DNA of 64,000 nucleotides from Psammoneis japonica. Taxonomy: Eukaryota. Below, piece after piece: positions 1 through 64,000 of this stretch. Below the pieces are notes generated by a model. That model was not told the DNA's origin and made no database searches. It saw only the letters and a list, made by a program, of their open reading frames with translations. How positions within the stretch are numbered: position 1 is the stretch's first letter; the number at the start of each line of letters is the position of its first letter. Location: positions 1 to 64,000 of the forward strand of contig QPGO01000124.1 in the NCBI GenBank assembly GCA_008632985.1. Direction: 5' to 3'. A program made the translations under genes and the position numbers.

Positions 1-1019
1 TTTTGTTTGTGCTGCAGGTGTTGTGAGCCTTGTGCTCAATGGCCCCAACTGACTTTCTGGCAGCAATCACAGCCACATTTTTGTTCTTTGGGACCCAGCT
101 GCGGGCATCCAACTGGGTGACAATTGGCTCTGTTTGGATCAGCAGATGTCTGGATTTGACCCATTCAACAAGGCCCACAGCAACAGATGATGGCGCAGCT
201 GGATCTGCCAAACCTTCCTGCTGCTGCTGCAATCCACTGGTTACTGCTGCCATTCCTCCATGCACAAGTCAGTGTCTTCTTCATTGTTGCTCTACAACAC
301 CTCCCAAAATTGGTGACTTGTTTGACAATTTCAGCCCTGGCAATGCAGCATGGTGGGTGCCAAGTTCAGCAGTTTGCAGAGGGAACTTGTGATGTCACAA
401 TGCAGACCAGGAACACTCTTTCTCTCATTGACACATGGTTCCCCACCCTCTGCTCTTTCACTCAGGAGATCAACCATGATGCTGCTTGACAAGTGAAACA
501 ACAAATTGACTTTTTGAGAGCATCAGAGGCTGTCAGCCAATGAGCTGGCTCAAGTTTGGCACAGTGCTCAGAGAAACACATTGTCAACCTGGTTCTTGAC
601 ACCTGGGTTGACAAAGGTGCTGCAGGAGTGAGCAAAGCAATGAAAAGAAACACACACCAGCCAAAACCAACAAAAACAAAAACAGTGCAGGCACATGCAT
701 GCAAAATCAAGACAATGCTTGGCTGGGTTGATGCAGTGTAGTTGACTCTTTGGTCAAACCTTGCTCACCGCGAGTTGTGCCCAGGAACTTTTCTTCATCA
801 GTGCCAGGTTGCTTGTTGTGGAAATGGCTGTCCTCCTTGCTGCCAGCACAGGTGTTTGAGAGAACAGCCTTTCTCGACAGTTGCCAGATTTTCCTTGGAC
901 AGCTCACAATTTCAGTTGGCACAGTTTTGCAAAGATTGCCTGGCCAAGTGGCAGTTTGCTGCTTGCCAGCAGATCATTTCTGAGCCAAATTTGCTCCCCA
1001 GCCAGGTCATGACTCAATC

Positions 1020-1660
1020 AAGAGGCTCTTGGCAGCCACAGTGACCTCAAAAGAAGACCAATGCAAGATGATTGTTGGAGTTTTGCCAGAATGTTGTCAT
1101 GCTGTTTGTGAACCAGCACACTTGCCCTGACATGTTTCTTGCCACCAGCCAAGTTGCAAGGCTCAACCTGAGCCCCAAATGACCCTGTGCTGCTGCTGCC
1201 AAGACTCTGGTTTTTGATGTGCCTCAAGAGAACTTGCCACCAGCCAAGACATCATGTTCTCATTTCCCATGAGCTTGTCAGGTCTTGGCTGGCAGGTTGA
1301 TGCTGGCTTGGCAGCTCTCTTTGATTGGGGGAACTGGGTTTGGACAACTCTGTGCAATCTCATGCTGGCATTTGGCATGGAAGTTGCATCTTCAGTCAGC
1401 TCATTTGTGCTCAAGAACCCTTGAAGCTGCCCAAGCAGCAAGCACCTCCTGCCTCCTCACATGCTTTGTGCACTTTCAAATGTTTCCAGAAGTCTTGTTG
1501 GTCAGGATGTGTGTGTTCCTTCAGGACCTCTGCTCATGCACAAATGTTTGAAGACAACCAAGGTGTGCTCCACCTGGCAACCAGCCACACTGTGCACTGC
1601 CAGCTGTGCCAAATGCACCCACTCATCAAGTGGTGCTGGCTCTGCCCTCTGCCCATCAGA
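1020..1660 (+). mobile_element. Ty1/Copia retrotransposon RT C-terminus/RNase H relic, heavily mutated
   Basis: 1020-1235 translates, with frameshifts, to EALGS...HTCPDMFLATSQVARLNLSPK*PCAAAAKTLV..CLKRT, resembling Copia NTRPDIxFAVSQVARFxxxPKxxHxxAVKxIxRYLKxT. About 1545-1590 gives MFEDNQGVLHLAT, resembling the Copia RNase H FEDNxGAxxLA motif. Confidence 0.75.
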
Positions 1661-2489
1661 GGCTGCAACACAGTGGTCTCCACTTTTTAAAATTGTCAAC
1701 AAGCAGAATTTGAAAAATGCCAGCAAAAGTGCTCAACAAAGCGCAGCTGTTTTGTGCTTTGTTTCATCTGATGTCTCATTGGCTTTTCTCACACAAGCTT
1801 CAATCAAGTGCGTGCAATGTTCAATTTGGCTGGGACAGAAATTCATTTTTTGTGATGCATGGTTTGGTTTCAATGGTCATCAATTTGAACTTGTTTTAAC
1901 TTTGTCCTCCCCACTCATGTGCCTGTGTCTTTGCGCGCTTGCAGTCTGCTCCGCGCATGCCCATGACCCACCCTCATTTTAAATTTCTCTTTGCTGCTTC
2001 CCAGATTTGTGCAGCCCATTGGTCTGTGGTGTTTTCAGCATTTTTTTTATGTGCACACTTTTCCACACACTTCACAACAGCACACCCCCTCCCCAAAAAT
2101 CGAAAAATGAGAGCGTGCACTGTTGTGATTCATGTGGATTCTGTGTGTGGTTGCAAATCTGCAAATCAGCAACCAGCCATGGCTGTGAAAGACTTTGTCC
2201 CATTGGCCAATGACAACAGCTCTCAATTTGTGGTGAGCCCCCCCCTCTGGCTGGTCAAGATGGGTTTTGATTGGGGCGTCACTTGAGTTTTGTGAACACG
2301 AGTGTGCTGTCATGAATCCACCGCATCCAAGAATCATCATCCAGAATGCCATGCTCTGGCATGTTGTTGTGTGCACGCATGTCACAAGCTTTTCTGCAGC
2401 ATTGGCATGATTGCGCATGTCAGACTTTTGCATCCAGAATCACAACAAGTCAGAGCTTTGCATCCAGAGTCATCACAAGTTGCCACAAA

Positions 2490-2785
2490 TGACACTCTTC
2501 AAACAAGGCATGTGCAAAAAGAGGTTCATTGGTTTTTTTTTTGTGCACTCACTGACAATCCATCCGTCTTCTCCAATTTTTGTGTCCAGATCCAGAAAGT
2601 CTGCAGGCAGTGCTTGTTCCCACAGCTCTCAGAATCACACGTGTGAAATGGTGCATGTGCCACAAACAACACTGTTCAAACAAGGTGTGCACAAAAGAGG
2701 TTTGTTGGTTTTTGACATGTTCGCTGATGTTTCACCCATCTTCTCCAATTTTTGTCCAGATCCAGAAAGACTGCAGAGGCAGAGA
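2490..2785 (+). repeat. Degenerate direct duplication (~120 bp shared, ~180 bp spacing)
   Basis: acact-ttcaaacaagg...aaaagaggtt...tcttctccaattttt...tccagatccagaaag occurs at ~2492-2610 and again at ~2669-2780. Confidence 0.8.
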
Positions 2786-3129
2786 GTGGGGAAGAGACCC
2801 CAATGAAGGTTGCCTGAGTTGTTTCTCTGCTGTTTCTGGTCCATGCTCCAAATGTGTCATCATCAATGAACCATGTGCAGCACGGGAGGTGCGGGACAAA
2901 CTTGGTCATTGCCACATAACTTTGTCATTCATGTGGTGCCTTGTGCAGTGTGGTGCAGATGCGGGCAGTGCTTGTTCCCACAGCCATTGCATCAAGTGCA
3001 TTCTGTGGCCCTTGAGATGTTTTTTGCTTGCTCACATTCTTTCTTTCTGTGTTTTCTTTTAGTCACAGGGGTGGAGCTGGGTGCTCAATGTCATGCACCG
3101 CACACTGGCGTCCATGTTGCTCCAGAATC

Positions 3130-3600
3130 ATTGGTGCCAGATGCACCAACAAGCCCATTTTGCCACCCCCATTGGACATGTTGGTTCATCCATGTTGTGC
3201 TCTCACAATGTGCTCTGCACTTTTTGGCAATGAACAAGGTGGATCAGAGCAACAGCACTTGAGCTGCAAACTCACCTGCTCCAAATCAGTGGCATCAGAT
3301 GCTCTGGCAAGTCCATGTTGCCATTCCTGTGGGTTGTGTTGGTTCATCCATGCCACACTCTTGCAGCATGTTCTGCACTTTGTGGCAATGAACAAGGTGG
3401 ACCAGAGCAACAGCAGTTCAAATCATGGAACAGCAGCTCCTGCTGCAAACTCACCTGCTCCAGAGTCAGCGCGGTGCCGGATGCACAGGTGAGCCCATTT
3501 TGCCGTTCCCATTGGTTGTGTTGCTTCATCCACACTGTGCTCTCACAACATGCTCTGCACTTTTTGGCAACAAACAAGGTGGCTGCCAGCAGCGGCACTT
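3130..3600 (+). repeat. Three degenerate tandem copies of a ~155-185 bp unit
   Basis: gg(t/c)(g/a)..agatgc...ccat.ttgcc...ttcatcca...ctctgcactt..tggcaa..aacaaggtgg recurs at ~3132, ~3289 and ~3473. Confidence 0.85.
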
Positions 3601-6145
3601 CAAGAAAGAGAGCTGCAGCAGCTGCTGCAAACTGGTGTGTTGTTGTTTCCGCCAGCATCATCCAAATTAAATGCAAACAACAAAATGGAGCACAATTTGC
3701 AATTCAAATGATTTTAATTTGCAGGTTTTGCAGGGACAGAGGGTGGGCACTCTCACAGGAAAAATGGGTGGCTGTTTCACTGTGAAGCGTGGTTTCCTCA
3801 TGGGACCGGGGGGGGTCAGACCTCATGGCACAAAAATGCTTGACTGTGACAGCTGACATGTCATCACAACGCACACAACTGTCAAGGTTTGAAACCATGG
3901 AATTTTTAAATGCAAGGAAAAAACATGGCCATGAGAAAGGAGGTTTAGATCACCACAACACGCGCTCTGATGCCCCCGCGGCAACAAGTTTGTCATGTCC
4001 TCATGGTCAACAAGGCGGGTGCCCAGCCCACTTGTGAGCAGGCCAGTTTTCTCACCAAATCCCTGACTCCAGATCTCTTCCCAAACAGAGCAACAAGCTG
4101 AAGGTCCAAGGAGGCTGCTGCTGGCAGATTGTTGGCAGCGCCATCATTTGTTTGTTCTGCTTGTCGCTGGACACAATGGGGCAATTGCGCCAAACTTTAA
4201 GAAGCAGATCTGCAGTGCAGCCACCAACCCTCCCCCACTGAAGCATGTGTTAGAACACAACAATTGATGGTGGCCTGACATTGTGGATGTCATGGGCTGG
4301 AAGGTTTGCATCATGCCAGCACTGTGAAGATGGCTTGTGACTTGCTTCCAACCAATGAGGTTGCTGGCTGCAGGCCGGTGCAACCCAGTCTGGCCCAGCT
4401 GTTGTTGCTTGTCTTGTGAGTCTCTGACAAAAGACAGAGACCACATTCTTTCATGCCTGGCTGGTGAATCTTCTTTGTGCCAGAAGTTCTTGCAAGGTTT
4501 GCAGGGCTGTTGCAACAAACTGGGTTCAACACCTCCTCGTCTCTGACATTTTGGCTTCTGTCATCTTCCCTGTGTGCAAGCTTGGTTCAGTGGGGGGAGA
4601 TGGTTTGTTTGGATGAGACAGATTGCTGGTTCCAGTCTCTGTGGAATGCCCAAAATGACACAGACTGGCACCAGTTTTTCAATGGTCATTTTTTGGCTTT
4701 TGAAAAGTGATCCAATTGGCTCATTTGGTCAGCTCAGGTCTTTTTTGGCAGCAATTGTGCTCACCAGTCTGAGAACAAAAGAAGACCTTCTGACTGGCTG
4801 GCACAAATCAAACTCCACTTGGTCATCTGGGAGAGCTGGCAGGAGCTGTGGAAAGATCCCAACCAAAACACTGCATGCTGGTGGCACAATCATCTGCTTG
4901 ACATTGTCTCATGGAGGCAGAGTCAACTGCTGTGAGCAACAAAAGGGAGCGCCAAGAGAGCATCTTCTGTTGAAAAGATCATACAGCACTGCTGATGCTG
5001 CAAACTCAGCTGAGAAGAACATGGGGCTTGCTTGGCTGAAAAAAATCAGAGTTGGATTGCCACGGCAGAGCTGAGGAGGGTGAGCAGCAGCCTTCAAGGT
5101 GTGCCGTGCTTCGCAGCACCCACACTGTCATCTTGCCAGCTGCTTTTGTTGGCCCAACCATCTCCGGGCAGGGCAGCACCTCTTTTGGCCAAACTTTTTT
5201 CCTTCTGCCATGCTGGCCAGTGAGCTGTGGAAAAGCAGAGCCAGGTTGTGCTGGCGTTGCTGGGCAAAGGTGCTGCAGCATTTGGAAGCTGGATTTTTTG
5301 TCATTTGTTTGTCACACACGCTGTGATTTGGTCAAAGCACAGGAGTGTTGTTGCCACCAAAAACCCTCTTTTGTGTGCCTTGTGCCGGCTGCGTGCGAGA
5401 GCACTTTCTTGTTTGCAAAAAATTTGTGGTTGGTTGTGAAATCTGCAAGGGAGAGGGAGAGAGCCACGGAGCGCCTGTCTGGCGATCTGCCATCCAGTCA
5501 ACAGCCCAGTCTGTGAAAGTCTGAGATGGGGCGGCTGGCTCGTTCAGAGCTCAGAGGCCGAAGCTTTGCAGCCACCATCACACTGAAGGGGGCTGTTGGC
5601 ATTCTCGCTCAGCAAGCCACAACGCAGAGTCTAGTTGAGCATGGCTCGGGCGTTTGAAGCATTGTTCCTTCTTTCTTGGCGGGAGAGACGCCGGGAAAAA
5701 AGCGCCAAAACCCCCGCTGAGGCTATCTACAGTACGACTGAAACGGAATGTTCCCTCTATTCTTTTTCTTTGTATGCGCATAAAATCATTGAATATAAGT
5801 TATGCAGTAAAAAGGTATAAATACTCTTAGAGTTCTTAGTTAGACATATGCGTTTTCAGTTGCTGAATAAGATCCAAATAGATCCAATTTGATCCAATTA
5901 CCAATCTTGCGAAAAATTTTGGATTTATCCAACCTTCGTGAGCGTACACGATCAAACCGTTGGCGGCGAAACGGATGTCTTCCCGCCCAAAGTCAGGTTT
6001 CGCGTTGTTGCCTGTTGCTATGGTTGCTACCGTATGTGCTGCTTTTGATTATCTCATGTTGATCTCGGTTTGGCATGTCATTCAGGTTGTAAGGGCAGAG
6101 TATATACAAGTCTTATTCGCCACTGTTGTAGTCTAGGAGGGCACC

Positions 6146-7440
6146 ATGAGTGAATTTAATAATACCATGATGATGAAGTCGCGATCTTTTCCTCGAAAAC
6201 CTCCAGCAACACAGCCATTAATCAAAGTGACCTTGGAAAGTCTCAAAGGAATATCGCTCAAGACTCGAAAACGAAACAATGACTTGGGCGACGAGGGACC
6301 CGTTGTTCCGCACGTGACAGCGGCGGTGTCTTTTTCTGGTTCACTCAAGGACATGCAAGTCGGTTCTTCTTCGCTCTGTCCCCGTTCTGGAAATTTGCTG
6401 GTGGAATCCGAACCAGCGTGCCTCATTCCGTTGAAAACAACATCACCGAATACCTCAATTGATACATCTGGTAGCGACGAGGATGTATTTCAGCTCGTGG
6501 CTCAGTGGGATAAACGTGATGAAGTTCTGCAGAGTGGTTCGCCTCGAAGAAACAGCACAAAGAAGCCACACTTAACCATTCGCTACCGTCGAGGGATGCG
6601 AATTTGCCGTCGGTTCCACTGGAGGAAATGAACCGAGACTGCGATGTTGTAGAGAATACGCGGACAACGCCAGAGCTGGAGAGTTCAGACCTTAGCAGTG
6701 ATGGTGGTGCATACATTCTGGCGAAATCGACTTCTGACGAGGATGACGGAGACGAGGTTGCATCCGTAACCCGAGGTCCTAGTGTGGTTTGGTCAGCATC
6801 TGGGTCCGGTATGCCTGAAATTATAGAGTTGAATGTGACTCTTGTGGCTGGAAAAAGCGATGAAACCCTTGGCTTGTCTTGCGATGACGACGAAGAGGAT
6901 ACCGATGCTCTGGCTACTCGAGCTCAAGAGGGAATTGCCTACCTTGTCTTCTTTGGTCAAAACGATAGGGTTTCAACAACAATGGATCTTCCGGTGAAAA
7001 AGCCACAGTCCCAACCACCACTTGTTGTTTCAGACGGTGAAGCGTCAGTTGTACTGGATGAAGACGCGAGGATCAGGATACGGGTTGATGTTTTGCCGGA
7101 TGGTATGGAAGATGTGTCCAGCAACAACCGACTATATTCTCAGTCTCTGCTTGATACATTCGGAACGACAAGATTTAAGAGATTGGAACCTATCCTACAA
7201 CAATTACGACACGAGAGTGATCATCAACAACGAGTGGACGACTTGATAGAGTCACCCCTTACTGCAGAAAGAGAATCGGCGGAAGCACCAGGTGTGTTTT
7301 GCTCGGGAGACCGAGGTTTCTTGTCCATTTTGAAAGAGCTGAAAGATGCTGTAAGGTATTGTGATGAAGGAGACATGTACGTGCATTCAGGTGATTCCGT
7401 TGCCTCGACACTTGCTACTGCGGCATCCCTTGATATATAG
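6146..7440 (+). CDS. Hypothetical protein, two overlapping ORFs joined by an apparent frameshift near 6600
   Basis: ORFs 6146-6631 and 6604-7440 have normal coding composition and read as one acidic protein. No family recognised. Confidence 0.6.
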
Positions 7441-7629
7441 CCTTCAGTTGAAGTTGTTCCTGGTGCGAACTAGAGGCTACATTACTTTCGCTCCATAGGT
7501 TCCAATTTTATCGTAACTTTGTCCATAAGGCACGAATCTCATAGCCAGTGTCCTATCGCAGGTAGCCTTTCAATGCTTGCACACTTTAAAAATGCTACTG
7601 CTTGGATGGTGCACACTATATTCTGAAGT

Positions 7630-8295
7630 CAATTGCGACTTGCTGTCGGAGCTGATTGCGGAGGAAGAAAACGCCGCGACAAGCACTGCTGGAACGAACA
7701 CGAGACATGTTGACTGAACACAAAGAGCGCACAATCCCACAACGACCATTTCAAATTGCCGAAGACAAGCTCAGCGACGTTGTTGCTTCGGCTTGTCAGA
7801 ATTGGACTCTTGCAACAATCTTTGCATGGATCGCGAGATGGCTTCTTCTTCTTCTTCTTCTTCAAAACAACAGAAAGAATGCTCCACTTTTGATTGTGCA
7901 CTTCCCCCCCAGGGGTGGCTCCTGGTGCTTGCATCTTGGCAGCATTCTTCAGCTCTGTCCAAGCTTGGTCATCTTTGCTGCCCTCTCCTGGAGCTGCAAT
8001 CAACAGCTTGCACATTTGCAGGACAAGCACGCTGGTGGATGTTTGTGTGAAGCTGGCTCCACCACTGAGCTTCTGTGGTGGTGTGGCTTGCCCCCTCTCC
8101 CCCATTGACAATGAGCAAGAAACAACCATCAACCAAAGAGAGTGATGCAAACTTCTGCAGAGAGCACTTTCCAAACCAGCACAACCTCACACCACATGTT
8201 CTTGGTCCACACAGACATTTTTTCCCATGCTGGCCAAATGGACGAGTCAACTCCAGCAGCAAAGCTGCACATCATCAAGTCAAGAAGTGAAGGAG

Positions 8296-8346
<51 letters not shown>

Positions 8347-9560
8347 AGCCGCTGGTGCTGCCATGTGCAGAGCTGCCATCTGCCAAAAACAAGCAGCAGC
8401 AATGTGGCAACAATGGTCTGCTGGCACGGCAGCTGTGGCACATGACAGGTGCACAATGTCAAAAGCAGGCAATTGAGAGAATCTGTTGAGCTCAGATTGT
8501 TCCATGGGTCAAATGCAGAGCTGCTGTCCAGCAGGTGGTGCAAGCACCCACTGCCACTGCTCAGGCCAACCTGGTGTTTGGCAAACCAAGTGGCATCGCA
8601 GGCCAGCTGCACTTGGGGTGAGTGTGCGACACTTGAGAAATTTTGTGTCTTCAAGACAAATGAAAACAACAAAATGCATGCTTGCACATTTTCTGAGCTT
8701 GTCAGGTGAGTTTGGTGCTGTGCACATCACAAGCATCAGCTTCTTTGCCACATGGGATTTTCCTGGAGCAAGCTCTTCTTCAATGATGACCCGCTCAGTG
8801 CAGCATGCAAAAAGGCCGCTCAAAATGCCCACTCCTTGCTCTTGAGTGGCTGGCTTGCATGCATGCTGGGAGCAAGCCACACACTGTTTCAGGCGAGAGA
8901 GAAGGAGCCCAACTCTTTTTTTTTTGCAAAATCATGAGTGCGCTGAATGGCAAGACACAAGCAAACATGTGGCAATGACAGGCATGCCCATGCACACCAA
9001 AACCTCCTCAGCCAAATGAAAAACTTGCAGAGACAACTTTTCACAAACCCAGCTGCCAAGAACAATGGAGTGTGATTCTTGCTGCAGTGTGCACATTTTC
9101 TTGTGGAGGACAAGCACAGAGGACACATGCCTGGTGCAAGAATTGCTGCAACACAGTGAAGCAACAGCTGGGTTGTGTGCAAGCTGGGTTGATTGACTCA
9201 TCAAACCTTGGGCACTTGTCCTTGCAAACTGCAAAGCAATGAAATGCAGCCATGTCATTGGATGGAACATGAACAAATGACAACAAAAACACCATCCAAA
9301 GCAACTTCAACCAATGATCCATCATTCTGAAGTGTGCTGCCACCATTGTGCAGAACAACAGAAAGGTCAGGGATAGAGATCTTTGGGGTCTTGAGCAAGC
9401 AGGCCTTGACATCAGAAGGAGAAGCAACAACAAGCTTGCAAACAATGACAGTGGGCCAGTTGCTGGATGTCCAACACTTTCAGAGCGAAATCATTTTGGC
9501 CTGGACCGTTTTCCTGCTCTAGTTGATTAAATTTTGTGTCATGCAAAAGTAAAATGCAGC
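7630..9560. other. TpA- and CpG-depleted block (degenerate repeat/TE)
   Basis: Almost no TA between 7630 and 9510 (one seen near 9374). CG is retained mainly at the left edge (7630-7840) and scarce inside. Confidence 0.85.
8298..8346 (+). repeat. (GA)n microsatellite
   Basis: Direct reading of the agagagag... run with one interruption. Confidence 0.95.
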
Positions 9561-9679
9561 TTGCTGGCAGAACCGCTTGTACAAACATTTTCGATTCATG
9601 GACGTCCATCCACAGCCACCCGCTTCCATCCCCATTTACAAGAGGACTGTAAGAGCAGCATCGGCATCACTAAAATAGA

Positions 9680-12600
9680 TTAGTAGCAGCGGTGAAAGTT
9701 CTGCACATGAATAGCGTCCGAATCATTCTCCCACCGACGCTTCATTCGGTTGATGACGACTTGCGGGACATTGTGATCATTGGTGTTGATCGAAGGTTTC
9801 CTGTGAATCTCAAACACCAGCACTGGTTGTTGCGATTTTCGCTTGTAAAATGCGTACTCCTGCAGTGTAGAATTGGTGTTGTCAACGATTCGGATGCTTG
9901 CAGTCGATGTCATAAAACGCTCGCGACAATCAGCGTGAGCAGCTCCAAGCCTCGACTCGTCAAATTCGTACCCTCGATGGGTTACAAAAAAGTCGTCCGC
10001 TGAAACAATTTCGACCGAGCTCGGAGCTAGGTACGGCGCTAGAACTTGGCGTGCAAAGTGCGATTTCCCTGAACCTGGTAATCCACGAAGGATAATGGTT
10101 GTTTGATCCTTGTTCGCGTTCTTGTTATCAAAGACGGTCTGGAACAAAAGACCCACGTCAGTCGATAGATCCGACAGTCGAACAAAATCAATGGACAGAA
10201 GTCGCTGAAGGGCACCCCATTCCGATTTCTGGATTATTTTGCTCCACAGAAATGACACAAGCGGTCGTAATCCATTGGTGGAATCCTTAGACATTGTCAA
10301 GTAGGATTGAACGAGGCCCGTCTCCCATCCCGCCGATAGTGCTTGACGCAAAGCGAGCCCTTGGTTTCTTTGGACGATTTCATTCGACGCCCAATAAGCC
10401 AAGTCTTGATCCAGTTGAACGACTGCGACTCGAGTGGTTTCAATAAAGTAAAGCAGAATGTCAATGGGGCAATTTGTGGCAAGATTCAGGCGATGTACAT
10501 AGTCGGGCAACAAGTCATCATTGATTGATTCGTCGCAGAGCCATTTCCAAAGAGCCAGCTCCCAGAGCAGTTGATTTGGTATCTCAGTCCAATGAGAACA
10601 CTGCAGGCCGCCCCAAGTAAGCAACGGAGGTTCTACAGTGCTGCTCTCTTTGAGTCGTGATGGTTTCTTCAGATGCAGTTTCACATTGTTCAGGTACCAG
10701 TTTGTCTTGATCTTGTAGCGACTTTGACCATCAGCCAAAACCATAACAACTCCTTCTATTTCTTCTTTGATAGACAAGTTATTGCGCACGAAGGCTAGAA
10801 TTCCTTCAAGCGTTTGTGCCTGTCCAACTGGAAGACTGATTGTCCGTGCAGTTGGTAAATTGAATTGTTTAGCTGACGCCGCCGCTTCTTCCCAGTCAAC
10901 ATACAATCCGGTGTCCATGTGGCGGATGGCAATTAGAACCATTTTGTCGCGATCATACGTAACAACTCCTTTCTGCTGACTTCGGTTGATGCATTCGAAC
11001 AGTGGAGTGAACCGCTGGTCCATCCAATACTTGGAAAAGGATTCAAAATCACAACTTGGCGTCCGTGCGACAAAGGTTTCGGCAGCGGGACTAATTTCCT
11101 GTCGTGTCGCCCACCTAACCCTGCCGGATACCGGAGACAAAAATGGAGAAACCAGAAATCCGTCAAGCTTTTCCAGAAGCAAACAACCTCTCACGTCAAT
11201 ACCGGTTCCATGATCAGACTCGAGTACCTCGTGCACGTTGTAGAATTTGTGGAATCTACGGGCGAGAACAGTTCCATCAATCGGAGAAACCAACAGTCCT
11301 CGGCATTCTTTCAGTCTGATATCAGAAACGTCTCCGGTTTGAAATGCAGCCAGGTCGGTGTAGTCGACAGAAATGTGCTCGTCATATCTTCGAAGTTGAA
11401 TATATCGGTTAGTACGACTGAGACGCTTGAAATGATTTAGAACGTCGCCACTCAAATCAGCGAACGGCGATCGACGACGATTCATCCTAGTAGGCATGGT
11501 GGAGTCATTTGTGTACGTCAATGTTAAAACCAAACGAATAGGTTTGCCGAAACTTGTCTCGCGCGCATGGCCACCTTGTACCTGGCGTGGCAAGTCGTTA
11601 GCTTCAGAAGCTTTAGTGCTAGCTTGATGCCAGATTGTCATGTGAGCAAACCGGTTCAAAGATCGAGGAATATCTTTACATCTTCTGGACTTTTCCGCAA
11701 TAGCAACGTCGAGAGCGGCGATAGATTTACTCCATAAGAGGCCACGTACTTCCACATCGACCTTTTCTCCTTCGAGGCCGCCAAATACTTTGCGCATTTC
11801 TTCTTGAGATACCTGATTCATATGCGCCAGCGTCACGTGAAGGTTTGCCACTCGTCCAGACTTGTCGATTCTTTTCTTCAGTTCGGTGGGAAGATTGCCC
11901 AGTATCTCCTCGTGATCGAATGGATCAACGTCAAGAGCAACATACTCAACCTTTTTGCAGGGCCAGAGATTATTACTTGTCGTTTCTACGGCGGGTAGCT
12001 TCTCATCGGAAAGTTGTTGAAGCGCAGTCAGCGTCTCTTTCAGGCTTATATGATGCACGAAACGACCACCACGATTCTCCCATGGCGTCTTCAAATCAAG
12101 CCTGTCATCAATCAAAATGCAACCTTTTCGCGACCACCTCGGTTTTTCTCTAATGCTTGTGCAAATGTTTACCTTGATGCTCCCAAGATGCTTCTGACAC
12201 CACCTCTTCTTTTGGTCACCGAATTTGCCTTGGCCAGCTGAGAGAATTTCGATATGATCCTCTCCAAACATGCTCTGTATAGCATCAAACAGATCTTGGC
12301 CTTTCTCGGTCCAAGCGAGTGATCCAAAGAAGTCCTCCGCATCACCAATAGCTTGCCACATTTCCGTGGGAGACATTTGCTCTGGGCTACGACCACCGCA
12401 TAATTCAGCGATTCCCCGATCGAAATCAGCCAGTACGCCATCTAGGTCGACGTAGACAACAGCGTGAGGACTTTTTGGAATCCTTCGTGGTGCTTCATTG
12501 CGTTTTACATCAAGCGCGCTGTTCCCAAAAGGAGCCGGCCACCGTGGTGGGGTGGGCACGTCTGAGAGCTCCGTCGAGCTGTCCTCTGTGAGAACAATTC

Positions 12601-12865
12601 CCTGTGGTGAAATGAATGCTTCACCGCAAGCCACGTTTAGTATCGTTCCATTGACGACGACTTGTTCCCAATTTTCCTCGTTAATCTGAGTTCCACGAAT
12701 GTGCTCGTACAAATTCACTGGTTTCTTTTTTGGGATCTTTAATTTGTTTCTCGCAATTTTCAAAACATCATGGAACGCAGAAGAATCATCTTTGACAACA
12801 ACAGCGGCAACAACTTTCCCCCGGTTGGCGCCGGCATTGCGACAAAGGCTGATTCGGACGGGCAT
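9680..12865 (-). CDS. Multidomain RNA repair enzyme: N-terminal small domain + HAD (NT5C-like) phosphatase + 2H phosphodiesterase + T4 Rnl1-like RNA ligase + P-loop polynucleotide kinase
   Basis: Intact intronless ORF. HAD: YVDLDGVLADFD and ILIDDR. 2H: LHVTLAH and AHMTIW. Rnl1: ECRGL, RRFHKFYN, EKLDG, TPLFE, EGVVM, YKIKTNWY. AAA_33/N4BP2-like kinase: LRGLPGSGKS, SADDFF, VDNTN, HNVP..VI.RM..RWE. Confidence 0.9.
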   Translation of the reverse strand: MPVRISLCRNAGANRGKVVAAVVVKDDSSAFHDVLKIARNKLKIPKKKPVNLYEHIRGTQINEENWEQVVVNGTILNVACGEAFISPQGIVLTEDSSTELSDVPTPPRWPAPFGNSALDVKRNEAPRRIPKSPHAVVYVDLDGVLADFDRGIAELCGGRSPEQMSPTEMWQAIGDAEDFFGSLAWTEKGQDLFDAIQSMFGEDHIEILSAGQGKFGDQKKRWCQKHLGSIKVNICTSIREKPRWSRKGCILIDDRLDLKTPWENRGGRFVHHISLKETLTALQQLSDEKLPAVETTSNNLWPCKKVEYVALDVDPFDHEEILGNLPTELKKRIDKSGRVANLHVTLAHMNQVSQEEMRKVFGGLEGEKVDVEVRGLLWSKSIAALDVAIAEKSRRCKDIPRSLNRFAHMTIWHQASTKASEANDLPRQVQGGHARETSFGKPIRLVLTLTYTNDSTMPTRMNRRRSPFADLSGDVLNHFKRLSRTNRYIQLRRYDEHISVDYTDLAAFQTGDVSDIRLKECRGLLVSPIDGTVLARRFHKFYNVHEVLESDHGTGIDVRGCLLLEKLDGFLVSPFLSPVSGRVRWATRQEISPAAETFVARTPSCDFESFSKYWMDQRFTPLFECINRSQQKGVVTYDRDKMVLIAIRHMDTGLYVDWEEAAASAKQFNLPTARTISLPVGQAQTLEGILAFVRNNLSIKEEIEGVVMVLADGQSRYKIKTNWYLNNVKLHLKKPSRLKESSTVEPPLLTWGGLQCSHWTEIPNQLLWELALWKWLCDESINDDLLPDYVHRLNLATNCPIDILLYFIETTRVAVVQLDQDLAYWASNEIVQRNQGLALRQALSAGWETGLVQSYLTMSKDSTNGLRPLVSFLWSKIIQKSEWGALQRLLSIDFVRLSDLSTDVGLLFQTVFDNKNANKDQTTIILRGLPGSGKSHFARQVLAPYLAPSSVEIVSADDFFVTHRGYEFDESRLGAAHADCRERFMTSTASIRIVDNTNSTLQEYAFYKRKSQQPVLVFEIHRKPSINTNDHNVPQVVINRMKRRWENDSDAIHVQNFHRCY

Positions 12866-13587
12866 CAAAGACTGATTACTGCAGTGTGTTCGAATTTTTT
12901 CGCGTGTTTTCTTGATATGAATTCAATGTAATGGGGGCGTTCTGGATCTGGATGGATGGGGAGGGTACACCCGCTCCAGACGTGCATTATCTGGGCGCCA
13001 GACGTGAACACACGGAAGAAACGGGAGCAAAAAAGATTTCGTCAGTGCTTGGAATGTTCACTTTAGATACTTCAATCCTGCGCATCTTGTACCGGCATGC
13101 GTACTTCAGTGGTTTATGAGAAATACCACATCAAGTGAATCAAAAGCGAATAAGTCTCAAATAGAAACATTGATTCAAGTCCTCCCTGTCAGATGAGATA
13201 CGAACGATGATAGGTGTCCCAATCTTGCGTTTTGGATGCCGGAATCGATGCCATGATAATACGAAGGACAATCACAAATCTGTGCGTTTATGTTTGTGTT
13301 TTTCGGAGCGGCCGCCATTGTCGTCGACCTGCCCCGGCTCCTTTCCCGTTGTCGGAGGGAGATTTTGGATTTTCTTTTGTACAGTATGGGGTAAGCCGCG
13401 CGTTCGCACGCACACCAACATCGAACAGAACACGGCGGAAGGCGGAACACTCGTGTAGTGCGACTGACTCTGCGCTATGCGACGGTTGAGGTTGTTGCTG
13501 GTTATTGCTGGCGTTTGTCGGAAGTGGACTCTTCACTCGATCTTTGCGTCAAGTCTGGTGTGTTCTTTTTCTTTAACAAACTCTACA

Positions 13588-14556
13588 ATGCTTGCTCGTC
13601 TGCTGGGGGTGCTTCTCTCAGCTTCCTTTGTCAGTTCTGCCCAAGCTTGGTCGTCGTCACTACCCTCCTCCTGGAGTCGCAATCAACAACCGGCTTTTAC
13701 GGGACAAGCCCCCGTGGATGTATATGACGCTACGGTTGAGCTTCTATGGCATTATACGAATGAAAAAAGAAGCCAGTATGGGTTAAGCCAGCTTCGATAC
13801 GACAGCGAACTTTCCAAGGCAGCACAGCAGCATGCGGTGTGTATGGCACGAAACGGGTACTTCTCTCATACCGGCTACACAGGATCAACTCTGGGGGATC
13901 GAGTCAAAACGACAAGCTACCGTTATAGATCGATTGGCGAGAATCTTTTCATGCAACAACCGAACAACAGTCCAGTAGCCGCAGTGGATGGATGGATGAC
14001 GTCGAAAGGCCATCGAGAGAATCTTCTCAACCCAGACTTTACTGAGGTCGGTTACGGATATTGTCCGGTAGGTGACACCCACTACTACGTCCAGGTGTTT
14101 GGCAAACCGATTGGCACCCCAGCAGTGCAGGGTGAGGGTGACACTCGAGAAATTCTGTATCTTTTGACGAATCAAGCGCGAAGGAACTCAAACTTGCATT
14201 ATCTGAGCTCGTCAGCCGAGCTTAACGCTGTGGCACAACAGCATGCGGAAAACGCTGCTCGCCGGGGTTCATTTTCATCCATTGATGACATTCGTCGCCC
14301 AGAGAAGTATCAATACAGTTTCTTTGCGGCAGGCTTTTTCCAGAGTGAACCCTTCAATGACCCGTACAGTGCAGTAAAAGGGTGGCTTGAGAAGCCTAAC
14401 TCCTCACTCTTGAGTGGTCAGTTCACCGATATGGGAGTTGGCCATGCTGTCTCAGGAGAATCCCATTACTATGTACAAGTGTTTGGTACTCCATCGCATG
14501 AAGGACCTCCGCAGACTCGCTTGATGGGCGGCGACAGCCGTCGCGTCTACTATTGA
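13588..14556 (+). CDS. Secreted protein with two tandem CAP/SCP (YkwD-like) domains
   Basis: Signal peptide MLARLLGVLLSASFVSSAQA. First domain TNEKRSQYGL..L.YDSELSKAAQQHA..MA..GYFSH...GENL...W..SKGHRENLLNPDF.EVGYG...YYVQVFG. A second degenerate copy also ends YYVQVFG. Confidence 0.9.
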   Translation: MLARLLGVLLSASFVSSAQAWSSSLPSSWSRNQQPAFTGQAPVDVYDATVELLWHYTNEKRSQYGLSQLRYDSELSKAAQQHAVCMARNGYFSHTGYTGSTLGDRVKTTSYRYRSIGENLFMQQPNNSPVAAVDGWMTSKGHRENLLNPDFTEVGYGYCPVGDTHYYVQVFGKPIGTPAVQGEGDTREILYLLTNQARRNSNLHYLSSSAELNAVAQQHAENAARRGSFSSIDDIRRPEKYQYSFFAAGFFQSEPFNDPYSAVKGWLEKPNSSLLSGQFTDMGVGHAVSGESHYYVQVFGTPSHEGPPQTRLMGGDSRRVYY

Positions 14557-15017
14557 CCGCTCTGAATAGCCTTTGTGTACAATGAAGTCGTCTCGACAAT
14601 GCAACTGTCGTCTTCTTCACAAGCACTGCTCAGAAATGAAATGGAATACTTCCATGAAAGTATCTATATCTCCAATTGATGAAGGAGTTTCATGGCTTGT
14701 CAGAGGCGTCGACATGAGCTTTAGCTTCGGTGGGGGGTGGTATGATTTGCAAAGGGGTACGGAGCTGTCGAAAAACGCAGTACACATGCATAGGCCCTCG
14801 AGGCCGTGAAGCAGACGAGAAGTGTTCATGTAGATAGAAGCATCGGTTCGCCATGGATTCAAACGTACTCCATAGAATTTGTTCCGTTGCTGGTATTTTA
14901 TGTATCGACAGCTACTCTTAAGTAAAAGACAATTATGAAGTTTAAGGCCCACCAGTCAACTTACGAGATTTGGAAACAGAAACAAGGAGCGATAAGCAAC
15001 CGCATGCGACACTGACA

Positions 15018-15746
15018 CTACTGCTCAACTTGCTCCATCTGGCCTTCTTTGACAGCTTCTCCTAATTGGCCTGCCTCTTGAGGTGGGGTCTCCTTATCAT
15101 GGCTAAGCCAATACTCATCCTTGTGGACTAGCTCGATGATGTGACGCCCTTCGTCAGCCGCGTTCTTTCTGAACAATCGGGGTTTTGCCAACATGCCTTC
15201 GGGGTAGCCACAAAGGTTTTGGTGAGCATCCTCAGCCTCCTTGAATTGCTCACGCAACTTCATCTGGTAGTGGTGACGGAGCTTGCCTTGTTCCGACGTG
15301 TCCTTCCCACCAAAAGGATTCTTCACCGCAGGAAGTAGGCGCTTTTCTTCCTTGGGACGAAGGGCATCCTTGATCGCTTCATGTGCCTCCTCCACGTCTT
15401 TCCAAGGTTGGTTGAGAGCCGAGGTGATCACGTCAGCCCTTTTCTCAAGCTCGTCCCACACTGGTACTTGTCTTTTCTTCAGGTCATTCACCTCCTGGTT
15501 GAAATGTTCGACAGTCCACTCCTTGCTGAGAACCTTGCGCTTTCCGGACGCCCAAACCTTCTTATCCTCAAGCCACAGCTCTTCCGCATAGTAACGCAAA
15601 TCTTCAGCCTTTTCTTTCTCCTCGTTGACAACTTTCTTCCAAGCGCTAAGCGCGTCTTCGGCCTTCTCAATGAGATTCGTCGCATCTACGTGAGGAGCTT
15701 CGTCGGCTCCATCCGCCGCTGTTGTCTCGGGTTTGGTCGTCTCCAT
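15018..15746 (-). CDS. Hypothetical charged/coiled-coil protein
   Basis: Clean E/K-rich ORF starting METTKPETT with coding-like codon usage. No family recognised. Confidence 0.75.
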   Translation of the reverse strand: METTKPETTAADGADEAPHVDATNLIEKAEDALSAWKKVVNEEKEKAEDLRYYAEELWLEDKKVWASGKRKVLSKEWTVEHFNQEVNDLKKRQVPVWDELEKRADVITSALNQPWKDVEEAHEAIKDALRPKEEKRLLPAVKNPFGGKDTSEQGKLRHHYQMKLREQFKEAEDAHQNLCGYPEGMLAKPRLFRKNAADEGRHIIELVHKDEYWLSHDKETPPQEAGQLGEAVKEGQMEQVEQ

Positions 15747-16114
15747 TGTTACAAGTGCAGTTGATAGATGTTTTTTTGTGAAATTGGGAGATGAGAACCC
15801 CACCATCACTTCGAGGGCTCAAGATCCAACAATGATGCAATTGCGACAGAATTGCGACATGACCTTCTCTCAGAAGAAATCGGGTGTCACATTGACATCA
15901 TAATGCGTGACACAACATCCAAGACTCGACTTCGCCGACTAAATCGACCACCTCGACCAAATTACAAGGGCGCCAGCTTCATCAACGATGGCCCCATCTC
16001 CACCAGGTGTTGACCTGCTTTCGAAAACAGTACAGTACTAGAATTCTGAGGCACCCACGCCTTGGAAACTACCTGAGACCAACACGAATTCACCGCCTGT
16101 ACTGTTGTGGGTCC

Positions 16115-17357
16115 CTACCAATTCCACAAGCGAGAAAAATGATGTGTCAAGTCTTCCCTGAATCGCAACCACTTTGCCTTCAAGGAAGAATCATTGCTGC
16201 GATAGCCAGCTCTGCGACACTTGTGTTCATACCCATATGGTTTACCATACATGACGGCATTGTCGGGCGCAAAAAGTGCCATCGTGATGAATCTTAGTGG
16301 AGCGTCGCCCCATCGTTCTCGAAATACACCAAAGGGTTCCGCTTCCGTCACTCTCTCATGCCATTTCTGCACATCAAACCGCTGCATAAAGGACACTCGA
16401 CTCACTTCAAAGTGGTTTTTAAAGGTTGGTATTGTGGAATCATCAGCTAGTCGCTGCAACACACGCCACAAACGCTTGTTTGCAGGTACAATGCTTTCCT
16501 TCTTGATATATTGTTGCGTGATGTTCCATAATCCGTCGATTTGTGAGCGTTCTAATCTATTCAAGTTGAGAAACGACCAGTATATGGCATCATCGGTTGG
16601 AAGACTTGGCAAGGATCGATGATTGCGAGGCAAATATCCATGAAGGGCTTTGGCGTAGCAGGCGTCGGAATCCAATCTCAGAATGGTATCGTAGTCTTGT
16701 ATGGCCTCATGAGTCCAAATCTTGGAAATCCAAAACCTACACATTTGATGATATCCCCACTTTTAGTGGCGTCAACAAAGTGAGATGTGACAGAAAGATG
16801 AAAACCGTGAGACGATCGGCAGCCTACCCTACGCGAACAGCACAGCTTACCTTGGTCCGTTTCTGCCAGTTGGGTGTCTCTATTTCTGGATTGAAACCGA
16901 CCGGATAAGAGGTAAAATTGACGGTTGGGAAGAATAAAGGACGGCATTGACCATCAGAACTGCAAGAACATTTCCTCAATCGGTCCTTCGTTGCTTCGTT
17001 CAAATCGTTGGGTTCATGAAATACCAACACGGGTGCAGGAGATGCGGACGACATGGCTACATGTTTTCTTGTTGTTTTTCGCTTTCTAGTAAAATCTGGT
17101 AGATTTTCTAAGGATTCCAAAGCTATACACAAGTCGTCCATGTCCCGCTTTCGTCCCCCAACAAGTGTGGCAATTGCTGCATTCGTTTGTTTCGCACTCT
17201 CTCGTGCTGAGTTTGGCGAGAGCCAAAATTGAGTCAATATGGCTAGAAACACCAGACCCGACAATAGAAATCTTCGATATGATGCAAGCAACCGAATCAG
17301 TACAGAATGTGATGCCAACTCTGAGGATCTGGCTCTGACGCGTGCAATCACCGCCAT
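16115..17357 (-). CDS. Glycosyltransferase family 15 (KRE2/MNT1-like alpha-1,2-mannosyltransferase), type II membrane protein, one intron (16760-16850)
   Basis: N-terminal TM segment. Splicing GT..AG joins KRTK|WGYHQMCRFW. Motifs YDTILRLDSD, NHFEVSRVSF and ERWGDAP are typical of GT15. Confidence 0.85.
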
Positions 17358-17630
17358 GGTATTGCTTTGAGCTTACCCATGGGCCTACCGCGGTTTCTTC
17401 TTTTGCTCCCGAAAAATGGCGACAGACAGACAAACATCATACATGTTATTATATTAGACATCTACACCATGCCATCCTATCGTATCCTACCAGTAATCCT
17501 GCCTACTCTCTACTTGCTAGCTCTGGCTAGCTAGAGGGTACCTCTTGCTTTCGATCATTTCTAATTTCGAAAGCACAGTATCCTCGAGGGGAAAGCTATT
17601 ACAGTTGCACTTTCTAAGCATTGTTTGCCA

Positions 17631-19125
17631 TTAGTTGCATCGTATTTGGTAGCGTCCGCTTTCGGCAATGTTTCTCACTCCTTTGTAAGGTCGATAACTC
17701 TCCCCCGTCATGCTGAGGCCGCTGACACTCAACCCACTAACAGATGCAAGGGGAATCTTCCATTTCAGCGTAAGGTTCTGGTTCTCCTCTGGTCGTTTCG
17801 GGCCGTCCAATACCATTGTACCGTCCAGACGAGGTTTCTTTAACGTGTCGAGCTTTCCAATTGTCCACTTGGCAACCTTGGCCGCCTCATCATAGATCAC
17901 ATGCCCCACGGTCACGTTCAACTTGGTTGTGTTTACAGCTTTAGGAAAAGGAATAATTACAGCTACATCCTCCAACACCACCGGTCCTTTGCGAGAAGCG
18001 GAGAAAATAAGCGAACTAATCGATTGAACGCCCACATCAAGAACAATACGCCCACTGACGGAAGAAGCACCACCACCGGATGCTGCGGTTGAGTCTCCAT
18101 AGCTCCACTGTGGTTTGCAATGAATGGGTGGAGTAAACAGACGAGCGGCACTGTTTCGGACACGATATTTCATCAACTCAAAGTCGCCGTCGGGAGGTAC
18201 AAAAGAAACAACTCTGTCCATTTCATACCGTCCATATCGCACACATGGGTGAAAGGAGCAATCATCAATGACATCTGGATCCTTAAAGGTCAAGAGCAAA
18301 TCCGGAACTCCACTAAGATGGGATTGCACCTGAATCGATCCGGACACATCTGAGCTGACTACATTGCCGGCAACATCGACAATGGCATCGATTTCTTCCT
18401 TGATGTCAACATAGATTTCGTTCTGGGAATACTTGACTCCAGCTGCACGCCACGGCATGTTGGATATAGTTCCGCTCGGTAAAGCGTCTGAAACAATAGC
18501 ATTGGAGCCTCCGGTTACAACACTTTGTATCTAGCCACGAGCAGAGAGAAGATAGAGCGCCTGATAAGAGGTACAATTCTCTAGCTAGGAAGCACTCATA
18601 GTATAATACACTTCTTTCAAAACACACCTTTCCCATTACTGTCGGTGGTCGAATCATTGCCTTGAGAGCATTCGGCTCCACAGTTAGCGGCCACCCGTAG
18701 TCGACCATCTCTTCCAACAGCTGATAAACAGTGCTGAAATTGTCCTTGATCGCACTCTCATCTGCAGGAGAACCAAAGTAGTCCACAAATATGTCTGCTA
18801 CTCGATGCAAAAATTCCAATACCAGCAACGGACTGACTTCAGCGGGGCACACGGCTAGATAAGACAAGCCGTCTCGCAAAACATGAAACAGGTACAGGGT
18901 GCCGTGGTTGGTTTCTGGTACTTCCATGACGGGCGGAACAGTGAGATTCACATTGTCATCAAATGGAATAACAGAGCTGGCAGTCGAAAGTCCACCGTGG
19001 TGATTCAGCGAGACAGATGCTTGTTCCCAAAAGTAATCGCAAACAGCACGAGAAGTCACACCGCGAAAGTGTCGCTCAATCAGTACCTCTCCGGTGGGGG
19101 AAAGAATGAACAGAGACTGAATCAT
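17631..19125 (-). CDS. AP3M: AP-3 adaptor complex mu subunit, one intron (18531-18627)
   Basis: MIQSLFILSPTGEVLIERHFRG; DNFSTVYQLLEEMVDYGWP; PWR..GVKYSQNEIYVD; DDCSFHPCVRY; SFVPPDGDFELMKY; PYKGVR. Confidence 0.93.
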
Positions 19126-19850
19126 TGTTTCAGAAGCAGAAAATAGGTGGGGATTCAGACGAGCCTGTGTACAAAACGGTATTGGCGATGAGTATCTCAG
19201 CCAGTTGATGTGGTCGGTGGTTGTTGGCAGCCTCACAGCCTCACCGCCATTTTGCGGTTTTAGCCCGTGGTTCGTGGTTTTTTGTTTTTTCACCTGCCTT
19301 GTGCAGTCGCACCGATGGACGGACGGGCCGGTTCTTGGCTTGAGTGCGTGCGTCGTACGTCTTCTGGAGGCAAAGCTAAAAAGTACTACTGTAATACCGG
19401 TACGTAACTTCTAAATGCTCTTAGCTCTAGCTGTAGAAGTAGCTACTGGAGAGTAGAGTACTAGCTAGAGTAGTACGGTAGCTACTACTTTTAGAGTCTA
19501 GAGTAGAGAGGGTCCTACATAAACATGTAGGGCCTAGCTATAGGGAGGGCCACTGGTTTCATACTGTAGAGACTAGAAAACACCTTCCTCGGTACGAGAG
19601 CGAGAGAGTAGACTACAGGGGGTTAGACCTAGTAGCCTAGGGCCCCACTACTAACTCCTTCTGGAGAGTATAGTACCCTAGTAAAGCTTTGCATAAGAAG
19701 TTTGGAGTCGCAAGAATGCGAGGAACAAGAAGCGCCGTTTTGCGAAGTGTGGCAATGGGATTCGAAAATTGTTGTGCATTAGTTGCAAAGAACATAGCAA
19801 AATGTAGCACAAGAATGTAGCAAATGCAGCACAAGACCAGATGCTAAGAG

Positions 19851-22800
19851 CTAGAGTAGCATGGTCCTGAACAAATCGACACTGCAATCATCACGATCAG
19901 CTTCTTTGGCTTTTTTCTCACGTGGATTCGAGCTCCCGAATAAATCGACACTGCAATCATCGCCACCAGAATCTTTGGCTTTTTCCTCACGGTAGTGACG
20001 GGGATTCGACCTCCTGAATACACCACGAACCCCTTTGGCTGATTTTTTTGCTTTACTGTCGAAATGAGAATTCGAGGCATGTTCTTGTTTCGGACGCCAG
20101 GTGCTCTCCAACATTTCTGTGAGTCGAGCAAAGGGGATGCCGTGAAGTTCCACAAACTCAGCAAGTATCGCGTGGGCATCCTCTACCTCTTTCATTGCTT
20201 TGGATATCGACTCGTCAACGACACAGTGCTTGCTGATGTCGGGAAAAGTACCGGTAGAACATGTTGACGCGGTTTCCCATGTGGCGTCATCTCCGGATGC
20301 ACGACCTTCCCTTGTCGTAAAATCTTCAAAGGAGTCCCACTCTTCGTCGGTGAATGCCCACGACTGCTCGCCACTAACCCTGTTACTCGTCCTCTTGTTA
20401 TCAAACATTTCTTCAAACATGGGATTAAAGGCCTCCAGCCGTCGACGCCGTTCTCTCGCTCTTGCAGCAAGAGTAGCAGCTTTCGCTTTCTCCTTTTTGA
20501 ACTTGGCAAACTCCCTTTTCCACTTGGCGAACTCCGTAATATTCATGCCACCGCTAGAATTCAAAACATGGCTTTCATTTTGAATCTCTCTGTCTTTAGC
20601 TTTCTTCGCGGCGAACTCCTTCACAAGATAAGGTTTTTGGTCACCGAAGAGTATTTGGAATTCTAAAGAAAGGTCCTTCCCGTTGAAGAGTCTGTCGAGT
20701 ATGGCGTCGATGGTGTCTGCACTACAAGTTTTCTCAACCTCGTCTTTGCTGTTTTTGAATCTTTTCATCGCGTCGAAGTTGAGAGCGTAAACTGGTTTTG
20801 GCCCATCTTTGGTTCGTGGTATTTCTGAAAGACAGCCCTTCCCATCGCAAAGATTATCGACTACCTTGTCAAAGGGTTTTGCCTCGTCAACTTTCTCAAC
20901 ATTGTCATCGAGGACCTCAGATCTTTTGATCAGGTTAAAGTTGAGAGTATAGAGGCTGTCGTCGTCAACATCTCTGTATCTTGATTTCTTCGTAGCCCAG
21001 TGTTTTACGTGATATGGCTTTTCAATGTTGGTTGATGAACTTATGGAAGGCAAGTCCTTCCCACGGCAGAGGCGATCAACAACGCTGTCAAAGGGTTGTT
21101 GTGCCGCACCAGTTTCAGCTTCCTTGACCTTGTCTCCAAGAAGATTCTCGGACCCGTTCATCTTGTTGAAATTAAGGGTATAGAGAGTGTCGTCATCAAT
21201 CTCTCTGTATTGTGAATCCTTCGTAGCGCAGTGTTTCGCAAGATTTGGTTTCTCTGTTTTGGCTAGTGAGCTGTCGGAAGGAGAATCTGTCCTATGGCAG
21301 AGGCGATCAACCACTCCGCCAAAGGGCTTTGTCTCGCCAGAATCGGCTTTTTCAGTCTTATCAAGAGTATAGCAGCTGTCATTCATCTCTCGGTATCTTG
21401 ATTTCTTCGAGGCGTAGTGCGCCACACGATATGGTTTTTCATCGTTGGTTGGAGGACTGTCTTCTGAAGGACTTTCCTTCCCGTGGCAGAGGCGATCAAC
21501 CACGTTGTCAAAGGGTTCGGCCGCACTAGTATCAGCTGTTTGAATCTTGTCTTTGAGATTCTCCGATCCTTTCATCTGGTTAAAGTCAAGAGTATAGAGG
21601 CTATCTTCGTCGGCCTGTAGGTATCTTGGTTTCGTCGAAGCGAGGTGCTTTACATGATACGGTCTTTCAAATTTGGGTACAGAGCTGTCTGAAGGTGAAT
21701 CCGTCCCGGGGCAGAGGCGATCAACCACTCCGTCACAGGGCTTTGTCTCGCCAGAATAGGCTTTTTCAGCCTGATCTTCGAGATGACTCTCAGATCTTTT
21801 TATCTGGTTAAAGCCAAGAGTATAGAGGATGTCGTCGTCTGTCCCTCGGTATCCTGATTTCTTCAAAGCGAGTTTGGTTCGCTGGCTGCCAGCTGAAGGA
21901 CACACTTTCCTGTGCCCGTGATTAACCTTCTCATTCTTGATCTCGAGGTGCTTGGATCGTTTAATTGAGCTAACGTCTAGAGTATACAGGCTTTCATGAC
22001 CGTCCTCGTCAACCTCTATGTCAATTGGTTGCTCCTCGGCGAAGCTCTTTACAAGATACGGTTTTGGGCCATTGTTTGTTTGTGGGTTGTGTAAGCGAGA
22101 CCTCTTTTCGCAGAGGAAACGATCGAGTGTTCTGTCAAGGGATTGTAAAGTTTCAACTTTCTCGGTTTTGTATTCGAGGTCCTGGGGCCGTTTTCTTGAG
22201 CTAACGTCTAGAGTATACAGGCTTTCATGACCGTCCTCGTCAACCTCTATGTCGATTGGTTGCTCCTCGGCGAAGCTCTTTACAAGATACGGTTTTGGGC
22301 CATTGTTTGTTTGTGGGTTGTGTAAGCGAGACCTCTTTTCGCAGAGGAAACGATCGAGTGTTCTGTCAAAGGATTGTGAAGTTTCAACTTTCTCGGCTTT
22401 GTATTCGAGGTCCTGGGGCCGTTTTCTTGAGCTAACGTCTAGAGTATACAGGCTTTCATGACCGTCGTCATCAATCTCTATGTCAATTGGTTGCTCCTCG
22501 GCAAAGCTCTTCAAAAGATATGGTTTTGGGCCATTGTTTGTGTGTGGTTTGTGTAAGCGAGAGCTCTTTTCGCAGAGGAATCGATCGAGTGCACTCTCAA
22601 CGGGTTGTACAGTTTCAACTTTCTCGGTTTTGTCCTCGAGGTCCTTGGGTCGTTCTATTGAGCGAAAGTCTAGAGCATACAGGCTTTCATGACCGTCCTC
22701 GTCAATTTCTATGTGTATTGGTTGCTCCTCGGCAAAGCTCTTCAAAAGATATGGTTTTGGGCCAGTGTTTGTTGGTGAGGTGTTCAGGCGAGAGCTCTTT

Positions 22801-23315
22801 TCGTTGCCGAGGAAACGATCGAGTGCAATGTCAAGGGGTTGTGCAGTTTCAACTTTCTCGGTTTTGTATTTGGAAATCGGGGATGCAACAATCTGGTTAA
22901 AGTCGAGAGTATCGAGGCCGTCGCCTTCGTCGTCCCCGTTGTCGCTTTCAAGCAGTTTGTATTCCGCGTGGTCCGCGCTAGACGGGCGGCGTTGGAAATA
23001 GTCTATTTCAATCCCATCCTCGTTAAATGAGTTGCTGTGAAAAGGACGTGGAGAGTCCACGTTTCTGAACTCTTCGTTGCCTGAAGTAAACATTTCCACA
23101 AAAAGGGAGAGAGGCTGACTGACATCGTTGACAGAACCGATTGCTTTTAAGTGTGGCCGGAGGGCACTAGTAGATCGCTTTTGAAGTTGTCTAGCAGCGT
23201 CTCGAACGACTTTGTCGTCTGTTCCATCGTCTAACATTCCTTTGGATGCGCATGTCGACGGCATCACTTGGCTGGTGTCCAGCTTTCCGCCCCTTTTGGT
23301 TAGAATTACTACCAT
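19851..23315 (-). CDS. 1,154-aa repeat-rich hypothetical protein, paralog of 25747-26802
   Basis: Intact ORF with ~8 repeats of the type (D/E)SLYTLD(F/V)...KVE...DR(F/L)(L/C)...KPY. The C-terminal block ITEFAKWK...FNPMFEE...ATWETAST...AHAILAEF is shared with the neighbour. Confidence 0.8.
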   Translation of the reverse strand: MVVILTKRGGKLDTSQVMPSTCASKGMLDDGTDDKVVRDAARQLQKRSTSALRPHLKAIGSVNDVSQPLSLFVEMFTSGNEEFRNVDSPRPFHSNSFNEDGIEIDYFQRRPSSADHAEYKLLESDNGDDEGDGLDTLDFNQIVASPISKYKTEKVETAQPLDIALDRFLGNEKSSRLNTSPTNTGPKPYLLKSFAEEQPIHIEIDEDGHESLYALDFRSIERPKDLEDKTEKVETVQPVESALDRFLCEKSSRLHKPHTNNGPKPYLLKSFAEEQPIDIEIDDDGHESLYTLDVSSRKRPQDLEYKAEKVETSQSFDRTLDRFLCEKRSRLHNPQTNNGPKPYLVKSFAEEQPIDIEVDEDGHESLYTLDVSSRKRPQDLEYKTEKVETLQSLDRTLDRFLCEKRSRLHNPQTNNGPKPYLVKSFAEEQPIDIEVDEDGHESLYTLDVSSIKRSKHLEIKNEKVNHGHRKVCPSAGSQRTKLALKKSGYRGTDDDILYTLGFNQIKRSESHLEDQAEKAYSGETKPCDGVVDRLCPGTDSPSDSSVPKFERPYHVKHLASTKPRYLQADEDSLYTLDFNQMKGSENLKDKIQTADTSAAEPFDNVVDRLCHGKESPSEDSPPTNDEKPYRVAHYASKKSRYREMNDSCYTLDKTEKADSGETKPFGGVVDRLCHRTDSPSDSSLAKTEKPNLAKHCATKDSQYREIDDDTLYTLNFNKMNGSENLLGDKVKEAETGAAQQPFDSVVDRLCRGKDLPSISSSTNIEKPYHVKHWATKKSRYRDVDDDSLYTLNFNLIKRSEVLDDNVEKVDEAKPFDKVVDNLCDGKGCLSEIPRTKDGPKPVYALNFDAMKRFKNSKDEVEKTCSADTIDAILDRLFNGKDLSLEFQILFGDQKPYLVKEFAAKKAKDREIQNESHVLNSSGGMNITEFAKWKREFAKFKKEKAKAATLAARARERRRRLEAFNPMFEEMFDNKRTSNRVSGEQSWAFTDEEWDSFEDFTTREGRASGDDATWETASTCSTGTFPDISKHCVVDESISKAMKEVEDAHAILAEFVELHGIPFARLTEMLESTWRPKQEHASNSHFDSKAKKSAKGVRGVFRRSNPRHYREEKAKDSGGDDCSVDLFGSSNPREKKAKEADRDDCSVDLFRTMLL
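21965..22870 (-). repeat. Four tandem 231-bp (77-aa) coding repeats
   Basis: ttgagc(t/g)aa(c/a)gtctagag(t/c)atacaggctttcatgaccg starts at 21965, 22196, 22427 and 22658. The first two copies are near identical. Confidence 0.95.
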
Positions 23316-23759
23316 CGTCCAACATCTGCGAGTAGTTTGGCGGAAGTTGACCGGACCTGCCGCTTTGATGGCGATTGAAAAAATGTGTAATGGACGCCGA
23401 TTTCAAAAAATTTAGTCATGTACATGAATTTCAACAAAATGTATCATTGAATATTTGATATTTTTGATTCGTCTTAGTCTTTGAAGAAACCATTTCTGAG
23501 AAAAGTACCAAATGAATACATACATTCTCACAAACATACATATACTGTAATGCCTGTACGTGTCATATTCAAATATTCACATTTTTCTGGAATAACATTG
23601 TACATACGTACAGACATTGTCGCGTCGGTGACTCGTCATCATCTTCTATCCTCAGGAAAACAACCTAATAATTGTTCAAGCTTCAGACCTGTTAGAATTG
23701 TCTCGATGAAAATGTCACGCATTCATTTTGACGCGCGAAATAGATCTATGGGGGGGCGG

Positions 23760-25320
23760 GGAATTCATGGTGCCGGCATCAACGCACAGGCAGAAGGTGC
23801 CATACGACCGCACAGCATGGGCGAGTGCTGTGGTGCACCGGCTGTGCAGGTGTGTGGTTGCAGACCTGGTCTGTCACATGGTGCGGTGCACACTCTCTAT
23901 GGTGCCAGAATGAAGCTGCAGTGCCCGACCACTCTCCACCACACCAACCAGAGAGGCTTCAGTGCCGAGCACGCACGCAAAAACAGCTGCTTGCAAAATG
24001 TGAGCATCTTTCCCACATGATGTGTGTGGTGGGACAGAAGCTGCAAAGCAATCTGACTGCATTGTGTGCCACAAATTCAAGACTCTTCTTGCCTTTCTGG
24101 CAGATCAGAGCCCAGGCAAAAAGCCCCAGCTGCAGTTTTTGTTTGCCAGCACCACCCTGTTCTCTGCTTCCCCACTGCTCTGGCTGAGCACGCTTCTTTT
24201 TAAAACTTTGAAAAAGTGGTTGTCTCTTTCTGCCCAAAAGAGCACTGTTCCAGCCCTGCAGTTTGATGCTTGTTGCAGTTGAAGTTTCTGAATTTCTTGG
24301 CTGGCACAGCACACTTCTCTGGGTGAGCACAGCAGCTCTCACAAATTTTGCTGCACCCATCAGAGGCTCAAACATGTTCTTTTTGCTGTGCCAGAAATGT
24401 CCACAAAGGCCAACAGACCCAGCATTGGCTTGTTCTGAGATGCTGTGTGGAAAGGTGCCCTTGAGCAGCTCTCCTTTGTGCAGTGCACATGAGGCGCTCC
24501 AGCTGCTTTGAGAGGAGAGCGGGTTTGCTCAATGTTTGTGCATTTTCTGTTGCACAGTTGTTTCCTTCACTCCACTGCACACCTCACAGAGCATGTGAAT
24601 TGTCCAAAAATGAGAGTTGACAAGGTGGCAGATTTGCACATCAGAGGAAAACATTGCGCCAGTGAGAACCTTGCCACCCCTTTTTGGGACACTTCTGTTT
24701 GGACACCTTTGCCATGCACACTCAAACTGGATTTCTCAACAACTGCAAAACAAAGTGTTGTTCACAAAAAAAATTCAACATGCATGGGGAGAGACATGGA
24801 CAAAGGCGCTCAGGTGGCGGTGGTGAGGAGAGCACGGGGGTTCCCTTTGTTTTCAGCACTCTCTGGAAAAGCCAAAATGGTGTGGTGGATGAGACCCACC
24901 AACACTGTTGAGAAAGACTGACAAATGTTTTCAATTGTCAGGCACTTGTTGTGATCAAGTTCTGAGTTGCAATGGATTCTTCCATGGATCATGATTTTTT
25001 CATTCCTCTTCAGAGGTGTTCTTGAACAAGTTTGCTCAAAACTCTCTCTTCCAAGGGTCAGAGGTCAGAGAGGGGGATCTTGACCCAACTTCCACAAGAA
25101 ACCCACCTTTCTTGCATTTGGCCACAGCATTTCAATGTGGGCTCTGTGTGCACCTCCAGTCATTCACATGCTCTTCTTCCTTTTGAGGTGCCGCAACGGG
25201 CTGGCTTGGTGCTCTTTGCTGGGGGCACATGCCTTGCAACAATCACTGTCTGCACAGCAGCCCAGGTTTTGCACTTCCAGGGGAAAGCAAGGGATGCTAA
25301 GTTGTGTGTGACATGAGAAA
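23760..25320. other. TpA- and CpG-depleted block (degenerate repeat/TE) between two paralogous genes
   Basis: Only a handful of TA seen (~23803, 23897, 24201, 25298). CG persists at the left edge and fades inward. Confidence 0.85.
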
Positions 25321-25369
25321 TCTATCAGAATGAAGTTTCGAGGTTCCTGCAACACAGCAAGAGCAAGCA

Positions 25370-25590
25370 AGGGGCTGACACTGGCTCACACAGACCCAGC
25401 TCGAAGCCTCCTTCAACTCGATTACAACGAAGCGTGCGGGATGCGTTGTCAGTGTAAGAACATCTGCGAGATGAGCAAGGAATTCCTTTTTTGATTCTGC
25501 AAACTTGACAAAGCACCTCGTGAGCAAGGTCTGCATCTTCTTGCAAACTTGATAACGCACCTCGTGAGTAAGGTCTGCATCTTCTTGCAT
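25370..25590 (-). pseudogene. Degenerate duplicate of the 3' end of the 25747-26802 gene
   Basis: ctggctcac..agacccagctcgaa.cctcctt and gatgagcaa..ggattcctttt.ga.tc.gcaaact.gacaa match 25738-25900. Translation EDADLAHEV..VKFAESK...SSWVC compares with EAELAHEILVEFAESK...SSWVY. Confidence 0.75.
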
Positions 25591-25746
25591 TTTGAGTGTG
25601 TACTTCGTATAATAGAGACAAAGTCAGGAATGCCGCACTGTGTGTAACGAATGAAAATCTTCTAGAATGTAGTTTTGCGGTTTCTCTACTTAACCGCAGA
25701 GCAGTTTCTACCACCCGGTGACAGCAGGCAAGGAGCTCTGACTGGC

Positions 25747-26802
25747 TCACGATGAAGAGAAATAGACCCAGCTCGAACCCTCCTTTCTTTTAACATGAAT
25801 CGCGCGGCAGGCATTATCCAAAAAATCGGTGAAATGAGCAACGGGGATTCCTTTTGACTCCGCAAACTCGACAAGTATCTCATGAGCAAGCTCTGCCTCT
25901 TTGACTGCACTAGACATTGGACCATCGATACAATAAATGTTGGTGGCGGAAAGAGTAGAATTTGTTGACGTGGTTTCCCAAGTGGCTTCGCCCCAGGTCC
26001 TTTCACCCTCCAGTGTTCTACGGGTGTGATCATCGAGCGTGTCGTACTCTTCATCAGTGTATAACGACGACTGCTCATGACCTTTCTTCTTTCCTGTCGT
26101 TTCATTTTCGGGCGCCTTTTCCTCAAACATGGGGGTGAACTCCGCCATCCGTCGATAGCGTTCATCATATCTGGAGGAAAGAGCGGCTGCTTTCGATTTC
26201 CACTTGGCAAACTCGTCAATTTGCATACCACTTACTGAATCCAAAATGAGCATTTCATTTTCAATCTCAATGTCTTTCGATCGCCTTGCAGCGAGATGTG
26301 CGTTAGGCACATCGTTGTCTACCGTTTGCTCTGTATCACTTTCTTCTACCGTGTCTTCGAGGCTCTTTGATTCTTCGATCAGATTAAAATCCAGAGTGTA
26401 GAGGCTGTCGTCGGCGTCATCGCCATGGTCGATCTCAACTTCAACCTTTTTGTTCATACCGGTGGAGGAGTTTGAGCCTGAAGCCGGGCAGCTATGAACA
26501 CAGTATTTTTCAATCACATCACCTTTCAATGATTTGCTGTGAAAATATCGTCGAGAGTCCAAGTTTTTCGACTCTGCATTATCTGAAGTAAATTCCACGG
26601 TAACGACGAGAGGCTGGCTGAGGTCGTCCACAGAACAGATCGTTGGTTTCTTCTCGGGACGAGTCCATTGCCATTGAAGCCTGCCAGTCGAGGATGATTC
26701 CTCGTCAGTGCCTGCACGTAACCTCCCTTTTGCGGAGTAGCCCTTTAACGACGCCAAATGGGTAGTGACCAGTTTTCCGCTGGTACGGGTAGGAATTACC
26801 AT
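25747..26802 (-). CDS. Hypothetical protein, short (single-repeat) paralog of 19851-23315
   Basis: Similar N-terminus (MVIPTRTSGKLVTT vs MVVILTKRGGKLDTS), plus DDLSQPL, DSLYTLDFN, IDEFAKWK, FTPMFEE and ATWETTST. Confidence 0.8.
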   Translation of the reverse strand: MVIPTRTSGKLVTTHLASLKGYSAKGRLRAGTDEESSSTGRLQWQWTRPEKKPTICSVDDLSQPLVVTVEFTSDNAESKNLDSRRYFHSKSLKGDVIEKYCVHSCPASGSNSSTGMNKKVEVEIDHGDDADDSLYTLDFNLIEESKSLEDTVEESDTEQTVDNDVPNAHLAARRSKDIEIENEMLILDSVSGMQIDEFAKWKSKAAALSSRYDERYRRMAEFTPMFEEKAPENETTGKKKGHEQSSLYTDEEYDTLDDHTRRTLEGERTWGEATWETTSTNSTLSATNIYCIDGPMSSAVKEAELAHEILVEFAESKGIPVAHFTDFLDNACRAIHVKRKEGSSWVYFSSS

Positions 26803-27158
26803 CGTCAAGATCGTTAAAGGCTGTTATTGCGCCTGTTTTTTTGTTCCGTTCGCTTTTTCGCGCCGCGACTTGGCGGGCATTTGGAAATAAAACTTTATGC
26901 TCTCCTTCATAAATTTTGAATCATAAACACTTACATAAAATAATATTGGGATACATAGAATTTTCATATTTATCCCTTAGTGGCTATTATTCAACTTCAA
27001 TCAAACCTGTTTAAATCATTCAACGGTAAAAAAAACGGCTAGACAGAGGAAAAAATGGCGGGAAATGTTGTCACACATGAAAAATGTTGGCGGGGAAACG
27101 CAGACGCTATTTCAATGTTCATGCTGACCTTTTCGATCTTCGAATGCCACCAACGGAC

Positions 27159-27159
27159 A

Positions 27160-27205
<46 letters not shown>

Positions 27206-27213
27206 GAAGAAGA
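27159..27213 (+). repeat. Compound (TG)n(AG)n(AAG)n microsatellite
   Basis: Direct reading. Confidence 0.9.
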
Positions 27214-27991
27214 AGGGATCGATCTCGTTCGCGTTTCATGCTCTCCTCGACAGAAATTGACAATTTGAACATTGCGACACATCGTATGTGACGACAGAAA
27301 GATCGAGAAGTACTCTACATCTGATTATTTGTTTGGTGGGTTGGTTCCAGTGCTTTCTTCCGTTCGAGTAAGGTCCACTCTGCTTATTTTGAGATTCCGG
27401 TTTTAATTCTACCAAAATCAGCATACCAATCGCAACAGGTGCAGAATTAAAATTTCTCGACAAGTTCGCGAGATTCATCGGCTGCCCGTCGGTTGAGCCA
27501 GTGATTGATTGCGATGATGGACTAATCTAAATCCTTTTTTCGTGCGACGGTACGCGATTCAACCCCATTGAATGGCATTTCTCTTGGGCCCTGATATATG
27601 AAGGCGTTCATTCACAGCGACTTGTGCCACGTGGGATATGAAATCGTATAGTACTGTGATGTTTCAAGCCGGCGGACAAAGGTACCGTACTTAAAAGAAG
27701 CTCTTGATTCCGGACAAGAGGGAGTGATTATTCATCGCTTCTTTCTCGTTGATGGCTCACAGCACTTGCTAGTACAGCGCTCTAGGCCCGGCCGTTTGGT
27801 AGCATGACGACAAGATGCAATGGTAACTACTCTATCGGTAGCCATACGGTGCACGCGGGGCCAATGCTCCCCACTTCGCGTAACTTTTTAGAACTCTAAA
27901 CACTCGGGTCCTAGATTCGGTAGTATTATGCGGACTCAGCTCTAGGACACGCGAAAAAGGAGCTTCCCCTTGCTCTTGCCGGACTCCAGAT

Positions 27992-28282
27992 TGCCGAGTA
28001 TCACGGTCATCTATATTCATTCGTATATTCATTCGTGGGTGTCAGCCTGATGTCAAAAGTGTCAAAAGGATGTCAACGATGACACTTTCTAGAAACCTCT
28101 TCTCCTTTCTCGATACATCTCGATGCCTCTCGAAAGATTGTTTCTTTATATTTCTACGCGTTTCTTAGTATTAATTCTACGAGATTTCGGAGTAGCCGAA
28201 TCTCTTTCATTTCTTCTCACAATGTTGGCAACAGTCAATTTTTACAACGCTACTTTATGCTGTTACTTGGCGCCACTTGGCA
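27992..28282 (+). repeat. 5' LTR
   Basis: TG...CA termini. Matches 32595-32885 with about 9-10 differences. Confidence 0.95.
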
Positions 28283-28355
28283 TAGTAAATTTACTCCCAA
28301 ACACTTATTCATCTCTCTTGAGACATATCTACCGATCATATTGTCCTGACCAGAC

Positions 28356-29963
28356 ATGTCAGCAGAAAACTGCCCGTTCGAACTTGAGCGTCCTGACCGC
28401 TCTGAGGAAGAGCGACGCAAAGACCAATTCGTGTCTTTTGAAAGCCCCATTGATCCTGACGATCCAGATGGGCTTAAAACTACGATCGAGGTACGTAAGT
28501 TAGCTTCAACTGAACCGGAAGATGTTCTTACCTTCTGGTCAAACTTCGATGAACTTGTCAACGATCTCGGCGCGGCTGAAGGACAGCCACGTTTCCGGCT
28601 CGTGACCAGACTTATGACCGGAACACCAAAAGACGACTGGGAAATCGTCGTAAACGAATACGAAAACCGCGACCAAGTTACATTCGACACTTGTCGTGAA
28701 GAATTTCTGCTCCAACACATGGACAGAGAAATTGCCCTTGACACCAAGGAATGGCTTCAAAGCCTCAAGAAACCCAGGAACCAAACTGTCAAGTCATTTG
28801 TTGATGACATCCGTCGCTTTAATAAGTTGATTGATGTCATGCCTGCGCCAACCGAAGATGACGCCGAAAGAGTTCCGTCATTCACGGAAGCGGAACTATC
28901 CGCAATCCTTCGAAAATGTGGACCAAGATCATGGGCCGAAACTCAGACTAAAGCCCGTCTTCGCAACTTAAACTTGAACGACCAAGCTCAACACTACGAG
29001 ACTCTCCAACGTATGGAACAACGTGGTGACAAAGGGTCTGCCGACAACAACAGACGCAACAACAATCGGAATCGACGCAACAACGGTCAAAATGCGCGTC
29101 GCGGCCAGAGCAACGACCAAAATCGCGATGCCAGGAACAGGAACCAAAACAATCGTGAACAAACATGTCCAATCCATGGCGTTGTACATCCGAACGGTCA
29201 AGAGTGCAATGTCATCCGTCGTGAACGTGAAAATTATGAGCGGAACCGCGCAAATCGGAGTGCGCCTAATCAACAAAATGGCTCTCGAAACGAGCCGACA
29301 CACCGCTGTCCTACACGGAGCCGCACACGGAACGTCGAAAACAACAATGTGGACTCCAAAGCTAGTCGCTCCGCTTCTAACGATGTCGACAGCGTCGCGT
29401 CAGATGACATCAACGACATTTTTGAAGATGTCACGTCTCTTCTAGACGATTCCATCGAATCCGAAATAGAAGACAATCTCACCACGGAAGCACGTGTCCA
29501 GATGATTGACACTCATTCTGGAATGCACAAGTTCCGTGTTGCTCCACTCGATGCCGGCGCAAATCGCAATTTTGTGAAGCGCTCAGCCCTTCGCGGGATT
29601 CCTCACAAAATCAGTAAATGCAACGTTCCCGTTAAAGGCCGTTACAGTGCCGTTAATCTGCACGAGATTGCGACGCTGACATTGAAGTTCCCAGACTTCG
29701 CATCGTCCAAGAAGGTTTCCGTCGATGCTTGTGTGGAAGACAAAGCCGCAGGAAAACACGACATTGTCATCGGAAGAAAAACCGCCACAGAAATGGGACT
29801 CGTTTTTGATTTTCGACATCAAACAATCACGTGGGACGATGTCACCCTATCCATGCGATCCAAGGGCTCTTTCGACCAAGTCGAAGTTAATGCATTCATC
29901 CCGGCGATGCTGAATTACCCAAGTTCTTCCAGAATGCCGTCAACCGTCAGGTTCGAGGTATGA
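28356..29963 (+). pseudogene. gag: Gypsy gag + aspartic protease
   Basis: Capsid-like N-terminus (WLQSLKKPRNQTVKSFVDDIRRFNKL), Zn-knuckle-like CPIHGVVHPNGQEC, and protease APLDAGANRNF...HDIVIGR (DTG mutated to DAG). Frameshift near 29900. Confidence 0.85.
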
Positions 29964-30072
29964 CGAGCAATCGCACGACAAGCACAATTGTCGCGACATG
30001 GTTCTACGCTGCAAACACCTTGATGACGATCAACAGCACCAACTCATCGAACTCTTCGGATGACACCCGCAA

Positions 30073-31400
30073 TTGTTCGATGGCACACTTGGAGCTGCAC
30101 CCGGTAAACCCGTCCATTTGACCCTGAAACCAGGATCGCGTCCATGCTGTGCGAAAGCTTGCACTGTTCCGCAAGCGTTGTGTCCCATGGCTCGCAAAGA
30201 AGTGGATGAATTGGAAAAAATCGATGTCATCATGCGCAAACTTCACTCTCCCTGGGGCGCACCCTGTCTTTTCCGATCGAAGAAGAGCGGTGGCATCCGT
30301 TTCTTGTCCGATTTGCGGAAACTCAACGAGTGTCTCGAACGGCATCCATGTCCACTGCCTGTTGTCGACGACGTCGCATGGAAAATGAACGGCTTTACCT
30401 GTGCGACATGTTTGGACCTCAACCGAGGCTACTGTCACTTCGTGCTTGACGACGAGTCAAAAAAACTCTGCGGCATCATCCTGCCGTGGGGCAAGCATTG
30501 CCACAACCGCCTGCCGCAAGGAATCAAACCGGCAAGCGACATTTTTCAAGCTTGCATGACAGACATTTTTCATGACATGGAAGACATCATAGTTTGCATC
30601 GACAACATCATCCTCTTTGCCAAGAACGACTTCAACCATCACTGTCAACGACTCGAACTCGTCTTGCAACGGCTCCTCGCGAACAATCTTCACGCACATG
30701 TCAAAGAATCCCATCTCGCCGCCAAGACCGTCGACTGCTTAGGCTGTGCCATGACTGCAAAAGGCATTCAGCCTCAGAAAAAGAAAATCCCACCCTTGCT
30801 TCGCTTCGCTCGCCCTCAAAACCGTCGACAATTGCGTGGTTTCATCGGGTTCGTGAATTATTACAAGAAATTGTGGCACCGACGCAGCCACACTCTTACG
30901 CCCTTAACTGCGCTGTCATCAGACAAAGTCAAATTCAAGTGGACTGACGTCCACACGGAAGCTTTCAATCAGATGAAAAAAATTGTGGCGCGCGAAATCC
31001 TCCTCCGATTCCCCGACTTCTCTCAACCTTTCAAGATCTATCCGGATGCGAGTGATTGTCAACTTGGTGCAGTGATTGCTCAAGATTTTGATGATGGCGA
31101 ATGGCCAATTGCATTCTACAGCCGAAAATTTCTCAAGCGCAACGAAACTACACGACAATGGAAAAAGAGCTGCTGTCGCTCGTGGAAACGACCGAAAATT
31201 TCAAAAGCATCCTTTTTGGTCATCGATGCCACCCATTTGCCGATCACAAAAATCTTACATTTGACAAATTCAAGTCAGAACGCGTCAAACGCTGGCGTTT
31301 ACTTCTCGAGGAGTGCGATTGCTCTTTCGAGTGCCTGCCAGGCCACAAGAATGTCGTGGCTGATTTTTTGAGTCGCCATCCCCTTGTCCAAGTCGATCAA
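30073..31400 (+). pseudogene. pol: Gypsy reverse transcriptase and RNase H
   Basis: SPWGAP, IRFLSDLRKLN, LDLNRGY, RLPQG, VCIDN (YxDD site), QLRGFIGFVNYY, DASD, IAFYSRK. After a frameshift at ~31130: NYTTMEKELL and DHKNL. Confidence 0.92.
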
Positions 31401-32573
31401 AGCGATTACGAGGAAATGACTTCGTTGGAAATCGATCCTTCAATATTCCCCGTTACTTTCGACATTATCGCCGACCATCAGAAAAAAGATTCTGCTCTTC
31501 AGCAACGACTCGACAAGTCCGAATCCTACTCAGCCGAACTGTTCAACGGAAAACAGATTATCCTTTACAAGAACAAGATTGTCCTCCCTCCAACGCTTTT
31601 TCCTGCAGTTCTACGGTGGTACCATGAAACTCTCTGCCATCCTGGTGCTAATCGCACCTGCCAAACTTTGGCTTCACATTTTTACATTCGCGACATGCAG
31701 ACGAAAGTCCGTACTTTTGTCCGTAAGTGCCGCACGTGTTCCAAATCCAAGCGCACTACGGCAAACTATGGCGAATTACCTCTTCCAGATACTACTTATA
31801 AACCTTGGCAGGCAACTCAAGTCGATCTTTTCGGTCCCTGGACGTATGCCGACAAAAATGGTGTCGATCGCAAAATCAGAGCCGTTTCAATTATTGATGT
31901 CGCAACCCGTTGGGTCGAACTCGCGAACTATAAGTTCAAAACGTCCGAAGACATTTCACTTATCGTCGATCGCGAGTGGTTTTGTCGCTATCCGCGACCA
32001 GAAATTGTCATTTATGACAACGGTTCCGAATTCACTTCCGAGTTTACAGATCTCCTCTACAGTTATGGTGTTAAACCGAAACCTACAACAATCAGAATCC
32101 TCAAGCCAACGCGTTCGTTGAACGTATTCATCAAGTGATAGCCGATTCTCTCCGTGCGATGGATCTCCCTTCTCGCGATCATGATGAAGACACAATTCAT
32201 GGAATTTTGCAATCCGTTGCATGGGCCTTGCGCAGTACTACCATACTGCCCTTATGTCGTCTCCCGGACAAATTGTCTTCGGTCGAGACATGATCATTTC
32301 TGCTACTTATCTTGCGAACTGGAAAATGATTAATACCCGTCGCAAGCGCGATGTCCTACGCAATAATCTCCGCGAAAACGCAAAACGTCTTACTTACGAC
32401 TACAACATCGGCGATCAAGTCTTCGTTATGACAAAGACATCCAACGCAAACTCAACACCAAAGATGGTCCTTTCTGTATCGTACGTGTCCATACCAATGG
32501 AACCGTTACCATCCAGCGCTCGCCTCACGTCACTGAACGTATCCATATCCGCCGTCTTCACCCTGTCTTCTAA
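31400..32573 (+). pseudogene. pol: Gypsy integrase (HHCC + DDE), with frameshifts
   Basis: WYHETLCHPG...CRTC; QVDLFGP; IIDVATRW; YDNGSEF. Ends [10 protein letters not shown]. No chromodomain. Confidence 0.9.
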
Positions 32574-32583
32574 CGTCTCAATT

Positions 32584-32594
32584 GGGGAAGCGAG
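32584..32594 (+). promoter_or_regulatory. Polypurine tract
   Basis: ggggaagcgag immediately 5' of the 3' LTR. Confidence 0.8.
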
Positions 32595-32885
32595 TGCCGA
32601 GTATCGCGGTCATCTATATTCATTCGTATATTCATTCGTGGGTGTCAACCTGGTGTCAAAAGTGTCAAAAGGATGTCAACGATGACACTTTCTAGAAACC
32701 TCTTCTCCTTTCTCGATACATCTCGATGCCTCTCGAAAGATTGTTTCTTTATATTTCTACGCGGTTTCTTAGTATTAATTCTACGAGATTTCGGAGTAGC
32801 CGAATCTCTTTCATTTCTTCTCACAATATTAGCAACAGTCAACTTTACAACGCTACTTTATACTATTACTTGGCGCCACTTGGCA
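32595..32885 (+). repeat. 3' LTR
   Basis: TG...CA termini; direct repeat of 27992-28282. Confidence 0.95.
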
Positions 32886-33793
32886 AAGTGACGATGAGAC
32901 GCAAACAACGAATACAAGAGCAAAAGCAACAAGCAACGGCACGACTCAAAGATGTGCAGAAGGATCTTCGCTGAAGATTTTATGGATTCGTTGAAGAGAA
33001 GTTCTGGCCAGCTATGTTTATTATCATATATTCATGACTAAAGATTTAATTAAACGAACACATATCGTAGATTCTACGTGGGGTTAGTATGAGACGTAGC
33101 TTTGACACCAACACCCACGGCGGCGGCGGCGTTCTCGTCTTTTGCTTGGTCGCGAAAAGAAAAAAAGCACAATCAGCCCAATAAGATGTGTCTTACAGAG
33201 AAAGAATCAAAAGATCGCAAGCTGATCGCAATTGTCATCTATTGACTATTCGTTTACAGCTTTTGAAGACTTGAAACTCACTGGAAATTTCGAAAAAGCG
33301 CATGCCCAAGATCGCCCAAAGATCGATCGTCGGAGCAGCGGGGAATGAATCACACGCACCAAAACAACAACGGTGGCGTATGTGGCGTGTGTGGTGGCGT
33401 CCGCGTAGTATGATGATGGACCGACATGACAACTTCTGCGGCGCTGTGTTGACGACGGGGACGATCTGATTTTTAAAAAAGCAGCACACACCAAAAATAC
33501 AACACAACATGACTAATGACGAATGTGAGTCTTTCATCCAGCTTCTATGCCATGCACAAAGCATTGTAAGAATCATTCAATATATGTCAATTGGAGAATA
33601 AAAGCTCATAACGCCGATTACGGTGTAAGACACATGCACCCAGCTTATGTTACCCAGCTTTATGTGTCGTTGTTTTTATTGTACAGTACACAAAATGCCC
33701 AATTTAAAATAGCAAACAATAAGGCCGACTCCACATCGCAAAAACCAAGACGCCAGAATTTGAAAATGATCTGACTTTGGTCACTATTTTTTT

Positions 33794-34729
33794 TTAACAA
33801 TGCGATTCTACTTGTAGTGACTCGTCGTCGTCCAACACAGTTTCACCATCATTTTCATTCTCCGTGACTTCCACTTCAACAAAGCGCTTGCGAAGAATTG
33901 GAGACAGTAGAAGAATAAATGCAGCAACAGCGGCACAACTAATCGAAGCGACACGCATCCGCCGGAGTCTGGTATTAGAAGGGATATCCCAGCAAAAGGA
34001 GCAGCCTGCACTTTCGCCGACGCGAGCGGAACAAGTGTCACAATCTCCGTAGGCAATAATGCTCGGCCAATCCACATCATTCGAGGGGCCCACAAAAGGA
34101 TCGTAGGGAGTATAGTTGGCGGCTGGGTCATATATGCTCTCCGCAAGAGCCATCAAGTTTTTCAATGCTTTATCAACCTTGGCGTCAGGGCAGGACTCGT
34201 GAGAATCGCACGCCAAAGAACTGAAATAGATCAGTTCTGATGAAATCGTGTCGTTATTGCATATGACCGGCTCCTCGGTCTGGTCCATTCTTGGGCAAGC
34301 CCATTCATAACCCCAATCCACAGCAAAAATGGCATCATAATAGAGGTCATAGAAAGGCCCTGCTTTTTCGCTCCTGGTGTCCTCCAATCTCGTCTCGTAG
34401 CGAACCCCAGTCACGCGCATTTTCCCTTGATAGTCAATCACGTCCCGGGTTTTGAGGCGTCGTTCATAAGCCTTGGCAATGCTGCTGGCCACAATGAATA
34501 AGAAAAAGGAGAATAGAATGGTAAAATAGAAGACAGCAGTTCGTTTTGCGAGGCGAGATCGGATGTCTTGGCGGAGCCTGAGTTCTCTGTGCCGTTCACA
34601 CTTCCAGGAGCACACACACAGTGACGCAAAGAAGAGCACTAGCGAAGCAAGAAGTCCATAATGGGCAAGGGTGCTGGCGATTTCGGGGTCAATTTTTTCA
34701 TTGTGGCTTTCAAGAATGTTCTCGTCCAT
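33794..34729 (-). CDS. Hypothetical membrane protein (3 predicted TM helices, Cys-containing loop)
   Basis: Intact 311-aa ORF with three hydrophobic segments and normal composition. Confidence 0.7.
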   Translation of the reverse strand: MDENILESHNEKIDPEIASTLAHYGLLASLVLFFASLCVCSWKCERHRELRLRQDIRSRLAKRTAVFYFTILFSFFLFIVASSIAKAYERRLKTRDVIDYQGKMRVTGVRYETRLEDTRSEKAGPFYDLYYDAIFAVDWGYEWACPRMDQTEEPVICNNDTISSELIYFSSLACDSHESCPDAKVDKALKNLMALAESIYDPAANYTPYDPFVGPSNDVDWPSIIAYGDCDTCSARVGESAGCSFCWDIPSNTRLRRMRVASISCAAVAAFILLLSPILRKRFVEVEVTENENDGETVLDDDESLQVESHC

Positions 34730-35163
34730 GTGAGATTCTGTTTCAACAGAATTTGTGAGACGAGATCATCCTTCTTTTTTTGTCCAATCACGAGTCACCA
34801 GCAAACCACGATCCACGACCTGACCGCGCATGACCCGCGGTTTGCCGAAACTCGGCAACATTCAGGAAACATGACACCACACAACTCCAATCTTCACACT
34901 CGCCTCAAGCCAAATCTGTCCTTGCCACAAGGGCACGGATTCTTGGCCTTCAGAATTCCTCGTCCCATCCTGCTGTGCACACACCAGCAAGGCGCGGCGA
35001 GATCTCTCTCTCCAAGAGAGATGTGTTTTTCTCTTTTTTGAGCTTGCAAAAAGGCTTTTGGTGACAGAGCCAGGTGCACTGCACATGGCACAGCAGGAGA
35101 GGCTTGCAAGCTCAAGAGAACATCTGTGCAAACCAATTTCCATGAAAAAAATGGCTTTGACAG

Positions 35164-37898
35164 GAGCAGCCAGATGTCATGATTTTTGAGCCAACCCAGA
35201 GAGTTTTCAGCTCCCCCAAAAGGCAAAAGAGAGCATCAAAGTGCCACACAGAAATGATGTGTTCCAGCCATGCATGAACCAAATTGGGCACAAAAATGAC
35301 ATTTGTGTGGTTTTCCAGTGGGCTCTACTTGGACAAGCTTTTGCCACAGAAAGCACAGATTTGTCCAAGTGCTGGTGTTTTTCAACGCTGGCAAATCTTG
35401 CCGCATCAGTGTTGCAGCATCATTGTTTTTGTGCTGCCAATGCACTTCATTGCAACAAACAAATCACAATGCAGTGGATGATTTTTGTTCATGAAAAATG
35501 TCAAAAATTTGTGTGCACCAAGTGGTTGCATGTCAGCACTGGGGTGGTTGTTTGTGACATTCCTGGCAGGCAATCTGCCCACAAAAGCTTTGCCATGCCC
35601 AGTGCACTGTTGCACAATCAGTGCTGAGTCCACTGCAGAGGAGTTTGTGGCACATGTCCCATGAGGACTCTTGATTGAGTGGTGCCACAAAAAATGTTGC
35701 CCAGCTGTTCATGCTCCAGACACTGGCAAAAGCCCACATGATTCTTTGCACTTAAAATGGGTTGTTGTTTTGTGTGGCACCTGGGGCTGGAGAGCACATC
35801 AAACAACAAAAAGAAAATGGCAGATTCAGGGGAAAAATGACCCAAGAAATGACACAAAGCCGCTTGCGCCAAACTTGGAAATTGAGTCTGAGCATGCACC
35901 AGGAACAGGAAAGGAAAAAGAAAAAAGGAGGATCAGATGGCAAGCTTCAAGAAAAGAAGCTCAACAAAAAGGCTTGCCCCAGACTCTCGTCCCTCTGTGT
36001 GTGTTGTTCTGCGATGTCTGCAGCACCGGCTTTGGCTGGGTGCTTGTGTCATCATTGTGAGCTGGCTGTTGCATCTCAGAAAACAAAAGCTCTGTTGCAG
36101 CCAGAAAAGCAATGCAAAAAGATCATGTGTGCAACATGGCAGCCTGCTTGCAAGAAGTCCCCAGCCGGGCCACAGGCAGACCCAGGGCAAACATGTGCCT
36201 TGATGACGCTGTGCATGCCTGCTTCTCTGCTCCTTTCTTGGTGGCGATCATTGCTCAACAAATGTTGGCAAAGCTGCAAATCTGTCTGTTCCTTCTCTGC
36301 TCCTTTGTGGTGATCTTCAAATTTGCAACCACCAATCCATCTCTGATGCCAAGCACACAGGCCACATTGACATGGCAGATCCAGCGTCTCACCTGCCTCC
36401 ATCTGTCACATCCGTCCGTGCTGCCTTCGTGACTCGTGACTGATGTTTTTTGTTCTTTCCACCGAACTTCTTACGTCACACGTGCGTCATAGAGCCTTTG
36501 ACACGTGGGCAACCCGAAAAGTTGAACCGCTCTGCGAGCAGCCATGTCATGATTTTTAGCCAGCCCAGAGAGTTTTCAGCTCCCCCAAAAGGCAAAAGAG
36601 AGCATCAAAGTGCCACACAGAAATGATGTGTTCGAGCCATGCATGAACCAAATTGGGCACAAAAATGACATTTGTGTGGTTTTCCACGTGGGCTCTAACT
36701 TGTGGACAAGCTTTTGCCGCAGCAAGCACAGATTTGTCCAAGCGCTGGTGTTTTTCAATGCTGGCAAAACTTGCTGCATCAGTGTTGCAGCATCATTGTT
36801 TTTGTGCTGCCAATGCACTTCATTGCAACAAACAAATCACAATGCAGTGGATGATTTTTGTTCATGAAAAATGTCAAAAAATTGTGTGCACCACATGATT
36901 GCATGTCAGCACCAAAGTGGTTGATTGTGACATTCCTGGCAGGCACTCTGCCCACAAAAGCTTTGTCATGCCAACGCACGTTGCACAATCAGCACTGAGT
37001 CCACTGCAGAGGATTTGTGGCGCATGTCCCATGAGGGCTGATTGAGTGCCACAAAAAAAATGTTGCCCAACTGTTCGTGCTCCAGACACCAGCAAAAGCC
37101 CACACAATTTTTGCACTTGAAATGGGTTGTTGTTTTGTGTGGCACCTGGGGCTGGAGAGCACATCAAACAACAAAAAGAAAATGGCAGATTCAGGGGAAA
37201 AATGACCCAAGAAATGACACAAAGCCGCTTGCGCCAAACTTGGAAATTGAGTCTGAGCACGCACCAGGAACAGGAAAGGAAAAAGAAAAAAGGAGGATCA
37301 GATGGCAAGCTTCAAGAAAAGAAGCTCAACAAAAAGGCTTGCCCCAGACTCTCGTCCCTCTGTGTGTGTTGTTCTGCGATGTCTGCAGCACCGGCTTTGG
37401 CTGGGTGCTTGTGTCATCATTGTGAGCTGGCTGTTGCATCTCAGAAAACGAAGGCTCTGTTGCAGCCAGAAAAGCAATGCAAAAAGATCATGTGTGCAAT
37501 GTGGCAGCCTGCTCGCAAGAAGTCTCCAGCCGGGCCACAGGCAGACCCAGGGCAAACACGTGCCCTTGATGACGCTGCGCATGCCCGCTTCTCTGCTTCT
37601 TTCTTGGTGGTGGTGATCATTGCTCAACAAATGTTGGCAAAGCTGCAAATCTGTTTATTCCTTCTCTGCTCCTTTGTGGTGATCTTCAAATTTGCAACCA
37701 CAAATCTGTCTCTGATGCCAAGCACGCAGGCCACATTGACATGGCAGACCCAGCGTCTCACCTGCCTCCATCTGTCACATCCGTCCGTGCTGCCTTCGCG
37801 ACTCGTGACTGATGTTTTTTGTTCTTTCTACCGAACTTCTTACGTCACACGTGCGTCATAGAGCCTTTGACACGTGGGCAACCCGAAAAGTTGAACCG
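35164..37898 (+). repeat. Tandem duplication of a ~1.37 kb TpA/CpG-depleted unit (35164-36529 and 36536-37898); the depleted block starts near 34860
   Basis: Both copies start gagcagcca..tgtcatgattttt and end cacgtgggcaacccgaaaagttgaaccg. Near-identical spurious ORFs appear twice in the ORF track. Confidence 0.95.
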
Positions 37899-38180
37899 AA
37901 CGGCGAGGAGGCTCTTTTTCATTCACAACAACGTCAGGTCCATGGCCTTCAATAAACATGGCATCACTTTTTTGAATTGATTCTCCAATTGACACACCGT
38001 ATCCTATCCATCATCATTATCTCATTCAAGATTGATTGATATTGCTCTTGATCTAATTGATTTGATTGCTTATCATCACTTTAAAACTTGCTTCGGAAGA
38101 ACCTCCCCTGCAAACGGCCTCACTCCAACAATAAACTCCGATTGTCCGCGGCAAACAATAATATGAGACAGACCGATACA

Positions 38181-39841
38181 ATGTCTGCCGAAGTGAAGAA
38201 GAAACCGCAATCCAAACTTGGTAGAAGGGGAGGTAAGTAAAGACATATGTGATGGATATATAATAGGAAGTAGGAGAACTCTCATGTGGCTTTTACAGTC
38301 ATTTCTGGATACTTACCGAACTTGTGCTTTTCTCTAACATAGACCCCCGCATGCACCGTGCCGTGGCGGCTCGTCTTGCCAATCCCAATTTGTCCTTGAT
38401 TGAAGCACTCGAAATGGGTGGCTTTGAATTTGACTCCAACGGCGTGGAAGATGCCAATGTCAAGGACAAGGACGGTGTCACCATGGGACAACGCAAGAAT
38501 CAATTGAGTCGTCGCTTGCGTCTGGCCAAACAGAATTCCAACGAAGTTCCACAAGAAGGAGGAGTTTCTAGTACCAGGAGCAGCCGCCGTCAAAGTAGTA
38601 TATCTGTGGAAGCGCAAGAACAACTCCAAAAGATTATGCAACACAGTTCTCAGGCAATTGTTGGAACTGGAGGAGGAGCGCTGACGACGAGAAATTCTCT
38701 CAAGCGCAGCTTGGAAGAACAACAAGAAGAACCAGAAGACGCCAATCGCATGGCCAAGTTTCATCCCAACTATCATCCCATTTTGGTACCTCAACCCAAT
38801 GCGGCTACGGCTCTTGCCAATACTACCACGTCTGCTTCTGCTGCTGTTCTTGAGACATGGACTGGCACGACCTTGGCAACTCAGCCTCCGCCACTCCAAA
38901 AACAAAAGAGTAGTTCTTCGTCTACAACCAATTTGAATCTGCTGTCACACAGTGTCCCCCCGACGGTAGTCAACAATACCAATGCTCAACCGTCCGGTGT
39001 CGCGGTGGCATCGTTGCGTCACACGGCTTCCACGGTGGGCATGACGTTGGAACAACTCGCCATGACGCTTCACGCTACTCCCAATTTGTCAGCCATTCTC
39101 CAAAATCAAAACAAGGGCAACGAACCAGCCAAACAAGAGGTGGCTCTCAATTTGTACAGGTCAGAAATTGCTGCATTGTACAAACGATGCATGCACTTGG
39201 CAGGCTTTTCGACGGAACAAACCCAAGACGATCATGCCGCGTATACGGAATTTACCCAAAAGGCATGGCAAACCGAAGGACGGCGTTTGGAACAAGTCGG
39301 ATTGGCGGCACAACAACAGAATGCCGGTACTACTACTGCTGTATTGAAGAATGGTTCAAAATGTTCCAATGGCCGTCACGTTCATCGTCTCGAGGGCAAG
39401 TGTGGTCATAAAGCCATTATTCATCAACCCGACGATGGACCGGCTCATGTGGACTTTTTAGTCAATGGCAAGGTGGATGTTACATGGGTATCAAACCGGC
39501 CGGTAGTTCGTATTGGCGATCGTCCTTTCGATGCGAACATGTGCGTAACAAAAAACAAAAAATGTATATTGTTATTGTGGATAATGTTCTGACACTTTTT
39601 TTTTTCTAAACAATGCTCTCTACATATGATTATTCAGGACGATTGCGATGAGTCGGATATCACCGTCAACAAGGAACTCAACAAGGTAGATCCGAAACTG
39701 TTTGATTTGAATGATATTGATCTCGATGGAAAAGAATGGAGTTCGAGTTTATCCGATACAACCAGTCAAGGTCAGATTGACGAAACCTTGTTGGGACTCA
39801 TCAAATTGGGGGATAATCAATCGGCGGAAGATACGGATTGA
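38181..39841 (+). CDS. Hypothetical protein with basic N-terminal domain and His/Cys-rich C-terminal motif; intron 38233-38342 and probably a second at ~39541-39637
   Basis: MSAEVKKKPQSKLGRRG|DPRMHRAVAARLANPNLSL splices in frame at GT..AG. Also GQRKNQLSRRLR and HVHRLEGKCGHKAIIH...AHVDF. Probable frameshift near 39475. Confidence 0.7.
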
Positions 39842-39949
39842 ATACTGTGTGTGGGTAGGGGTTGGAGTGAAAATCTGTGTAGAGTTTATATATATATATA
39901 TTTGCATACTACTATACAAAAGCTTCTGTCTCTACATCGTAGTTTAGAG

Positions 39950-40511
39950 TCAAAACAATAATCTAAAAGGCTTCCCCGTCCTTGAGCTCTTCCACACTTG
40001 TAGTAGTAGTCTCTCCGTTTCCCCGTTTTCATGCTTGTCACCCGCAACTTGTACGTCATGTTCCTTGAGAAATTCCCTTGCCTTGATACTCCACTCTCCT
40101 CCTTCTGAAGAAAAATTCATTTCAACACATTCTTTCAAATCCTCGAGACTTTTTTCGAATCGAGCTTGACTATCGGGAATCATCATGTACGATTCATCGA
40201 GTACTTGTTGGAATCGTTTGATATCGTAGGGATCCTTGTTTTCATCTTCATAAGTTGGAGTTTGACTTCATTGTCCTTGACTTCTTGTTGATAATACAAG
40301 GCTTCCTTGGAGAGTCTGGAAATAGAGAGAAACGATTGTTGTGAGGTACTTTCCGCTGACGCGTTCAGCAAACAAAACAACAGCAACACAACGCGCCACA
40401 CAATGTAGTATCTAAATGACAACAAAAACACACAGCATACCTCTGACACGCCTTGGTCTTGATCATGAGCTGACGCTCGGGGTCTGCAGCTTTCGATGGA
40501 GGCGGCGCCAT
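39950..40511 (-). CDS. TBCA: Tubulin-folding cofactor A; intron 40316-40440, apparent indels in exon 2
   Basis: RQLMIKTKACQR|LSKEALYYQQEVKDNEVKL...MMIPDSQARFEKSLEDL matches the TBCA/Rbl2 pattern (LKIKT..VKRL.KE...Y..E...MMIPD). Confidence 0.85.
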
Positions 40512-40860
40512 GGTGACAATCTGCGTTTTTGAAAAAATGCGAGGAGCGAGGAGCGCTTGTCTGGGATTTATGTGCGCGATTTCGTGCGGTGTTTCAAAAT
40601 GCATACGAGTTTATTCGGACGTGTATATATGAATGCAATTCTCTTGTACTACTTCTACGTACGATGTTTGTAGTACTGGATCTTCACGTAGAGAACTCGT
40701 TGTTGTTTTCCCGCCGGAAGCAATCAACAAAGACACACATCAACCGTCATTTTGCACCTCCGCAACACCACCACCACCAACAAGGTCATTGATATTCCAT
40801 TTTACTATTCCACCATGACAAACAGCAGCACAGTATTGCGGACACCGTTTGGTAAACACA

Positions 40861-43201
40861 ATGCAACGTAGCACGACTACCACCGCCGCATCCAAACTCC
40901 GAAAAAGCAAAACGACAACTCCTCAGTTCCAAAAAGAAGACTCCACGCATTAGCAATCGTAGCAACGTTCGTACTACACGACGACGAGAAAAGACTCTTG
41001 ATGTTCATAACGATACCAAAACCAACGCTCTTCATCGTCATTATCGGTTGCATCCTCTAAATCGAAAAAGTCATTGGCGGTTGCTGCTACTACCTCTCGG
41101 TCTGTACGTTCCAACAATAGGAGCCGTAGCGATGGATCGTCATCAAAGCAGCAACATCCAAAACATACCAAGAATGTCGCCGTTTCCTATCTCCACAACC
41201 AAACGAAAAAGCAAGTGATGCGTCGTCATCCAGCGGACGACGACGACGATAATTTGGATTGTGATTCGGATGAGGAGAGTCTTGGTTTGAATTCGCCCAA
41301 GAACGAAGAATGGGTACTTGAACCACCATCATCCAAACAAACAACAAGAAAAAGAAATCCATTCCCTTGGTAGAAGATTTGGTCAAGGATGGAATTTGGA
41401 GCATGCCTATTCAAGACGACGTGGTGGATGACGCCAAGGTCATGTCAGCCATGCTGGGAAGTAGTTGTAGTGATCCCATGGTGGGAGCGACGCTTCAAGT
41501 TCCACCACACACAACCAACGAGTATCCTTCGGCCGATGAATCGGCAATTACCATTCGATCCTTCGAGCACCACTCTTCCAAGAATCATCCACACTCTCAA
41601 GTCTCGAGCAAGCGTCATCGTGACGAAAAGGATATTTCCAGCTCGAGTCGTCGTAATGATCAACAACGATCCTCCTCCAAGAGTCAGCGTCAAGACAAAC
41701 ACAAGGTCTCAACCACCAAGACGACTCATCAAGCTTCCTTCACCGCCCAGACAAAGGTCGAAACCAAGACTGAGACGAATAGTACGCCAACAACAACAAT
41801 ATACCCATAATACGAATCCGTGGGCATCTCATCCACCGCTTCCACCGGGTTGGGTGATTCGTGTCTCCAAGTCCAAGAATAAAATCTACTACGTGCATCC
41901 CGACTTTGGTTCGTCGTGGTATCCTCCCGTGGTTCTTCCCAAATTGACACAACAACAGGAACCAACCAAGAGCGACGAGCTCGACGAGCGCCAGGAAGAA
42001 GAAGAAGAAATCAAGCGTAAAGAAGAAGTATCCTCCAAGCAAGAGCGCCTCCAAGACGAGGAATCTGAGCAAAAAGCCGCACAAGAACAAGTGCCGCCAC
42101 CCGAGACGCAACCTCATGGAGGAAATGTATTACGACGCCGACAATGAGTCGGAGGAAACCACCTCACTGCACGAGAATCACGTAGTACCGTCCAAGAAGG
42201 ACGCCACTGTCTCCCCGGGAAAACTTGTCGTCGTTGTTGACCGCCATCGAGAAGAGCAAAACTACCAAGACCATGAGCAGGAGAACTATCACGGCCAAGA
42301 GGAGGCGAACTACCAGGACCAAGAGCAGGCTTTCTCAGATGACCAAGATGGTCACAACGACACCGAGCTCGAGGAGGCTACGGAAACGGAGATTGTCTCT
42401 ACTGCCATGATGGCGGGTAGGAAGCAACCATCGAACCGTGATTCTGTATGCATGGCGGAAGAGAAGGCCGACGAAAAAGCGCCTCAACAAGACGAGCAAT
42501 CTCCCGGTGTTGCCGAGGACACTCGAGGAGATGTTGGCATGGACGATGCTTCCTTTGACGACTTTGGCGGTAACAATGATGACTACCAAGACGACCGCCG
42601 TGATGAGTACGATAATCTTGATCACGAAGGCGAGCACAAGCTGCAAGACGAGAACTACTCGTCCCTTGAATCACCGCCCCGTCGTCGTACCAATCTATCA
42701 CCCACTGTGGATGCCAGCAGTAGCGTTGACACGACGGAAAGCGACCGGTTGGGTGCCAGCTGCAGACTCGAGTCGCCCCATGCTGCAAGTCATGATGATG
42801 ATATTATGGACAGTCACGACGACTTGACTGGAAATGTTTCCGACGATTCCTCCTCCCTCGAATACACGAGCCGTCAAGGCCGTCGACGCAGCTACGGAGT
42901 AGCATCAGCAGAAGTAGAACGCCGCCGTCCCAAGTACCGTTTGAGCCTTCGTGTCACCCAGCCACGTTGTCCGCTTTGTTCCTTGCAGCGCCTTGACGAA
43001 ATTATGCGCGCCAACGAAGAAGCGCTGTCCGCCAAGCGCAATAAGAAGAAGAAGCGAACCTCGGTCAAGAGGAAGAAACCGACGGTAGGAAGCAAAGTAC
43101 CAAGTCGGTCAGGAAGCGTCTCAAGTACTAGAGATGAGAGAGAGTCCAGACGTGACTATTGTGTCACGTATCAAGGCAGTTCGTCCCATGGTTCGATATA
43201 G
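40861..43201 (+). CDS. Low-complexity protein with a WW domain, broken by several apparent frameshifts
   Basis: PLPPGWVIRVSKSKNKIYYVHPDFGSSWYPP (~41835-41930) is a WW domain. Overlapping S/R/D/E-rich ORFs abut in different frames. Start uncertain. Confidence 0.6.
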
Positions 43202-43227
43202 CTGTGTTCCTACGTGTCCTTGGAAAC

Positions 43228-43556
43228 GTTCGAGCTGTCTGGTTGAAGGTCGAATCCTGTACTACATGGCAATCGCCTTGTCACGGATTTGCTTCAATCT
43301 GTTGTGTCTTGAAAAAGTTCGGGCTGTTTGATTGGACATGGAACCTTGTATGCGGCAATCGCTTTGCCACGGATGTGCTTCAATCTATTTGTCATTGAAA
43401 CAGTTTGGGCTGTTTGGTTGGAGAATGAATCTTGTATGTGGCAATCGCCTTGCCACAGGTTTGCTTCAATCTATTTTTTCCTGGATAGTCCGAGTTGTTT
43501 GGTTGAAGAATGAATCTTGTATGTGGTAATCGCCTTGCCATATATTTACGTCAATC
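43228..43556 (+). repeat. Four degenerate tandem repeats of 85-89 bp
   Basis: gt..g.gctgtttggttg.ag...gaatcttgtatg.ggcaatcgccttgccac.g.tt.gcttcaatct starts at 43228, 43317, 43403 and 43488. Confidence 0.9.
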
Positions 43557-43663
43557 GCTCGGTGAATGGAAAATGAAAGTAGAGGGCTGAATTCAAAAAT
43601 GGTAGTCATTCGAATTGTCTCTAGGATTTCATTCGACAAACTGTAGAGTGCTTGTTCTCATCT

Positions 43664-44296
43664 CTATTGATATCCCAAAATACTCTTTGCTTGCTCGGGA
43701 GTCAAATCCAGTCGCAGTGGCACGGCTACAAGAGGACTTGTCCCCGCTCGTGGTTTCTTGTTGGTGTCATCAATTTGATACAAGACGTATTCGAGTTGGT
43801 TGTATTTTTGCAAAATCTCCACAATGGCTTGCAAATGACACAAATAATCCAATTCCGTCTCGTGTCGAAACCGTCGAGTGCCCAATCGAAAGGGCAAAAC
43901 ATTCAAGTATACCTTTTGCAGTCCAAAGGCATCGACGCGTTGAAAGTCCAAATCATAGCAGTAGCCCCATTTTTCCAAAACGACATCTCTCAAGGCGTAT
44001 CCATCAAAATCATCCTGATTTATTTTTGAAGTTGTTTGCTTGTTTACTTGTTCTTGAAAGGCAGCAAGACTGAGAGAATCATCTTCATCATTGTTGCTGT
44101 CGTTCTCTTGTTCTCGCAACGACAAGTCGAGCAGTGTTTCATCTTTACTGGTTGCGTTGAGGATGCCTCCAAACAAGTCGTCCAAGAACGAGCCCCTCCA
44201 TGAAGTTGGTTTTTGAATTTCACGGACTACTGGTACAAATCCAAAGGAGCTTGTGACTAGCAATGCCAACCAAAAGATGGAAAGCAACATCATCAT
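43664..44296 (-). CDS. DUF3067 family protein, predicted plastid-targeted
   Basis: LRDVVLEKWGYCYDL...VYLNVL...ETELDYLCHLQAIVEIL resembles DUF3067. Signal peptide ending SSFG-FVP resembles the diatom ASAFAP cleavage motif. Confidence 0.8.
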   Translation of the reverse strand: MMMLLSIFWLALLVTSSFGFVPVVREIQKPTSWRGSFLDDLFGGILNATSKDETLLDLSLREQENDSNNDEDDSLSLAAFQEQVNKQTTSKINQDDFDGYALRDVVLEKWGYCYDLDFQRVDAFGLQKVYLNVLPFRLGTRRFRHETELDYLCHLQAIVEILQKYNQLEYVLYQIDDTNKKPRAGTSPLVAVPLRLDLTPEQAKSILGYQ

Positions 44297-44770
44297 GGTG
44301 TTTTCAATTAGAGGTAAATCAGCGACGACTCTTGACTCTAACAGCAAGGCAACTGCATACCGCACACTCAATTTTTCGAAAAATCGAGAATCTCAATCCG
44401 ACGGTAACGCACGGTCAGTCATTCCTCGCTTGTCCGTTGAGAAATGGGCGATAGTAGATATATTGCCCCGATTATGGCGGCAATTTGATAGCCTATACAA
44501 TTTTGAATAATAAATGTAACCGATTTTGTGACTCCGTTTTGCACGTACACTTCAGGTAGATTACGGTACGTAGCTAGTAGTAGTGACTGTACGTTGTCGT
44601 ACAGTACGACAGAATCTTTGACCATCGATATCATCAGATTTGTAGAAATGGATATGTGCTCCTCTCATCGCTCGATCCGTGACACAAAAAATGGCGGAGA
44701 AACACACAACGAAAAGACCATGATTATATAGCGTTGAGTAAGCACCAACAAAGTTTGAAGCAGCTACACC

Positions 44771-47700
44771 ATGTATAACGAAAGCCCTCCAACCAACTCG
44801 GGGCGTGATCGCGCCATTGAGACTCTGATCGATATGGAGCCACACGGTGCTTTTTATCGGGCGGCTCGTGCTCTGGTAAGTCTCGTTCGTACTGATTTCT
44901 ACGTGAATTCTACGTTAGAATATCTGTGAAACGGCAGTTAAAGTGGGGAAATGTGTAACTGATGTGACCTGATTTGCTGTACAACAACAAATTTGCAAAC
45001 ACGTCTCTGTTATACAAAGAAGCATGTCATTTTGTTTTGAAATTGCGGTTGAGAAGGACCTGTTGCAGTCGTGCCTATTTTGTTGACTCACTTTATTCTT
45101 GCTTTCTCGCTTTAGGACGAAGCGGTTCCGTTTGCTCTGTTGAATCGTCCCAATTTGGTGACTCGGGCCGCTCTCGTGGAACAAGCCAATGCGTTATCCA
45201 AGTATGAGATTGATTCAGCGCAAGCCTATAGCAAAAGCATGACGAGTCCTGAAAAATTAAATTGTTGCGTCAAACCCGATAATGTGAATCAAGATGGCGT
45301 GTTGAAGCATTTTGCGAAAATTCTCAAAATACAGCAACACAAATCCACCGCAGCTTCGTCACAATTGGTTGCGTCCCTTGGAAGAATTTATGGAAAGGAC
45401 AGTGAGGCCTTGCTCAAACACGTCATGGGACACGAGGCCTTGAAAGCGGATGCTGCTGCCGCTCTTCCCAAACAGACCGAGGAACAGACGGAGGAACAAG
45501 AGGAGGAGGAGGAAGATGAATTAAAGTCCACCGCGAGCTTGGAATGTATCGTGGGGAATGCCTGTAAACTGGTCGTGTCAGAAGACAAGAAGAGTTCTGC
45601 GGCGTTGGATGGATTGTTGATTGCCGTCTTGACCATTTTAACGGGATGCATGGTGACGGACGACGAGCAAGACGAAGAACAGAACCCTAATCCCAAACTT
45701 GGACGTAAAGCGGCTAGCAAACCGTCTCGGGTGGATACGCTCAAACCCAACATGCCAGCTCTACAAGTGGGAGGTGTCTTGTCACTGCTAGCCACAGTCA
45801 AGGATGACGACAAGAATACCTTTTCGCTGGATCCCAAACTCATGGCGTATTTGGGTAAGGCCGCGTCGGTTTACGAAGAGCGGATTGAAATTCAAAAGGA
45901 GCGTGTACTGGCACGCATGCAAGCCGAGGCTGCGGAAAAGGATGCGGAACCCGAAATTCCCTTTGCTCCCGTGACACCACCGTCGGCACGAGTCGTCAGT
46001 AGTGGTGAAGAAGAAACACCCAGCGGTGACAATGACGAGGGTGTCGCTACTCCTGTACAACAACAAGAAGCCAGTAATGACGGTGACGGAGCAGCAGCAG
46101 AAGCCGCCCATGTATCCGACAATGACGATGATGACGACGACGACTCGGCCGATGACGAGCAGGCAGCAGAAGAGGCTCTTCGACGACTGGTGGCTGCGGG
46201 TGGTGCGAGTGATGTCAGTGAAGACGATGCAAGGCTTTCTTTGTTGGGGGATGAGGAAGCACTCCGGAGACTCGAGGCGGCGGTTGGCATTCGCCCGATA
46301 ACGACAGCTCTGATGAGGATGGCGATGATCACTATCATCAGTTAGACGATGCACCAGACTCTGAAAATCCACAAGCGGACGGTGTTGGTGAGGAGGGAGT
46401 GGAGATTCATCGAGAGCATGATGATGCTGATGATGATGATTCGTCATCCTATTCGTCTGGACACGACGACGACGATGATGTGGTGGATGGAGAAGATGAA
46501 GAAGACATTGACGATGTGGACAGCGAAGATGAAGAAGATGACATGTTGCGCCAAGCACTCGCGCTTAGTTTGGCGGAACACGCTCGCGCCGAAGCCACTC
46601 ATGCCGCCGAAGAAACGGCGGATGCTGCCATCTTAAACGACGAAGAGGAAGGAGAAGAGCAGGGTGGCAGTGATGAAGCCCCATCCGCGGAAAGCGTTAA
46701 GGATGCTTCCGACAAGGAACCTTCCAATAATGATGACGTTTTGGAAACCAAAGGGAGCGCAAAGGATGATACAGACGAGAGTCTCCCGTCTTTGCCGGAT
46801 CCCCCGTCGAAGTATCCTTTTCAATCATGGCTTCGAAGCGCTGGGACAATGGAGGATGCTGACTTTCGCCCTTTGCAGCGTGTGGCTAGGGCCGGTTCGG
46901 ATGAAGTGCCCAATAACCCTTACCTCGACCCGTCTGCACTCTCCAGCTTTGGAACCATGCCTGTTGCTCATGTTGTGGTCAACTTGCTACAGAATGCTCT
47001 CTTGACCTTGCAAGACGAGAATGGAAAGGAAGGAGACATGGCCGATAAAGGATCTTCCAAAGATCGCTCTTGGTACAACTCCGTTCCTGGAGGTGTTGGG
47101 TCGTCTCTCTTTGTGCCTCTAACTCACGACGTTGAAGCATCCAAAGAGGAAGAAAAGGGAGATGCGCCCTCGGACAGCAAAGCCTCGACCCAGCTACTGG
47201 TTTCCGCTCTAATCTTGTTTTCGGAACAAAGAGACCTAGCTATTGAAAGCTTGCGACAGGCCATTTTGTTGGAGCATCAAAACACGGTCGACGATGATTT
47301 GGAGGAAGAGCTCAAGGAACAAGATGACGGAGGCAGAACCCCAACTTCGGACGAAGAAGACGATCCTGCCATGGCTCTAGCAATGAACTATGCTTCTGCG
47401 TCTGCTTCGGATTCGTTGGAAACCAAGGGCATGACGAGGAAAGCGAAAGCAAAGAGGCATGATGCCGCCGTGCTGCTCAAGTCGCTACAGAAACGTACGG
47501 CAGCGTGGAAGCAGAGAGTAGAGCTGTATTCTCAGTGCACCCTTTTGGTGATGAAGTGCCTGCGAACTCTTTTGCAGTCTATAACACGAAAATGGTTAGA
47601 TTCGAAATCTCATCCTGGCGACGATTTTCTTTCTCTGGGAGAACGTGCAGACTCCATTTCGTCCACAGCAAGAGCCAAGCTTTCCGAGACTCTGAATGTT

Positions 47701-50700
47701 CTCATGTCGACCACCACCTATCGGTCATTCTCAGCGTTGTTCCCTCGTGACAATGTTGACGAGGTAGAAGAGCTTTTTCTGCCTCTTCAATTGTATAGAG
47801 AGGCAGTCCTTTTGTGGGGAGAGTGTATACCGCTCCTCTACTTAACGCCAAAATCCCGATTCGGTCTAGTTTCAACTCTGATTGGTAAAAAGTATCCCGA
47901 GTCAGAAGAGGAGTTTCTGGCCTTTGAGGCACTCGATGGTCTGAAAACGCTTCCGTCGTCGGAATGGCATTCAAATTTGCACCGGCTGCGTTTGCTTTCT
48001 CAACGATTGTGTGTGAGCGATTTACTCGACACATTCGTTTCTCGTCCTATCTTGTATGACCCTGATGAATCCGAAGAGGCTCACGAAATTGCTAAGCTAC
48101 GTGAGGAGAGAGGGAAGGCATCGCGGGAGCCCGACCCAGATCGTGCCAGCAATGTGGTGGCAAAAATTGGCGTCGCATGTGCAAAGCTTGGCATATGCGA
48201 GGGCGGTGATTTGCGACAGCTGTATCTTGCTCTTTGTCACAAGTGCAATGTTAGGACGATCCTGTGGGATGGATTTCTTGCTTCTAATGGAGATACTTCC
48301 GAAGACAGACTTTCGTCATCTGTGGCATCTGCATCCGCCTCATCAGGGAGTATTCTTCGCGTTTCGGCAAACCCGTCTAGCAGTTTGCAATTTGATTCTT
48401 CTAAGTGTTCGGATTCTATCGCGGTGCTGTCAACGTCTGCCGCCTCCTCCAACGGACCCTCGGCTCATCAACGAGCTTCAAAGGTTTGGGGCACAGTTTT
48501 GTCATCGACATGCTTCAGTCCGAAAACGGGAGTGCATCGCTGGGCTGTTCGTTTAGATAAATGTGAGCGCGGCCATGTGTTTGTCGGTGTTTCGACATCG
48601 CAGGCAAGCATGAGAACATATGTTGGCGGAGATAAGTATGGATGGGGAGGTAAGATCACTGTCTCTGCCGTTGTGGTGGAAGGGATAACTCTGTTTTTTT
48701 CCAAGTCGCATATCTCAGCACTTTCGGTTTTTGTTATTGTTGTTACAAAAGTGATTGGGACGCAAGCTCTGTGGCATGACCGTCGCAAGGTACGCAACCT
48801 GCGTGTTGAATTCGTAATGCCAATGCTAGTCGCCTTCTTTTCCATTTTTCTCGTCGACATTTTATTCTCACACACGTTGTGTTCATTGTTTTGCATGTAG
48901 ATTCGGGGCGACTACGGAGCAACATTTCGAACTGGTTCAACAATAGTCGTCACTCTTGATACAGATGCTGGTACCGTGAGTTACAGCTCGTGGAAAGACG
49001 GCAGTAACTCATCCGCCGCATTCTCCGTCGATGCTCTGATTCCTTCTGCGAGTTCTCCTTCTCGTCGGCATGCCGCTGGTGGCGGTGGTATAGTGGAAGA
49101 TTGGGGAGTGGCCTTTGAGGGCCTCCCTCTCGATTCTCGGCTGTATCCCGCGGTCGGCCTGTATCAACGGGATGACCGAGTGACACTTCTCACTGTAGAG
49201 AGCGGGGGGCAATCATCATTGCGTGACGGAGTTGGAGGTATGGTGGGTGGTGGCGCTTGTTTCTATCCTAGGAATTTACTTACTGTTGGACGAGGGATCG
49301 ATGGTGTGAGCCATCACAGACGCATGGTACAAGTAAGGCGCCATAACGATCTCCTTGCTTGGGATGGCGTGCAATACGTAACTGATATGCTGGATAGAGC
49401 GCTTCAATCGTTGCAATCACCTGCCGGCCCAGACAATGTTATCCTAACGTCGGTACTCCCAAGTATTGCAGCATCCATATGCCTGATGCCTCCTTCAATT
49501 CCTGTGCTTTCTGCAAGAAGTGCATTGGCGCTTTTACCTCAACTAAACCAATGCATTCATGCGATTGACTCCCTTGTTGTTTCGCAACAGAAACAGAACA
49601 AAATTCTCTTCCATGAAGGGCTGAAGGACGGCGAATGGACAATCCGAGCCACGGGATATTCGGGAACAGAAGCTAGCAACGAACACGAAGAGTATGTTGT
49701 GAACTTTTCCAAAGTAGAGAAAGGTGGCATCGTTATCGGTTTTCAAGGGACTGGAGTCGGTACCACGGGCAAGTCAAAGAACGGTCTTGTCTCCATTAAG
49801 GGCACCGTATGTGGGTCCGCGTTGAGCTTTGTGGAGGAATGGAAAGATGCTGCCACGGGTTCACCCGACGAAGCAGATGATAGCCCCTCTTCATGTGTGA
49901 TTTCGGCACGGTTGAGTTTGGATGGTTGCAAATTTGAGGGATCTTATAGAAACGTCCAGTATAGTACAACGGGCCGTATTGCAGGCGTTTTGGGTAGCGA
50001 GGAAGGGAAAGCCCCAGGAGCAGTACTTCCAGAGCGCACCAATAAGGCAAATCATGAGCCTCTCCTTTCTTGCGAAGTGTTACTGTGTCTTGCCCACGGC
50101 CATCTTGCCGGATTGCTTGGTTCAGATGTGTCAGGGAATCATACCAATGGTACAGACTCAACAAGACCCGAAGGCTACAGTGAATCAGATTGGAAAGAAA
50201 AGTGCAGTGCATTGAAGCGAATTGTGCTGCGTCCGCTGTTCTCTCGTGGTCCGGCCGATCTTGATTCAAACAGTATCATGGAATCACTGAGACGTTGCTA
50301 CTCATTTCCTCTCCACGGTGGCGCAGCTGTTGATCGTGGCGAATATCGGGCTTTGGATGCCTTAGACGCAACACTTTCGTCAGTACACATGAAGAAGTCT
50401 CCTCGTAATGCGCTTCCTTCCCTAACCAATGTGGTCGAACTCCTCGACGACGAGGTCACAACGTTAGCCGGAGGCAAGGGGTCCTTGCACCCGATATGTC
50501 CTTCAGAATATACTGCATCGAGGCGTCAACTTATCGCAGCGATGGTTTATCACTCGAACTCACACGAGCTATTGATGAGACATTGCAAGGAAAAGAACAC
50601 CCGAGAGTCTGTGGGCGATGTCGTAATTGCTCTATGGAGGGGGGCGTTACGAATAATGGAAGATGGACTGCGAAGCATAATGGCAGCGAGTTCCAAGCGT

Positions 50701-53700
50701 TCAAAGCGTGAAGTAGCTATTGCCTTTTGCAAGATGACCAACCGCAAATCATCCTTCTTGTACTTATTGCGGCCATGTCCAAACACACTCCCGGCTGCAG
50801 ACTTGGTCAACGAGTTTTCTTCCTTCTACTCAACTGTTGAGTGCGAGTCGGACCTGGACTATATCGAGGAAGAAGTGGATTGCGCGGTCCGTAGGGCAGT
50901 CCTCCGCATGGTATCACTCCAAGAAATGAAGTCGCTCCTTTCCACAGACAACCGCAGTCTTCAGAAATGCGTCCAGTCGGTGGTTGCGCAGGAGTGTTGC
51001 GTAGCGGCACTTCCTCGGTTGTTGGGAAGAGGGTTAGCGGAAGAAGTAGTGATTACTGCGGCGGATCGCAGCAGATTGAGCAACACTGATCTTGGGGGAT
51101 ACTACCTAACACACCTCTCTGCCGCAGGCGATATCGCCGAGGATGTTCAAAGAACTTGTCGCGGTCTTTTTCAAGATATAGCCGAGCTTCTTCGCAGAGG
51201 ATTGAATCTGAACAGAGGGGGGGCATCTTCCACAATCGCGTCATCCTCCAACTCTCTAAATCTTGCAATATTGGCGTCCTTCACTACTACGATTCGTTCT
51301 TCGGATGTTGAAGACATCGTGCTGGAGAGTAAGATTATTGATTACGTATCTGACATAATTCGTTTGAACAGACCTGCAGTTGGAAATAATCAAGTCAAGG
51401 TTGAGGAAGACGATAAAGCCAACGATGACGCGATTCGAGTTTGCTATCAGGCGGTCGGGCGTGACGTGTCAAGAGCAGTTTTGCGTGCTTCGGTATCGGT
51501 CTTGCATGTCATAAGCTTTCAGCTTGCGCGGCAGTTATCCTTGACTGGTGAAGCTTTTAGCGAGACGGGCACGATTGCCTTGAGGAGGTGTGTCAAGCTT
51601 TTACATGAGGAAATCCAACAAACAATGCCGTTTATTCGATCGCTCGTAGCGGATCAAATAGAAGAATACCAAAGAAAGCAGAGAGATCGACAGTGGGAGA
51701 GATGGTGTGACGTTTGCCCATCAAACAGTGAAAGACCATCCGCGAAATCTCGGATAAAGTTGAGGAAGAAAGGGGATAAAGCAGGCGTCCTTTACCTAGT
51801 CGAACAAGGAGACTTCCCAATTCCACCCGGAGTTTCCACCAGCCCGCAAAAATTATCTTCGCGTATCAACACCGTCTCGCCGAGCAGCTCAGTGCCCGTA
51901 GAGCGAATGCAGCTGAAGCTTGGCGCTTCGTGCCACCAATTCATTTCTCAGCTGCTTCACATTTTCTCCGCGATGGTGAAGCTCCCTTCATCTTTGTCTG
52001 TCCTGCACAAAAGTAATGAATGGGCACCGGTGCTCTTGCGTGCTATTGGTCTTAAATCGAATTTGGACGGTATCCATTTGAATGGCTCGGGGTTTGTATC
52101 GAAGCTTGAAGGCGTATATAAAGTTCCAGCGCGATACAGAATACGAATTCTCAGGTTGTTATTGCCGGTGTTATCTCCTTACAAGCCAAATGAGACGCTA
52201 GTTAGTGGGTTCTTTTCCCTCGTTGGTTTGTCCTCGATGTCTGATGACTCTGAAGGGTCTCGTGATGATGAAGATTCTGTTCCGCAAGAGATTGTTTCGC
52301 TGCTACGTCACCTCTACAATGGGCCCTTTGGCGCCTGGCGACAGGCTATTCATCGCATTATTGACGAAGGTTTCGCATCTCCCATCGGTGAAAGGGAGCT
52401 TAGTCACTTGCAATTGGGGATGCTAGCATTCCTCTCTGGCTCCATGGGTACCGTCTCAAGGGGATCCTTTGTTCTTCTCAAACCTGCCGCCGCACTCTCA
52501 GTTTCCGCGGACACACAGTCGTCAGGAAGCAGTAAGAGCCACAGCGGCTCTGGAAGTGGTCCTTCCGCGTCGGGCGCAATGCCGCACCATGTTGTAGGAA
52601 ATGGAACAGAAGGCGTCATAGCTGGGCTTTGTCGTTTTGATGCATCTGCTGGCATGGTTAGCAGTGTTGATGTCAAGAACGGCACTTGTGAAGTTGTATT
52701 GACCACACGGTATCAGATCCCATCGTTTGGTGCCCATACTCTATCGCAATCTACACTCCGTGCGCGTCCGGTGGAGACTTCAGATAGGGCCGGCAGTAGC
52801 GGTAGATCGACAATGACAGTACGAGCACTTCGCGCGCCCCTCTCTGATGTTGTGCATGCTGAGGAAGTACCGCTTCTTCTGGGGACCTCTGTTCCTACCG
52901 CGAATCTTTTGGGCTCTTTGCTATCATCATCGTTGCATTCTCTTTCTGTTGCGCTGACAGAGAGGGAAGTAATTGCCCTCGAGAAGGAAGAAGATGGCGA
53001 ATGCAAGCCGTCTGAGCATCGCGAAGATAGAAGAGAAGCGAAATCTACGTCAGCTGACAACGTGTTTCGTCTAAGCGGTTCTTTGATGGCGTTGCGGGCT
53101 GCAACAACCGTTCTTGCCGATGAAGAACAGATTTCTTCATTCTTAAAGTCTTCTCTTTCAAAGGAGATTCTCTTTATAGCGCTGAAGGTGGCAACTGGCG
53201 GTCAGCATAGCAACGCCACTTTGCCCAAGGTATTGGACTCCGCTCGTTTTGAAAACCTATCCTACCTTCCCAGTCACGAGGCAAAGTTCCGCTACTTGCT
53301 ATCAATGCTTAGAGAATTGAGTTTCAGGCAAAACGCCTTAGATTCATCACCGATTTCATACTGGGAGGAACGACTTGCCGATGATGGCGCAAAGGAAGGG
53401 GGCAACGTCGATACAGTACCACCTGAAGACAGCGCGTCCAGCATGACGGGGGGCTACAGTACACCGCCTGCAACAACTGGCTCAACTACAGGTGTTTCGT
53501 CGCTGCGTGATACTTCAACTGCTGGTGACGAAAGTGACCAGGGTTCTAGCGACCGCGTAAATGAACCTAGCTCTCAGAGGTCGTCACGACCATCTGGCTC
53601 CAATAGCGCAGAGGATGAAGACGAGGCTGATTCCACGGCTGCTGCGCACCTACGAGAGGCTGCCATTGCCCAAATGGCGGAACTTGGACTTCCACGCCCT

Positions 53701-56700
53701 TGGTCCGAACTCGCCCTGCGCCGAACAGGTGGAACCAATATCGAGGCGGCTGTTCATTTCTGTCTTGAGCGAGGTGGAGAAATGGACAGGCTTCTTGCGG
53801 AGGAGCGGGAGCGAGAGCGTATGGTGCAGCGCGAGACCTCCGGAACCAGGGGTGCGCGTAGACGGGGGGCGACTGAAAGCAGCGGCTCGAATCAGCAACT
53901 TCGCCAGCTTCTCGAGATGGGCTTTCCTAGTCGATGGTGCTCTGAGGCGCTTGCCGCAACGCACAATAATGTCGATGAAGCACTGACGTGGATTTTAACC
54001 AACGGGGAAAGGCTTAGCGCAGAAGACGAAGGCATGGGCGAGGATGAAGACGACGACGAGGACGTCGATTCGGAGAGTGGCGATGACGACAGTGACACTC
54101 ATTCTGCTGGAGATGCGGAAGCAACCCGGAGCTCAGCTGAACATGACACGAGTGATGGAGTTCAAGCAGCTGCAGAATCAGCGTTAACCCCTGGGAATGC
54201 ATCGGAACCAGAGCCGTCGAAGGGTACTGCACCCACTTCTTGGTCGGGTTCCGTAACGCCTCTACGTTTCATATCTGGGCGGTCGATCATTAACCCAGAA
54301 ACTCTTGAAGTATCAGGCCTTCCTTCTGGCGGCTTCTCGTCGGTTGGAACAAAAGGTGTAATGCTCACCTCGGGAAAGTGGTATTATGAAGCCATACTTG
54401 AGAGCGCGGGGTGTCTTCAGATTGGCTGGGCGGATGGTAGCTTTTCTGGTCACTGCAACGCTGATCGGGGAGATGGCTGCGGTGATGGTCCGAGTTCATG
54501 GGCATATGACGGATGGAGGAGATACCGCTGGCACGCCTGTGCAACAGAATGGGGTTGCAGATGGAAAGAAGGGGACGTGGTCGGATGCCTCGTTGATATG
54601 GATAAACACATTGTTTCGTTTACGTTGAATGGTAGGGGAGAAGAGATTGGCATGGGCGAGGCTTTTAGCGGAAGAGGCTTTCGTCCATGCGGTGGTGTTT
54701 ATGCCTGTGTGAGTTTCAACAGGAGAGAGAAGCTTCGTCTGATATTGGGTGGAGAAGGCAGCGAACCATTTAAGCACGAACCGCCTTCCGGTTACCGAGG
54801 AGTCGGTGAAGCTGTTTTAGAAGCTGTGGGCGAACTTGATGTGCTATTGTCCAAAGAGGCAATTTTGGATGAGGATGGTTTACAAGAATCGACCTCGCAG
54901 AGTGTCGTGCCTGCGACCAAAAAGTTCTTGTGCGACTTCTCCGATGGCGAACATGGACACGAACTATTTGCGTGGCAGCATAGATACTACGGATCAGATG
55001 CGTCTGTTCATCTTGGTTCTGGTCGAACAAAGCATTCGGGGGGCAGCCTCAAGCACTCTGTCGGCGATGGTGTTGGCTTGAAATCAGCGGCTGCTGCGGA
55101 TGTCTCCCGGCGAGTGGAAAAGGAGTGGTCGAATCTCAGAGCCGGTGATCCAAACGTCGGTGAGAAAGATGACGCCGCGGCTGTTGTTGCGAAGCTAAAG
55201 CAAGGATACGAAAATGTGACTGAACAAGTCAAGGAGGAACTCTTGAATGAATGTCTGGCAATTGGTATTTTATATGCGCGAAAGTTCATATTGCATTTGA
55301 TGGTTAGCACAGGAAGCGCTTTCGATTTGAAGTATTTTGTTGCACCGAAATCTAGTCAAAAGGGAGAGAAAGCGGAGCTTCAAGTCGCTCGCCAGCTATG
55401 GAAAATGTTAGATGCTTGTGTCAGTCTTCGTTCCAATGGTTGGGTGGGCGAAGCCGGAGCGATGGCTGTTGCTGCGGAAGCACTTGGTCTGGGTATATCG
55501 AGCAACGACCACCAGCATCATGTTCGACACAAGCCTTCGGATCGAGGTCGCACTGTTTCTAAATCCGTCGGGAAAAGTGATGAAATTATCGCAGGTGGGG
55601 GTATTACCCAGTTTCTTAGCTCTACGTTGCTGTTGGACATCAGCAGTCATCAAGATGTAAGGGGAGCATCATCTAGCCTGGTGGCATGCGCAGAAGCTTC
55701 ACTAGGTAGTGGGGGTGGAGGAGGCTCGCTTGTTTTCTTGCAACAGGGTCTTCAGAGCGCAGTCTGTAAATCTGCAGCGCTACGAAATATCTTGATCGCT
55801 GTTATTCGAAGATCAGTTCGACTCCTTGCAGTTGTCAGTTACGCGGGAAACGAGTCAACAACAGATGACGTTGACGTGAGTTCCTCAGAGGCTTTGTGGA
55901 ATTTGTTCTTTGACCCGTTTTTACTAACGTTTTCGTTGTTACGCCTTCAGGATGATGATATTATTGATGGTATGGACTCTGCCTTCGAGAAAGCTTCCGG
56001 TTCTTTTCGAGACGATTTAGAGGAGGAGGGAGACCAGGATGAATCTATGCATTCTGACGCGCGTCTCGTGTGCTTTCTTACTGGCCTGCTGATGAGCAAA
56101 CCAGTTTTGGGATCTCTCGCAGATCCGAGTTCAATTATGGTGCCTCTCTTCGAATCCTGGAGCGTTGGTCTGCTATCTGCCTCCTCTCCCTGGAGAATGG
56201 TTTGCGCGCTCTCAGCTGCTGGGATACTCAATGAATGTCCTTGTGCGTTGCCACACGCGATTGGGTCGAATGCGACACTTGCTAGGTACTTCAATCGCCT
56301 CGAAATCACTGTTGCGCGGAGGGTTTGGGCGGAGAGAGCTGCTTCTCCGGTGTGCTCTCGCTTTTTGCAGTCCATGGTGGAGCTACTCGCGAGTGTGGAA
56401 CGTTCGCATCGGTTGCTTCTGCCTGCACCTAGAACGTCACGCACACTATCAGTAGACGCCGCAACTCCTATTCCGCTGGAAGCATCTCCTGGGTCCGTTT
56501 TGCGAACTAGGAGTGGGCATTCAACTCCTCACAAAAAGATGCCGCCTTCTTGGGAGTGGGACCAGGGCTGGGTTGCTTGCGACGAGGGATGGGAGTTGTG
56601 GTCTGGGACAGTTGAGTGTATGGCGGTGGAATGGAAAACGCCGTCTCGTTCGGCCGTCCGGACCCTCATGGACGGTGGTGACGGCCCGCCATTTCTTAGC

Positions 56701-59700
56701 GAAGGCTGCCAGGTGGTTAGAGGTCTAGATTGGGACGATACCGAAAACGGGTCAGAGAAGAGGACAGACGACGGAAAAGACAAGTACGACGAGGAGAAAA
56801 AGCAGCGAGAGAAGGAGAAGAAAGAGCTGGAGGAACAACAGACTGTTCAGGAAGATCCCGCTGTCGGCGATGAAGCTGAAACGGCTGACTCTACGAAAGA
56901 GAAACAAAGTGACAATGCTACTGATCCTGTGGCGGAGGATATGCAAAATGAATCAGAGCCTTCGCAATCTAGTCTGCCAGCTAGTAGCACAGAGGACAAG
57001 ACTCAGCAGAGAAAAGAAGCGCCGCCAGCATCTACCGTATCATCTGGTGAGAAGAAGAAGAAACGGAAAAAGATTCCGAGTCCCAAGCTCCCCGTAGGCA
57101 CTGTTTTGTCGATTGAACCGTGGAAAGGAATCCCAGCTATGGCCCGGAGGGTGAGGTGGCACTTAACGGGTGTCGAGGGGGTGTATCGTTTTGGAGGCGA
57201 TGGTGGTAAATACGACCTTTGCCACGTTGAAATCAATGATAAAGCAACGCGAATAAAGAAAAGGCACCCTCTTCCGGAGAGTTCTGAGCAGTGCGCAGCA
57301 CGACACGGATTTGGCGTTGCCAGGAAGTACAGTGTGTTGTTGAGGTTGCGTCGGGATGGGTGTCGACGTCCTGTCGTCGATGACGATGACGACTTCTTTC
57401 ACGAAGGAATTCTGGAATGGCCTGACTTTGGCGCTGGCATCCGAGTTGATTGCATTCTTCATTCTGATGGAGCTGTAACAGTCACTGAGCGAGAGCTTTT
57501 GTTTGGTTCAAAAGATTCTGGATGGGAGGCCCGCTTTGGCCAGCCTTCATACGTCCCAGGTACCGTCATTGTACTCAACCCAACAGAATCGTCGTCGCAA
57601 CGGAATCAATCGGAATTGGATGCGAACTCGGCATTTCTGTCTTCGTATGAGGAGTTACTTGGCAGTTCCAGTTTCACTGTAGCAGATCTAAGAAATCGCG
57701 CCGATGGTGGCAAGCTTAGGGTGACGAGCGAAATGAAGCTGCTTAGAGCACGGCGTACTAGCGCTTCCTGTGAAGAAGAGGAATCTGCTCCTCGCGACAC
57801 TATCCAGGCACCCATGCCTCCGCCGATTACTTTCGATCGCAACTTCAAAGCCAGTTCATTGTCAGTTTCTCGTGACGGAAGGACAGTCTCGTGCTTGTCT
57901 CATGATGGACGTTGCACTGCTTTCGGGGCGGTTGGATTTACCAAGGGAGTTCATTACTGGGAAGTGAAGCTCGAGCAGGCTGATATTGGTAGTGTTTTCA
58001 TCGGCGTCGCGGAAAAGCCCGGCGCCGGCGGCACTGGCGGATATTCGTATGGTGATCAACCCCGGCTAAATCGTTGGCAGGGTTGGGGTTTTGTGAACTT
58101 TCGTGCTACCTATTCTGCTGGAGCAGAGCGTGTGTATGGAGCACACTGCCACAACAGTGATACTGTTGGTGTGTTGTTAGATTGCGATGCAGGAAGGGTT
58201 TCATTCTTCTGTGATCAGTTGAAGTACGGCGAGCACATATTGAACGATTTAGGTTGTGCTTTCGAGAACCTTTCACCGTTTGGTTTCAACGCCGATGGCT
58301 GCGGAACCGGCGGTGCCGGTCAAGGTGCTCCGAGTGGGATCGAAGGAGGTAGAGGAGCCCGCTACCCTGCTCAGGGCTCCGTAAGACCTCGTTCACTTTG
58401 GCCTGTGGTTGGCCTCCGCACTCCTGGTGACCGGGTTACCATATCCTCTAAATGGATGTCTAGCTATGGGGTCGACGGAGCAACTACATTGAAAAATATA
58501 CTCGCCGTTGACGAAATACTTTGTGCGTATGACACATCCCGCGAAACTGCGGTTCGTGCGTCTATTGACCAACGTGCACTTCATGCAACTGATAAGCAAA
58601 CGGCTACGTCGGAAATCCTTCCCAATTGGTTTGTTGAGGAGGCGTTCGTGGAGTACGAGCGTTGGCGCGAAGGCAGGTGGTATCGATCGCGAACTCGTTG
58701 TAGTGGCCCACACAGACTTGCCAGTTTTGGTCTTGATGTTGATTTGGACACTTCCCCCCTTGCATGTGCATCCGCATGCGCCTCTCTTGGTTTGAGTTAT
58801 GCCCTCTTAGCAGGTGACCGTGTTAGAGTGAAACGAAGCGCAGGACGACTGCTCGAGCTCGCGGAAGAAGCTCTAGTTTTAGGAGCATATCAAGGCAGAC
58901 TCTTTTACAGAATTGTGGCTCAGAAGAGTGAGGGTGGAAGCCTTACAGAGGGTGGTGGACGCGCATGGTTTTGGGATGAGAGCGAAGTTGTTGATGATGG
59001 GCTGCAGCTTATAGGTCCTGGCAGAGGCCTCGGGCTTGAGCTACCACTGCTGGACAGGTTCAAATGCACATCGCCTGGTGGTCTTAAGGTTGTTTATGAG
59101 AAGGGCGCGGTGGTGAGACCAGATCTTGAGATTCTCGATGGTGCCCCTAGCATTGGATCGATTCCCGTTGGGACTGTAATCCCCAAAAAGGATGTTCTCG
59201 AACGTAGAGTGAACTCATGTGGTGTTGTCAGATACAAAATATATTTCGAAGCTGTTGGTCGCGGGTGGATTTCTGCTAGGATTCGTGGAGGCGACGAAGA
59301 ATCTATCGTGGTGCCTGTATCTTCTCATGATACTTCAACAGGTGCACCGGAAAGGACCTATCAGATCCCACGCGACTCGGCGGTTGCTTGGTACGAAGCA
59401 TACGCAGTGGAGTCTAAGAGCAAAGATCACCCCAAGGATGCTCTGAAGATGGATAATCAGTGGAAGATTATGGATGTAGATGAGTTTCAAAGTCTGCTTT
59501 CTCAGGGGAAGATCGCTGGGCTGACGTCGTTCCAATCGGACGAAAAGCTTGCAGCGGCCGTAAGTGCAATCGCTGATTTCTCTGAATTTGGAGATCCAGT
59601 AGATTGCTGCTTCAAAGACGTGGTTGGGGCAGTGTCGTTTGCCGTTGATTCCAAGAGCGGTAGAATACAAAGCACCAGCTCTGTTCCAGCGGCAAATCAG

Positions 59701-61374
59701 GCTGCAGCTGCGGCGTTCTCGACGGTGAATACGAAGCTACCGCCGGCGAAAGCCTTATTGGCGCGTATCGCCGTCCTTCGAGCACTGAATCGCCGTACTC
59801 GTTTAGCTCTCCCGTGGCTTTCAATGCGCCCTGGTCAAGAGGGAAGCGCTATCTTTGGTGGCTTGTGCGGTCACGGAGCGTCCATTGAGCGTGTTGGAAG
59901 AAATATGAATACGGACGCTTCAGAAACGGTGAGTATACCTTTTGTTCACGAAACGAACCTCCTCAATGTCATTTAGATCCGCCGTTTTCTCATGTGAGTA
60001 TTCCGTTGTTTCTCTCCAGTGGTGTCGACCTTCGTCGGTCGCTTCTCGAGTAAGGAACTCCCGAAGACTGATCTTTGGTAGCGTGAAGCGCTTGCTTTTG
60101 GACAGCATCACCGACGCGACGACAACGCCAACTCCGTTGTCGCACGATGAGTACGAGCTTCCGCGTGAGATTCGAACTGTCCGCATCAATCGTTTGAAAG
60201 CGATCCGAGCAATGGCCGGCGACGACAACGCGGCGAAACGAAAGCATGCGGTGTTTTTCCAGTTGCAAAATGAAACAAAAAGCTGGGGTGGAGCAGCGTT
60301 GCGACGCGGCTATGTTGCAAAAGGTCACGGCGGGCAGAAACGGGCATTCAAATTGAAGCTCATTGGCGAAGGCGTCAATGACTACTCGGGTCCCTATCGT
60401 GAGGCCTTCACTGACGCTGCGATGGAACTCACAGCGCTTGACAGTAATAATCACGGTGCGCTTGGCGTGTTGGAACCCACACCCAACAACGCGTCGGATG
60501 TTGGCGACCATCGAGAGCTCTTTATGTTTGCTCTTGCTGATGCAGTTGCAAAACACCAGAACAGAAACAATGCAGTATCACCGGAAGAACTCCGAATCCG
60601 AGAGAGCTTTTCGAGTTTGACCACCGCGAGAGACGAGAGCTCAAGGGAATTGGAGGAAGCGCTGGTTTTCCTGGGAAGAATGTCTGGCACTGCCTGCCGA
60701 CACGGTATTCCATTGGATTTGCCGCTTCCGCTTGGAACCGTTTGGAGAGTGCTGTGCGAAGAAAAGTCAGAGTATGCCGACCGGCTCAGGAACTTGACGT
60801 TATTGGCCGTCGACAGCTTGACGGGTTGGACGGCAAGAGCGCCAAGACTCCACTCTTGTGGTGGCAGCAGCGAATGCTCAACTCGTTAGTGGAGGGCATG
60901 TCGAACGTTTTGCCGGTGGAAATATTTCCGGTTTTTACGGGCGAGGAGCTCCGTGACATTATCTGTGGCAATCCAGAAGTAGACGTGGACTTGCTGCGCC
61001 GAGTCGTGGAGTACGAAGGTTATGAGGATACAGACGATGTGATTGAACACTTCTGGGAAGTGCTCCAAGAAATGAGTACTGCAGAGAGAAAATCATTTTT
61101 GCAGTTTGTGTGGGCACGAAGCCGTTTGCCCATGAAGGAGAGCGACTTTGACGCTCCCTTTAAGATTATGCGGGACTCGGCCAGTGACGGGGACAATTGC
61201 GACGTTGCGTTACCCAGCGCAAGCACTTGCTTTTTCTCGCTTACGCTCCCAAATTACAGCACCAAGGAGATTTTGCGACAAAAGTTGCAGTTTGCTATTG
61301 AAAATGTGTGCACCATGGAGAGCGACTACGTGACCAATGCCGCGGAGGTCGGTGAGGGGTGGCGTGGTTTGTAG
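44771..61374 (+). CDS. Giant (~5,300 aa) HECT E3 ubiquitin ligase with 3 SPRY, 2 UBA, UIM-like and MIB/HERC2-like domains
   Basis: Predicted introns 44876-45115, 48650-48751, 48790-48900, 55876-55950 and 59929-60019. Apparent frameshifts at ~46295 and ~60790. SPRY: GVHRWAVRL, GKWYYEAIL, GVHYWEVKL. UBA: MAELGL..ALRRT..NIEAAV and LLEMGF..AL..NNVDEAL.W. HECT: GEGVNDYSGPYRE, FLQFVWARSRLP, LPSASTCFFSLTLPNY. Confidence 0.92.
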
Positions 61375-61835
61375 TAAGATGCAGATAGTGCAACAAGACT
61401 AAATTAGATAATGATACATACTCAATATGTGAACATGGATCTTCGTCTTTCTGTTGCGAAGTCTAGTTTCTGGTTCGCGCTGTCAGTTTATCACTCTGTG
61501 CAAAACTCGCGCAGAGATCATCGTGCCTATTATCTTCGCTAGAGTCTAAGCCATTCATGCCTTCGTTTGAACGCCAAACACGAACATTATTTACTGGCGT
61601 TTTTGCAATAGGTGCTGCACAAGCGGCAGATGGTACCATAGTGACCACGATAGCACCACGACGGACTTGGCTGGGTAAATGCAAGGGGAAGAGTGCTAAA
61701 CGTTTAGCTGCCTACTACTCATGCTTGACTTTTAAAGTAGGTACTGCAGACATCATCAGATACACGGTCGATTGAAATGAATGGAATTACAAGGTATTCG
61801 GTATTGAAGTATAACGGTATATCCACATTCTCTCT

Positions 61836-62213
61836 CTAGTCACTGCTTCTATCCGCGGAGAGGTGCATGCCCACATCAGAGCCGCCGTCGCGAGAACTGC
61901 CGTTTCGAGAATCGCCACCGTCGTCGTTGCCGCCAAGCCCCACCAAATCTTGTTCTCGTTGGTGGCGAGCGATAGGATGAGATAAGTCAGAGTATTGAGC
62001 AGATGGGATGCTGCCATCTCGAATTTCAAGTACTTCGATAGGATGGTCGATTGGGCGGTTATCTCTCATGCCGCCACGGAAGAACAAAGTGATTGCTTGT
62101 GCGATTGCTACGAGTGCAACTACGAGTGCCACCTCAAAGGAACCTCCAATCATTGCCAGAAATGCCACAGAAGCCGGGAACATAATGAAAAAGAGCTGAT
62201 CGGAATTCATCAT
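61836..62213 (-). CDS. Possible small two-TM protein
   Basis: Hydrophobic stretch FFIMFPASVAFLAMIGGSFEVALVVALVAIAQAITLFF followed by a hydrophilic tail. No family recognised. Confidence 0.4.
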   Translation of the reverse strand: MMNSDQLFFIMFPASVAFLAMIGGSFEVALVVALVAIAQAITLFFRGGMRDNRPIDHPIEVLEIRDGSIPSAQYSDLSHPIARHQREQDLVGLGGNDDGGDSRNGSSRDGGSDVGMHLSADRSSD

Positions 62214-63331
62214 CGCTGCAGTCAAGAGCTTCTTGAGTTCGTCAACGGTTGTTCCAAAACAAAGACCAACAAAATCGTTACATGAGAAGGGAGTCACGGA
62301 AAAGAGAGAACAGGATTGGCAGACATAAAAGGCGCACCGTTTGTTGTAAAAATCGAGGACGTTGGTCAACAATGGGATCACGTCAAAAGTTTGTGAGACA
62401 ATGTTGCTTGAAAAATGCGCGCAAATCTAACGGTCAAAATCTCGTGACCCCGATCTCGAAACGGCTGATCTCACCGCTGTTTTCGTACCTTCAGACGTCC
62501 CCGGTAACTGACGTTCGACATTCTAACAGTTTCAGCCGACGACATCGACAATGTTTCCGATGCATTACAACCGTCCCGTTCTCCAGATTTGAGTGAATAT
62601 CCCGGGCTTCCCGTCTTTCTTCTAGGACGACGGTGCTATTCGGATTCGGCAAGGGCAATTCTCTTCTATCCTCAACACCAGCACACGTGTTGACGCTTCC
62701 ATGTATTCGTTGATACTTCATGATCCTGTGATTGGTAGAGCGATTCGTTTCGAAAAAACGTGACAACTGTTCTACGTGAAGGACGACGCTCGGGTTTTGA
62801 CGCGACGACATCATCGTGGCTCGCCCAGCAGACGACTGTGCGGCACCCTGCACCGCGTGCGGGCAGCTTGCTCAAAACGCGCGAAGGAAAACACGCAAGA
62901 CATCACTTCTACAACAAGCAACAAAAGCAAATGATGTAACCAGCACTACAGACTTCCAATAATTTGTCTCTAAAAGTCGCTGGCTTGAACCTTGATTCCT
63001 CTTGATCGCTGCCCTGCGTTTCGCCACTTTGGAGAATCTTTCTGCCTTCATATTGTTGTTAGGCTTTGTCTTGTTTGGATTTTTCCAAGTGATCGCATGC
63101 TAGAAAGTGATGAGATTGCAAATAAGAAGAAGGAAGCACCGCGATGTGGCTTGGTTTCAACACGTCACGGACTACATCTAGTGCTGTACTGTAGTCAAGT
63201 AAAATATCTTCAAGCTGCAAGGAGTAGATTTCTTCAATCACGTTTCGGCAAACTGAAAACACCAAGTTAGAAGACTTGGAACAAAGAGGGGAACTTGGAG
63301 GTCGCCACGCAGAGGCTGCGCCATTCCATGC

Positions 63332-64000
63332 TCAAAGTTCCTCAAGAAGATTGGGGCGGCTACGATCATAGATATGGTCAAGAAAGAGTGTGTAACGCGG
63401 CCCACCTTTGTGGGCCGTTACACCATGGACAATGTTAGAACCATGAAGAAAGGCCGATCCGGGGACAGCCGTGGGTGCGACATGTGTGCCTCGGCCGTTC
63501 ACGCAAATCAGCTCCGCGCCGCTGTAGCCGTCATTGAGGTTCACCAACATCTTTTGTTTTTTGAGATCCTTGTGGTAGTCCACATTAAAATCACCCTCGC
63601 TTTGGCGGCGAAGAAGCACGCGAGACACTGGAGTATCTCTACCGAAGACTTCAAGGAAAATCTTGAGCAAACCTTGGACAGCATCATTGCCGATAATGCC
63701 AGCGAGATCCACCATGGAAATCGACTTGAAGCAGTCAAAATGAGGATCTTGTGTGCCATTCAACAATTCCTGCTCAAAGGCATCTTCAATGAAGGTTGTC
63801 AAAGATTCACACTTTTCTTTCGAGAGCACATTGTCTTCATGATGAAAGGATGCGTGAAGGGTGCCATCATGTCAGCAACAAAACCAGCTAGAAGCTCTTT
63901 GGATGATGGAGCTTCTTCGACAAGATTCCTTCCACCTGCTAAAGCCCGCGTGTACGGTCTATCAGCGCAGGCCAAACAGTCAGCCAAAATACCAAGGACG
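63332..64000 (-). CDS. 2OG-Fe(II) oxygenase (prolyl-hydroxylase-like) C-terminal domain; 5' end outside the window, apparent frameshift near 63870
   Basis: VDYHKD (HxD), MLVNLNDGYSGAELI, GSAFLHGSNIVHGVT...GGPRYTLF (distal His and 2OG-binding Arg). Confidence 0.8.

Follow-up and report, generated by a model that had tools for sequence, protein, structure and literature searches.

A predicted RNA end-healing and sealing enzyme from Psammoneis japonica, related to long multi-domain proteins from protists and giant viruses

An earlier note on the window analysed here, a stretch of 64,000 nucleotides from Psammoneis japonica contig QPGO01000124.1, had read the motifs of a phosphatase, a cyclic phosphodiesterase, an Rnl1-type RNA ligase and a kinase in one gene. 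This raised the question of whether a single polypeptide could both heal and seal RNA breaks and, if so, how it relates to the known repair systems. Profile searches and predicted-fold comparison upheld all four catalytic assignments, and on the basis of sequence and structure models we consider it probable that the gene product is a self-contained enzyme for healing and sealing RNA ends, in which the 2H and HAD domains would act consecutively and which would represent a reduced offshoot of multi-domain proteins.

The gene and its genomic setting

The gene, with all its parts described below, lies on the reverse strand in a single open frame at 9680..12868 that comprises 1062 codons if an initial TTG is counted. 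The first ATG is found at 12865 and the stop codon at 9680-9682, giving a complete coding sequence of 1061 codons from the ATG (9680..12865); residue numbers used here refer to the protein read from the TTG (P0001) and are hence one codon ahead of the ATG. There is a stop in frame 18 codons upstream, and the MPVR start of the protein also opens the relatives P0003 and P0011. P0002, an orthologue-like relative with about 50% identity, aligned as one stretch over residues 2-1059, so that no intron has to be assumed, and the earlier claim of one intronless reading frame was confirmed by both the intact frame and this collinearity.

The GC content of the gene equals that of its surroundings, and a Pfam scan of nearby ORFs found ordinary eukaryotic genes and no viral hallmark genes among them. 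Furthermore, P0011, a related form with HAD, ligase and kinase domains, is a complete MMETSP transcript. Judged by the intact frame, P0002, GC content, the neighbours and the P0011 transcript, the gene looks real and maintained. A retroelement is located 15 kb from the gene.

Domain composition and catalytic residues

Two structure models covered the protein, with mean pLDDT values of 84.8 and 80.8; the geometry between the domains is of low confidence (pTM 0.46 and 0.54 in the two models). Profiles and predicted fold gave the order beta-grasp domain with a PPRWP motif, HAD, 2H, ligase, all-helical domain and P-loop kinase, and family alignments revealed that the expected catalytic residues are all kept. 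The four catalytic parts of the layout proposed earlier were recovered, but the beta-grasp domain with its PPRWP motif and the helical domain linking ligase and kinase had been missed. Every motif named in the earlier note was found in its place within 9680..12865, and by sequence comparison this motif set, together with the scores against Pfam PF09511, tRNA_lig_CPD and PHROG, far exceeds what would be expected by chance.

The N-terminal domain (aa 2-97, 12578..12865) was modelled with pLDDT values of 86-96 as a ubiquitin-like beta-grasp fold with the arrangement beta-beta-alpha-beta-beta, and is present in 86 of 191 family proteins. On the strength of the model we provisionally describe it as CIDE-N/KHA-like: the nearest Atlas clusters were CIDE-N (0.88) and KHA (0.87), which serve as leads only, and a weak match was obtained to the CIDE-N domain of DREP2 (E 0.33). 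The short conserved motif PPRWPAPFG (12524..12550) follows in a disordered linker with pLDDT <50. The pattern P[PR][RH]xPxP adjoins the beta-grasp domain in 40 of the 86 proteins bearing it and occurred just 42 times in the 195,956 residues examined.

The phosphatase domain (aa 133-288, 12005..12472), which contains the HAD motif YVDLDGVLADF (aa 139-149, 12422-12454), is of the NT5C or 5'(3')-deoxyribonucleotidase type according to both profiles and fold. HAD motifs I-IV are all present (D141-x-D143, S210, K220 and D254-D255); each of the residues D141, D143, D254 and D255 is retained by 113 or more of the 117 sequences, K220 by 115. The domain matched the PHROG 5'-3' deoxyribonucleotidase phrog_2643 at E 4.3e-23, a family profile searched against the PDB retrieved mdN and cdN at E 2.5e-8, and fold comparison (VIA) yielded 3bwv_B (Z 15.0, rmsd 2.8, 141 residues aligned) and 4yih_B (Z 14.3). 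The NT5C family members cdN and mdN are thus the closest solved folds (Z 14-15), and the catalytic motifs are in place. In Pfam, there was no PF06941 match in the window protein at E up to 1, and the long-form relatives described below scored 18-20 bits, the cut-off being 24.8. On sequence grounds, the domain is a divergent branch of the NT5C / 5'(3')-deoxyribonucleotidase family. The DLDG HAD motif read in the earlier note was borne out. The phosphatase of T4 Pnkp was not among the matches from PHROG, from the family profile searched against the PDB or from fold comparison.

The 2H phosphoesterase domain (aa 304-455, 11504..11959) was identified by profile and fold and carries paired HxT motifs, LHVTLAH (aa 343-349, 11822-11842) with H344-x-T346 and AHMTIWH (aa 408-414, 11627-11647) with H409-x-T411, the His and Thr positions of which are conserved in 68-70 of the 71 sequences aligned. 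Its score against Pfam tRNA_lig_CPD (PF08302) was 28.2 bits versus a cut-off of 23 (E 1.6e-6), and nothing significant was returned for this domain by a single-sequence PDB search. The top Foldseek match was Trl1 KIN-CPD (6u05, 1.4e-7), with CNPase at 5e-7. In the VIA fold comparison, 147 residues of CNPase (9etl_A) aligned with model residues 303-454 (Z 13.7, rmsd 2.6), making CNPase the closest solved fold, with the catalytic motifs in place.

Profiles and fold both identified the nucleotidyltransferase domain (aa 472-734, 10667..11455) as an Rnl1-type ATP-dependent RNA ligase. It matched Pfam RNA_lig_T4_1 (PF09511) at E 8.8e-21 (75.2 bits versus a cut-off of 28.3) and phrog_562 at 5.2e-30, and a sequence search retrieved T4 Rnl1 itself at E 1.1e-6, EKLDG (motif I, KxDG; aa 566-570, 11159-11173) being aligned with KEDG of T4 Rnl1. 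Further ligase motifs are ECRGL (11294-11308), HKFYN (11237-11251), the EG motif EGVVMV (10739-10756) and the KxK motif YKIKTNWY (10694-10717). The predicted nucleophile is K567; of 159 aligned ligase domains, 156 retain it together with D569 and G570, as do all five diatom-type proteins. The other key residues, R523, K541, F542, E625 (motif III), E705-G706 (motif IV), K719 and K721 (motif V), are likewise kept in 5/5 diatom-type proteins and nearly throughout the 159 ligase domains, and the whole set aligns with the motifs of T4 Rnl1. In the VIA comparison, T4 Rnl1 (5tt6) was the closest solved match (Z 26.3, rmsd 2.2, 239 residues aligned), with all nucleotidyltransferase motifs aligned, as compared with a Z of about 21 for Trl1-LIG. 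The domain missed the cut-off of the NCBIfam T4 RnlA equivalog TIGR02308 (53.1 versus 242.25 bits), and its sequence identifies it as a member of the Rnl1 family, not as an RnlA equivalog.

The all-helical middle domain (aa 757-912, 10133..10600) was delimited by predicted secondary structure and pLDDT and is preceded by a linker (aa 735-786) that is disordered in the model. No solved-fold match was obtained in a fold comparison that barely covered this part. Several long-form relatives aligned unbroken from the ligase into the helical domain, for example over query residues 468-895, and it is probably a C-terminal accessory domain of the ligase.

The C-terminal P-loop kinase domain (aa 919-1062, 9683..10114) contains the P-loop GLPGSGKS (10061-10084) with K935 and S936, followed by SADD (D958), DNTN (D996, N997) and RW (R1045, W1046). 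Of 98 sequences, 97 retain K935 and all retain D958, the putative general base. The domain scored 26.5 bits against Pfam AAA_33, 0.5 bit under the cut-off of 27, and matched phrog_2071 at 2.8e-17, the PHROG polynucleotide kinase phrog_505 at 8.3e-4 and kinase regions of N4BP2 at E ~3e-4; a single-sequence PDB search gave nothing significant. In fold comparison (VIA), PSTK (Z 13.5), Kti12 (12.7), PFK-2 (12.5), mammalian PNKP (12.4) and CthPnk (12.0) were tied within about 1.5 Z. We predict that the domain is a polynucleotide 5'-kinase, an assignment made mainly by context.

Long multi-domain relatives and viral kinship

Modules homologous to those of the window protein occur in proteins of 1400-2500 aa from protists and giant-virus contigs, referred to here as long forms. 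Both have a homologous beta-grasp domain, PPRxP motif, Rnl1 ligase with helical extension, NT5C-type HAD, 2H core and kinase. The domains of the long forms follow one another as ligase, HAD, exonuclease, 2H, R3H, kinase and prim-pol, with the ligase ahead of HAD and 2H, whereas in the window protein HAD and 2H stand ahead of the ligase. In addition, the window protein has only 1061 aa and lacks the extra Pfam modules of the long forms, with no matches to the 3'-5' exonuclease (PF01612), R3H (PF01424) or prim-pol (PF18188/PF23162) families. Homology of the 2H core was indicated by an iterated profile that matched 45 of 158 proteins, 44 of which had at least two HxT/S motifs. In per-domain trees (FastTree, midpoint root), the ligase, HAD and kinase domains of the diatom-type proteins nest in clades composed mostly of long forms, and no fewer than 88 multi-domain members of the family keep the fusion of ligase and kinase with HAD/2H. 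We take the name 'Swiss-army-knife' to cover these long proteins as a whole. In passages of PMC7824862 and PMC9503650, it is applied to their HAD type and credited to Burroughs & Aravind 2016.

Among the 191 proteins classified, and in a search of 1.84 billion representatives, the full HAD-2H-ligase-kinase order was found only in P0002 besides the window protein. Conservation of this order in a protein with about 50% identity implies that the architecture has long been maintained. Parts of it are shared by P0003, P0011 and P0048; the Amphora relative P0003 is without HAD and 2H, and P0011 and P0048 are without 2H, so that either the full module set is dispensable in some lineages or some gene models are wrong.

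On five IMG/VR giant-virus contigs, the long form is encoded as a single ORF (1686-1756 aa). The best BFVD match of the window protein was a Bodo saltans virus 'tRNA ligase/uridine kinase' of 891 aa (E 6.4e-30), and further matches included an iridovirus 'polynucleotide kinase/ligase' and proteins of CroV, Tupanvirus and Marseillevirus. The contigs and the BFVD matches are consistent with the viral kinship that the earlier note had suggested. Its idea of a distinct combined architecture needs amending: the order is new, but the protein is not isolated and belongs, in trimmed and permuted form, to a family widespread in protists and giant viruses, part of which has already been named in the comparative-genomics literature.

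Proposed reactions, known systems and competing readings

In the reaction sequence that we propose, the 2H domain would open a cyclic phosphate to a 2'-phosphate/3'-OH end, the regiochemistry being taken by analogy from its closest structural relatives, and the HAD domain, which we infer to act on RNA ends, would take off the leftover 2'-phosphate, or a 3'-phosphate. The kinase would phosphorylate the 5'-OH, and the ligase would form lysyl-AMP on K567 and join the 3'-OH to the 5'-phosphate. The two 3'-end chemistries would be successive steps, not alternatives, and as the resulting junction would be without a 2'-phosphate, Tpt1-type clean-up would be unnecessary. A passage of PMC7824862 likewise has PNK-HAD or 'Swiss-army-knife' HAD phosphatases remove linear phosphates after 2H has resolved cyclic ends.

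As proposed earlier, the domain order HAD-2H-ligase-kinase is unlike that of T4 Pnkp plus Rnl1, of Trl1 or of a ligase-kinase-phosphatase layout. The overall logic is that of T4, where 2',3'-cyclic-phosphate/5'-OH breaks are repaired jointly by a ligase, a kinase and a phosphatase of the HAD superfamily, the role of Pnkp in healing them being described in a passage of PMC3592404. T4 employs two proteins, Rnl1 and Pnkp, whereas the window protein is one chain with an NT5C-type HAD, plus 2H and beta-grasp domains. Like Trl1 of fungi and plants, it unites in one polypeptide a ligase of the Rnl1 family with a P-loop kinase and a cyclic phosphodiesterase of the 2H type, but the Trl1 order is LIG-KIN-CPD with no HAD, as opposed to HAD-2H-LIG-KIN. 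The Trl1 ligase needs a 2'-PO4 at the 3'-OH end, and the Trl1 kinase prefers GTP. According to a passage of PMC5824351, Trl1 leaves the 2'-phosphate at the junction, whereas the junction made by the window enzyme is predicted to be free of it. In giant-virus ligase-kinase fusions and in baculovirus Pnk/Pnl, too, a kinase is joined to an Rnl1-type ligase within a single polypeptide. Pnk/Pnl has the layout ligase-kinase-phosphatase, and we know of no HAD-2H pair ahead of the ligase in this protein or in the named giant-virus fusions.

The module set shared with Trl1 (ligase, kinase and 2H CPDase), the position of a cellular gene amid ordinary eukaryotic neighbours and the conservation of the architecture in P0002 at about 50% identity would all suit a housekeeping tRNA-splicing ligase, perhaps one serving the unfolded-protein response, that is a functional analogue of Trl1 and not devoted to damage repair. 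We regard this as unlikely given the very patchy spread, with the full order found only in P0002 among 1.84 billion representatives searched, the kinship with giant-virus and protist multi-tool proteins, and a ligase that is nearer to T4 Rnl1 (Z 26.3; E 1e-6 by sequence) than to Trl1 (Z ~21; none by sequence). Quite unlikely, too, is a division in which only ligase and kinase act on polynucleotides and HAD and 2H on free nucleotides (for example 2',3'-cyclic NMPs or deoxynucleotides). Characterised NT5C enzymes do act on free mononucleotides, the closest solved HAD relatives, cdN and mdN, being mononucleotidases, and CNPase, the best 2H fold match, was assayed on cyclic mononucleotides according to PDB entry titles. 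However, these are stand-alone enzymes studied on mononucleotides, whereas the window HAD and 2H are fused to ligase and kinase and presumably act on RNA ends; the fusion is conserved in at least 88 multi-domain members, the 2H domain resembles the CPD of Trl1 as well, by profile and by structure, and passages of PMC7824862 and PMC9503650 tie this HAD type to RNA terminal-phosphate processing.

We consider it very unlikely that the protein processes and repairs DNA ends in the style of PNKP plus a ligase, a reading that could draw on the kinase fold match to mammalian PNKP (Z 12.4), on HAD relatives that favour deoxynucleotides according to PDB molecule names, and on the DnaQ-type 3'-5' exonuclease and prim-pol of the long forms. 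Against it, the ligase falls within the Rnl1 family of RNA ligases rather than among DNA ligases, the long forms contain R3H, and the substrate of 2H cyclic phosphodiesterases exists on ribose only. That the gene is a non-functional remnant of an insertion from a giant virus, as relatives on giant-virus contigs and the retroelement 15 kb away might suggest, appears highly improbable in view of the intact frame of 1061 codons, the retention of all catalytic residues checked, a GC content matching the surroundings, the lack of viral hallmark genes in nearby ORFs (Pfam) and the long maintenance implied by P0002.

Collectively, RNA end healing and sealing in one chain is the function that we favour, and the enzyme likely serves to repair RNAs, such as tRNA, that have been cleaved by ribonucleases induced by stress or involved in conflict. 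In our best reading of the sequences, the protein would be an offshoot, with fewer and rearranged domains, of the protist and giant-virus proteins of 1400-2500 aa, and it now resides among ordinary cellular genes of a diatom-type genome. The modules were already known from those long proteins; what is new is their arrangement in the order HAD-2H-ligase-kinase without exonuclease, R3H and prim-pol.

Gene model and genomic surroundings

The diatom ligase gene occupies a single open frame on the reverse strand (9680..12868) that comprises 1062 codons when counted from a TTG, which the first ATG directly follows, at 12865. Considering the position of this ATG, the MPVR start that the protein has in common with its relatives P0003 and P0011, and an in-frame stop 18 codons upstream, we took the coding sequence to be 9680..12865; residue numbers used here count from the TTG. 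P0002, a relative of 1095 aa with about 50% identity, aligned to residues 2-1059 in one unbroken stretch, so that no intron need be assumed, and the single intronless ORF proposed in the earlier note was found intact. The motifs on which that reading had been built were all recovered, each within a few bases of the position assigned to it. On the reverse strand, these are YVDLDGVLADF (12422-12454), LHVTLAH (11822-11842), AHMTIWH (11627-11647), ECRGL (11294-11308), HKFYN (11237-11251), EKLDG (11159-11173), EGVVMV (10739-10756), YKIKTNWY (10694-10717) and GLPGSGKS (10061-10084).

The GC content of the gene (0.47-0.49) is the same as that of its flanks. The nearby ORFs represent ordinary eukaryotic genes, encoding a tandem CAP-domain protein, a mannosyltransferase fragment and an adaptor-complex mu subunit, and given these neighbours we rejected the possibility that the gene resides inside a viral insertion. 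A Ty3-type retroelement is found about 15 kb away. The CAP-domain protein corresponds to a 359-aa ORF (13477-14556, forward strand) with two CAP (cysteine-rich secretory protein) domains, which is divergent from the ligase gene and lies about 600 bp upstream of its start. The medium (mu) subunit extends across two overlapping ORFs on the reverse strand (17631-19293), of which 18406-19293 encodes the longin/sigma-like N-terminal part and 17631-18458 the mu homology domain; this split points to a short intron or a change of frame. In the Ty3/gypsy-type LTR retroelement (28356-32138, forward strand), ORFs of gag-like, reverse transcriptase, RNase H and integrase type overlap in their frames, which suggests a degraded or frameshifted element. 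Another forward-strand feature is an open frame that reaches the great length of 3666 codons (48976-59976), adjoined by same-strand ORFs at 46399-48900 and 59942-60889.

Domain identities and conserved residues

The earlier note had placed a HAD phosphatase, a 2H phosphoesterase, an Rnl1-type ligase and a P-loop kinase in one chain, and both profile matches and predicted folds back this assignment. Pfam RNA_lig_T4_1 matched residues 521-725 (E = 8.8e-21) and tRNA_lig_CPD residues 358-438 (E = 1.6e-6; 28.2 bits, cut-off 23), while AAA_33 stayed below its cut-off (26.5 bits, cut-off 27). Matches to PHROG profiles included the RNA ligase phrog_562 (E = 5.2e-30), the 5'-3' deoxyribonucleotidase phrog_2643 (residues 135-284, E = 4.3e-23), the ATPase phrog_2071 (residues 918-1049, E = 2.8e-17) and the polynucleotide kinase phrog_505 (E = 8.3e-4). 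When the protein was searched against the PDB as a single sequence, T4 Rnl1 was the sole clear match (E = 1.1e-6), and the nucleotidyltransferase motifs all fell into register; separate searches of this kind with the 2H and kinase parts gave no significant match. When the N-terminal half was instead searched as a profile built together with its relatives, it matched human and mouse 5'(3')-deoxyribonucleotidases in the PDB at E = 2.5e-8.

For structure prediction, we used two overlapping halves, 2-470 and 463-1062, each with an alignment of relatives. The model of the N-terminal half (mean pLDDT 84.8, pTM 0.46) contains three separate domains, namely a beta-grasp (about aa 3-80), a HAD Rossmannoid domain (about aa 133-288) and a 2H fold (about aa 304-455), joined by low-confidence linkers, one of which includes the sequence PPRWPAPFG. 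In the model of the C-terminal half (mean pLDDT 80.8, pTM 0.54), the ligase domain is followed by a disordered stretch (aa 735-786), an all-helical middle domain (about aa 757-912) and the P-loop kinase (from about aa 922). As the pTM values indicate, packing between the domains is predicted without confidence.

Comparison with known structures placed the predicted ligase fold closest to T4 Rnl1 (5tt6; Z 26.3, rmsd 2.2, 239 residues aligned), with fungal Trl1-LIG at a Z of about 21. The alignment with the T4 Rnl1 fold ends at model residue 268-269, and the helical middle domain is at most a candidate counterpart of the C-terminal domain of T4 Rnl1. The best matches of the kinase fold were effectively tied (PSTK, Z 13.5; Kti12, 12.7; PFK-2, 12.5; mammalian PNKP, 12.4; CthPnk, 12.0). 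The HAD fold matched 3bwv_B (Z 15.0) and human cdN (4yih_B, Z 14.3), and the 2H fold matched mouse CNPase (9etl_A; Z 13.7, rmsd 2.6, 147 residues aligned). In Foldseek, the top match of the HAD and 2H half was the fungal Trl1 KIN-CPD structure 6u05 (E = 1.4e-7). A phosphatase of the T4 Pnkp type was rejected as an identity for the HAD domain, every match of which was an NT5C-type enzyme. For the beta-grasp, a PDB sequence search returned a weak match to DREP2 CIDE-N (E = 0.33), and the nearest Atlas clusters were CIDE-N (0.88) and KHA (0.87); we regard these likenesses as leads only.

The ligase residues K567, D569, G570, E625, E705, G706, K719, K721, R523, K541 and F542 are present in all five diatom-type proteins, that is, those that resemble the arrangement described here, and in nearly all of the 159 ligase sequences compared. 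Conservation was similarly high in the HAD domain, where D141, D143, D254 and D255 were each found in at least 113 of 117 sequences, and both a serine or threonine at position 210 and K220 in 115 of 117. The two histidines and two threonines of the 2H domain were retained in 68-70 of 71 sequences, K935 of the kinase in 97 of 98, and its D958 and D996 in 98 of 98. Taken together, alignments and models show the identities of the domains and intact catalytic residues. Outside the catalytic domains, the pattern P[PR][RH]xPxP occurs just after the beta-grasp in 40 of the 86 proteins that possess one, but the 195,956 residues examined contain it no more than 42 times altogether, and this rarity elsewhere marks it as a position-specific linear motif. 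Conservation of its form PPR[WYHF]PxP (12524-12550, reverse strand) extends from the diatom-type proteins to those of giant viruses.

Relatives in protists and giant viruses

We searched 1.84 billion representative proteins exhaustively with HMMER and obtained 7891 matches at E up to 0.001, of which 57 reached E up to 1e-30; the best 150 of the 7891 were considered further. Six query-derived domain profiles were mapped onto the 158 proteins collected up to that point. The commonest multi-domain layout was beta-grasp, ligase, HAD and kinase (34 of 158), followed by ligase, HAD and kinase (10 of 158), mostly in proteins of 1400-2500 aa. In addition, Pfam identifies in the long forms a 3'-5' exonuclease (PF01612), an R3H domain (PF01424) and a C-terminal prim-pol (PF18188/PF23162). 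A relaxed, iterated profile detected the 2H core in 45 of the 158 proteins, 44 of which have at least two HxT/S motifs, and located it in the long forms between the exonuclease and the kinase, such that every module of the diatom protein is present in them. Their order, however, is beta-grasp, ligase, helical region, HAD, exonuclease, 2H, R3H, kinase and prim-pol, whereas the diatom protein reads beta-grasp, HAD, 2H, ligase, helical domain and kinase. The earlier note had advised a search for the same architecture across stramenopiles and giant viruses; long forms occur in protists and giant viruses, and the full diatom order recurred only in P0002 among the 158 proteins.

Of 191 proteins classified, 72 were long forms, 12 shorter ligase-HAD(-kinase) proteins, 5 diatom-type, 4 giant-virus ORFs and 98 single-domain or other proteins; the two long forms with organism names come from Pelomyxa schiedti and Cymbomonas tetramitiformis. 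Between the helical extension of the ligase and the HAD domain, the long forms (e.g. P0004, aa ~430-700) share a conserved region of ~270 aa, the consensus of which in an alignment of 18 long forms includes 'EGKIxGMWExF...DLRIDLQP...HNGN.EYAL.LVQYG'. This region has no Pfam match and is absent from the diatom protein. Partial arrangements also occur: in P0011, which is 874 aa long and known from a complete MMETSP transcript, and in P0048 (967 aa), the HAD domain comes before the ligase and 2H is absent, and P0003 from Amphora coffeaeformis (759 aa) is without both HAD and 2H. Compared with aa 136-478 of the Psammoneis protein, P0003 retains 'VVYHLDG' as a remnant of HAD motif I (VVYVDLDG in the former) and then continues directly with 'RRSPFADLSGDVLN', the segment ahead of the ligase, which reflects either a real deletion or a gene model that spliced the region out. 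Over its whole length, the Psammoneis 2H domain shares 43-46% identity with two stand-alone 2H proteins, P0124 (231 aa) and P0136 (198 aa). These two are nearer to it than the long-form 2H modules are, a closeness that hints at recruitment of the diatom 2H domain from a free-standing gene.

We scanned IMG/VR with the alignment of 18 long forms and matched 421 stretches, 251 of which encode relatives; a scan of viral contigs with the single protein P0004 had given no match. Five loci encode a whole long form as a single ORF (1686-1756 aa) on DNA of 25-36% GC, with 'GVMAG' in two of the contig names and contigs of up to 624 kb, while at most of the other 70 viral loci a ligase or HAD gene stands alone. 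Compared with the structures in BFVD, the ligase-kinase half was most similar to a 'tRNA ligase/uridine kinase' of Bodo saltans virus (E = 6.4e-30); RNA ligases of phages came next, together with proteins of an iridovirus, CroV, Tupanvirus and Marseillevirus that contain a ligase. In midpoint-rooted FastTree trees without taxon labels (ligase, 158 tips; HAD, 115; kinase, 97), diatom-type sequences cluster together inside clades dominated by long forms. The ligase tree has a 7-member diatom-type clade (support 0.83) within a 101-member clade (support 0.91), and in the kinase tree diatom-type sequences are nested through several nodes with support of 0.82-0.97. These topologies support common descent of the two groups and are compatible with reduction of the diatom-type protein from a long form, a direction that such trees leave unproven.

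Proposed mechanism, role and significance

Knowledge of RNA heal-and-seal repair comes mainly from phage T4, bacterial Pnkp/Hen1 systems and fungal and plant Trl1. The diatom protein belongs to the Rnl1 family by every sequence and fold criterion examined, but it is not an equivalog of T4 RnlA. Nor is it Trl1, from which it differs by its HAD-2H-ligase-kinase order and its additional HAD domain, as the first reading had anticipated for the order. With the long multi-tool proteins it shares descent, although it is differently ordered and has no exonuclease, R3H or prim-pol.

In the mechanism that we propose, the 2H domain would open the cyclic phosphate, the HAD domain would take off the remaining phosphate monoester, the kinase would phosphorylate the 5'-OH, and the ligase would seal the ends via K567-AMP, yielding a junction without the 2'-phosphate that Trl1 leaves. 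The closest 2H relatives are CNPase and Trl1-CPD, and abstracts on Trl1 describe a 3'-OH/2'-PO4 product, so that a 2'-phosphate would need a phosphomonoesterase before T4-like sealing. 'Swiss-army-knife' is the name given to a HAD family in the relevant passages of PMC7824862 and PMC9503650, according to which these phosphatases remove linear RNA terminal phosphates once 2H enzymes have resolved cyclic ends. Together with the product of the 2H relatives, this role leads us to read the two 3'-end chemistries as consecutive steps. By analogy, the 2H domain would generate a 2'-phosphate; likewise, the kinase is presumed to act on polynucleotides and the HAD domain on RNA ends.

As to its role, the protein most likely repairs RNA cut by ribonucleases in stress or virus-host conflict, a role in keeping with a family that giant viruses encode and that is scattered patchily among protists; the main rival is a housekeeping function in tRNA splicing. 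Extending the repair role, one may tentatively picture a giant-virus-type RNA repair module domesticated by a cellular eukaryote as a compact, Tpt1-independent heal-and-seal enzyme. Here, a CNPase-like 2H domain would leave a 2'-phosphate end, the NT5C-like HAD domain would serve as RNA 2'-phosphatase, the T4-like ligase would form a clean 3'-5' bond, and the conserved CIDE-N/KHA-like beta-grasp, along with the PPRWP motif, would bring the enzyme to damaged RNA (e.g. on ribosomes or tRNA) or let it oligomerise there during viral attack or stress. Taken as a whole, this picture is speculative, and to our knowledge RNA 2'-phosphatase activity has not been described for the NT5C-like HAD family.

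Burroughs and Aravind (Nucleic Acids Res 2016) reportedly introduced the long proteins as RNA repair proteins of a 'Swiss army knife' kind. Comparative genomics has already predicted the module set together with its logic, which establish no new principle; of the permuted diatom order, no description was found in the literature searched, where subscription journals were partly covered. With the same coverage, we found no experimental work on the long-form family. In the literature searched, nothing tied diatoms to RNA ligase, polynucleotide kinase or 2H phosphoesterase save unrelated lipid work, Phaeodactylum was not mentioned in connection with tRNA ligase, RtcB or Trl1, and the combination of RNA ligase, R3H, exonuclease, Prim-Pol and HAD phosphatase did not appear. 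Giant-virus RNA repair by RNA ligase or polynucleotide kinase yielded a jumbo-phage review alone, and in PMC10946435 neither diatoms nor stramenopiles, protists or algae are mentioned.

Apparently unstudied, this cellular diatom form, compact and permuted, makes a good experimental handle; a compact intronless eukaryotic protein that joins four predicted catalytic steps is tractable for biochemistry. It could be useful as a one-enzyme reagent to join 2',3'-cyclic-phosphate/5'-OH RNA, and with it one could examine whether an NT5C-type HAD is able to follow a 2H enzyme and take phosphate off RNA 2'/3' ends. Moreover, it offers a way into the function of the large multi-tool proteins of protists and giant viruses, and through it one could ask if RNA cut in virus-host conflict is repaired by diatoms.

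What the first reader, a model, noticed from the sequence alone, without database searches (positions are those of the whole stretch)
29300..31350. Repeat-targeted TpA->TpG/CpA hypermutation caught in progress: a mirror image of fungal RIP
Seen: residues expected from Gypsy consensus motifs are replaced exactly as TA->TG or TA->CA predicts. RHPYPLP reads RHPCPLP (tgt), FTYAT reads FTCAT, GYYH reads GYCH, GKYxY reads GKHCH (cat, cac), YIDD-site reads CIDN (tgc), DYLGY reads DCLGC, DASDY reads DASDC, and EEYDYxFEY reads EECDCSFEC. Protease LLDTG reads PLDAG (cta->cca; gat-acc->gat-gcc) and TDHKNL reads ADHKNL (ttt-acc->ttt-gcc). Both outcomes occur, so A->G in TpA hits both strands. CpG is still abundant here, so this is not 5mC decay. 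Established: RIP converts CpA/TpG to TpA, the opposite direction; TadA/ADAT and ADAR deaminases prefer an A preceded by T/U; Pol eta makes WA->WG errors. Inference: a DNA-level defence process (adenine deamination, a modified base, or error-prone repair in heterochromatin) inactivates repeats. I know of no description of it but cannot check the literature.
Basis: partly seen in the sequence, partly recalled or inferred. Interest (0 to 1): 0.93.

Follow-up and report, generated by a model that had tools for sequence, protein, structure and literature searches.

The report
TpA-erasing DNA hypermutation in a diatom
A dead Gypsy retrotransposon in a diatom genome has lost most of its TA steps to TG or CA, the same unusual DNA hypermutation reported in 2026 in one unrelated alga, and nearby stretches show it driven to completion.

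Summary
The region is the pol of a broken Ty3/Gypsy LTR element (27992-32885). Of 18 positions where 13 relatives conserve Tyr, 6 are kept, 8 are Cys and 4 are His; other conserved residues are kept at 258 of 330. Among single-step changes at conserved positions, 18-20 A:T>G:C transitions lie at TpA and 2 elsewhere. The RT core has 11 TpA; the same stretch in 14 relatives has 45-86. CpG is intact.

The process acts on integrated DNA. The 5' LTR has TG at four sites where the 3' LTR has TA, and both strands are hit. Accurate-read contigs reproduce the sequence, so an artefact is unlikely.

The window also holds four 1.5-5.6 kb intergenic tracts with TpA O/E 0.00-0.05 and CpG O/E 0.17-0.34. One is a decayed paralogue of an intact CAP-domain gene.

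The host is a diatom. The same TpA signature was described in April 2026 in Bigelowiella natans (bioRxiv 10.64898/2026.01.13.699255). This is therefore a second lineage with new targets, not a new kind. The enzyme, probably a DNA adenine deaminase, is inferred.

The parts
27992..32885 (+). Degenerate Ty3/Gypsy LTR retrotransposon; no clear target-site duplication seen
   Evidence: Self-BLAST LTR pair, LTR alignment, Pfam gag/RVT_1/RNase H/integrase, colinear with about 1420-aa gag-pol relatives; flanks read
27992..28282 (+). 5' LTR. It carries G at 28224, 28227, 28259 and 28262 (TpG) where the 3' LTR has A (TpA).
   Evidence: 8 substitutions within the LTR, all transitions, 4 of them TG (5' LTR) against TA (3' LTR). 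Purine/pyrimidine-space identity is 98.99% against 95.99% in letters.
32595..32885 (+). 3' LTR, preceded by a purine-rich tract (GGGGAAGCGAG)
28356..32570 (+). gag-pol remnant read in shifting frames. One base is missing relative to other copies at about 29893, 31130, 32093, 32237 and 32431.
   Evidence: tblastn frame changes; other copies in run X1 have an extra base at exactly these places (table 4)
28500..31500 (+). Graded TpA-depleted tract. TpA O/E falls from 0.67 at the 5' LTR to 0.10 at 30240-30739 and recovers to 0.60 by 31490. CpG O/E stays at 1.09 or above.
   Evidence: Sliding profile, per-250-bp counts, inferred TA>TG and TA>CA events from 29974 to 31332 and family-majority TA at 28903, 30231, 31230, 31234
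1..5632 (.). Saturated tract P1 (runs off the window start): TpA O/E 0.05, CpG 0.17, CA 1.95, TG 1.77. It contains short tandem repeats at 2481-2777 and 3117-3633.
   Evidence: no Pfam family above cut-off in its ORFs
7619..9374 (.). Saturated tract P2: 1755 bp without a single TpA. It is a decayed paralogue of the CAP-domain gene at 13468-14556.
   Evidence: TA-free interval; six colinear HSPs; of the intact gene's dinucleotides, TA 0 of 11 kept (6 TG, 2 CA) and CG 1 of 19 kept (7 CA, 6 TG); weak tblastn match
13468..14556 (+). Intact CAP-domain gene, the unmutated partner of P2 (TpA O/E about 0.6-0.7 locally)
   Evidence: Pfam PF00188, E 2.2e-37; composition
23750..25298 (.). Saturated tract P3, at single-copy word depth: TpA O/E 0.03, CpG 0.20
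   Evidence: One X1 contig of 3505 nt spans it with 13 other letters. They include three CA/TG double swaps and TA/TG or TA/CA differences at 23804, 24201 and 24729.
34659..37829 (.). Saturated tract P4: TpA O/E 0.04, CpG 0.34. It holds a 1.38-kb tandem duplication (35164-36541 and 36536-37910).
   Evidence: There are 59 difference blocks between the two units: 15 CG against TG/CA, 3 TA against TG/CA, 5 clean CA/TG swaps.

Best explanation
The region is the pol of a dead, multi-copy Ty3/Gypsy element in a diatom. After it integrated, a regionally confined DNA mutation process turned TpA into TpG or CpA, that is A:T>G:C on either strand. About four fifths of the TpA steps of the RT core are gone. 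This destroyed 12 of 18 conserved tyrosines, including the Tyr of the YIDN active-site motif. The same process has run to completion in four intergenic tracts of the window. There CpG has also decayed to TpG/CpA, leaving DNA almost free of both self-complementary pyrimidine-purine steps. Shown: the signature, its context specificity, its action on both strands, its regional limits, its action after integration, and that it is present in accurate reads. Inferred: the chemistry is most likely deamination of adenine to hypoxanthine in DNA by a TadA/ADAT2-type deaminase. That family's natural substrate is A34 preceded by U33 in tRNA (recalled knowledge), and the Bigelowiella authors propose the same enzyme type. 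Also inferred: the process is directed at silent chromatin rather than at repeats as such, and the CpG loss in the saturated tracts is ordinary decay of methylated CpG.
For: Tyr-specific loss to Cys or His only (p = 1.0e-4). 18-20 TpA-context against 2 other A:T>G:C transitions in the tract, compared with 2 against 4 in the integrase zone. 11 TpA against 45-86 in 14 relatives, and no 1-kb window below TpA O/E 0.52 in any of 34 related loci. All contigs of other family copies that cover 28903, 30231, 31230 and 31234 have TA where the window has CA (table 3; contexts). 5' LTR TG against 3' LTR TA at four clustered sites next to the tract. Paralogue comparison of P2 with the CAP gene. Difference classes in the tandem duplication. 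TG and CA are interleaved at random (runs z from -0.97 to +0.12 in the four tracts), so both strands are hit independently. X1 contigs at word depth about 57 reproduce the TA/CG-free tract P3. The same signature was measured directly in mutation-accumulation lines of B. natans: 230 of 231 mutations in two hypermutable regions were A>G or T>C, and the authors state that all of these GC-biased mutations fall on TpA.
Against: Polarity rests on relatives only 54-60% identical, plus four read-supported sites. No same-family protein was found in the protein collection (best 60-61%). The per-site table of other copies was cut (409 rows not shown), so I cannot show that the Cys/His sites are private to this copy. 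LTR polarity is assumed, not shown. Over the 20 kb laid, window-to-contig changes are symmetric (A>G 92, T>C 88, G>A 85, C>T 83), which fits many copies mutated independently but does not prove it. No genome is held, so no deaminase could be sought. Targeting by silent state is untested. The density of differences in P3 (12 in about 930 bp) is not clearly above some other parts of the window (9-10 other letters per 1-2 kb in contigs at 37869-41007); only the kind of difference is telling.
Confidence: 0.72

Rival explanations
1. Different chemistry, same regional process. Thymine in TpA is modified (for example oxidised to 5-hydroxymethyl- or 5-formyl-uracil by a TET/JBP-type oxygenase) and mispairs with G. 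Alternatively a biased repair step produces T>C at TpA rather than adenine deamination.
For: The two routes give the same strand-symmetric outcome, and the data cannot separate them. That 5-formyluracil mispairs with G and that dinoflagellates place 5hmU preferentially at TpA is recalled, not tested here.
Against: No enzyme or modification data for this organism. The only published proposal for this signature is an ADAT2-like deaminase.
Confidence: 0.15
2. Editing before integration. Element RNA or cDNA was hyper-edited A>I (ADAR/ADAT-like) and then reverse-transcribed, so the changes were inherited at insertion.
For: A 5' U/T preference is typical of adenosine deaminases acting on RNA (stated in the preprint's Discussion).
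Against: Both A>G (12-14) and T>C (6) occur on the sense strand. The two LTRs differ at four TA/TG sites. Non-retroelement tracts, one at single-copy depth and one a decayed gene paralogue, show the same change. That ADARs are confined to animals is recalled.
Confidence: 0.05
3. Sequencing or assembly artefact at modified DNA (bases miscalled in TpA and CpG).
For: The library type of the runs is not on record, and they come from one sample that may be the source of the assembly.
Against: Contigs built from exact 31-letter words at depth about 57, up to 315 kb long, reproduce the tracts with 13 differences in 3.5 kb. That needs low-error reads. The Gypsy tract is graded and leaves CpG untouched.
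Confidence: 0.04
4. No hypermutation. The Cys/His residues and low TpA are native to this element lineage or reflect ordinary neutral decay.
For: Relatives are only 54-60% identical, and 51 of 84 mismatches are transversions or multi-step.
Against: Tyr is invariant in 12-13 of 13 relatives at eight of the sites, including the catalytic motif. Loss is specific to Tyr and to the TpA context and confined to a 3-kb tract. Other copies have TA at four sites.
Confidence: 0.03

Closest known systems
TpA>TpG/CpA hypermutation of integrated giant-virus and virophage DNA in Bigelowiella natans (Mettrop et al., bioRxiv 10.64898/2026.01.13.699255, April 2026; outline, Results and Discussion read)
   Same: A:T>G:C transitions confined to TpA, on both strands. 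Regional, kb-scale tracts. Long-term signature of low TpA with high CpA+TpG. Reverse-transcriptase and transposase domains are enriched among TpA-depleted genes there. By that paper's cut-offs (TpA <= 0.43 and CpA+TpG >= 1.52 per 1-kb window), 11 of 64 windows here qualify.
   Different: The host is a diatom (stramenopile), not a chlorarachniophyte (rhizarian). Targets here are an LTR retrotransposon, a decayed host-gene paralogue and unannotatable intergenic DNA. Depletion is saturated here (TpA O/E 0.00-0.05), against 0.45 for their giant-virus region. CpG is lost as well in the saturated tracts, whereas the word CpG does not occur in that paper's text (0 occurrences). There are no mutation-accumulation data here.
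Repeat-induced point mutation (RIP) of ascomycete fungi
   Same: Regional transition hypermutation in a dinucleotide context that inactivates mobile DNA in the genome itself.
   Different: The direction is opposite (RIP: CpA/TpG > TpA; here TpA > TpG/CpA). Here one member of a duplicate pair is intact and one tract is single-copy. The properties of RIP are recalled, plus abstracts seen in the search listing.
APOBEC3 or ADAR editing of retroelements before integration
   Same: Deaminase-type transition clusters that cripple retroelement genes.
   Different: Those act on one strand of cDNA or RNA before insertion. Here both strands are hit and the LTRs differ. Recalled, plus the abstract of PMC4866542 in the listing.
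Decay of methylated CpG to TpG/CpA in silenced DNA
   Same: This accounts for the CpG half of the saturated tracts. 3 of 34 related metagenome loci show CpG O/E 0.24-0.37 with normal TpA, so the two losses are separable.
   Different: It does not touch TpA. The Gypsy copy has lost TpA with CpG O/E of 1.09 or more.
Pol eta WA>WG errors (somatic hypermutation type)
   Same: A>G at an A preceded by T.
   Different: AA>AG should rise too. Only 2 non-TpA A:T>G:C transitions were seen, and ApA O/E is 1.18-1.40 in the tracts.

Membership tests
TpA-specific regional DNA hypermutation (Bigelowiella type) | Mutations are A>G / T>C transitions | tested here: met
   18-20 inferred TA>TG or TA>CA events in the tract. 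LTR differences are 8 of 8 transitions. Background divergence from distant relatives adds other changes.
TpA-specific regional DNA hypermutation (Bigelowiella type) | Mutated base lies in a TpA step; other A/T contexts are spared | tested here: met
   18-20 at TpA against 2 elsewhere. TA 0 of 11 kept against 44-83% for the 14 dinucleotides other than TA and CG in the paralogue comparison.
TpA-specific regional DNA hypermutation (Bigelowiella type) | Both strands are hit (both TpG and CpA products) | tested here: met
   12-14 TG and 6 CA in the element. CA and TG are near equal and randomly interleaved in the tracts.
TpA-specific regional DNA hypermutation (Bigelowiella type) | Confined to kb-scale regions of the nuclear genome | tested here: met
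   Four tracts with sharp edges and one graded 3-kb tract.
TpA-specific regional DNA hypermutation (Bigelowiella type) | Elevated de novo rate measured in mutation-accumulation lines | not testable with these tools
   Only indirect evidence: TA/TG and CA/TG differences between the assembly and read contigs in P3.
TpA-specific regional DNA hypermutation (Bigelowiella type) | Target is DNA of foreign origin | tested here: inconclusive
   The Gypsy element is foreign. P2 derives from a host-type CAP gene. P1, P3 and P4 have no recognisable content (0 of 53 ORFs above a Pfam cut-off).
Fungal RIP | C>T at CpA giving TpA enrichment | tested here: not met
   TpA is depleted and CpA/TpG enriched.
Fungal RIP | Both copies of a duplication are mutated | tested here: not met
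   The CAP gene is intact while its paralogue P2 is saturated.
Pre-integration RNA/cDNA editing (ADAR/APOBEC type) | Changes on one strand only and identical in both LTRs | tested here: not met
   Both TG and CA products. Four TA/TG differences between the LTRs.
Ty3/Gypsy LTR retrotransposon | LTR pair flanking gag, protease, RT, RNase H and integrase in that order | tested here: met
   No target-site duplication recognised.

The most novel reading that the evidence does not exclude
One silencing-coupled machine erases both self-complementary pyrimidine-purine steps. It removes TpA by adenine deamination and CpG by (methyl)cytosine deamination, for example through a dual A/C DNA deaminase of the ADAT2/TadA type recruited to silent chromatin. 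On this reading the system is older than the split of diatoms and chlorarachniophytes, acts on any silenced DNA (retrotransposons, viral inserts, pseudogenes), and leaves TA/CG-free 'CA/TG deserts' as its end state.
Probability: 0.2. Interest if true: 0.9.

Novelty: new member of a known kind. Interest (0 to 1): 0.72.

Why it matters
A DNA-level mutator that turns TpA into TpG/CpA was unknown until a 2026 preprint on one chlorarachniophyte. Finding the same signature in a diatom shows the process is not a peculiarity of one alga or of viral inserts. Here it appears partial in a retrotransposon, saturated in intergenic tracts, and in a decayed gene copy. It gives comparative genomics a second lineage in which to look for the shared enzyme. 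It places the phenomenon in a group with genetic tools. It also warns annotators that TA/CG-free tracts with long spurious ORFs (only TGA stops remain) are mutational debris. I found no paper describing it in diatoms. The P. tricornutum mutation-accumulation study reports a GC>AT bias and no such tracts in the passages I read.

Tried and rejected
- No whole genome is held for the window, so the proposed all-copy alignment, genome-wide TpA map and deaminase search could not be run.
- Run search listed three runs of one sample; no RNA holder was listed. X2 behaves like a transcriptome: a 110-nt GT..AG joint at 38230-38341 and cover mainly on genes. It has no cover on P3 and P4.
- The X2 contig stops at 27991, exactly at the LTR start, and runs on unlike the window. 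Its 30-letter continuation is not in the window, so an empty-site allele could not be shown.
- Same-family proteins were sought twice; the best identity was 60-61%, so there was no close copy for polarisation.
- Pfam on 53 ORFs of the four tracts found none above a curated cut-off.
- A purine/pyrimidine-coded self-comparison of the window found no new partner for P1, P3 or P4. Weak non-colinear hits of P3 to the neighbouring paralogous genes were not convincing.
- Strand-coordinated clustering of TG against CA was tested and not found.
- The 5' neighbour of surviving TpA in the tract (A 10%, G 12% against 23% and 17% in relatives; n = 42) gives a hand-computed chi-square p of about 0.06. I treat it as not significant.
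- Earlier-findings look-ups returned nothing on this genome. The listed phage CA/TG items concern other systems.
- One literature query failed on syntax and was replaced.
- The SPLASH paper was irrelevant.
Full report
**What is there.** The finding lies inside a Ty3/Gypsy LTR retrotransposon at 27992-32885 on the + strand. Its LTRs (27992-28282 and 32595-32885) are 96% identical. Pfam finds gag, RVT_1, RNase H and integrase domains in order. Relatives in the protein collection are single gag-pol polyproteins of about 1420 aa at 54-60% identity. The window copy follows them only by changing frame five times. At those five places (about 29893, 31130, 32093, 32237, 32431) other copies in read contigs carry one extra base (table 4). 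The copy is dead. The family is multi-copy: summed word depth in run X1 is about 460-1920 over the element against 54-66 in the flanks, and 921 contigs were laid. The tool warns that this is not a copy number.

**Host.** An AP-3 mu subunit encoded at 17631-18530 has only diatoms among its named homologues: Thalassiosira, Mayamaea, Phaeodactylum, Fistulifera and Seminavis at 59-62% identity. Genes in the window are long and intron-poor. The window is therefore from a diatom and not from Bigelowiella.

**Check of the observation.** I mapped 13 relatives onto the window codon by codon.
- In 29300-31350, 18 positions have Tyr in at least 75% of relatives. The window keeps 6, has Cys at 8 and His at 4, and nothing else.
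- All other conserved residues are kept at 258 of 330 (Fisher p = 1.0e-4).
- In the integrase zone 7 of 8 conserved Tyr are kept.
- The 84 mismatches at conserved positions in the zone split into 12 TA>TG, 6 TA>CA, 2 ambiguous TA>TG or transversion, 2 other A:T>G:C transitions, 7 other G:C>A:T transitions (plus 1 ambiguous), 3 CG>CA, 24 transversions and 27 multi-step changes.
- The transversions and multi-step changes are what 40-45% divergence from the relatives predicts. The striking part is 18-20 against 2 for A:T>G:C at TpA versus elsewhere.
- In the integrase zone the same comparison gives 2 against 4.

Composition agrees. TpA O/E is 0.17 in the RT core with CpG O/E 1.15. The RT core has 11 TpA where the homologous stretch has 45-86 in the 14 of 34 metagenome relatives that cover it. 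No 1-kb window of any of the 34 loci falls below TpA O/E 0.52. That search required two intact motifs, so heavily mutated relatives could have been missed.

The Asn of CIDN is native (YIDN in 13 of 13 relatives). FTCAT sits on an ancestral Phe. ADHKNL sits on an ancestral Ser.

**Polarity and timing.** Among the best-supported rows of the read table, every contig of other copies that covers 28903, 30231, 31230 and 31234 has T where the window has C before A. So the family has TA and this copy has CA. Another copy shows the reverse at 31560, 31778 and 31791 (window TA, contig TG), together with CpG>TpG/CpA changes. Different copies therefore carry different hits.

The two LTRs, identical at insertion, differ by 8 substitutions, all transitions. 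Four are TG in the 5' LTR (28224, 28227, 28259, 28262) against TA in the 3' LTR, clustered at the inner end next to the depleted tract. The TpA profile is bell-shaped: 0.67 at the 5' LTR, 0.10 at 30240-30739, 0.60 from 31490 on. Together with both products on the sense strand, this places the process on integrated DNA and not on RNA or cDNA. LTR polarity itself is inferred.

**The larger picture in the window.** Four intergenic tracts are almost free of TpA and poor in CpG: P1 1-5632, P2 7619-9374, P3 about 23750-25298, P4 34659-37829.
- TpA O/E is 0.05, 0.00, 0.03 and 0.04. CpG O/E is 0.17, 0.17, 0.20 and 0.34. CA and TG O/E are 1.67-1.95.
- The rest of the window has 0.56, 1.01 and 1.11-1.15 for the same measures.
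- P2 has no TpA in 1755 bp, where the mean spacing outside the tracts is 28 bp.
- The sequence is complex, not simple repeat. None of 53 ORFs reaches a Pfam cut-off.

P2 is colinear in six HSPs with the intact CAP-domain gene at 13468-14556. Where the gene has TA, P2 has TG 6, CA 2, other 3, and TA 0 of 11. Where the gene has CG, P2 has CA 7, TG 6, and CG 1 of 19. The other 14 dinucleotides are kept at 44-83%.

In P4 the two units of a 1.38-kb tandem duplication differ in 59 blocks. Fifteen are CG against TG/CA, three are TA against TG/CA, and five are clean CA/TG double swaps. The swaps are expected when one ancestral CG or TA resolves in opposite directions in two copies.

TpA loss reaches further than CpG loss at tract edges, for example 0 TpA with 16 CpG at 34751-35000. 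It stands alone in the Gypsy copy. Three related metagenome loci have low CpG with normal TpA. The two losses are therefore separable.

**Real or artefact.** Run X1 gives contigs from exact 31-letter words at depth about 57, the longest 315 kb. One 3505-nt contig spans P3 and its unique flanks with 13 other letters. Twelve of them lie within 23804-24729. They make 9 events, of which 7 belong to the TA/CG-TG/CA system: three CA/TG swaps, TA/TG or TA/CA at 23804, 24201 and 24729, and CG/CA at 24482. The runs are from one sample that may have given the assembly, and the library type is not on record. This is not independent replication, but it does exclude high-error reads. The density of differences in P3 is not clearly above that of some other contigs; the kind of difference is the informative part.

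**Mechanism.** TG and CA are interleaved at random in the tracts and in the element. Single sites on either strand are hit independently, with no long one-strand runs. ApA is not depleted and non-TpA A>G changes are rare. This argues against Pol eta-type WA errors. The best-supported chemistry is adenine deamination in DNA with a strict 5'-T requirement, as proposed for Bigelowiella on the basis of an ADAT2-like protein. This step is inferred; a thymine-modification route gives the same products. Targeting looks tied to silent, probably methylated DNA rather than to repetition, because P3 is at single-copy depth and only one of the two CAP paralogues is hit. That is also inference.

**Comparison with what is known.** The bioRxiv preprint 10.64898/2026.01.13.699255 (outline, Results and Discussion read) measured this signature directly. 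In two hypermutable regions, 230 of 231 new mutations were A>G or T>C, and the authors state that all of these fall on TpA. Rates were about 1000 times background in an integrated giant virus and a virophage. The paper also reports 124 clusters of TpA-poor, CpA+TpG-rich windows. By its cut-offs, 11 of the 64 1-kb windows here qualify.

The present case differs in host lineage, in targets, in saturation and in the accompanying CpG loss; the word CpG does not occur in that text. It is the opposite of fungal RIP in direction and in its treatment of duplicates. Six literature searches found no description in diatoms. The P. tricornutum mutation-accumulation paper reports a GC>AT bias (passages read).

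**Verdict.** The phenomenon is no longer undescribed: this is a second, independent lineage for a very recently reported kind of genome hypermutation, with features that widen it.

Noticed in passing
window 1-5632, 7619-9374, 23750-25298, 34659-37829: Four intergenic tracts almost free of both TpA and CpG, with CA/TG O/E near 1.9. They carry long spurious ORFs because only TGA stops remain. These became part of the main argument.
   Followed up: yes
window 27987-27992: A contig of run X2 follows the window up to 27991, exactly the first base before the 5' LTR, then continues with sequence not found in the window. It may be an allele with a different structure at the insertion site. No target-site duplication flanks the element.
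   Followed up: partly
window 25378-25540: A short pseudogene fragment at the right edge of tract P3 resembles the C-terminus of the neighbouring gene 25747-26823 (tblastn E 1e-4). That gene is itself a paralogue of the C-terminal part of the repeat-rich gene 19851-23402.
   Followed up: partly
window 35350-35790: Several X1 contigs end or begin here with loose ends, and word depth rises to about 330. A short dispersed repeat seems to lie inside tract P4.
   Followed up: no
window 27152-27218: A CA/GA microsatellite, which the read-laying tool skipped as a repeat.
   Followed up: no
window 46255-61374: A very large, nearly intron-free gene for a SPRY, UBA and HECT-domain ubiquitin ligase, with one ORF of 3691 aa.
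   Followed up: no
window 9680-12922: A 1080-aa ORF joining RNA ligase, tRNA-ligase phosphodiesterase and kinase-like domains: a tRNA-ligase-type protein.
   Followed up: no
L022, L033, L034: Three related Gypsy loci from metagenomes have CpG O/E 0.24-0.37 with normal TpA. Their hosts appear to methylate and decay CpG without the TpA process.
   Followed up: no
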